Shown in pieces: positions 1 to 37,005 of a stretch of 37,005 nt of DNA. The DNA comes from Coriobacteriia bacterium (lineage in GTDB: Bacteria > Actinomycetota > Coriobacteriia > WRKU01), in the NCBI GenBank assembly GCA_009784095.1, contig WRDL01000002.1, positions 1 through 37,005 on the forward strand, written 5' to 3'. How positions within the stretch are numbered: the first letter of the stretch is position 1; each line of letters begins with the position of its first letter. The notes under the pieces were generated by a model. That model did not search any database. It was not told where the DNA came from and was given only the letters and a program-made list of their open reading frames with translations. A program made the translations under genes and the position numbers.

Positions 1-372
1 CATCTTTCCCGATGTCGCACGTGAGTCGACCACATGGATATTGCGTGTGGGATCTTCAGCCTCCACCATTTCCTTGGCCTGTAGCGCGCTCTCATAGGAA
101 GCGCTCAACTGAGAGGTGATGGTGACGCAGATGGTATTCTTCGCGCGCCGGAAGCTCTCGGCGTAAGTTCCGACCGACGGGCAGGCGCTCGTCGTGGGAC
201 CTTGATACGCTTTCATCTCACTCATCATCTCGTCAACATCGAGATCCTCGTCGTCGACGAACTCCTTCTCCCCCACGATCACGGTCAACGGAGCGATCAC
301 CCAATCGACACCCTCAGGGTCGGTCTTACCCAGTACGTCACATGAACTATCCAATACTATCGTCCAATCCAT
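1..372 (-). CDS. DegV-family (fatty-acid-binding) protein, N-terminal fragment; gene runs off the left window edge
   Basis: Own translation of the minus strand from ATG at 372: MDWTIVLDSSCDVLGKTDPEGVDWVIAPLTVIVGEKEFVDDEDLDVDEMMSEMKAYQGPTTSACPSVGTYAESFRRAKNTICVTITSQLSASYESALQAKEMVEAEDPTRNIHVVDSRATSGKM. It fits the DegV N-terminal pattern (DS-x-CD, PL-x-V, TS-x-PS-x-G, S-x-LS-x-SY). It is absent from the ORF track because it is truncated. Confidence 0.7.
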   Translation of the reverse strand, partial: MDWTIVLDSSCDVLGKTDPEGVDWVIAPLTVIVGEKEFVDDEDLDVDEMMSEMKAYQGPTTSACPSVGTYAESFRRAKNTICVTITSQLSASYESALQAKEMVEAEDPTRNIHVVDSRATSGKM

Positions 373-475
373 AGGATTGTCCTTCCTGTCGCTGTTATCC
401 ACGGGCAGGTCCTCATCTCTGTGGTGGGACACCGCCCGACCGCGATGGTCGAGCGGGCGCAACACCTATCTAGCA

Positions 476-2236
476 CTATACCAATCCTGAAGCCGCTTGC
501 GCGTCTTTTGCTTTTTGCTCGTCCGCTTCGCGAATGGCGCTTCGGCGGATCTTGCCGTTGACCGTCTTGGGAAGCTCGTCGATATAATCGATGACGCGCG
601 GATATTTGTACGGAGCGGTCGTCTTTTTGACGTGGGTCTGAAGTTCTTTGGTGAGTTCCTCGCTGGGATCGAATCCGTCGTTGAGCACGACGGTCGCCTT
701 CACCGCGAACCCGCGCACGGGATCAGGTATACCGGTGACGGCGCATTCCTTGATCGCGTCGTGTTCGAGTAGCACGCTCTCGACCTCGAATGGTCCGATG
801 CGATAACCGCTACTCTTGATGACATCATCGTTGCGACCGACATACCAGTAGTACCCGTCCTCGTCGACCCATGCCAGGTCGCCGGTGTGGTAGAACCCGT
901 CACGGATCGCTTTCTCGGTACGTTCAGGTTCACGATAATAGCAGGTCATTATGCCTTCAGGCTTACCGGCGCGCACGTCGATGACGATCTCGCCGGTCTG
1001 ACCGCGATTGCAGGGACGTCCGTCCTCGGTATGCAGATCGATCGCCAGATGTGGCGATGGTTTACCCATCGAACCGGGGCGTGGGTTCGAGCCGACCGGA
1101 TTGAAGATCGAGACGACCGTCTCGGTCTGACCGAATCCCTCGAACATCTTCAGCCCGGTCGCTTCTTCCCACATCTCGAAAAGATCGGGATTGAGCGCTT
1201 CACCGGCGGTCGTGGAGTAGACCATCTTGGAAAGATCGTAATTCTCGATGCCGGCGGCTGCCATCAGACGATACATCGTCGGTGGGCAACACAGCGTCGT
1301 GATGCCGTACTTCTCCATAAGCGATAAGATGTCCTCGGCGTTGAAGCGATCGAAGTCGTAGGTGAACACGCACGCCTCCATGAGCCACTGTCCATAGAGC
1401 TTGCCCCAGACCGCTTTGCCCCAACCGGTGTCGGCGATGGTGAAATGAACACCGTCGTCGGAGACCACGTTGTGCCAATGCTTAGCGGTCATCAGATGGG
1501 CGAGTGCGTACGCGCCATCGTGAAGGACCATCTTGGGGTTGCCGGTCGTTCCGCTCGAAAAATACATCAGGAACGGATCATGGACCGAGGTCGGGATACG
1601 GGTAAAATTCTCGTCGGCCTCACGAACTCCCTTGTTGAAGTCGAGCCAACCGGCGCGCTTTGGAGCATCGAGGATGCAGATGTTGTCCGGCCCACTCAGG
1701 TCCGACTGATCGTCGAGTACCAGACCGGCGCCTCCCCCGTTGAGCAGGATCCTATCCTCAAGCGATGGACACTTCTCGACGACATTATCAACGGTCTGCG
1801 CGATGTCTCCGGCGGCTGTGCAGATGATCGCCTTGGTCGAGCTCGCGTTGAGACGATATTCAAGGTCGTGCTCTTTGAGCATGAATGTCGCCGGGATCAT
1901 CACGGCACCGAGCTTGTGCAGCGCGACCGCGATGAACCAGAATTGATAGTGGCGCCGCGCGATGACCATGACCGGATCACCCTTGCCAATGCCGAGCGAC
2001 GCGAGATAGTTCGCCGTCTTGTTCGACCAGATCTTGATGTCCGCGAACGTGAATTTGTGCTCTTCACCTTCAGGATTGACCCAGATCATCGCCAAACGAT
2101 CAGGCTCGGTATCCGCGATGCGGTCGACGACATCGTAGCCGAAGTTGAAACGATCTGGGTAGGTCAGGCTGAAATCTGAGAGAACCCCTTCTGAATCATA
2201 GAGTTCTTGAACGTAGGTCTTGTGTATGTTCTGCAT
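476..2236 (-). CDS. AMP-forming acyl-CoA synthetase, short/medium-chain (ACSM/MacS-like) type, copy 1
   Basis: 586-aa ORF with adenylate-forming motifs YFSSGTTGNPK, GYYWYVGRNDDVIKSSGYRIGPFEVES and PKTVNGKIRR. The N-terminus YPDRFNFGYDVVD is typical of medium-chain acyl-CoA synthetases. RBS GAAGGAG lies upstream of ATG 2236. Full-length paralog of 14635-16311. Confidence 0.85.
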   Translation of the reverse strand: MQNIHKTYVQELYDSEGVLSDFSLTYPDRFNFGYDVVDRIADTEPDRLAMIWVNPEGEEHKFTFADIKIWSNKTANYLASLGIGKGDPVMVIARRHYQFWFIAVALHKLGAVMIPATFMLKEHDLEYRLNASSTKAIICTAAGDIAQTVDNVVEKCPSLEDRILLNGGGAGLVLDDQSDLSGPDNICILDAPKRAGWLDFNKGVREADENFTRIPTSVHDPFLMYFSSGTTGNPKMVLHDGAYALAHLMTAKHWHNVVSDDGVHFTIADTGWGKAVWGKLYGQWLMEACVFTYDFDRFNAEDILSLMEKYGITTLCCPPTMYRLMAAAGIENYDLSKMVYSTTAGEALNPDLFEMWEEATGLKMFEGFGQTETVVSIFNPVGSNPRPGSMGKPSPHLAIDLHTEDGRPCNRGQTGEIVIDVRAGKPEGIMTCYYREPERTEKAIRDGFYHTGDLAWVDEDGYYWYVGRNDDVIKSSGYRIGPFEVESVLLEHDAIKECAVTGIPDPVRGFAVKATVVLNDGFDPSEELTKELQTHVKKTTAPYKYPRVIDYIDELPKTVNGKIRRSAIREADEQKAKDAQAASGLV

Positions 2237-2242
2237 GAGTGG

Positions 2243-2833
2243 TTATACTCCTTCAACATCTTTGGGATCTTTGAGGACCACCGCAAGAAACGTGCAGGGG
2301 CCTCCACCGATGGCGATCATGCCATGGTCGCGGTAACTGTCATAGAGGACCGTGTCTCCCGGACCCAGATCCTCGGTGTGGTTCTCATAGGCAAATCTCA
2401 TCCGCCCGCTGATGATGTAATTGAACTCCTGGCCGGCATGGGACTGCATCTTGATCGGCGCGTTCTGCTCGCTCTCGCGATACGGCGCGGTGACCAAGAA
2501 CGGCTCGGCGAGCTTGTTCTTGAACTCGGGAGCGAGATGAAGGTATTTGAAGCCCTCGTCGCGCTTGATCTCGAGACCTTCGCCTTTGCGCATGACCGAG
2601 TAACCAGTCAGGTGAGGACCTTCGCCGGTAAGCAGATCGATCATGTCGACGCCGAGTTTCTCTGCGGTACGGTACAGAAAAGTGAAACTGAAGTCGTAGT
2701 TTCCCGCTTCAGCATCGAGGTATTTCGCCTCGTCAATACCGATGGCGCTTGCCATATCGGCAGGCGAAAACCCCATATCCTCGCGGAGCGAAAAAATACG
2801 CGTTGCGATCTGTTGAATCGTTGGTTTGTCCAT
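2243..2833 (-). CDS. XRE-family HTH transcriptional regulator with C-terminal cupin domain, copy 1
   Basis: The track ORF is 2243-2944. I trimmed the start to ATG 2833 (MDKPTIQQIA...), which is preceded by AAAGGTGA. N-terminal HTH region, C-terminal cupin-like segment HAGQEFNYIISGRMRF...GDTVLYDS..DHG. The stop lies 6 nt before the synthetase start. Paralog of 16373-16927. Confidence 0.8.
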   Translation of the reverse strand: MDKPTIQQIATRIFSLREDMGFSPADMASAIGIDEAKYLDAEAGNYDFSFTFLYRTAEKLGVDMIDLLTGEGPHLTGYSVMRKGEGLEIKRDEGFKYLHLAPEFKNKLAEPFLVTAPYRESEQNAPIKMQSHAGQEFNYIISGRMRFAYENHTEDLGPGDTVLYDSYRDHGMIAIGGGPCTFLAVVLKDPKDVEGV

Positions 2834-2885
2834 CGTTTCACCTTTCACTACGATTTTCATGTGCATACCAGCATACCGCAAGTTG

Positions 2886-2976
2886 GGACCGTAGGGTCGG
2901 TTCCTTTTGCCCCATTTGGATAGAGGAGTGGATACCTTGGGCACAAAGGGGACAAAAGGAACCGACCTTACGGTCC
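2886..2976. repeat. Long imperfect inverted repeat (REP-like hairpin element) carrying the core GTAGGGTCGGTTCCTTT
   Basis: Left arm 2886-2913 is GGACCGTAGGGTCGGTTCCTTTTGCCCC. Right arm 2948-2976 is GGGGACAAAAGGAACCGACCTTACGGTCC. They are reverse complements apart from 1 indel and 1 mismatch. The 17-nt core 2891-2907 is identical to 21410-21426. Confidence 0.85.
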
Positions 2977-3018
2977 TAGGATATTAAGACACCCCGGCCG
3001 TCACAGTTGTGAACATTT

Positions 3019-3040
3019 CGATATGCGATTGCGCATATCG
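3019..3040. promoter_or_regulatory. Perfect 9-4-9 palindrome CGATATGCG-ATTG-CGCATATCG; candidate operator
   Basis: Read directly from the divergent intergenic region between the regulator (start 2833) and the plus-strand gene at 3134. No binding protein is known. Confidence 0.25.
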
Positions 3041-3133
3041 TGTGGAGGGACGTTCTGCGCGTTATGGCGCGGATACTCAATGGTATGCTTTGTATGTTAA
3101 GCGTTATATATTGAACTTTGAGAGGAGGGTATT

Positions 3134-3484
3134 ATGTCAGAGAGTACAAAGTATGGTGACTATATCCGTGAGAAGGGACCCGATGTCGTCGACAAACTCG
3201 GTGCCGCTGCGGATGTAGCTGTCGAGCAGACCACGATTGCGGTCGAGCAGATCAAGGATGCGTCCGTCGAGGCACGCGAGAAGATCGCTACCAAGTTCGC
3301 TGAGGCTGCCCGCAAGGCCGCCGAGCGTGCTGATAAGGCTGCTGCCGAAGCTAACGCTCAGGCTGTTGCAGCTGAAGAAGCAGCGAAAGCCGCGCAGGCA
3401 GCGGTCGCTGAGGAGACGGAAGTCGTGACTGCGGTCGTCGACGAGCCCGTCGAAGAGGCCGAGATAGACGTCGTAGACGAATAA
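3134..3484 (+). CDS. Hypothetical small Ala/Glu-rich protein with an acidic Val/Glu tail
   Basis: 116-aa ORF. Strong RBS GAGAGGAGGG about 6 nt upstream of the ATG, and a canonical terminator downstream. No competing gene on the opposite strand. No family recognised. Confidence 0.75.
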   Translation: MSESTKYGDYIREKGPDVVDKLGAAADVAVEQTTIAVEQIKDASVEAREKIATKFAEAARKAAERADKAAAEANAQAVAAEEAAKAAQAAVAEETEVVTAVVDEPVEEAEIDVVDE

Positions 3485-3530
3485 ACGACCCGCTTAATTG
3501 AGAAAACGGGAGCTTTGACTCCGTTTCGAA

Positions 3531-3557
3531 GCGCCCCCTTATGGGGGCGTTTTTTTG
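3531..3557 (+). terminator. Rho-independent terminator
   Basis: GCGCCCCC-TTAT-GGGGGCG followed by TTTTTTT, 47 nt after the stop of 3134-3484. A second hairpin, AAACGG(G)AG-CTTTGA-CTCCGTTT at about 3504-3527, could terminate the convergent comF transcript. Confidence 0.8.
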
Positions 3558-3669
3558 CGCATCGACCGTATTGGGTTATAGGACACAGTGTCCGCTCTCA
3601 TTCGGCTTATACTTACATAGGCACCGACCGCGACTGCCTGCGTATCTACGACTCGGTTCGTCAGCGCAC

Positions 3670-4410
3670 TCACCATGCACGTGCGAGGACGGCGCCGGTC
3701 ACGCTCGCCGCTCCATGCTGACGATATATCGAGGCAGCTCCTTGCATGGTCGCACCGGTGGTAAGCACATCATCGACGATCAGTAGGTGTCTCCCGTTGA
3801 CATCGATGTCGCTATCTATGATCTTGAATGAGTTGCTCATCGCCTCCCGGCGCTGCTCGCGCGAGAGCGTGCGCAGATCCTTTCGCTTTTGACAGACTAG
3901 GTATTGGGTGCACTCGACACCGAGGCGTCGCGCGACGCTTTGGGCGAGGATCATCGCGTGGTCATACCCACGTTGTCGCAAAGCGTGCGTACTCGGAGGG
4001 ATCCATGTCACGAGATCGATACGGTCGCCCTCTGCCATGAACTGAAACGCGCACCGCTGAGCAAGAAGGTCGCCGAGCACTTTACCGAGACGGAGCTCGA
4101 AACCGTCCTTATAGATGACGACCGCTCGTGAGAGCGGACCGTCAAGCTCGCCGAGGCACACGACACGATCGAAGGTGAACTCCTCTCCTTCGCACTCGGT
4201 GCAAATGAGCTCTCCGTAGGGAGCCCCACAGCGCACGCAGGGGTGCATTTTACGATAAAGCCGGATCTCATCGATGCACCGATCGCACAGTACCGATCCG
4301 GGACGTTCACATCCTGCACAGCGCGTCGGCGCAACCAGTTCGAGCAATACCTCTTTAAGGATATTCCAGCCCATAGAGGCGCATGATAGCACGCGACCGT
4401 TAACGATCAC
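3670..4410 (-). CDS. comF: ComF-family protein (zinc-finger N-terminus plus phosphoribosyltransferase domain)
   Basis: 246 aa. Cys pairs CAGC..CDRC and CVRC..CTEC, then the PRTase motif LLIVDDVLTTGATM. GTG start at 4410 is preceded by AGAGGT. An alternative ATG at 4374 has no RBS. Confidence 0.8.
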   Translation of the reverse strand: MIVNGRVLSCASMGWNILKEVLLELVAPTRCAGCERPGSVLCDRCIDEIRLYRKMHPCVRCGAPYGELICTECEGEEFTFDRVVCLGELDGPLSRAVVIYKDGFELRLGKVLGDLLAQRCAFQFMAEGDRIDLVTWIPPSTHALRQRGYDHAMILAQSVARRLGVECTQYLVCQKRKDLRTLSREQRREAMSNSFKIIDSDIDVNGRHLLIVDDVLTTGATMQGAASIYRQHGAASVTGAVLARAW

Positions 4411-4499
4411 TTACCTCTGGATTAACCGGTGCTTAACCGAGTACCCGCAAAGAATCGACCGATCTTGGAACAGGTAGAGCCTTCGCAGTTCGTCCGATC

Positions 4500-5708
4500 C
4501 TATTCGAGCAACGCCTTGATCGCCGCGGTCGGATCTTTCGTTTCGTTGTGAATGACACCGAGCTCGGTGATATAGGCGGTCACGTTCGCCGCAGGAGTCA
4601 CATCGAATGCCGGGTTGAAGACCATCACCTGCGGCGGGGTCGTCCTGAACCACGCATCGAAACTGTACCCCCCACCCTTGCGATCGAGCGTCATGTGATG
4701 CCCCTTCGACATGGGCAGATCACAGGGTCCTTCGGCGGTCAGCGCATCGAGCGCGCGCGCGGTCCTATCATCGCTTGGATCGAATTTTCCCGAAATGGTC
4801 ACGCCTTCGATCTCGCGTGAGTCGCGCTCCTCGATCTCGACATCACTTCCCCGCTCAAGCGTCAGATCGAATGTCGAGGACGGTGCGGTGACATAGAACG
4901 GGATGTTGTGCTCTTTGGCAAGTACCGAAAGACCGTACGTACCGATCTTGTTGACCACATCACCGTCGGCACAGATCCTGTCAGCACCCAAAATGACCGC
5001 ATCGACCCATCCTTTTGCCATCACATCGGCCGCCATATCATCGGCGATCAATGCAGAGGGAATGCCGACCTGCAAGAGCTCCCAGGCGGTCAGCCGCCCA
5101 CCTTGGTTGAGCGGGCGTGTCTCATCGACCCACACGTGCTCGACCTTACCCTGGTCGTGAGCGGTAAATATCACGCCGAGCGCGGTCCCGAAGAACACGG
5201 TCGCAAGCGAGCCGGTATTACAGTGCGTCAAGAACTTGGTCGGCCCGTCGAACAGCTCGGCGCCGTTTGCGCCCATCGCACGATTAGCCGCTTCGTCCTC
5301 TTGCGCCATCTCATTGGCGCGCTCAACGATAAGCTCATGCAGTTGAACGGGTGTTCTGTCAGGATGCTCTTCGATCAACTCGGCGATCTTCGCGACTCCC
5401 CAGGGAAGGTTTATCGCGGTAGGACGAGCCTGTGAGACTTCACTGGCGACCTCTGTAAAACGTGAGAGGTACTTCTCGCGATCCTCCATGAGCCGACCTT
5501 CTACCTGCGACCACAATGCCATCGCATAGGCGCCCGCAACGCCGAGCGCCGGCGCACCACGTACCGCAAGCGATTTGATAGCGCTGATAAGACCCTCGTA
5601 GGTATTGCAGACCAAGATGTCACCCTGAAGAGGAAGACGGGTCTGATCGATCAGATGGGTCGCCCCATTTTCCCACCAGATGGTTCGCGGGAGATTCTCA
5701 ACGCTCAT
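4500..5708 (-). CDS. mtnA: S-methyl-5-thioribose-1-phosphate isomerase (eIF-2B alpha/beta/delta-like family)
   Basis: Start trimmed to ATG 5708 (MSVENLPRTIWWENG...), preceded by GAAAGG. Motifs RGAPALGVAGAYAMAL, GADRICADGDVVNKIGTY and NPAFDVTP. Carries an extra segment before NPAFDVTP. Confidence 0.75.
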   Translation of the reverse strand: MSVENLPRTIWWENGATHLIDQTRLPLQGDILVCNTYEGLISAIKSLAVRGAPALGVAGAYAMALWSQVEGRLMEDREKYLSRFTEVASEVSQARPTAINLPWGVAKIAELIEEHPDRTPVQLHELIVERANEMAQEDEAANRAMGANGAELFDGPTKFLTHCNTGSLATVFFGTALGVIFTAHDQGKVEHVWVDETRPLNQGGRLTAWELLQVGIPSALIADDMAADVMAKGWVDAVILGADRICADGDVVNKIGTYGLSVLAKEHNIPFYVTAPSSTFDLTLERGSDVEIEERDSREIEGVTISGKFDPSDDRTARALDALTAEGPCDLPMSKGHHMTLDRKGGGYSFDAWFRTTPPQVMVFNPAFDVTPAANVTAYITELGVIHNETKDPTAAIKALLE

Positions 5709-5762
5709 AACAAACCTTTCTCGTGCGTGTGCATGAAACGTTCGCACTCGTTCTCAATGATC

Positions 5763-6701
5763 TTATCGCTCGTGAAGCTGCTTCACACCCTCGCGCACGA
5801 TCGAAAGCGGTAGTGGCTCGCGACGCGTCTTCAGCGCGTGCACCGCCTCGCTCGCCTTTGATGCGATCTCGACCGCTCGACGATATGCCTCTTGATCGTC
5901 GGTGCCGTCGACCAGTCCGATGACGGTCGGACCTGAGCCGGACAGCGCGACCCCGTCAGCCCCGGCTTCCATCAAGATCGTATGGATCTGCTCGAGATCG
6001 ACGATCGAGGCGGAGCGATACGGTTCGTGTAACTTGTCTTTGAGCGCCGCCCCGAAATGCTCGGGGTGACCGGCGACGATACTTGCTGCAAGCAACCCGG
6101 CATGCGCCACGTTGAACGCCGCGTGGCGATGCGGAACATCGTCCGGTAGCATCTTGCGCGACTCGCGGGTCGAGACCTCACCGAGCGCGGGCACGACGAC
6201 CGCTGCCAGACCGTTGGCCGGCTCGAAACGCGCGTGTTGAGGCACATCGTCGCTCATCCAGCAGACGGTGAATCCTCCGAAGAATGCGGGCGCGACGTTG
6301 TCGGGATGTCCCTCGAGCCTCGAGGCGATCTCGAATACCTCCTGATCGCTCAAACGTCGATATCCGGCTTCCTCGGCGATGTCACGCGCGAGCAGCACAC
6401 CGCCCAAACGCGCGGTGCTCGACGAGCCCAACCCGTTACCGGTCGGTATGCGATTCTCGCACCAGACTTCAGCGCTCAGGTCGGCATCGAGAGAGTCGAA
6501 TGTCATTTTCATCGCGCGAGCGACCTGGTTACGCTCGTCCTCGAAAAGGTAGCCTTTCCCCTCCCCCTCGACATGGACGGTCCACGCGTTGGCGCGCTGC
6601 GCCTCGAATTTGTTGAACAAGTCCAACGCGATCCCGAAGGAATCGAAGCCGGGCCCGAGGTTGGCCGAGGTCGCAGGTATTGCATATCCATAGTGTGCCA
6701 T
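5763..6701 (-). CDS. thrB: Homoserine kinase
   Basis: GHMP-kinase motif NRIPTGNGLGSSS and N-terminus MAHYGYAIPATSANLGPGFD. The track ORF extends to 6845 and overlaps hom. ATG 6701 lies 2 nt after the hom stop. Confidence 0.9.
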   Translation of the reverse strand: MAHYGYAIPATSANLGPGFDSFGIALDLFNKFEAQRANAWTVHVEGEGKGYLFEDERNQVARAMKMTFDSLDADLSAEVWCENRIPTGNGLGSSSTARLGGVLLARDIAEEAGYRRLSDQEVFEIASRLEGHPDNVAPAFFGGFTVCWMSDDVPQHARFEPANGLAAVVVPALGEVSTRESRKMLPDDVPHRHAAFNVAHAGLLAASIVAGHPEHFGAALKDKLHEPYRSASIVDLEQIHTILMEAGADGVALSGSGPTVIGLVDGTDDQEAYRRAVEIASKASEAVHALKTRREPLPLSIVREGVKQLHER

Positions 6702-6703
6702 CG

Positions 6704-7990
6704 TTACAGATCCTCTACGCGTATCAGCGAGGCGACCTCGCAGACGATATCGAGCGCCCTGATCTCCTCGAGTGCCGCTTGGATATCCGATTCGCTGGCG
6801 GCATGCGTCACATAAGCGGTCTCGGCAAAGCCCTCCTCCTCGCACATGTGCTGGATGAGTGATTCGATCGAGACATCGTGATCGGCGAATGCGCTCGCCG
6901 TCGTTGCCAGCACACCCGGTTTATCCTCGACGATCATGCGCACGTAGTAGCGCGTCTTCAGTTTCTCGATATCGCGCACCGCCAGATCGTCGACACAGCT
7001 GCATTGCTTGGTGACGTTGTGCGTGATGATGTCGCGTGCGACCTCGATCACGTCGGCGACGACCGCGCTTGCCGCGGCTCCCGCACCGGCGCCCGGACCG
7101 AAGAACATCGTCTCGCCGACCGCGTCGCCGATCACGTATATCGCGTTGTCGACTCCGTTGACGTGAGCGAGCGGGTGTATTTTCGGGATCATCGTTGGGT
7201 GCACACGCATATCGATACCCTCGGGAGTGCGCGTGGCAATCGCGAGCAGTTTGATCGCGTATCCGTACTCATCGGCATAGGCGATATCGGCAGCGTCGAT
7301 GGTGCGGATGCCCGCGGTGAAGACCTGATCCATCGTCAGCGTGGTGTTGAACGCGATCGAAGCGAGAATAGCGATCTTTGCCGCTGCATCGCCACCGTCG
7401 ACATCCGCGCTCGGGTCCGCTTCGGCATAGCCGAGCTCTTGTGCTTGGGAAAGCGCCTCGTCGTAGGACAGGCCATCGTGCGCCATCGCGGTCAGGATAT
7501 AGTTGGTCGTACCGTTGACGATCCCCATGACTTGGGAGATCTCGTTGGCGACCAGCGAACGCTTGAGCGGCCCGATGATCGGGATACCGCCACCGACGCT
7601 CGCCTCGAAGCGTACGTTGACCCCACGCTCCTCAGCCAACTTGAGCAGTTCGTGCCCTGCGGTCGCCATGATCGCCTTGTTCGCGGTCACCAGATGCTTG
7701 CCGGCCTCCAGTGCCGCCCGGCATATCTCCAGCGCGATCCCCGTCCCACCGACGAGCTCGATGATGATATCGAGATCGGGATCGGCGACCACTTCGAAAG
7801 CGTCGGTCGTGCACTTGTCGGGGTCAAGCCCCAGCTGGGCGAAACGTTCCTCGTTGCGATCGGCGAATCGTGCGAGCGTGACGTCGACTCCCGCCCGCGC
7901 TTTGAAGTCCTCGGTATGATTGGCCAGTATTTCGACGACACCTCCGCCGACCGTGCCCAACCCTATCAGACCGACCTTGATCTTTTTCAA
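6704..7990 (-). CDS. hom: Homoserine dehydrogenase (with C-terminal ACT domain)
   Basis: 428 aa. Rossmann motif GLIGLGTVGGG and a conserved hom core. TTG start at 7990 is preceded by GAGGAGGAG. Confidence 0.92.
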   Translation of the reverse strand: MKKIKVGLIGLGTVGGGVVEILANHTEDFKARAGVDVTLARFADRNEERFAQLGLDPDKCTTDAFEVVADPDLDIIIELVGGTGIALEICRAALEAGKHLVTANKAIMATAGHELLKLAEERGVNVRFEASVGGGIPIIGPLKRSLVANEISQVMGIVNGTTNYILTAMAHDGLSYDEALSQAQELGYAEADPSADVDGGDAAAKIAILASIAFNTTLTMDQVFTAGIRTIDAADIAYADEYGYAIKLLAIATRTPEGIDMRVHPTMIPKIHPLAHVNGVDNAIYVIGDAVGETMFFGPGAGAGAAASAVVADVIEVARDIITHNVTKQCSCVDDLAVRDIEKLKTRYYVRMIVEDKPGVLATTASAFADHDVSIESLIQHMCEEEGFAETAYVTHAASESDIQAALEEIRALDIVCEVASLIRVEDL

Positions 7991-8049
7991 CGGTACTCCT
8001 CCTCGGCTACCTTGATTTGACCATTCATATTATACGAGACGAAAGTGTG

Positions 8050-8075
8050 ACGTATGGGACCGACCCTACGGACAC
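8050..8075. repeat. Degenerate single arm of the GTAGGGTCGG repeat family, overlapping the lysA stop codon
   Basis: The minus strand reads TGTCCGTAGGGTCGGTCCCATACG. The TAG at 8066-8068 is the lysA stop. It matches CCGTAGGGTCGGT(T)CC of element 2886-2913 with one deleted T. Confidence 0.5.
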
Positions 8076-9442
8076 ACACCTTCGACCGCGTCGGTTCGCA
8101 TGAGATCCTCATACGTCTCACGGTAGACGACCCAACGCCACGTACCATCCTTGACCCAGATGATCCCGGGACGGACCTGTTTGTTGTAATTGTTCGAGAG
8201 GCTCTGGGCATATGCACCGGTCGCGCAGACGCAGAGGATATCACCGCGCTCCACCTCTTGGAGCGGGCCGTCCGATACCACGATATCCCCGCTCTCGCAG
8301 TGCTTACCCGCCACTGTCGCGGTTATCGTACGCGGTTGATCCGCCTTGTTGGCGATCAGCGCCTCGTAGTGCGCATCATAGAGGGAGGTGCGGATGTTGT
8401 CGCTCATCCCGCCATCGACGCTCACATAGGTGCGGATATCGGGGATCACTTTGATGACTCCAACGGTATAGAGCGTGATGCCGGAGTTTGCCACGATCGA
8501 ACGACCCGGCTCGACCGCCATACGCGGCACTGTCAGATCGTGCTTCTCGCACTCCTCCTTGATATCATCGATGACCACTTTGCCGTACTCCTTGATGGTT
8601 GCCGGCTCATCGGGCACACCGTAGGCAACACCGAGCCCGCCACCGGTGTCGAGCAGACGCGTCTCGATACCGAGCTCGTCTCTGATCTTGGCAATGAATG
8701 CGACGATGACCTCGATCGCAGCGCTAAAACTCTGCAACGCATAGATCTGGGATCCGATATGGATGTGCAGACCCTCGAAATCGATGCCGGGAAGCTCCGC
8801 AGCGCGCTTGACCGCGCGAAACGCATTACCGGAATTGAGGCCGAAACCGAATTTAGAATCCTCAGCCCCGGTCTTGATGTAATCGTGCGTATCCGCCTCG
8901 ATACCGGGCGTCACACGAATGAGTATCGATTGCTCGATACCCCGCTCGCTCGCCATGGTCGAGAGTTGTTCGAGTTCTTCGAAACTGTCGACGACGATGC
9001 GCCCGACACCTGCATCGAGACACTCGTTCAACTCTTCATCGGTCTTGTTGTTGCCATGCACGTAGATACGCGCAGGATCGAAGCCGGCCGAGAGCGCGAG
9101 CGCGAGCTCCCCTCCGCTGCTCACATCCAGACAGCATCCCTCTGCGTCGACAAGCTGGACCATCGCACGCGAAAGGAACGCCTTGCCCGCATAGACTACA
9201 TCGACCTCTTTCCAGTGATAGCGCGTCCATTTGATGTAGTCGCTGAGCTGCGTGGCGATCGTCTCCTCGTCCATCACATAGAGTGCGGTCCCTGCCTCAC
9301 GAGCAAGGGTGACCATATCGACACCGCCCACGTACAGATGCCCATTCTTGACCTCGGCGGTCATGGGCAGCACGTTGAGCAGATCGGTGGCCGTTTTGAA
9401 GTCTGCGACCGCGCGCGGTTTCGTTGAAACGGGTTTTGCCAT
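8066..9442 (-). CDS. lysA: Diaminopimelate decarboxylase
   Basis: Start trimmed to ATG 9442 (MAKPVSTKP...), 2 nt after the argS stop. Orn/DAP/Arg decarboxylase motifs YAGKAF, HIHIGSQ, DTGGGLGV and GKHCESGD. Confidence 0.92.
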   Translation of the reverse strand: MAKPVSTKPRAVADFKTATDLLNVLPMTAEVKNGHLYVGGVDMVTLAREAGTALYVMDEETIATQLSDYIKWTRYHWKEVDVVYAGKAFLSRAMVQLVDAEGCCLDVSSGGELALALSAGFDPARIYVHGNNKTDEELNECLDAGVGRIVVDSFEELEQLSTMASERGIEQSILIRVTPGIEADTHDYIKTGAEDSKFGFGLNSGNAFRAVKRAAELPGIDFEGLHIHIGSQIYALQSFSAAIEVIVAFIAKIRDELGIETRLLDTGGGLGVAYGVPDEPATIKEYGKVVIDDIKEECEKHDLTVPRMAVEPGRSIVANSGITLYTVGVIKVIPDIRTYVSVDGGMSDNIRTSLYDAHYEALIANKADQPRTITATVAGKHCESGDIVVSDGPLQEVERGDILCVCATGAYAQSLSNNYNKQVRPGIIWVKDGTWRWVVYRETYEDLMRTDAVEGVCP

Positions 9443-9446
9443 CGGG

Positions 9447-11144
9447 CTACATCCTTTCCGGAGCCGCAATGCCGAGCAGGTCGAACGCGACCCGCAGGGT
9501 GCGGCGCGTCGCATCGACGAGCGCCAAGCGCGCTTCGTTGATGGTCCCGTCATCGGCGATCACACGACATTGCGCATAGAACTGATGGAACACCGCAGCA
9601 AGTTCCTCCGCGTAGTAGGTCAGTTTGAAGGGCGCCAGATCGCGCGCGGCAAGCTCGACGACCTCGGGAAACTCGGCGATCTTTCGCACAAGCGCCAATT
9701 CACTGGGATCGGTCAGACCGGAAAGATCGATATCGAGGGGCAACCTCTCCGCCAACTCATCGGCCGTCCCTTCGCCGAACGCCTTGCGCAAGATACTGCA
9801 TATCCGCGCATAGGCATATTGGACGTAGTAGATAGGGTTGGCGGCACTCTGCTCGACCGCAACGTCGATGTCGAAATCAACCTGCTGATCGGTGTCACGA
9901 CGCAAGAACCAGTAGCGCGTTGCGTCCGCTCCGACCTCGTCAACGAGCTCCTCGAATGTGATCATCTCTCCGGTACGCTTGCTCATGCGGACCGGTTTAC
10001 CGTCACGGAAGATATTGACGAGCTGTCCTATGACGACATCGAGCGCCCCGGGGTGTCCGAGCGAAGCGACTGCCGCTTTCATGCGTGTGACGTAACCGTG
10101 GTGGTCGGCTCCCCAGATATCGATCACGCGATCGAAGCCGCGATCGAACTTATCCTTGTGATAGGCGATATCAGGCGCGAAGTAGGTATAGGTGCCATCC
10201 GCCTTGACCAGCACACGATCCTTGTCATCACCGAAATCAGATGAGCGGAACCACAACGCGTCGTCTTTCTCGTAGAGGCGGCCGTCGGAGCGCAATACCT
10301 CGAGCGCGCGGTCGACTTCGTTGGGATCGCCCTCGTAGAGGGCTCGCTCGGAGAACCAGACATCGAAATCGACTCCGGTCGCCGCGAGGAACTCGCGCAT
10401 ATGTGTCATGACCTTTTGATATCCACGCTCACGGAGAAAGACTTCACGTTCGAGCGGATCGGAGTCGACCCACGCATCGCCGACTTCATCAGCGATCTCA
10501 CGAGCGATATCGGTCACATAGGCGCCTTGATAGGCAGCCTCAGGCATTTTTGCTTCAATATCATGCAGCTGCAGATAGCGTACCGCCAGACTCTTGCCGA
10601 AATTCTCCATCTGTACTCCGGCGTCGTTGATGTAGAACTCGCGCTGCACGTCGTGTCCGGAGTGGGATAGGATACGCGCCATCGAATCGCCCAACGCTGC
10701 CCACCGTCCGTGCCCGATGTGCATCGGACCGACCGGGTTGGCGCTCACGAACTCGATCTGCACACGCGTTCCTGCGCCATCATTGCTCGACCCGAACGAG
10801 CGGTCGAGTTCACGCACTTCGCGTACCACACGCGTTAATGCGGGTTGCGACAGACGCATGTTGATGAATCCGGGTCCGGCGATCTCCACCGATTCGATGT
10901 CGGACGATCCAGCGATGTGTGAAGCGATGATCTGAGCGATAGCACGCGGATTCATGCCAGCGGTCTTTGCCAGACGCAGCGCGACCGAACTTGCCCAATC
11001 CCCATGCGACGGATCGCGGGGATGCTCGATGCCCAGCTCCGATATCTCGATGCCATCAAGCGTCAGCTCACCGGCATCGACCGCTGATCTCACCGCGTCA
11101 CGCACTAGTTGTTCGATCGTCTCTCTCACGCGCTCCTCATTCAT
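9447..11144 (-). CDS. argS: Arginine--tRNA ligase
   Basis: 565 aa. Class I motifs PMHIGHGR (HIGH) and RMSKRTG (KMSKS-like), plus an anticodon-binding C-terminus ending ...APERM. Confidence 0.95.
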   Translation of the reverse strand: MNEERVRETIEQLVRDAVRSAVDAGELTLDGIEISELGIEHPRDPSHGDWASSVALRLAKTAGMNPRAIAQIIASHIAGSSDIESVEIAGPGFINMRLSQPALTRVVREVRELDRSFGSSNDGAGTRVQIEFVSANPVGPMHIGHGRWAALGDSMARILSHSGHDVQREFYINDAGVQMENFGKSLAVRYLQLHDIEAKMPEAAYQGAYVTDIAREIADEVGDAWVDSDPLEREVFLRERGYQKVMTHMREFLAATGVDFDVWFSERALYEGDPNEVDRALEVLRSDGRLYEKDDALWFRSSDFGDDKDRVLVKADGTYTYFAPDIAYHKDKFDRGFDRVIDIWGADHHGYVTRMKAAVASLGHPGALDVVIGQLVNIFRDGKPVRMSKRTGEMITFEELVDEVGADATRYWFLRRDTDQQVDFDIDVAVEQSAANPIYYVQYAYARICSILRKAFGEGTADELAERLPLDIDLSGLTDPSELALVRKIAEFPEVVELAARDLAPFKLTYYAEELAAVFHQFYAQCRVIADDGTINEARLALVDATRRTLRVAFDLLGIAAPERM

Positions 11145-11231
11145 TTATATGCAATACTTCAGTATAAAAGAACGAGCCCCCCGTGGGGAGAACTAGCGTA
11201 ATTACTTATCGTGAATAAAGGTCAGGTCGCT

Positions 11232-12587
11232 CTAGCCGACGAGTTCTTCGAGGAACGCATCGAGCGCGTCCGGCAGCCTCTGATACAGACGAGCCGGATT
11301 CATCATCTGGCGCGCGACCAGTTTGGTCGCATATGGTTTTGCCGCTACGGTGACATCGATATCGGGATAGACCATCTGCGCACAGCCCTCGACGGTCACG
11401 AGTGCTTTGATCAACAGCCCGAATCCACGCGGTACGCTCACCCGCTCGTCATTCATGATTCCGAGAAATCCGATCGCGAATCCGCGTATATCACGCGGGG
11501 TGGCGCCAAGGGTGCGCGACATCAGCTCGGCGACCTTCTGCTCAACGATCGGTTGGCGCTCAGGCGTGATGACCAATCCCAGTGGCGCAGAGTACTTGAT
11601 CGCGCGCTTCGCGTCCCCATAGACGGTCGCGACCAGGACCTGCGTGATAGCTTCGCGGTGTTCGGCGGCAACGTTGCCCAAGATACCGAAGTCTATGTAG
11701 CATATGCGTGAGTCTGGAGTCAGGATCATATTCGATTGGTGCAGGTCGGCGTGGAAATATCCCAGTTCAAGCACTTGTCGCATGAATACCTCGGCACCAT
11801 GCAACGCCAAGTAGCGCGCATCGACCCCCGCCGCCTCAGCTTGCTCCGCCTCGGTCAAGTGATAGCCTTCTACAAATCCCATCGTCAGAACGTTCGGTGA
11901 GATGTAGGGCCAGATCATCGGCGCGGTGGTCACGCGCGGCCAGGCGCGATACTCGAATGCGAACTCATCGGAGATGCGTGCCTCGTTGCGCAGGTCGCAC
12001 TCTCGCTGCAGTGACTCGGAGAGTTCTTCGACGATCAGACCGACGTTGAAACGTCTGAGCGAGTCGAACCAATTCAAGCGGTCGACCCAGCGTGCCGCGA
12101 TCTCGAGGTCGGCTTCGATCGTCTCTTTAGTGTGCGGCCGCACGACTTTGATCGCAAGGGGGGTACCTGCATCGAGCTCCTCACCGAAGATCGTGGTATA
12201 CGGTTCATGGAGTTTCGCGCGATGTACCTGCGCGATCGATGCCGAGCCGATCGGCTCCCGCTCGAAATCGACGAAGAGCTCGTCGGGGCTTTTGCCAAAA
12301 TCCTTTTCAATCACTTCGGCTATAGCCTTATAAGGGAGTGCCGGTACCGCGTCGCGCAACGATTCCATCTCGAAGACGTATTCGGCGGGGAACATGTCGG
12401 GGCGCAGTGAGATCAGTTGTCCGAGTTTGATGAACGCCGGACCCAGTTCCTCGAACGCAAGGCGTAGTTCTTCTGCACGGATCACGCGCTTTTGTGCCGC
12501 GTCCATGAGCCCAAAGCGCGTACGGGTAAGCGCGTTGAGCAAGTGCTTCGTAAAGACGAATGATATCTTTCGTGAACGAGCGCTCAT
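11232..12587 (-). CDS. ABC1/UbiB (AarF) atypical protein-kinase-family protein
   Basis: 451 aa. Motifs PIGSASIAQVHRA, LAIKVVRP, FHADLHQSNM and YIDFG are characteristic of the ABC1/ADCK/UbiB family. Confidence 0.85.
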   Translation of the reverse strand: MSARSRKISFVFTKHLLNALTRTRFGLMDAAQKRVIRAEELRLAFEELGPAFIKLGQLISLRPDMFPAEYVFEMESLRDAVPALPYKAIAEVIEKDFGKSPDELFVDFEREPIGSASIAQVHRAKLHEPYTTIFGEELDAGTPLAIKVVRPHTKETIEADLEIAARWVDRLNWFDSLRRFNVGLIVEELSESLQRECDLRNEARISDEFAFEYRAWPRVTTAPMIWPYISPNVLTMGFVEGYHLTEAEQAEAAGVDARYLALHGAEVFMRQVLELGYFHADLHQSNMILTPDSRICYIDFGILGNVAAEHREAITQVLVATVYGDAKRAIKYSAPLGLVITPERQPIVEQKVAELMSRTLGATPRDIRGFAIGFLGIMNDERVSVPRGFGLLIKALVTVEGCAQMVYPDIDVTVAAKPYATKLVARQMMNPARLYQRLPDALDAFLEELVG

Positions 12588-12603
12588 GAGCGTTCAGTCA
12601 TCA

Positions 12604-12948
12604 CTACAGCGTTCTCGCGGCAAGTGCATCAAGCGTCGCGTTCATAGACTCGAGTTGTCCGCGCAGCGCTCCCACCTCGAAACTGAGTCTCTCGACTCGC
12701 TCGGTAAGGTCCTGATCAGCTTCTTCAGGTGTTACTTCAGGATTGGAAAGCTCATCTTTGAGCTCCTCTTTGAGCACTTCGACCTGGGCGGCGAGCCCAT
12801 CGACGAACGCACCCGGTCCCATGCTCATCTCACCGGTGCTCTGCTCCTCCCCGCGTGCAATCGCGGCTTTGAGCCCCTCGTCAGCGGTCTCATGAACGAG
12901 CTGCCATGCCGCCAGAAATTTCATGAAATCATCGTTGGTCAGAGCCAT
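12604..12948 (-). CDS. Hypothetical acidic coiled-coil protein
   Basis: 114 aa. Strong RBS AAAGGAGG before ATG 12948. It starts 19 nt after map and ends 16 nt before the ABC1 kinase, so it is probably co-transcribed. No family recognised. Confidence 0.7.
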   Translation of the reverse strand: MALTNDDFMKFLAAWQLVHETADEGLKAAIARGEEQSTGEMSMGPGAFVDGLAAQVEVLKEELKDELSNPEVTPEEADQDLTERVERLSFEVGALRGQLESMNATLDALAARTL

Positions 12949-12967
12949 CGTGCCTCCTTTGTCGATG

Positions 12968-13717
12968 CTACGGTATCGTCAGTATCTGCGGTCCCTCTCC
13001 GGTGATCGCCACGGTATGCTCGATATGGCCGCATCTGCCACCGTCGCGAGATGCCACGGTCCATCCGTCTCCGAGTTTCTCGACCCGACCGTTGCCCAGC
13101 GTGAACATCGGCTCGATCGCGAATACCATACCATTCTTAAGGCGAACACCGCGTCCCTTCGGACCCCAATTGGGGATCGAGGGATCCTCATGCATCCGCG
13201 TTCCGATGCCATGACCGGTATATTCACGCACGATGCCGAGCTTCTCGCGTTCGGCGATCGCGCCGATCGCCGCCGACACATCTCCGAGGCGTTTGCCCGC
13301 GACGCATTGCTCGATTCCGGCGTAAAGCCCCTCGCGTGTCGTATCGATCAGGCGTTGAGATTGCGGGTCGATCGTACCGACCGCGAACGTATCGGCAGTA
13401 TCACCGACATAGCCTTCGTGGATGGCGCCCACATCGATCGAGATGATATCTCCTTCTTGGAGAAGGCGATCCTCGCTGGGAAGACCGTGCACCAATTCAT
13501 CGTTGATGCTGGCGCAGATCGTTGCCGGAAATCCCTGATAGCCCAAGAACGCCGGAGTGGCACCCGCTTGACGGATGACCTCCTCGGCGACCGCGTTGAG
13601 CTTGGCGGTGGAGACGCCGGGTGCGACCGCGCGCCCTACTTCTGTCAGTGCCTGTGCGCTGATCCGACCGGCTTCGCGCATCAACTCCAATTCATGTCGA
13701 GATTTCCGGATTATCAC
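12968..13717 (-). CDS. map: Type I methionine aminopeptidase
   Basis: 249 aa. Metal-ligand context DVGAIHEGYVGD, TGHGIG, FAIEPM and HIEHT. Confidence 0.95.
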   Translation of the reverse strand: MIIRKSRHELELMREAGRISAQALTEVGRAVAPGVSTAKLNAVAEEVIRQAGATPAFLGYQGFPATICASINDELVHGLPSEDRLLQEGDIISIDVGAIHEGYVGDTADTFAVGTIDPQSQRLIDTTREGLYAGIEQCVAGKRLGDVSAAIGAIAEREKLGIVREYTGHGIGTRMHEDPSIPNWGPKGRGVRLKNGMVFAIEPMFTLGNGRVEKLGDGWTVASRDGGRCGHIEHTVAITGEGPQILTIP

Positions 13718-13723
13718 GAAGAT

Positions 13724-14356
13724 CTATAGATTCTTGAGAAGATCGAGGACATCTTGCCAGACCGCGATGATGTCACGATCGCCGTTGACCCGGTGCAGAA
13801 TTCCCGCGTCCTCGTAATAATCGATCAAGGGAGCGGTCTGTGCATCATAGACGTTGAGACGATTGCGGACCGTCGCTTCGTTATCGTCATCGCGTTGATA
13901 GAGTTCCCCTCCGCAGACGGAGCAGACCTCGCCCTCGCTGATATTGGAGATACGTCCGCAATCGCGACAGGTCCGTCGCGCGGTCAGACGATCGATAATG
14001 ACCTGCGGGTCGACATCGACCGAAAGCGCACTGTCGATCTTCTTACCCATCTCGGCAAGTGCCGCGTCAAGCTCCTCTGCCTGCACAATCGTTCGGGGAA
14101 ATCCATCGAGTATGAAGCCACCTTCGGTATCCCCGGCGCCCAGTCGATCCTTGACCAGACCGATCACGACCTCATCAGGTACCAGATCGCCGGCGTCCAT
14201 GTACTTTTTCGCTTCGAGTCCCAGCGGGGTGCCTCGAGACACCGCACAGCGCAAGATGTCGCCGGTCGAGATCTGTGGGATCCCGAATTCTTCGACGATG
14301 TGTTTCGCCTGCGTGCCTTTACCCGCTCCCGGCGCTCCCAACAACACAAGATTCAT
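13724..14356 (-). CDS. adk: Adenylate kinase (zinc-lid type)
   Basis: 210 aa. P-loop [10 protein letters not shown], and a lid with CRDC...CSVC. RBS GAGGAGG before ATG 14356. Confidence 0.95.
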
Positions 14357-14378
14357 AGTTGCCTCCTCATGCCCGTGG

Positions 14379-14447
14379 CAATACGGTCGATTCCTTTCGT
14401 CTCACGATCCAAAGCTTACTCTCACTCGGCGCCGAAAGAATCCGACC
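14379..14447. repeat. Repeat-family arm (14379-14405) with a degenerate inverted partner (14433-14447)
   Basis: CAATACGGTCGATTCCTTTCGTCTCAC matches 21408-21434 (CAGTAGGGTCGGTTCCTTTCGTCTCAC) at 24 of 27 positions in the same orientation. The partner CGAAAGAATCCGACC is an imperfect reverse complement of GGTCGATTCCTTTCG. Confidence 0.75.
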
Positions 14448-14503
14448 TCATTGGCCCGCTCTTTCCATTACCTGTTTCTATGGTACTACGAAGAGATGAA
14501 AAT

Positions 14504-14629
14504 GGGACGGGAGGAACCGTCCCTGATGTCACTGGTGTCACGAACGGGACGGGAGGAACCGTCCCTGATGTCTCTGATGCCACGAACGGGACAGGAGGGT
14601 CGGACCCTGGTATCCCGAACGAAAGAAGT
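14504..14629. repeat. 42-bp tandem repeat: two good copies plus one degenerate copy, each with a GC-rich hairpin
   Basis: Units start at 14504, 14546 and 14588. Units 1 and 2 differ at 3 of 42 positions. Each contains GGGACGG-GAGGAA-CCGTCCC (7-bp stem). Unit 3 diverges and contains the palindrome AGGGTC-G-GACCCT. Confidence 0.85.
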
Positions 14630-14644
14630 TGCCCCTACTGTCCC
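14616..14644. repeat. Repeat-family arm overlapping the stop codon of the acyl-CoA synthetase gene
   Basis: ACGAAAGAAGTTGCCCCTACTGTCCC parallels ACGAAAGGAACCGCCCCTACTGTCTC at 21503-21528. The CTA at 14635-14637 is the TAG stop of 14635-16311. Confidence 0.7.
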
Positions 14645-16311
14645 AAAGCGTCCTCAGCGCGGATCTCTTTGCGCTTGATCTTACCGGACAGCGTCTTGGG
14701 AAGCTCATCGACGAACTCCACGATACGCGGATACTTATAGGGTGCAGTGGTCTTCTTCACATGCGTCTGCAGATCCTTGACGAGCACATCGGACGGATCC
14801 CAGCCTTTCGCAAGTACGATGGTTGCTTTGACGACCAGACCGCGCAACTCATCGGGCGCTCCGGTGATCGCGCATTCGACGACCGCGGGATGCTCGATCA
14901 ACGCGCTCTCGACCTCGAACGGACCGATACGGTACCCACTGCATTTGATGACGTCATCGTTGCGTCCGACGAACGTGAAGTAGCCGTCGCTGTCACGCCA
15001 GGCGACATCCCCCAGATTGTAACGATCGTTGGCGAACACCTCGGCGGTGCGCTCGGGATCATTGTAGTAGCCCACGAACAGTCCGACCGGGATCTGACGC
15101 CCCAGACCGGTGACGACGATCTCGCCTTCCTCGCCGTCAGGTACATAGCGACCATCCTCGCCGAGCAGGCGGATGTTATAGAGCGCCGCAGGTTTGCCCA
15201 TCGACCCGGCACGCGGTTCGATCCATGGCCACGTCGCGATGAGCACCACACTCTCGCTCTGTCCGAATCCCTCACGGATCTTGAGTCCCGTATGCTTTTC
15301 CCACTGCCGGGTAACCTCGGGATTGAGCGGCTCTCCGGCGGTCGCAAAATTCTGAACGCTGGATAAATCGTAGCTGCCCACATCTTCTTGGAGCATGAAG
15401 CGATACATCGTCGGCGGAGCACAGAACGTCGTCAGTTCATAGTCTTGGATCTTTTGAAGCAGATTGGCGGGGATGAACTTATCCATATCGTAGGCGAACA
15501 CGGTGGCACCACAGATCCACTGACCGTAGATCTTTCCCCAACCGAACTTTGCCCAACCGCTGTCACTCACACTCAGGTGCAGCGTGTTCTCTTTGACCTG
15601 TTGCCAGAAATGAGCGGTGATGATATGTCCGAGCGGATGCAGATGGTTGTGGCGTACCATCTTGGCAAGCCCGGTCGTCCCACTCGTGAAATAGATCATC
15701 AGTGTGTCGTCGTTCTTCGTCGCATCTTCACCGATGGGACGCACCCAATCCTCGGATCCCGCCTCCAGCAACTCCTCGAACGAGAGCCATCCTTCGCGTT
15801 GAGCGCCGTTGACCACCAAGGTATTCTTGACCGTGGGACACTGGTCGCGTGACTGCTCGACCTGATCGATCACATAGTCGTTGTCCGCGCAGATGATCAT
15901 ATCGATCCCTGCAGCATTAGCTCGATAGACCAGATCCTTCTTAGTGAGCTGGACGGTCCCCGGGATCAAGATCGCACCGATCTTGAAAAGCGCGGTCGCG
16001 ATGACCCAGTACTCCCAGCGACGACCCAAAATCAGCAACACGATGCTGCCCTTCTTGATGCCCAGCTCGCTCAGCGCGTTGGCGCATTTGTCGCTCAGAT
16101 GAGAGATCTCGCTGAATGTGAATGTCCGCTCGTCACCGGCGTCGTTGCACCACACGAGCGCGTTCTTCTCAGGCTCGACTCGTGCCCACTCGTCAACGAC
16201 ATCGTAGGCGAAGTTGAAATTGTCCGGGACCAGGATATCGAAGTTATCGACGAAGTCCTCGTATGTCTCGAACGTATGGTGCGGGCAGAATTTATCGAGT
16301 AAATAGCTCAC
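14635..16311 (-). CDS. AMP-forming acyl-CoA synthetase, short/medium-chain (ACSM/MacS-like) type, copy 2
   Basis: 558 aa. Motifs YFTSGTTGLAKM, GYFTFVGRNDDVIKCSGYRIGPFEVES and PKTLSGKIKR. GTG start at 16311 is preceded by AAGGAG at 7 nt. Paralog of 476-2236. Confidence 0.85.
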   Translation of the reverse strand: MSYLLDKFCPHHTFETYEDFVDNFDILVPDNFNFAYDVVDEWARVEPEKNALVWCNDAGDERTFTFSEISHLSDKCANALSELGIKKGSIVLLILGRRWEYWVIATALFKIGAILIPGTVQLTKKDLVYRANAAGIDMIICADNDYVIDQVEQSRDQCPTVKNTLVVNGAQREGWLSFEELLEAGSEDWVRPIGEDATKNDDTLMIYFTSGTTGLAKMVRHNHLHPLGHIITAHFWQQVKENTLHLSVSDSGWAKFGWGKIYGQWICGATVFAYDMDKFIPANLLQKIQDYELTTFCAPPTMYRFMLQEDVGSYDLSSVQNFATAGEPLNPEVTRQWEKHTGLKIREGFGQSESVVLIATWPWIEPRAGSMGKPAALYNIRLLGEDGRYVPDGEEGEIVVTGLGRQIPVGLFVGYYNDPERTAEVFANDRYNLGDVAWRDSDGYFTFVGRNDDVIKCSGYRIGPFEVESALIEHPAVVECAITGAPDELRGLVVKATIVLAKGWDPSDVLVKDLQTHVKKTTAPYKYPRIVEFVDELPKTLSGKIKRKEIRAEDALGQ

Positions 16312-16372
16312 CTGGTAACTCCTTATTAGGACGGGCGAAACAGTGCGCCATGAGGGAGGGGCCTTCCATTCC

Positions 16373-16927
16373 CTATTCGGCGATAACGGTCACGAATCTG
16401 GTGCGTTCTCTCGACGCACACGACTGTCCATGCGCAAGCATCGAGTTGAAGTAAATGCAGTCACCCTCGCCAAGGATGATGCTTTGATCGGCGAGCCTGA
16501 ACTCCATCGTGCCCTCGAGCACCATGTTGAACTCTTGTCCGCTGTGCGTCACCAGACTGGTCTCGGCCCCATCAGGATCGAGTGTGACGAGAAGCGGCTG
16601 CATGACTTTGTTGGAGTACAGCCACGCCAGGTCCTCGAACGCGTAACCGGGCAGCCGATCGACCTCGCGACCTTCACCGCGGCGCACGACCTGATATGTG
16701 TCGAGTTTGGCACGCACACCGGTCAGGATCTCGGTCATATCGATCCCGAATTTTTGCGACATATGGAATATCACGCTGATCGGCACATCAGCGCCGGTCT
16801 CCTCATAGATGCGATACTGGTCGACCGTGATCCCGAGATCCTCGGCCATCTCATGACACGTGACATCACACGCCTCGCGCAGTCCTTTGATCCGTTGACC
16901 GAGCTCGGCAAAATCAATCTGGGTCAT
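16373..16927 (-). CDS. XRE-family HTH transcriptional regulator with C-terminal cupin domain, copy 2
   Basis: 184 aa. HTH N-terminus and cupin segment HSGQEFNMVLEGTMEF...GDCIYFNS..AHG. RBS AGGAGGA. It starts 19 nt after the oxidoreductase gamma subunit. Confidence 0.8.
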   Translation of the reverse strand: MTQIDFAELGQRIKGLREACDVTCHEMAEDLGITVDQYRIYEETGADVPISVIFHMSQKFGIDMTEILTGVRAKLDTYQVVRRGEGREVDRLPGYAFEDLAWLYSNKVMQPLLVTLDPDGAETSLVTHSGQEFNMVLEGTMEFRLADQSIILGEGDCIYFNSMLAHGQSCASRERTRFVTVIAE

Positions 16928-16945
16928 CTGCGTCCTCCTGAATGC

Positions 16946-17491
16946 CTAAGCGTCGTTGAACTCATAGCCGAGCTTGAGCGCGCGAATGTTCGGCTCAAGG
17001 AGATGGGCCTTTCTCTCGCTGATCGATTTCTTGATCGCCGCTTCGACATCTTTGATGTCGAGACAACCGCTCTCCTTGACTATCACGCCGGTCAAGATGA
17101 CGTTTGCCAAGCCTTTGAGATCGTTATCTTCGGCCATCGTTGTCGCCGGAACCTTGATAAGGCGTACGCCTTCGCGTTCCTGCACATCGGGCACCAGCAT
17201 CTGATCGACGATGATGACGCCACCTTCGACCACGTCGTCCTTGAATTTGTCATAGGAGGGTTGGTTCATGGCGAGCAGGACATCGGGCTCGAGCACGAGC
17301 GGCGAGCCGATCGGCTCCTCTGAGAGCACAACGCTGCAGTTAGCGGTACCTCCGCGCATCTCGGGACCGTAACTGGGAAGCCATGATACCTCGCGTCCTT
17401 CGATCAGACCACCATAGCTGAGCAGTTTCGCGGCGAAGAGCACCCCTTGACCACCGAAGCCGGCAAGAAGAAGGTTATATACCTTTGACAT
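16946..17491 (-). CDS. 2-oxoacid:ferredoxin oxidoreductase, gamma subunit
   Basis: 181 aa. N-terminus [17 protein letters not shown] and [15 protein letters not shown] are typical of the Kor/Vor/Por gamma family. Confidence 0.88.
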
Positions 17492-17495
17492 GACT

Positions 17496-18269
17496 CTACA
17501 CCTCGCTTTCCACTACGGTGTCCCCGTTCGTGCTTACATCTTTGTACACGCCCAAGGGGTAATAGGGGAGCAGATTCTCTTGGAGCCATTCGATCGCTCC
17601 GGGTCCTGAAAGCCCCCAGTTGGTGGGGCAGGTACTCATGACCTCGATGATGCTGTATCCCTTGCCGTCGATCTGGTTTTGGAACGCCTTTTTGATCGCG
17701 CGCTTTGCCTCACGTACGTGCTTTGGTGTGTCGAGCGAGACCCGTTGAGCGAGCGCGACCCCATCGAGCGTCGAGAGCATCTCGACCATCCGGATCGGAT
17801 AACCTTGGGTCTCGACATCACGACCGGTCGGTGATGTCTGTGTGATCTGACCGGGAAGCGAGGTCGGTGCCATCTGACCGCCGGTCATGCCATAGATCGC
17901 GTTGTTGATGAATATGACGACGATGTTCTCGCCGCGGGTCGCGGCATGCACCGTCTCGGCGGTACCGATGCTTGCCAGGTCGCCATCTCCCTGATAGGTG
18001 AAGACGATTGCATCAGGATGTACGCGCTTGACCGCGGTCGCGACCGCCGGCGCGCGTCCGTGCGCCGCCTGCAACATATCGGTGTTGAAGAACTCGTAGG
18101 CAAGTACCGAGCAACCGACCGGCGCGATACCGATCGCGCGATCCGCCAGATCGAGCTCATCAAGAGTCTCAGCGATCAGTCGATGTGCGATTCCATGGGT
18201 GCAACCGGGACAATAGGTGAACGGTTTGTCGCTTAATGATTTGGGACGTTCGAATACCGTCTGAGCCAT
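17496..18269 (-). CDS. 2-oxoacid:ferredoxin oxidoreductase, beta (TPP-binding) subunit
   Basis: 257 aa. CPGCTHG cluster ligands and TPP motif YQGDGDLASIG...NN.IYGMTGGQ. Its start overlaps the alpha-subunit stop by 1 nt (TAATG). Confidence 0.9.
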   Translation of the reverse strand: MAQTVFERPKSLSDKPFTYCPGCTHGIAHRLIAETLDELDLADRAIGIAPVGCSVLAYEFFNTDMLQAAHGRAPAVATAVKRVHPDAIVFTYQGDGDLASIGTAETVHAATRGENIVVIFINNAIYGMTGGQMAPTSLPGQITQTSPTGRDVETQGYPIRMVEMLSTLDGVALAQRVSLDTPKHVREAKRAIKKAFQNQIDGKGYSIIEVMSTCPTNWGLSGPGAIEWLQENLLPYYPLGVYKDVSTNGDTVVESEV

Positions 18270-19339
18270 TATGCATCACCGCCTTTCTCAGCGTTGAGCT
18301 TTTCAACTTGCTCAAGGACCTCGTTCGGTGTCGGGATGATACCACCGGTGTGTCCGAAGAACTCGACCGGAGCACGCCCGGCGACGACGAGGCAGACATC
18401 TTCGACCATCTGGCCCATGTTCATCTCGACGGTCAAGAACGCTTTCGCTTGGTCGACGACTTCTTCGATCGCGTCTGACGTGAACGGGACGAGTGTGATC
18501 GGACGGATCAGCCCGACCTTGATGCCGGCTTCGCGCGCTTTATCGACTGCGGTACGTGAAACACGGGCGCATGCGCCGAATGCGACGATGATGATATCGG
18601 CGTCCTCGGTCATATAGGTCTCGGCCTGCTGCTCATTCTCCTTGATCTTCTCGTAGCGCTCGAAACGCTCGAAGTTCATGCGCTCGAGACCCGGAGTGTC
18701 CAGATTAAGTGAGTTGATGACGTTCTGCGCACGCTTGCCACCATGTCCGGTGACCGCCCACGGCTTGTCTTTCTTCGTCTCTTTTTTCTCGGGGAGCTCG
18801 ACGGGCTCCATCATCTGACCGAGCATACCGTCGATCAGAACGATGACCGGAGTGCGATACTCATCAGCCAGCTCGAACGCTTCGTGGATCGAGCTTGCCA
18901 TCTCTTGGACGGTCGAGGGAGCGAGCACGATCGGATGGAAGTCTCCATGACCGGTCGCGCGCGTCGCCTGCCAGTAGTCGGCTTGCGAGGGCTGGATACC
19001 GCCGAGTCCGGGACCGCCACGCATCACGTTGACGATGACCGCGGGAAGGTCGGCTCCGGCGATATAGCTGATACCCTCGGATTTGAGCGACATACCGGGG
19101 CTTGAGGTCGAGGTCATACAGCGCGCGCCGGCACCCGCCGCGCCATAGACCATATTGATCGCGCCGATCTCACTTTCAGCTTGCAGATAGACACCGCCCT
19201 CTTTGGGCATTCGCTTGGCCATGTAGGCCGCTAGTTCGGTCTGCGGAGTGATCGGGTACCCGAAGAACGCTTCGCAACCGGCGCGCAGAGCGGCTTCAGC
19301 CAAAGCTTCATTGCCTTTCATCAATACTTTGTCAGCCAT
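18269..19339 (-). CDS. 2-oxoacid:ferredoxin oxidoreductase, alpha subunit (KorA/VorB-like)
   Basis: 356 aa. N-terminus KVLMKGNEALAEAALRAGCEAFFGYPITPQTE is typical of the alpha subunits of 4-subunit OFORs. RBS AAGGAGA. Confidence 0.9.
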   Translation of the reverse strand: MADKVLMKGNEALAEAALRAGCEAFFGYPITPQTELAAYMAKRMPKEGGVYLQAESEIGAINMVYGAAGAGARCMTSTSSPGMSLKSEGISYIAGADLPAVIVNVMRGGPGLGGIQPSQADYWQATRATGHGDFHPIVLAPSTVQEMASSIHEAFELADEYRTPVIVLIDGMLGQMMEPVELPEKKETKKDKPWAVTGHGGKRAQNVINSLNLDTPGLERMNFERFERYEKIKENEQQAETYMTEDADIIIVAFGACARVSRTAVDKAREAGIKVGLIRPITLVPFTSDAIEEVVDQAKAFLTVEMNMGQMVEDVCLVVAGRAPVEFFGHTGGIIPTPNEVLEQVEKLNAEKGGDA

Positions 19340-19413
19340 GATTTCTCCTTAGTCACATCTCTGGTCGATGTATATGTTTTTCATTCGTGGACCCATGCAA
19401 AGCAGATGCTTCC

Positions 19414-19635
19414 CTAGGTCACATCTGTCTTTACTACCGTGATAGCGACATCAGGACAGATCGTCGCACAGGATAGGCATACGGTGCACTCATCAGGATC
19501 CGAACACATCGCCGGATGATACCCCTTTGCAGAGAGAGTATCCTCGTCGAGTTTCATGATCTTTTGAGGGCATACTTCGACGCAGAGACCGCAGCCTTTA
19601 CAATACGTCTCGGAAACAATAATCTGAGCTGCCAT
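19414..19635 (-). CDS. 4Fe-4S ferredoxin-type delta subunit of the 2-oxoacid:ferredoxin oxidoreductase
   Basis: Two cluster motifs, CKGCGLCVEVCP and CTVCLSCATICP. The track start is 19641 (MIMAAQ...), but the GGGGGA RBS abuts that ATG, so ATG 19635 (6-nt spacing) is more likely. Confidence 0.8.
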   Translation of the reverse strand: MAAQIIVSETYCKGCGLCVEVCPQKIMKLDEDTLSAKGYHPAMCSDPDECTVCLSCATICPDVAITVVKTDVT

Positions 19636-19827
19636 AATCATTCCCCCTACCTACGCGTATGTGTGCGCGTGTGTGCTCGCAGATTTGTTGTTAATTTATT
19701 AGGATACCGCTACTTGTGTTTGTTGTGGGAGAAATGAACGAGAAAAATTTGTGGGAATATCCTTGTCACGCATAAAGAGGCGCGCCATGTATCGCAACAC
19801 GCCTCCGAAATATTAAGCGTAAGGGAT

Positions 19828-21279
19828 CTAGATCAACTCGATATCGAAGAAGTCCTCTTCATCCTCGACCATCTCATCGAAGGTCTCGTCGATGACCTCT
19901 TCGATGTACTCCGCGTCGTATCCTGCCACTTCCTCGACGTCATTGCGGCGGTTCCACCACCAATACGCGATTGCAGCGAGCATCGCTGCGATTCCCAGTC
20001 CGAGCACTACCCAGATCCACGGGTCGATCTCGATCTCGTCACCGGTCGGCGGTATGGTCGGCTGCGTCCCCGGTGTTTGTGAGACCCAATGGGCGTAGAG
20101 CGTCATGTTGCCGACCACGACGTCGTGGGCCCAATCCCAAAGGACCCCGCTCTTTGGTGCGGTCCACCATCCCATGAGGGTATGACCCGGTTTCTCGCTC
20201 ACGGCGATCGCTGAGGGGTCGAGCCATTCGAGCGTCTTGCCGACAGGTACGGTGATCGTTTTGACCGGATCACCGTTCATCGGGTCGAGCGTGAGGGTCG
20301 CGGGCTCCATGACATCGACGTTGATTGCAAGGTGATGCTTCCCGACCGTCATGTGTACCATGGTCGATCCGGGAGCGAATGCGGTGATATGACCTTCATC
20401 GTCGACCGATGCGATCGCAGCGTCGTTCGAGCTGTAACTCGGTTGGGGAAAGCTTGTGTTTTCTGGAAGAACGCTCACGCCGACTGTCACGTTCTCCCCC
20501 ACATACATTGAGAGTGCGGTCTGCTCGACCGTTACGGTCGTAGCCGGGATCTCTGGACCGAAGTGTCCTTCAGGGCCCGGCGTGACACCGCCGAAATCAG
20601 GGTTGATGACAGAAGATATCGATGCGTCAGCATCAACGATCCGCTCGATGTCGCCACCGAGGGTCCACGCGACACTTGTGCTCGCATCAGCGGCGAATGT
20701 GAGGCCGGTGGGAAGATCGCCTCCCCTGGAGCTGATCCCGATGCCGTACCACGTGCTGAGGTAAGGATCCTCACTTACCACGTTGAGATTGTTCTTGACG
20801 ACCACCTGGGAAGCGTTGATCACCAACGGAGCTCCCCCGATCGCAGCACTCGCTTGCGAGCGGTCGAGAATGACATTTGAGAGGGTGACGCTGCTTGCAC
20901 CCACCGCAGGAGTCGAAGAGGACACGTTCAGTATATGGGAGTTCTTCGATCCTCCCAAGAGTTGGACATGCGTGAAAGTGACCTCGCTGTTAACGACAGA
21001 GATGAGCTGGCATGGGTTGTTGATGCCGGAGCGTGCACCCACTTCGAAATCTGCAGAAGCGGTGATCTTGTGGTCATCTCCATCGATGACCACATTGCTC
21101 AGATCCTTGACAAGGAGCTGATAGTCGAGCTCGATGTCATCGGTCAGCTCGATCCGCGCACCGTTGACCAATGCAGCGCGCAGCTCAGTGGGATTTGAGA
21201 CGGGAGTGACCGCGAACGCAGGGGCGCACACAAGCATGAACGCAGTGGTCACCCCTAAAAGAAGAGCAACACGTTTCAT
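19828..21279 (-). CDS. Secreted cell-surface protein: signal peptide, beta-helix-like region, Big_2-like Ig domain, Listeria-Bacteroides (Flg_new)-type repeat, IPPTG plus TM plus NRRN, then an acidic tail
   Basis: Start trimmed to ATG 21279 (MKRVALLLGVTTAFMLVCAPAFA), preceded by GGAGAAGGGAAG. Ig-like segment VTVEQTALSMYVGENVTVGVSVLP...ASVDDEGHITAFAPGST. Repeat GHTLMGWWTAP...VGNMTLYAHW. C-terminus IPPTGDEIEIDPWIWVVLGLGIAAMLAAIAYWWWNRRN followed by 37 acidic residues. Confidence 0.75.
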   Translation of the reverse strand: MKRVALLLGVTTAFMLVCAPAFAVTPVSNPTELRAALVNGARIELTDDIELDYQLLVKDLSNVVIDGDDHKITASADFEVGARSGINNPCQLISVVNSEVTFTHVQLLGGSKNSHILNVSSSTPAVGASSVTLSNVILDRSQASAAIGGAPLVINASQVVVKNNLNVVSEDPYLSTWYGIGISSRGGDLPTGLTFAADASTSVAWTLGGDIERIVDADASISSVINPDFGGVTPGPEGHFGPEIPATTVTVEQTALSMYVGENVTVGVSVLPENTSFPQPSYSSNDAAIASVDDEGHITAFAPGSTMVHMTVGKHHLAINVDVMEPATLTLDPMNGDPVKTITVPVGKTLEWLDPSAIAVSEKPGHTLMGWWTAPKSGVLWDWAHDVVVGNMTLYAHWVSQTPGTQPTIPPTGDEIEIDPWIWVVLGLGIAAMLAAIAYWWWNRRNDVEEVAGYDAEYIEEVIDETFDEMVEDEEDFFDIELI

Positions 21280-21403
21280 GTCCACTTCCCTTCTCCCCAC
21301 ATAACGGTCACTGAGAACAGTTCAATGACCATTCATTGACAACTCAATGGTAGCAAACAAACCCGAATCGTTCACACACGTTGTATAAACGGCACCGGAG
21401 AGC

Positions 21404-21528
21404 GAGACAGTAGGGTCGGTTCCTTTCGTCTCACTCCATTCAAAAGAAAGTGTGCCAAGAAGGTTCACCCTTCTCGGCACACGTGCGCTTGAGCTTAATG
21501 GGACGAAAGGAACCGCCCCTACTGTCTC
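21404..21528. repeat. Long inverted repeat (29-bp arms) of the GTAGGGTCGGTTCCTTT family, enclosing a terminator hairpin
   Basis: Left arm 21404-21432 is GAGACAGTAGGGTCGGTTCCTTTCGTCTC. The reverse complement of right arm 21500-21528 is GAGACAGTAGGGGCGGTTCCTTTCGTCCC (27 of 29 match). The right arm overlaps the secY stop codon (21527-21529). Confidence 0.88.
21436..21482 (-). terminator. Rho-independent terminator downstream of secY
   Basis: The minus strand reads GTGTGCCGAGAAGG-GTGAA-CCTTCTTGGCACAC (14-bp stem with one G-U), followed by TTTCTTTTG. Confidence 0.8.
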
Positions 21529-22792
21529 ACTTGAAAAAGCCGTCGTAGTGACGCATCTTGAGCTGCGACTCGATCTGAGTCATCGTCTCGAGCGCGACAC
21601 CGACCATGATCAAGATCGACGTTCCGCCGAACTGCATGATCAACGGATTGTTCGTCGCCGCGAACAATACCGACGTACCGATCGCGATGATACCGAGGAA
21701 CAACGCGCCGGGCAGAACGATACGGTTCATGACCGTCTCGATGTACTTGATGGTCTGGCCACCGGGGCGCACACCGGGGATGAACCCACCCTGCTGACGA
21801 AGATTATCGGCAAGATCGATGGGGTTGAATACCAACGCAGTGTAGAAATAACTGAAAAACACGATCAGGATGAACGTCAAGATCCAGTTGATAGGACCTT
21901 GTGCCACCGCGTTCGCGAAGTTCTGGAACCACTCAGCCTTGATCAGCAGCGCAAGCTGAGATGGTATCGAGAGGAACGCGCTCGCGAAGATGATCGGGAC
22001 TACGTTCGCGCCGTTTACCTTCAGCGGGATGTAAGTGCTCGAACCACCCATGACACGGCGTCCGACGACTCGTTTCGCGTAGTTGACCGGAATACGACGC
22101 TGACCGCGATCGATGTAGATGACCGCCATGATGACGAGCAGGATCGACGCGATGATTATCGCAGTGAGGACATAGCTCCACGCACCGGTGCCCGACATGA
22201 GCGCCTGAGCGAGAGCGGTGGGAAAACGTGACACGATACCGACGAAGATGAGCAGCGACATACCGTTACCGATACCACGCTGGGTGATAAGCTCGGCAAG
22301 CCACATGATCAGCGACGTACCGGCGACCAACGTGATGATGATGACGCCGACGGTGATCCAACGAGGCAATGTACTCATCGCGACCGCACCCGAGAAGACC
22401 GTACCGATGAAGCCGACCGCTTCGATGGTCGCGATACCGATCGTCAGATAACGTGTGTACTGCGTGATCTTGCGCTGCCCGGACTCGCCCTCTTTGGAGA
22501 GCGCCTCAAGCGCCGGAATGGCGGCTTGGAGCAGTTGCATGATAATGCCCGCAGTAATGTAGGGCATGACACCCAGACTGAACACACTCATGCGCGCAAG
22601 CGCATCACCACTGAACAGATTGAGCATACCGAGTGCCGGTAAGTTTTCGAGTGTTGCCTGTATAGCAGCGGCGTCCACTCCGGGGACCGGAATGTGTGCA
22701 CCGATACGATAGAGGACCAGAATGGCAAGGGTGAACAGGATCTTTTTACGAAGATCGGGGACCCTGAATGCATTGGCGATAGCACTAAACAC
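21527..22792 (-). CDS. secY: Preprotein translocase subunit SecY
   Basis: 421 aa, multi-TM. N-terminus FRVPDLRKKILFTLAILVLYRIGAHIPVPGVD. Sits after rplO. Confidence 0.95.
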   Translation of the reverse strand: MFSAIANAFRVPDLRKKILFTLAILVLYRIGAHIPVPGVDAAAIQATLENLPALGMLNLFSGDALARMSVFSLGVMPYITAGIIMQLLQAAIPALEALSKEGESGQRKITQYTRYLTIGIATIEAVGFIGTVFSGAVAMSTLPRWITVGVIIITLVAGTSLIMWLAELITQRGIGNGMSLLIFVGIVSRFPTALAQALMSGTGAWSYVLTAIIIASILLVIMAVIYIDRGQRRIPVNYAKRVVGRRVMGGSSTYIPLKVNGANVVPIIFASAFLSIPSQLALLIKAEWFQNFANAVAQGPINWILTFILIVFFSYFYTALVFNPIDLADNLRQQGGFIPGVRPGGQTIKYIETVMNRIVLPGALFLGIIAIGTSVLFAATNNPLIMQFGGTSILIMVGVALETMTQIESQLKMRHYDGFFK

Positions 22793-22794
22793 GG

Positions 22795-23238
22795 TTACTC
22801 GACCGTCCCTCCTGCTTTTTCGATCTTTTCTTTGGCTGACGCGGAGACCTTATCGACCTTGACCGTCAGATCCTTACTCAGATCTCCGGCTCCCAACACC
22901 TTGACCGGTAACTTGACCGCCGACTTGATGATACCTTTTTCGGCCAACACATCAGCGGTGATCTCATCACCTGACTCGAATACTTCGTCGAGCCTGCCAA
23001 CGTTGACGATGGCATATTCTTGGCGATTACGGTTGGTAAAGCCACCCAACTTCGGAAGACGCATGTACAGCGGAAGCTGTCCACCCTCGAATCCGGGACC
23101 CTTGGTACCGCCGGCGCGTGACGCTTGACCGTCCTGACCGCGACCGGATGTCTTACCCAGACCTGAACCGTGTCCACGACCGACGCGCTTGCGCTTCTTG
23201 GTGGAGCCGGGAGCGGGTGATAAATCGTGCAATTCCAT
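22795..23238 (-). CDS. rplO: 50S ribosomal protein L15
   Basis: 147 aa. [26 protein letters not shown] motif and operon position. Confidence 0.95.
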
Positions 23239-23240
23239 AA

Positions 23241-23426
23241 TTAGACCTCTTCAACCTCTACGAGATGCTTCACTTTGAAGACCATACCGCGAATGACCGG
23301 AGTATCGTCTTGGATCACGCTTTGACGGATCTTGCGAAGGCCGAGCGCACGCAACGTCGCCCCTTGGTCCTTCTTTTTTCCGATCGGGCTTTTGATCTGC
23401 GTTATTTTCAGTTGCTTCTTTGCCAT
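23241..23426 (-). CDS. rpmD: 50S ribosomal protein L30
   Basis: 61 aa. [11 protein letters not shown]....[13 protein letters not shown] pattern and operon position. Confidence 0.93.
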
Positions 23427-23433
23427 TATCTGT

Positions 23434-24129
23434 CTAGACCTCCTCGACGCTTACCGCCGGCGCTTCAGGCTCAACTTTAGCGACGACCACGGTCTCCTCG
23501 ACCGGCTCTACCGCGCGGGGCACTTCGTCGACCGGGACCCAGACCGTCTCGTCTGCAGTCTCGACCGTGTCGATGCCGTCTGCAGCGGTCACCGCTTCGG
23601 TCGTCTTGACCGCTTCTGCCGGTTTGATGCGGAAGAGCTCTTCGATCGTCTTTCCACGACGACGCGCAACATCCTTAGAGAATTGCATGCTCCTCAGTCC
23701 CTCGGCGGTCGCCTTGACGACGTTGACCGGGTTGGATGAGCCGAGTGATTTGGTCAGCACATCGGTGTAGCCCGCCAGCTCGAGGACCGCACGAGCCGGA
23801 CCACCGGCGATGACTCCGCAACCGGGAGCAGCAGGTTTGAGGACCACGCGCGCGGCGCCGAACTCTCCGACCGTCTCATGGGGGAGCGTGCCGTTGATCA
23901 CCGGAACGGTGAACATATTCTTCTTCGCGTCATCGATCGCCTTCTTGATCGCATTGGGTACCTCGGAGCTTTTACCCATACCGATACCGATGCGACCTTC
24001 ACGATCGCCGACGACCACGAGTGCGGACAGCGAGAAGCGACGTCCACCCTTCACGACCTTCGAGACGCGGTTGATATACACTACTTTTTCCTGAAGCTCC
24101 GAAACCGGTGCTACATTGCGAGCCATCAC
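23434..24129 (-). CDS. rpsE: 30S ribosomal protein S5, with a roughly 60-aa acidic/Val-rich C-terminal extension
   Basis: 231 aa. Core [27 protein letters not shown]...[10 protein letters not shown], then an extension to the stop. The second ATG at 24126 has better RBS spacing (TAGGAGG). Confidence 0.93.
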
Positions 24130-24135
24130 TACCTC

Positions 24136-24504
24136 CTAGAACTTCAGGCCGGCGCTGCGCGCGCCGTCCGCTAAAGCTTGAACTCGACCGTGATAGATGC
24201 GACCGCCGCGGTCGAACACCACGTCGGTGATCCCCGCATCGATCGCGCGTTTTCCGAGAGCCTCGCCTACCAGCTTCGCGGCTTCCTTGTTGCTGCCGAT
24301 CCCATCCTTTTTCAGGATGCCCGGCTCCTTGGTGCTTGCAGCGGCCAGCGTATGCCCATTGATGTCATCGATGAGCTGAGCCGCGATATGTGCATTGGAA
24401 CGCGTAACCCGAAGACGCGGGGTCGCTGCGGTCCCACTGATCTTAGAGCGCACCCGCGTCTGGCGACGCTTCAGCCCGGCACTCTTCTTCTTTGTATTCG
24501 ACAT
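24136..24504 (-). CDS. rplR: 50S ribosomal protein L18
   Basis: 122 aa. [19 protein letters not shown]...[20 protein letters not shown]. Confidence 0.95.
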
Positions 24505-24555
24505 TTACGTGAACCCTTTCTTTTCCTATTAAAAGACCATCGCTGATCCGGCGCG

Positions 24556-25092
24556 CTACTTAGCGGCCTTACCCAGCTTACGTCTGACATATTCACCTTC
24601 ATAGCGGATACCTTTGCCTTTGTAAGGTTCGGGTTTGCGCCACTTGCGGATATCAGCAGCCACCTGACCGACCTGTTGCTTGTCGATACCTTTGATCGTG
24701 ATCTGTGTCTGCGTGGGGACTTCGAATGTGATGCCCTCCTCAGCCTTGATATGCACCGGATGAGAGAAACCCAGCGCGAGCTCGATATCCGAGCCCTTCA
24801 ACGTCGCGCGGTAACCGACACCGACGATCTCGAGCTTTTTCTCATACCCTTCGCTCACACCGACGACCATGTTGTTGATCAACGTGCGAGCAAGACCATG
24901 CTGACTGCGCGACTCACGCCCGTCATCTGCGCGGGTAACGATGATCTCGTTATCCTCTTGGGTGACCGTGATCAAAGGCGAGATCTCTTGAGAGAGCTCT
25001 CCCTTCGGCCCCTTCACCGTAACATGGGTACCCTCGATGGTCACCTCAACGCCCGAGGGGACGGGAATAGGCATTTTTCCAATACGTGACAT
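24556..25092 (-). CDS. rplF: 50S ribosomal protein L6
   Basis: 178 aa. [17 protein letters not shown]...GVGYRA...[11 protein letters not shown]. Confidence 0.95.
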
Positions 25093-25110
25093 CGCTTTGC
25101 CGTTCCTTTC

Positions 25111-25509
25111 CTACCACACATGGGCAAGCACTTCGCCGCCCACTCCTTTGACACGGGCATCGTGATCGCTCATGATGCCGCTTGAAGTCGAAATGATCGC
25201 GATACCCAGACCTCCGAGTACGCGAGGGATCTCGGTCGCCTTTACGTAGCGACGCAGACCCGGTTTCGAGATGCGATCGATACCGGTGATGGTACGCTCG
25301 CGCTTATCGCCGTATTTGAGTGTGATGACGAGTTGATCGACCGGCTTGGCCTTATCGACTCGCCAATCCGAGATGTATCCCTCTTCAAGAAGGATCTTTG
25401 CGATCGCCTCGAGCTTTTTGCTGGTCGGCATCGAGCACTGGGGCAGAGCCGCTCTGTTCGCATTGCGAATGCGTGTGAGCATATCTGCGATAGGATCATT
25501 CATTGACAT
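25111..25509 (-). CDS. rpsH: 30S ribosomal protein S8
   Basis: 132 aa. [14 protein letters not shown]...[24 protein letters not shown]. Confidence 0.95.
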
Positions 25510-25612
25510 AATTTGTTTCCTCTACGTTCGCTTTCTCTTGCTTGACCATTCATCTTCTTCTTGTAATCGCTGCATCACGACCGCTCCTGTCAGGTGCGAT
25601 CGATCCGTATTC

Positions 25613-25798
25613 CTACCAGCTCGCCTTGCGGACACCGGGAAGTTCGCCACGATTTGCCATATCGCGCAAGCAGATACGGCAGACACCGAACTGACGGTAC
25701 ACCGAACGCGGACGACCGCATCTGTTACAACGGCTGTAGGCGCGTGTCGAATACTTGGGTTCCCGCTTTGCTTTCGCTATGAGAGATTTTTTCGCCAT
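25613..25798 (-). CDS. rpsZ: 30S ribosomal protein S14, type Z (zinc-binding short form)
   Basis: 61 aa with CNRCGRP...CRIC and a terminal W. Confidence 0.93.
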
Positions 25799-25819
25799 GC
25801 TGCTACCTCTACACCTTTC

Positions 25820-26365
25820 CTATTTATCTTTGAACGGGAAACCGAATCCCGCTAAAAGTGCTCGTGCGCTCTCGTCATCGGGCGCGGTGGTCACGATCGT
25901 GACATCCATGCCACGCGTGCGATCGATCTTGTCGTAGTCGACCTCGGGAAAGATCAGTTGCTCATCGAGTCCGAGGCTGTAGTTGCCGCGCCCGTCGAAA
26001 CTGCTCAGCGGCAGACCGCGAAAGTCGCGGATACGCGGGATGGCGGTCGAGAGCAATCTGTCGAAGAACTCCCACATGCGATCGCCACGCAGGGTGACTT
26101 TGGCTCCGATCGGCATGCCGGCGCGGATTTTGAATCCCGCGATCGACTTGCGCGCCTTAGTGATCATCGGTTGCTGACCGGTGATCGTGCGCAGATCCTC
26201 GGTCGCACCATCGAGCTGCTTGGAGTCCGAGGCGGCTTCGCCGACACCCATATTGACCACGATCTTCTCCAGGCGGGGGATCTGCATGACATTGTCCAGA
26301 CCGAGCTCGTCCTTGATCTTGGGAGCGACCTCGTTCATATATTTTTCTTTTAGTCGGGGGGTCAT
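25820..26365 (-). CDS. rplE: 50S ribosomal protein L5
   Basis: Start trimmed to ATG 26365 ([13 protein letters not shown]...), preceded by AGGAAGGGA. The track ORF to 26434 overlaps rplX. Confidence 0.93.
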
Positions 26366-26378
26366 TGCGCATCCCTTC

Positions 26379-26696
26379 CTAATCGATATCTTTGCCGCAC
26401 TGCTTGCAGACGCGGACGCGGTTACCGTCGACACGCTTGATACCTACGCGCGTCGGCTTATGACATTTCGGGCACTCGAGCATCACCGTGCTGATATGGA
26501 TCGGCATCTCGCGCTCCTGAAATCCGCCTTGCGGATTATCTTGGGTCGGACGCATCGCCTTCTTGGCGACCGCCACATGCTCGCAGATGACACGCTCGGA
26601 CTGGGGATAGGCGCGCAACACGCGCGATTTCTTCCCCTTGTCCTTGCCGGCGATAACGACTACGTGATCACCCTTTTTGATTCTGAATTTGGCCAT
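26379..26696 (-). CDS. rplX: 50S ribosomal protein L24 (variant with CxxC...CxxC)
   Basis: 105 aa. KOW motif [16 protein letters not shown]. The C-terminal hairpin carries CPKC (residues 75-78) and CKQC (residues 97-100). Confidence 0.93.
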
Positions 26697-26708
26697 TACT
26701 CTCTTCTC

Positions 26709-27080
26709 CTACAGTACTTCGGGAGCCAGCGAGACAATTTTCATGTACTTCTTGTCGCGCAACTCTCTCGCTACCGGTCCAAAAATACGCGTCCCGCGGG
26801 GAGCGCCGGTCGCCGGATCGATCACGACCGCGGCATTATCGTCGAATTTGATATAGCTGCCATCGTTGCGACGGACCTCTTTGACACAACGCACCACGAC
26901 CGCTTGGACGATCTCGCCCTTCTTGATCGCCGCGTTGGGCGTCGCTTCCTTGACCGAGCACACGATGATGTCGCCGACGCGTGCATAGCGACGTTTCGAG
27001 CCACCGAGCACCTTGATGACAGCGAGCTTGCGCGCACCGCTGTTATCGGCAACTTTGAGTCTGGTTTCTGCCTGGATCAT
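26709..27080 (-). CDS. rplN: 50S ribosomal protein L14
   Basis: 123 aa. [19 protein letters not shown]... Confidence 0.96.
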
Positions 27081-27090
27081 CGTCTACCCC

Positions 27091-27366
27091 TTACTTAGCC
27101 TTCTCGATGATCTCGATCAGACGCCACCGCTTCATCTTGGAGAGCGGACGGGTCGCCATGACCGTCACCGTATCGCCGACGCCCGCTTCGTTGTTCTCAT
27201 CATGGACATGAAGCTTCGTCGACGAGGTGATCATCTTTCCGTAGAGCGGATGCTTCTTGCGCGCATCGACTCGGATCACGATCGATTTGTCGCCGGAGTC
27301 GCTGATGACGACACCGGTATAGGTCTTGCGCTGATTGCGCTCTTGTACCTCTTGTGCATTAGCCAT
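27091..27366 (-). CDS. rpsQ: 30S ribosomal protein S17
   Basis: Start trimmed to ATG 27366 (MANAQEVQERNQRKTYTGVV...), preceded by GGAGGAGG. It overlaps the rpmC 3' end by 8 nt. Confidence 0.92.
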   Translation of the reverse strand: MANAQEVQERNQRKTYTGVVISDSGDKSIVIRVDARKKHPLYGKMITSSTKLHVHDENNEAGVGDTVTVMATRPLSKMKRWRLIEIIEKAK

Positions 27367-27592
27367 GAACAGGCGCCTCCTCCGTGGATTTCGCATTTGC
27401 AGCGGTGATCTCACGCATACGGATCTCGGTGAGCAGACGCGCGATCGTTCTCTTTACCTGGCTGATCTTGCTCGTGTCATCTACTTGACCGGTCGCAAGA
27501 CGGAAGCGCAAGTTGAAAAGCTCTTCACGGGCATTCGCGAGTTCTTTTTCAAGATCGCTGTCGCCTAAAGTGTGGATCTCTTTAGCTTTCAT
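27359..27592 (-). CDS. rpmC: 50S ribosomal protein L29
   Basis: 77 aa. LEKELANAREELFNLRFRLATGQ pattern. Confidence 0.93.
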   Translation of the reverse strand: MKAKEIHTLGDSDLEKELANAREELFNLRFRLATGQVDDTSKISQVKRTIARLLTEIRMREITAANAKSTEEAPVHG

Positions 27593-27595
27593 CTG

Positions 27596-28144
27596 CTACG
27601 CCTCCTTTACTTCATCGTCACTGACATTGTCTTGTTCTGAGAGTACCTCGACCTCTGCCTCGGGCTCGGCCAGGCCGGCGGTCAGATCCGCCTCTCCCTT
27701 GTAGGAGTCCTTGACCACGAATCCTTCGGGCATCGGTGTCTCTCGTTTGAGGAACTTCGTCTTCACGGGCAACTTGTGCGAGGCGAGCCTGAGCGCCTCT
27801 TTGGCTACCTCTTCGTCGACTCCGGCCACTTCGAACATCACGCGACCGGGTTTGACGACGGCGACCCATTTCTCGGGGTTACCTTTACCGGAACCCATCC
27901 GGGTCTCTGCTGGTTTTTGCGTCACGGGCTTATCGGGAAAGATAGTGATCCAGACCTGACCACCACGCTTCATGTGGCGAGTCATCGCAACACGGGCAGC
28001 CTCGATCTGACGATTGGTGATCCAGCCTTTTTCGAGAGTTTGGAGTCCATACTCACCGAAACTGACCTTCGTGCCACCTTTCGCGCGACCTTTCATAGAG
28101 CCTCGCTGCACCTTACGGTGCTTAACGCGCTTTGGCATCAACAT
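27596..28144 (-). CDS. rplP: 50S ribosomal protein L16, with a roughly 45-aa acidic C-terminal extension
   Basis: 182 aa. [11 protein letters not shown]...[24 protein letters not shown]...[11 protein letters not shown], then an acidic tail to the stop. Confidence 0.94.
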
Positions 28145-28149
28145 TGTAC

Positions 28150-28860
28150 TTACGACCTCCCGCCTCTATTACCTCGACGGTTTCCGCCGCGTGGCGCGCG
28201 AACGCCTTCTAACGCAGGGGTAAGTGGTGGCTGTCCGGGCAGCACCTCACCGTGGTAAATCCAAACTTTTACTCCGATAATGCCCATCGCGGTCTGCGCG
28301 CGGGCCGTTCCATAATCGATACAAGCACGCAGCGTGTGAAGCGGCACGCGACCTTCGCGATACCACTCGCGGCGTGACATTTCTGCGCCACCGAGACGTC
28401 CGGCGCACTGCACACGGATACCGAGCGCGCCACTCTTCATGGCGGTCGTGACCGCTTTGCGCATCGCGCGACGAAACGCCACTCTGCCGACGAGCTGGTC
28501 GGCGATCGATTGGGCCACGAGCGTCGCGTCGAGTTCGGGGCGTACGATCTCGGTGATCTTCACATCGACCGGACCTCCGGTGATCTCAGCGATCTCCTTG
28601 CGCAGGATATCGATCTCCGAGCCACCTTTACCGATCACGATACCGGGACGAGCGGTGTGTATGTTGATATACGCCTTCTCACCCTTGCGTTCGATAAAGA
28701 CCTTGGAGACCGCCGCGCGCTCGAGGCGCGTGGCCAGAAACTCGCGCAACTTGATGTCGTTTGCGAGTGTCGCCGCATAATCTTTGCCGCCGAACCACGT
28801 CGAGCGATGCGGCTCGGTGATTCCCAGACGAAAACCTATTGGACAGACTTTTTGACCCAT
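28150..28860 (-). CDS. rpsC: 30S ribosomal protein S3
   Basis: 236 aa. [14 protein letters not shown]..., KH domain, RGG-rich C-terminus. Confidence 0.96.
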
Positions 28861-28862
28861 AC

Positions 28863-29198
28863 CTACTCCTTGGTCCCGACAACCACCGTGATGTGGCTGG
28901 TACGCTTACGAATGCGAAATGCACGACCCTGCGCGCGAGGACGGATCCTCTTGAGCGTCGGACCATCGTCGACATAGATCTCACTGACGTAGAGATCCTC
29001 AGGTTGAGTCTGGTTCGTATACTCCGCGTTGGCTACCGCACTGTTGAGAGCCTTTAGGACGATCTCAGCGGCCGCGCGATCAGAAAACTGCAGGATCTGG
29101 CGTGCCTCATCGACCGACTTGCCACGAATAAGATCGGCAACAAGGCGTGCTTTGCGTGGCGCAACGCGCTGAAAACGAGCTACTGCTTTAGCTTGCAT
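28863..29198 (-). CDS. rplV: 50S ribosomal protein L22
   Basis: Start trimmed to ATG 29198 ([27 protein letters not shown]...), preceded by GGAGAGGGAG. The track ORF to 29231 overlaps rpsS. Confidence 0.92.
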
Positions 29199-29214
29199 TA
29201 CCTTACTCCCTCTC

Positions 29215-29472
29215 CTACTTGTTGTGGCCACGATAGGTACGCGTCGGGCTGAACTCGCCCAGCTTGTGACCTACCATCGACTCGGTGATATATACGGGAA
29301 CGTGCTTGCGGCCGTCGTGGACCGCGATCGTGTGTCCGACCATCTCCGGAAAGATAGTTGAGGCGCGTGACCATGTTTTGATGACGTCCTTTTTGCCCTC
29401 ATCATTCATCTTCTGAATGCGAGTCAGCAACCGAGGTTCGACAAATGGTCCTTTTTTCAAACTTCTACTCAC
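29215..29472 (-). CDS. rpsS: 30S ribosomal protein S19
   Basis: GTG start at 29472 ((M)[15 protein letters not shown]...), preceded by GGAAAGGAAG. The track ORF to 29574 overlaps rplB. Confidence 0.9.
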
Positions 29473-29489
29473 CGCTACTTCCTTTCCGA

Positions 29490-30320
29490 CTATTTCTTGC
29501 GACGTCTGATGATCAGACGATCGGTCGACTTGTTCTTTTGACGAGTACGATGCCCCTTGGTAGGAACACCCCACGGGGTCACCGGATGACGTCCGGCGGA
29601 CTTGTTCTTACCCTCACCACCACCATGGGGGTGGTCGACCGGGTTCATGACGGTACCGCGTACGGTCGGACGCACGCCCTTGTGGCGCATACGACCGGCC
29701 TTGCCCCAGTTGATGTTGGAGTGATCGGCGTTGCCGACCTCACCGACGGTGGCGCGGCACTCGATGAGCACGCGACGCATCTCGGAGGACGGCATACGCA
29801 AGATGGCGTACTTGCCTTCCTTACCCATCAGCTGGATCGAGGTACCGGCGCTGCGTGCCAATGCGGCACCACGACCGGGCTCGAGCTCGACCGCATGAAT
29901 GACGGTACCGACCGGGATGTCCTTGAGCTTGAGCGCGCAACCGGGTTTGATGTCGCTTCCCTCGCCGCTGGTCACGGTCTGTCCGACCTCGAGACCTTTC
30001 GGGGCGAGGATATAGCGCTTCTCACCATCGGCGTAGTGCAGCAGCGCGATACGCGCATTACGGTTCGGATCGTACTCGATCGTGGCGACCTTGGCGGGGA
30101 TCCCGTCCTTCTTGCGCTTGAAATCGATGACGCGATACCGACGCTTGTGTCCGCCCCCTTGGTGGCGCACCGTTATGCGACCCATGTTGTTGCGTCCACC
30201 CTTTTTATGGAGCGGTGCAAGCAGTGACTTCTCAGGTGTCGTCGAGGTGATCTCGGAAAAATCCGAGACGCTCATCCCACGGCGACCGGGAGAAGTGGGC
30301 TTATATTTTTTTACAGCCAT
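29490..30320 (-). CDS. rplB: 50S ribosomal protein L2
   Basis: 276 aa. [14 protein letters not shown]...HPHGGGEG. Confidence 0.97.
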
Positions 30321-30332
30321 CCTAACCTCGCT

Positions 30333-30623
30333 TTATACCGTCGGGAAGATATCGATCTTGTCACCCTCGGCGAGCGTGACAAGCGCTTTCTTCCAGCTCT
30401 TCGTCTTTCCCAATGCATAGCGAACGCGGCGCGGCTTGCCCGCAACGTTCATCGTGTTGACCTTGACGACCTTCACATCGAAGATCTCTTCGATCGCGCG
30501 CGCGATCTGCGGTTTGGTCGCGTCCTTGTGGACCTCGAACGTGTAGGTGTTGAGGTCTTCCATCGCCGCCACGGATTTCTCCGACACGATGGGGCGGATG
30601 ATTATCTGTCGAGGATCTCTCAC
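30333..30623 (-). CDS. rplW: 50S ribosomal protein L23
   Basis: GTG start at 30623 ((M)RDPRQIIIRPIVSEKS...). It shares one nucleotide with the rplD stop (TAGTG). The longer track ORF overlaps rplD. Confidence 0.88.
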   Translation of the reverse strand: MRDPRQIIIRPIVSEKSVAAMEDLNTYTFEVHKDATKPQIARAIEEIFDVKVVKVNTMNVAGKPRRVRYALGKTKSWKKALVTLAEGDKIDIFPTV

Positions 30624-31249
30624 TATCCCAGCACCTCCTCGATAAAGGTAACCGCTTCCTTGCACAGAACGAGCATCTTGTTATCGATCAGGTCGTAGGT
30701 ATTGACCTCGAACGCGAAGATGACGCGCACCCGATCGATGTTGCGCAAGCTCAGGTACGCGTTGTCATCCTCGTTACCGACGACGACGGTGACCTTCTTG
30801 CCCTCCAGACCGAGCTCGGACAGCATTTTCGCGCCTGCCTTGGCCGAAGGTTTCTTGAAGTCGAATTTGTTGACGACGATCAGTTGCTCATCGGCGACTT
30901 TGGCCGACAGCGCGCTGCGCATCGCGAGTTTGACCACTTTATTGGGGACCTTGAACGCGTAGCTGCGCGGACTGGGGCCGAAAACGACACCACCGCCAGA
31001 CCACTGGGGCGCGCGGATGGTACCTTGGCGCGCACGACCGGTCCCTTTCTGACGCCACGGTTTGGCGCCACCACCGCGGACCATGCCGCGGGTCTTGGTC
31101 GAATGCGTTCCGCTCCGTTGTGCGGCCAGCTGGCTGCGCACTACGGTGTGCATTGCATACGTATTAGGCTCGATGCCATAGATGTCGGGGTTGCCTTTGA
31201 CCGCGGTCTTCTTGGCGCCCGCCATATCGAATGTCTTCAAACTAGTCAT
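30623..31249 (-). CDS. rplD: 50S ribosomal protein L4
   Basis: 208 aa. GGGAKPWRQKGTGRARQGTIRAPQW motif. Confidence 0.96.
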   Translation of the reverse strand: MTSLKTFDMAGAKKTAVKGNPDIYGIEPNTYAMHTVVRSQLAAQRSGTHSTKTRGMVRGGGAKPWRQKGTGRARQGTIRAPQWSGGGVVFGPSPRSYAFKVPNKVVKLAMRSALSAKVADEQLIVVNKFDFKKPSAKAGAKMLSELGLEGKKVTVVVGNEDDNAYLSLRNIDRVRVIFAFEVNTYDLIDNKMLVLCKEAVTFIEEVLG

Positions 31250-31266
31250 TACGTCTCCTCCTGCCC

Positions 31267-31878
31267 TTAAGCCTTGATGGTCAGAAGCGCGCCTTTACCG
31301 CCAGGGACTGCGCCCTTGACGAGCAGAAGATTCTGCTCAGCGTCGACTTTGACCACGTCGAGATTACGGACAGTTACCGTGTCATTACCCATACGACCGG
31401 GCATTTTCTGGCCCTTGAATACTTTTGCGGGAGTTGCAGCCTGTCCGATCGATCCGGGAGCGCGATGGAAGTGCGAACCGTGCGTCGCGCGTCCACCGCT
31501 GAAGTTGTGACGCTTGATGACGCCGGCAAAACCCTTACCCTTGCTCACGCCGGACACGCTGACATTCTTGACCTCGGCAAAGTCGGCGACGGTGAGTTCA
31601 TCTCCACAGGCCTTCTCGGTCGGCTCGTCGAGACGGATCTCGGCAAGATGCGTGAACGCATCGGTGCCGGCTTTATCGAAGTGGCCTTTCATCGGTTTAT
31701 TGACCTTGTGCTCGGCAAGCGGAACAAATCCGATCTGCACGGCATCATAGCCGTCGGTGTCCTTGGTCTTGACCTGCGTGACGACACACGGTCCTGCTTG
31801 AATGACCGTGACCGGAATGAGATCTCCCTCATCACTCCAGACCTGGGTCATCCCGATCTTCTTTCCTAATAGCTCCAT
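31267..31878 (-). CDS. rplC: 50S ribosomal protein L3
   Basis: 203 aa. LLGKKIGMTQVW...GKGFAGVIKRHNF.GG.ATHGS. RBS AAGGAGAGGGA. Confidence 0.96.
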   Translation of the reverse strand: MELLGKKIGMTQVWSDEGDLIPVTVIQAGPCVVTQVKTKDTDGYDAVQIGFVPLAEHKVNKPMKGHFDKAGTDAFTHLAEIRLDEPTEKACGDELTVADFAEVKNVSVSGVSKGKGFAGVIKRHNFSGGRATHGSHFHRAPGSIGQAATPAKVFKGQKMPGRMGNDTVTVRNLDVVKVDAEQNLLLVKGAVPGGKGALLTIKA

Positions 31879-31966
31879 CAGTCCCTCTCCTTAGGTGGTC
31901 GTAAGCCCTCCGGCACGCCTCTCGCGCCGTCCTCAGCGGACCACTTCCTCGACTATATCTATCCGA

Positions 31967-32278
31967 CTACGCCTTGATGTCGATCTCAACGCCGGCCGGC
32001 AGGTCGAGCCGACGAAGTGAATCGGCGGTCTTCTCCCCCAGCTTGGTGATGTCGATCAGACGCTTGTGCGTGCGGATCTCGAATTGTTCACGACTGTCCT
32101 TGTTCACGTGCGGACCACGGATCACGCAGTACAGATTACGAGAAGTGGGGAGCGGCACCGGACCGGTCACATGTGCGCCCGTTTTCAGAGCAGTGTCGAC
32201 GATCTTCTTTGCGCTCAGATCAACGACCTCGTGATCGTATCCTTGGAGGCGAATCCTAATCTTTTGGTTTGCTGCCAC
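31967..32278 (-). CDS. rpsJ: 30S ribosomal protein S10
   Basis: 103 aa. [16 protein letters not shown]...LPT pattern. GTG start is preceded by AAAGGAG. Confidence 0.95.
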
Positions 32279-32376
32279 GTTCCATCTCCTTTGAGTAACT
32301 ACTTCTCTTCTCTAACGTCATCGTCTTTCGTTGACCACTGTGATGCGATCGATCCGATATGGCGCGATCACTCCTT

Positions 32377-34470
32377 CTACGTGCTTGCGATCCCCATTTT
32401 TGCGGCGATCTCTTCCGCCACCGACTTCGGGACCGGTCGGTATGCGCCAAAATGCATGGTGTAGACCGCGCGCCCCTGCGTTTTGCTGCGCAGGTCGGTC
32501 GAATAACCGAACATCTCTGAGAGCGGAACTTGCGCGGTGACGACTTTGACACCGCCGCGATCCTCGGTACCCGCGATATGCCCGCGACGAGAGCTGATAT
32601 CGCCCATCACGTCGCCGAGGTAATCTTCGGGGGTCACGACTTCTACGTCCATGATCGGCTCGAGAAGCTTGGGGTTCGAGCGTCTGAGCGCTTCTTTGAC
32701 CGCCATCGAACCGGCGATCTTGAACGCGACTTCGCTCGAGTCGACCTCGTGATAGGATCCATCGACGAGCTCGATTCTGACGTCCACGGTCGGAAAACCG
32801 CTCATCACGCCGGAGGTCAACGCCTCCTGGATGCCGCGGTCGACCGGATTGATGTATTCCTTGGGAATCGCGCCACCGACGATCTTGCTCTCGAACTCAT
32901 AGCCTTCGCCGGGCTCGAGCGGGATCAGATTGATGATGACGTGACCGTATTGACCGCGACCGCCACTTTGGCGCGCGAATTTCATGTCGACGTTATCGAC
33001 GCGTCCACCGGCGGTCTCACGATAGGCGACCTGCGGTTTGCCGATGTTCGCCTCGACCTTGAACTCACGAAGCAGGCGGTCGACGATGACCTCGAGATGC
33101 AGCTCACCCATACCGGCGATAATGGTCTGACCGGTCTCCTGGTCGGTATGTACCTTGAAGGTCGGATCTTCTTCTGCCAGACGTGCCAGAGCGACCGAGA
33201 GCTTCTCCTGCTCTGCCTTGGTCTTGGGCTCGATGGCGATATCGATAACGGGATCGGGAAAGACCATCGACTCAAGGATGACCGCGTCCTTCTCTGAGCA
33301 CAGCGTATCTCCGGTCGTGGTGTTCTTGAGCCCGACCGCAGCGACGATGTCACCGGCGCTGCATTTTTCGATGTCCTGACGCGAGTTGGCATGCATCTGG
33401 AGCAGACGCCCGATACGCTCTTTGTTGTCCTTGGTCGAATTGAGTACGTAGCTACCGCTATCCAAGGTGCCCGAGTAGACACGGAAATACGTCAGCCGCC
33501 CTACAAAGGGATCGGTCATGACCTTGAATGCGAGCGCTGCGAACGGCTCAGCCGGATCGCTCCTGCGCTCGACCTCTTCGCCTGTCTTGACGTCGATACC
33601 GCGGATCGGCGGTACATCGAGCGGGCTCGGCAGGTAATCGATGACCGAGTCGAGCATCTGCTGCACTCCCTTGTTCTTAAAGGCGCTACCGCAGATGACC
33701 GGGGTCATCATGCAGGCGATCGTCGCCGCGCGCAGTCCTTGTTTGAGCTGCTCGACGGTGATCGACTCCTCATCTTCGAGGTATTGCATCATGAGGTCGT
33801 CATCGGCATCTGCCGCGGCCTCGATGACGAGGTGGCGTGCCTCGGCAGCCGCCTCTTTATACTCATCGGGGATCTCCCCGACGGTGGGATTCTCATTCTT
33901 GTCGTCATCGGAGAAGAACACCGCGTTCATCTCGACCAGATCGACGATACCGGTGAAGTTCTCCTCAGATCCAATGGGGAGCTGAATGGGTACCGCGTTG
34001 GCCTTGAGGCGATCCTTCATCATGTCGATGACGTTGTCAAAGTCCGCACCGGTACGATCCATCTTGTTGACGAATGCCAAGCGGGGGACATTGTAGTTCT
34101 GCGCTTGATGCCAGACCGTCTCAGACTGGGGCTGGACTCCGCCGACCGCGCAGAACACCGCGACGGCGCCGTCGAGCACGCGCAAGGAGCGCTCCACCTC
34201 GACAGTGAAGTCGACGTGACCGGGGGTATCGATTATCTGGATGCGATAGTCGTGCCAAAAGCATGTCGTCGCCGCAGAAGTGATGGTGATACCACGCTCC
34301 TGCTCCTGGACCATCCAGTCCATGGTGGCTTCTCCCTCATGCACCTCACCGATCTTGTGCGACTTGCCGGTGTAGTACAGGATGCGCTCGGTCGTCGTGG
34401 TCTTACCCGCGTCGATGTGAGCCATAATGCCGATGTTGCGTGTCTTATCCAGCGAAGACTTGCTCACCAC
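32377..34470 (-). CDS. fusA: Elongation factor G
   Basis: 697 aa. G-domain motifs [17 protein letters not shown] and NKMD. GTG start is preceded by AAGGGGAG. Confidence 0.97.
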
Positions 34471-34478
34471 TGCTCCCC

Positions 34479-34949
34479 TTACCAGCGATAGTGCGAGAAC
34501 GCACGGTTCGCTTCGGCCATTCTAAATACATCTTCACGCTTTTTAACGGAGTTACCGGTCTCATTGGCGGCATCCATGATCTCGGCGGCGAGTCGCTCGG
34601 CCATCGTGTTCTCTTTACGATCACGGGAGTGACCGACGATCCAGCGGATGCCCAGCGTGGTCGAACGGCGTGCGTTGACCTCGACGGGGACCTGGTAGGT
34701 CGAGCCACCGACACGCTTGGGGCGCACCTCGATCTGAGGCTTGACGTTGTCCATCGCCTTCTTGAAGACGCTGAGCGGGTCCTCTCCGGTCTTTTGCTCG
34801 ACGATGTCGAACGCACCGTAGACGATCGATTCGGCGACCGACTTCTTGCCGTCCCACAATATCTTGTTGATCAGCTGCGTGACCAGGCGGTTATTGTATT
34901 TTGCGTCTGGTACGATCTCGCGACGCTCAGGGGCATTACGACGTGGCAT
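34479..34949 (-). CDS. rpsG: 30S ribosomal protein S7
   Basis: Start trimmed to ATG 34949 ([20 protein letters not shown]...), 2 nt after the rpsL stop. The track ORF to 35081 overlaps rpsL. Confidence 0.94.
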
Positions 34950-34950
34950 C

Positions 34951-35322
34951 TTAGCTCTCCTTCTTCGCGCCATAACGGCTGCGTGATTGCTTGCGATCGG
35001 AAACACTCGCAGCATCCAGCGCGCCACGAACGATCTTGTAGCGAACACCGGGCAGGTCCTTAACACGACCACCACGCACAAGCACGATCGAGTGCTCCTG
35101 GAGGTTGTGACCGATGCCCGGGATATAGGCGGTGACCTCTTGCCCGTTGGTCAGGCGCACGCGGGCGACCTTACGTAGAGCCGAGTTCGGTTTTTTCGGG
35201 GTAATGGTATAGACACGCGTACAGACACCGCGACGCATCGGGTTGCCCTTGAGCGCGGGTGATTTACTCTTCTCGACGCTTGCCTTGCGGCCCTTGCGGA
35301 CCAACTGATTAATGGTTGGCAT
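34951..35322 (-). CDS. rpsL: 30S ribosomal protein S12
   Basis: 123 aa. [12 protein letters not shown]...[26 protein letters not shown]. Confidence 0.97.
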
Positions 35323-35423
35323 CCATGCTTCCTTTCAAACATATCCAACTGCGCTTTTCAGGTTCTGGTTCGGACCTGCTCGAAACACACAGAATTGTGC
35401 TCGGGATTTTGGCGCAACGGTAA

Positions 35424-35452
35424 ACTCTACAGGAGAGATGGTATGCTGTCAA
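35424..35452 (-). promoter_or_regulatory. Housekeeping-sigma (sigma-70/SigA-type) promoter of the rpsL-rpsG-fusA operon
   Basis: The minus strand reads TTGACA (35452-35447), a 17-nt spacer, then TAGAGT (35429-35424). This lies about 100 nt upstream of the rpsL ATG. Confidence 0.65.
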
Positions 35453-35524
35453 CGCGATCGAGAGCCGGGCGTATCTACAGTTTCATGGCGCATGGCTCAA
35501 CGATGACGTTTTTATTAAGTTTTA

Positions 35525-36883
35525 TTAATGCTTGATCTCTCGGTCGCGCAACTTCAGGCGGATCTTCTCTGCGGCGGCTTTGGTCCTGTCCCCGTCACCG
35601 CGCACGACTTTGCCTTCCTCATAGATCACCTCACCGGCGACCATCGTCATGGTGACCTCGCTGGGGTGCGACGAGTGCACGATCACGCTCTCAGGCTCAT
35701 GGGTCGGTACCTGGGCGGAGTGCGAGAGGTCGACCGCGATGATATCTGCCTGCTTGCCCGCTTCAAGTGAGCCGACCGTGTCGTCGAGCCGGAGCGCCTC
35801 TGCCCCACCCAGTGTGGCCATACGCAGGGCTTCGACCGCGGTAAAGAAGCTCTTTTTGCCGAATGCGGCGCGTTGCAGGTACAGATCGGTACGCAGCTCC
35901 TCGAACATGTCCATGCCGTTGGCGGCTGCCGGACTGTCGGTGCCGATGCCGACGCGCAGTCCCGCGTCGAGGAATTTACGCAACGGAGCGATGCCCATGC
36001 CAAGCTTGGCATTGAAACGCGGGCAGTAAGCGATCGCGACATCTTTGCGTGTGAGTATCTCGATATCGTTGTCATCGACCTGGGTACAATGGACCGCGAG
36101 CACGTTGGGCGCATCGAGAACGTCCCATTGTAAGACGTAGCGGACCGGACTGACCCCGGTGGGAAGCCAGAACGGCGCCTTTGCGTTATATTGATCGCGC
36201 ACCTCGGTCGCAAGGCGCGATGAGCCGTATTTGACGAATTCGTATTCCTCGCTGCTTCCCGCTAGATGGATCGCAACCGGTGTTCCGTCCTGGGCGTATG
36301 CACTGACCTGCTTAAACAGTTCGGGATGACATGAGTAGACGCTGTGCGGCGCGATGCCGATCTCGACGCGCTCACACGCGAGTTCTCTCCACGCGGCGAT
36401 CTCGGCAGTCACGGCATCCATCGCTTCGGCTATCGCGTTCTTATCCATCGTCTCGACCTCGTGATAGATGATCGCACGCAGACCGACTTGGCAGACCGCT
36501 TCAAGCGTCCCCTTGTTGTGGGTGATGTCGGCGATCGTCGTGATACCGGCGGTCACGGCTTCGAGCGCGCCGAGCTTGGCTGAGACATTCCAGTCTTCGC
36601 GACTCAGATGCTCTTCGGCGAGCATGAGGTGGTATTTCCACTTGGCATAGGCGCTGTCCTCGACCAGACCGCGCATGACCGAGTAGTCCAGATGCGTGTG
36701 GCAATCGACGAATCCGGGCAGGATCGCGCTCAACCCCAGATCGGTGACCTCGTGGTCGGGGTGCTTGGCCAAGATATCGGCGAGCGGCCCCACATCGATG
36801 ATGGTATCTCCCTCGATCACGATCGCGCCGTCTTCTATATATGATGAGGTGATCGGTAGGACGTAACGAGCGGTGTAGATCAT
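35525..36883 (-). CDS. Amidohydrolase-superfamily protein (MTA/SAH-deaminase / chlorohydrolase-like)
   Basis: Start trimmed to ATG 36883 (MIYTARYVLPITSSYIEDGAIVIEGDTIIDVG...), preceded by AGGAGAG. Metal-binding motif GFVDCHTHL, with later H and D ligands (AIHLAGS, GTDSPA). Confidence 0.8.
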   Translation of the reverse strand: MIYTARYVLPITSSYIEDGAIVIEGDTIIDVGPLADILAKHPDHEVTDLGLSAILPGFVDCHTHLDYSVMRGLVEDSAYAKWKYHLMLAEEHLSREDWNVSAKLGALEAVTAGITTIADITHNKGTLEAVCQVGLRAIIYHEVETMDKNAIAEAMDAVTAEIAAWRELACERVEIGIAPHSVYSCHPELFKQVSAYAQDGTPVAIHLAGSSEEYEFVKYGSSRLATEVRDQYNAKAPFWLPTGVSPVRYVLQWDVLDAPNVLAVHCTQVDDNDIEILTRKDVAIAYCPRFNAKLGMGIAPLRKFLDAGLRVGIGTDSPAAANGMDMFEELRTDLYLQRAAFGKKSFFTAVEALRMATLGGAEALRLDDTVGSLEAGKQADIIAVDLSHSAQVPTHEPESVIVHSSHPSEVTMTMVAGEVIYEEGKVVRGDGDRTKAAAEKIRLKLRDREIKH

Positions 36884-37005
36884 AAGGTCTCTCCTAAGAC
36901 TGGCTTTCTTTTTCGTGACTACTATCTTCTCCGATAGTCGCGGTATCGGCAAATGCTCCCCTGGTCCGCATCGTTTCATCGAACTGACGATGGATGTCAC
37001 TGGTC

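Follow-up and report, generated by a model that had tools for sequence, protein, structure and literature searches.

The window, a 37,005-nt stretch of DNA from a member of the Coriobacteriia, contains the end of a ribosomal spc cluster in which secY and adk are separated by 7,170 bp encoding seven genes, all on the minus strand, as the preliminary description had reported and our gene calls confirm (Table 1). The same description held that the spacer is normally short, and its median length is indeed 28 bp in 136 related loci with both genes, with 131 of them having 200 bp or less. Relative to the canonical cluster end, secY-adk-map-infA, the ribosomal order up to secY and the adk-map pair are kept, whereas 7.2–18.6 kb lie between secY and adk in the window's clade, and map is not followed by infA in the window, in contrast to 103 of 128 related loci. 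The observations support the view that the secY-adk junction was originally tight and that the interval was inserted secondarily. An assembly from ENA (L082), with 99.93% identity to the window and 15 SNPs, spans both junctions of the interval, as do two Logan assemblies (L081 and L083); with three independent assemblies in agreement, an assembly artefact at the junctions is ruled out. Searches of the whole window gave no Rfam match at gathering thresholds, no tRNA gene in a tRNA scan and, as had been noted before, no integrase or transposase gene by Pfam.

Table 1. Genes, signals and repeats at the secY-adk interval and elsewhere in the window.
Feature	Position	Strand	Evidence and remarks
secY	21527-22792	-	Pfam SecY, E 4.6e-106; last spc-cluster gene here on the ribosomal side
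Surface protein	19828-21300	-	Pfam Big_2 and Flg_new; signal peptide and IPPTGD sorting-like motif in translation
2x[4Fe-4S] ferredoxin (delta)	19414-19641	-	Pfam Fer4
OFOR alpha	18269-19339	-	Pfam POR_N/PFOR_II; NCBIfam VorB subfamily
OFOR beta	17496-18269	-	Pfam TPP_enzyme_C (TPP)
OFOR gamma	16946-17491	-	Pfam POR
HTH-cupin regulator	16373-16927	-	Pfam/NCBIfam
AMP-forming acyl-CoA synthetase	14635-16311	-	Pfam/NCBIfam
Conserved six-gene module (ferredoxin to synthetase)	14635-19641	-	Pfam, NCBIfam; same order in relatives
adk	13724-14356	-	Pfam ADK, E 1.6e-56
map	12968-13717	-	Pfam Peptidase_M24; adjoins adk
Intrinsic-terminator-like stem-loop	21450-21482	-	14-bp stem, then T-run TTTCTTTT; consensus scan
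AGCGGTATCCTAATAAATTA motif	19692-19711	-	~55 nt upstream of ferredoxin gene; conserved in relatives
TCGTAGTACCATAGA motif	14477-14491	-	Upstream of adk; present in window, M1, L173 and L174
Repeat copy A	21401-21531	.	Complete inverted doublet; arms 21401-21436 and 21496-21531, GTAG tags outside
Repeat copy B	2882-2978	.	Complete doublet; nhmmer E 4e-10 and 3e-9
Compact doublet C	14374-14456	.	Arm matches (nhmmer); local hairpin
Solo arm D	8042-8073	-	nhmmer E 3e-4; sequence read directly
Four same-orientation arms after synthetase gene	14500-14647	-	Arm E and three 42-nt tandem units

The six-gene module resembles systems that combine a VOR-type OFOR with an MbcS-like synthetase (PMC10026030, PMC11167679), in that its alpha subunit exceeds the VorB cutoff (NCBIfam NF005507, 538 bits against 399), with the beta, gamma and delta genes adjoining as in VorB-type OFORs, and in that MbcS is the top NCBIfam match of its synthetase; it differs in that this match, at 452 bits, stays below the equivalog cutoff of 850. 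As far as sequence can tell, the synthetase would form acyl-CoAs from short- or branched-chain acids, and the OFOR would interconvert these products with 2-oxoacids via ferredoxin. The seventh gene encodes a surface protein whose translation has a TM segment and an acidic FFDIEL tail.

The TGA stop of secY lies inside a hairpin repeat arm. The terminator-like stem-loop downstream of it forms the spacer of repeat copy A, within the 131-nt hairpin of that copy, and is probably the secY terminator, consistent with the earlier proposal that secY has a terminator of its own. A second terminator-like site with a T-run (14504-14523, terminator scan) coincides with the last tandem repeat unit behind the synthetase gene. 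The AGCGGTATCCTAATAAATTA motif is conserved in the window and in the relatives L093, L091, M1 and L173, in spacers that are otherwise unalignable, making it a candidate module promoter, and the TCGTAGTACCATAGA motif is a candidate promoter of adk. Among the window, M1, L173 and L174, only the window has a repeat hairpin between TCGTAGTACCATAGA and adk.

The repeats are built from arms about 32 nt long, with GTAG at the start and CGTC at the end. Using an nhmmer profile built from copies A and B, we found nine arms at E<0.01 and two weaker ones, eleven altogether, at four intergenic sites in the 37-kb window, where the core motif occurs 8 times with 0.1 expected. The same profile detected no arms in 2.4 Mb of sequence from 172 related loci, except in re-assemblies of the same organism, and viral contigs in IMG/VR contained no exact match to the arm motif. 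Copy A, with arms at E 5e-11 and 2e-10, folds into a hairpin with a dG of -89 kcal/mol (z -11.5). Copy B, which lies 11.4 kb outside the block and upstream of a pair of paralogous cupin and synthetase genes, reaches -57.9 kcal/mol (z -8.4), and doublet C, which occupies the adk leader, with the promoter-like motif on one side and the ribosome-binding site of adk on the other, reaches -15.5 kcal/mol with DNA parameters (z -3.2). The GTAG of solo arm D gives a lysA-like gene its TAG stop, and that of arm E (14616-14647) does the same for the synthetase gene. In repeat detection, the group to which arm E belongs is covered by the repeat families D1 and D3; arm E and two of the tandem units have E values from 3e-4 to 7e-3, the third unit is marginal (E 0.28), and the folds of the group have z scores of -2.6 to -3.3, the range in which tandem units T1 and T2 fold well with a 7-bp stem. 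Arms A_L, A_R, B_L, D and E carry the GTAG tag; in B_R it reads GTAA, and in C_L, C_R and the tandem units it is degenerate.

The preliminary description had pointed to matches between the two block edges, and on recomputation these hold: 21408-21434 and 14379-14405 agree at 24 of 27 positions, and 21503-21528 and 14619-14644 at 21 of 26, the border repeats being 84–89% alike. They do not mark the block edges specifically, as copy B and arm D lie elsewhere in the window. Where the outer arms had been suggested to form one hairpin and the inner arms another, each edge in fact contains a full inverted pair and folds locally. Arm A_L matches its own partner at 27/32 positions, the other border at 27/32 and the distant copy B at 25/32.

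Elements of the GTAG REP type and their inverted doublets (BIMEs/REPINs) are mobilised by RAYT/TnpA-REP transposases (PMC3733652, PMC3337134, PMC6006769), and GTAG REPs have been described as supplying TAG stops to flanking ORFs (PMC3733652), as the GTAG in the window does. The repeats resemble such elements in further respects: arms of similar length have the GT[AG]G foot at the 5' end; most arms form inverted doublets with GTAG outside, which yield long hairpins in copies A, B and C, alongside singletons and tandem groups; the spacers are 30–60 nt of unrelated sequence, some of it structured; and the copies are extragenic, often directly 3' of genes, with a species-specific distribution. They differ in that single arms of the best copies, A and B, are only weak palindromes (-3.5 to -4.4 kcal/mol, z -0.5 to -1.3), in that the clearly palindromic tandem units lack GTAG, and in that the host is an actinobacterium; the word Actinobacteria is absent from the main text of both REP/REPIN surveys consulted. 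A RAYT (Y1 HUH transposase) gene was not found within the 37-kb window. We regard the repeats as a species-specific GTAG-tagged hairpin family in an actinobacterium. That the doublets are a true, young REPIN-type population in a member of the Actinomycetota, served by a cognate RAYT-like transposase encoded elsewhere in its genome, is a tentative idea that we consider rather unlikely. In this case, the repeats would rewrite stop codons, bracket the terminator and invade the adk leader at operon boundaries, and may drive deletions within the hypervariable locus.

MITE-type hairpin elements such as Correia, ERIC and RUP also act at operon boundaries. The window repeats share with them the terminal inverted arms, the long transcript hairpins and the intergenic position, and could plausibly influence termination or mRNA stability. 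The difference from MITEs lies in the spacers of copies A and B, which are unrelated in sequence and length, in the lack of an evident target-site duplication next to the copies and in the parent IS, of which none is known.

At least six relatives (SecY 89–94% or ACS 84–87% identity) carry the ferredoxin-OFOR-cupin-synthetase module at the same site. In M1 (Ga0209737_10000014, SecY 89%), the interval measures 18.6 kb, with secY followed by a surface protein gene, a pilus/sortase cluster of about 11 kb, the module, a VTT/DedA membrane protein gene and adk. L091 and L093 (SecY 92–93%) show secY, a stub ORF, the ferredoxin gene and OFOR alpha, and L173 and L174 show the module next to adk, with the VTT gene in between in L174 only. 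L001, L091 and L093 are short contigs that cover one side of the interval each. The secY side is visible in M1, L091, L093 and L001 and the adk side in M1, L173 and L174, and at none of these borders is there a copy of the repeat or any inverted repeat of note. In L001, the closest relative, DNA homology to the window stops at 21529. Because the nearest relative compared has a SecY identity of 94%, the date of repeat arrival is bounded only loosely.

The two halves of the interval behave differently. The module has an identical gene order in M1, L173, L174, L087, L170 and L171, the last three being instances of the module at other loci, where the preliminary description had proposed to look for it; the genomes with the module elsewhere include Slackia piriformis and another MAG. 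A VTT/DedA gene follows the module in M1, L174 and L087, and no remnant of it is detectable in the synthetase-adk spacer of the window. The secY-side half, by comparison, ranges across the clade from about 0.7 kb, with a stub ORF of about 100 aa, to about 13 kb with the pilus/sortase cluster. The surface protein is 43% identical to its M1 ortholog, and L001, L093 and L091 have stubs of 102–128 aa at its position, all with a signal peptide and a TM segment still present; the L001 and L093 stubs have also retained the sorting motif and an acidic FxIEL tail. The interval is thus a composite of a hypervariable surface-protein segment and a conserved metabolic operon, not a single cassette.

Four-fold degenerate sites are saturated between the window and M1 (417/1119 identical, 37%), implying that border repeats which are still 84–89% alike are not neutral relics of the older insertion. 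In principle, concerted evolution or selection might have preserved similarity between old repeats, which counts against this age argument. Module proteins are 71–86% identical to M1 and 63–78% to L087, and the flank proteins 75–89% and 64–80%, respectively, indicating that module and flanks diverged equally and that the module is native to the lineage. The deviant composition that a foreign block might show was not found: GC3 is 0.69–0.73 in five of the six module genes and in the surface gene, 0.60–0.72 in the flanks, and 0.53 in the ferredoxin gene of 75 codons. Horizontal acquisition from outside the class was rejected on composition and on the co-divergence of the module with its flanks.

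The explanation that we hold with considerable confidence is an old relocation of the operon into the secY-adk spacer followed by a much younger scattering of repeats, the border repeats not being insertion scars. In the ancestor of the window's termite-gut clade (SecY ≥89%), the native six-gene operon would have moved into the tight spacer, together with a sortase-type surface-protein locus, by an intragenomic event that left no mechanistic trace. The secY-side half would then have turned over rapidly while the metabolic operon on the adk side stayed. Much later, and so far in the window's species only, the hairpin inverted-repeat family would have spread into intergenic DNA, with copies landing around the terminator of secY, downstream of the synthetase gene and in the leader of adk, besides two or more sites elsewhere. 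The resemblance between the ends of the interval would then stem from younger dispersed copies having landed at both. A role at operon boundaries is suggested by the two terminator-like sites and by the promoter-like motifs of the module and adk. The repeats may stack extra stem-loops on these boundaries, so that secY, the surface gene, the module and adk would each be transcribed as a unit insulated from the others.

Alternatively, the repeats could have reshaped the block later, the compact 7.2 kb resulting from repeat-mediated loss of the pilus/sortase cluster and of the VTT/DedA gene. In M1, L174 and L087, the VTT gene occupies precisely the place of the repeat cluster at 14374-14647, and the interval of the window is among the shortest complete ones seen. 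However, the window has no detectable VTT remnant, VTT is missing from L173 too, whose 190-bp spacer is free of repeats, and L091 and L093 have a short secY side that likewise contains none, so that we consider this course of events improbable.

The preliminary description had instead proposed that two hairpin copies recombined and thereby brought the block into the spacer, each border being left with a hybrid copy. Chromosomal rearrangements mediated by REP-type repeats do exist, for example Salmonella duplications with REP at the join point, and the proposed mechanism is of the same type, with short dispersed repeats as recombination substrates; furthermore, the interval is flanked by two repeat elements that share subtype and orientation, and an integrase is absent. 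It differs from the Salmonella case in that, by phylogeny, the gene arrangement is older than the repeats: relatives share the insertion without a repeat at any observable border, and the repeats have remained alike over a time in which neutral sites became saturated. The model also called for an empty site with a single hairpin. L002, a 79% relative, does have an empty secY-adk spacer of 148 bp, but there is no hairpin in it; the MAG keeps the module on another contig, L087, in an RNase HII to FecCD region, where no flanking repeats bound it and the two DUF4143 ATPase genes are only 23% identical. Moreover, the borders resemble each other no more than an arm resembles its partner, and little more than they resemble copy B, and the two segments of the interval have different histories. 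Capture by recombination is therefore very improbable. A horizontally acquired genomic island that lost its integration machinery is the least credible reading of all: the interval does interrupt a highly conserved operon, and the spacer was hit independently in another lineage, but neither GC nor GC3 sets the block apart from its flanks, the module proteins have diverged at the pace of SecY, Adk and Map, the module occurs at similar divergence and other loci throughout Coriobacteriia, the border repeats belong to a dispersed family, and tRNA, integrase and att-like structure are all absent.

That an insert ends in matching repeats is no proof that repeats caused the insertion, and here comparative loci date the two events apart. 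The secY-adk junction, among the most conserved in bacteria, has been stably split over the long term in this termite-gut Coriobacteriia clade. In another lineage (L003, L095 and L098), the spacer holds a DinB gene and others, and this second, independent insertion suggests that the boundary tolerates insertions. At the surface-protein locus beside secY, the signal peptide and membrane anchor are retained even where the passenger domains have been exchanged or lost. Among the strains of the window's organism, 4 of the 15 SNPs cluster in one arm of repeat copy A, and one of these four restores pairing.

Annotation of the minus strand from 13.7 to 22.8 kb bore out the genes listed in the preliminary description and the length of the secY–adk interval, 7,170 bp. 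Among 136 SecY-anchored loci that contain secY as well as adk, drawn from species-representative genomes and metagenomes, the spacer between the two has a median length of 28 bp and measures 200 bp or less in 131. The junctions are no assembly artefacts, because L082, from a second sample, shows the same arrangement at 99.93% identity (15 SNPs over 21.4 kb) and each junction is spanned by two Logan contigs.

Features of the secY–adk interval and of the hairpin repeats in the window
Feature	Position	Strand	Remarks
secY	21527-22792	minus	TGA stop falls within a repeat arm
Surface protein	19828-21300	minus	Big_2 and Flg_new domains, IPPTGD sorting-like motif, TM segment, acidic tail
2x[4Fe-4S] ferredoxin	19414-19641	minus	75 codons
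OFOR alpha	18269-19339	minus	NCBIfam VorB subfamily, 538 bits vs cutoff 399
OFOR beta	17496-18269	minus	
OFOR gamma	16946-17491	minus	
HTH-cupin protein	16373-16927	minus	
AMP-forming acyl-CoA synthetase	14635-16311	minus	top NCBIfam match MbcS, under equivalog cutoff
adk	13724-14356	minus	map next
Hairpin copy A	21401-21531		dG -89 kcal/mol, z -11.5
Terminator-like stem and T-run	21450-21482		spacer of copy A
Hairpin copy B	2882-2978		dG -58, z -8.4; 11.4 kb from the block
Solo arm	8042-8073		
Compact doublet	14374-14456		adk-side spacer, z -3.2
Conserved motif	19692-19711		upstream of the module; common to five clade members
Conserved motif	14477-14491		upstream of adk; common to four clade members

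The closest relatives, Coriobacteriia MAGs from termite gut, share the split junction, with the six-gene module from ferredoxin to synthetase lying between secY and adk wherever the contigs reach it. In M1, a metagenomic locus, the interval is further extended by an ~11-kb segment encoding surface, MerR, camelysin-like, vWA, sortase and other proteins.

Relatives sharing the split junction, with the position of the gene directly after secY
Locus	Identity	Order	Post-secY gene
M1 (L090+L084, one 153-kb JGI contig)	SecY 89%	secY, surface protein, ~11 kb cluster, module, VTT/DedA, adk (18.6 kb total)	L090 11352-12773 and 12954-14933
L093	SecY 93%	secY, 102-aa stub ORF, ferredoxin, OFOR alpha	1394-1702
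L091	SecY 92%	secY, 128-aa stub ORF, ferredoxin, OFOR alpha	1709-2095
L001	SecY 94%	secY, 106-aa stub, 988-aa surface protein, contig end	3719-4039
L173	synthetase 86%	module, adk	
L174	synthetase 84%	module, VTT, adk	

The block had been proposed to be captured by recombination between two hairpin repeats, a reading that is not supported: none of these six loci carries the repeat at its observable borders, and the repeats appear younger than the arrangement. An empty site does exist, in the 148-bp spacer of L002 (SecY 79%), but it lacks the hairpin expected there. The module was also found at other positions, namely on L087, another contig of the L002 MAG, where the module with VTT lies amid unrelated genes, and elsewhere in the genome of Slackia piriformis and of another MAG.

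Import of the module from outside was rejected. Its proteins are 71-86% identical to those of M1 and 63-78% to those of L087, paralleling the flanks (75-89% and 64-80%); GC3 values of the surface gene and of all module genes but the short ferredoxin gene (0.53) fall at 0.69-0.73, similar to the flanks (0.60-0.72); and among the best 120 synthetase homologues listed (59-88% identical) all source-named ones are Coriobacteriia or Actinobacteria. Judged from these sequence comparisons, the lineage has long had the module as its own, and the operon reached this site by relocation rather than by import. Four-fold degenerate sites are 37% identical between the window and M1 (417/1119), indicating saturation, and by gene order the insertion is older than this split, so any neutral repeat involved would now be unrecognisable. 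Identity between the border arms is nevertheless 84-89%, and copy A comes close to a perfect palindrome, which implies that the repeats are much younger than the arrangement, unless selection or gene conversion preserves their likeness. The comparisons thus leave an old division of the secY–adk junction by a relocated native operon, shared across the clade.

The border matches first noted (24 of 27 and 21 of 26 positions) are both correct, yet they do not form a block-specific pair. A profile built solely from the four ~32-nt arms of copies A and B detected eleven arms in the window, nine of them at E<0.01 and the other two weaker, spread over four intergenic sites, namely copy A, copy B, the solo arm and a cluster filling the synthetase–adk spacer. 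That cluster comprises the compact doublet and four arms sharing one orientation, three of which are 42-nt tandem units. Across 2.4 Mb of 172 loci, the profile had zero matches besides re-assemblies of the window's own organism. Copies A and B are each self-contained hairpins, and the terminator described after secY corresponds to a canonical terminator-like stem and T-run inside copy A. Arm A_L of copy A matches its own partner at 27/32 positions, the other-border arm at 27/32 and distant copy B at 25/32; the two borders have no special relationship to each other. Arms open with GTAG and close with CGTC, and both the synthetase gene and a lysA-like gene take their TAG stop from the GTAG of an arm. 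Arms and doublets match published traits of GTAG-tagged REP dimers (PMC3733652; PMC6006769), although in the best copies an arm taken singly is only a weak palindrome; the arms are therefore candidate members of that family. The family is probably young, species-specific and REP/REPIN-like. Four of the 15 SNPs against strain L082 crowd into 21 nt of one hairpin arm (21396-21416), and T to G at 21416 renders the two arms perfectly complementary at that point, which suggests fast turnover or conversion inside the palindrome.

Given terminator-like sites and conserved upstream motifs, the interval appears to comprise three or four independent transcription units. secY would end at the terminator bracketed by repeat arms; a terminator-like tandem unit lies immediately upstream of the adk-side motif, and the repeat hairpin between this motif and adk occurs in the window only. 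The repeats would add stem-loops at unit boundaries. MbcS-type enzymes activate short or branched-chain acids (PMC10026030, PMC11167679). The synthetase would act likewise, and with ferredoxin the VOR-type OFOR would convert the acyl-CoAs so formed to 2-oxoacids and back. Reductive carboxylation towards amino acids is known in rumen anaerobes, and this assimilatory direction would be favoured for the module because AMP-forming activation is effectively one-way.

Beside the relocated operon, the gene directly after secY remains as a fast-evolving locus. Across the clade it retains a signal peptide, a C-terminal IPPTGD/LPxTG-like motif, a TM segment and an acidic 'FFxIEL' tail, and its passenger domains are swapped (43% identity between the window protein and its M1 ortholog) or wholly absent, as in the 102-106-aa 'anchor-only' stubs of L001 and L093; in L091 the stub still has its signal peptide and TM segment. 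The pattern resembles that of a variable surface-protein locus built in cassette style.

A second lineage (SecY 69%) carries its own, different secY–adk insert (L003 11254-16118; L098 4187-6106) with an antisense DinB/Pol IV gene adjoining adk in both; in L003 the insert additionally encodes Exo_endo_phos and MazE-like proteins and an ABC transporter. Insertions thus seem to recur at the secY–adk boundary. In 103/128 related loci infA is found no more than 1.5 kb from map, but it does not follow map in the window's clade, L002 or L003. In the window's clade argS-lysA-hom-thrB lies downstream of map (window 9447-13717; L084 13111-15697), the window having an extra 114-aa ORF and ABC1 kinase gene (11232-12948) relative to M1. 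In L002, a stretch of about 3 kb downstream of map (13600-16500) has no ORF above ~80 aa on either strand; it may represent decayed DNA or hold an RNA gene. In L087 two antisense reading frames directly precede the ferredoxin gene (2392-4031), one for a 378-aa reverse transcriptase (RVT_1) and one of 164 aa. An HTH-cupin and AMP-forming synthetase pair at window 476-2944 is paralogous to the pair in the block (31% and 46% identity), with copy B in the spacer upstream of it; additional cupin-synthetase pairs adjoin the OFOR module in Slackia and other Coriobacteriia as well.
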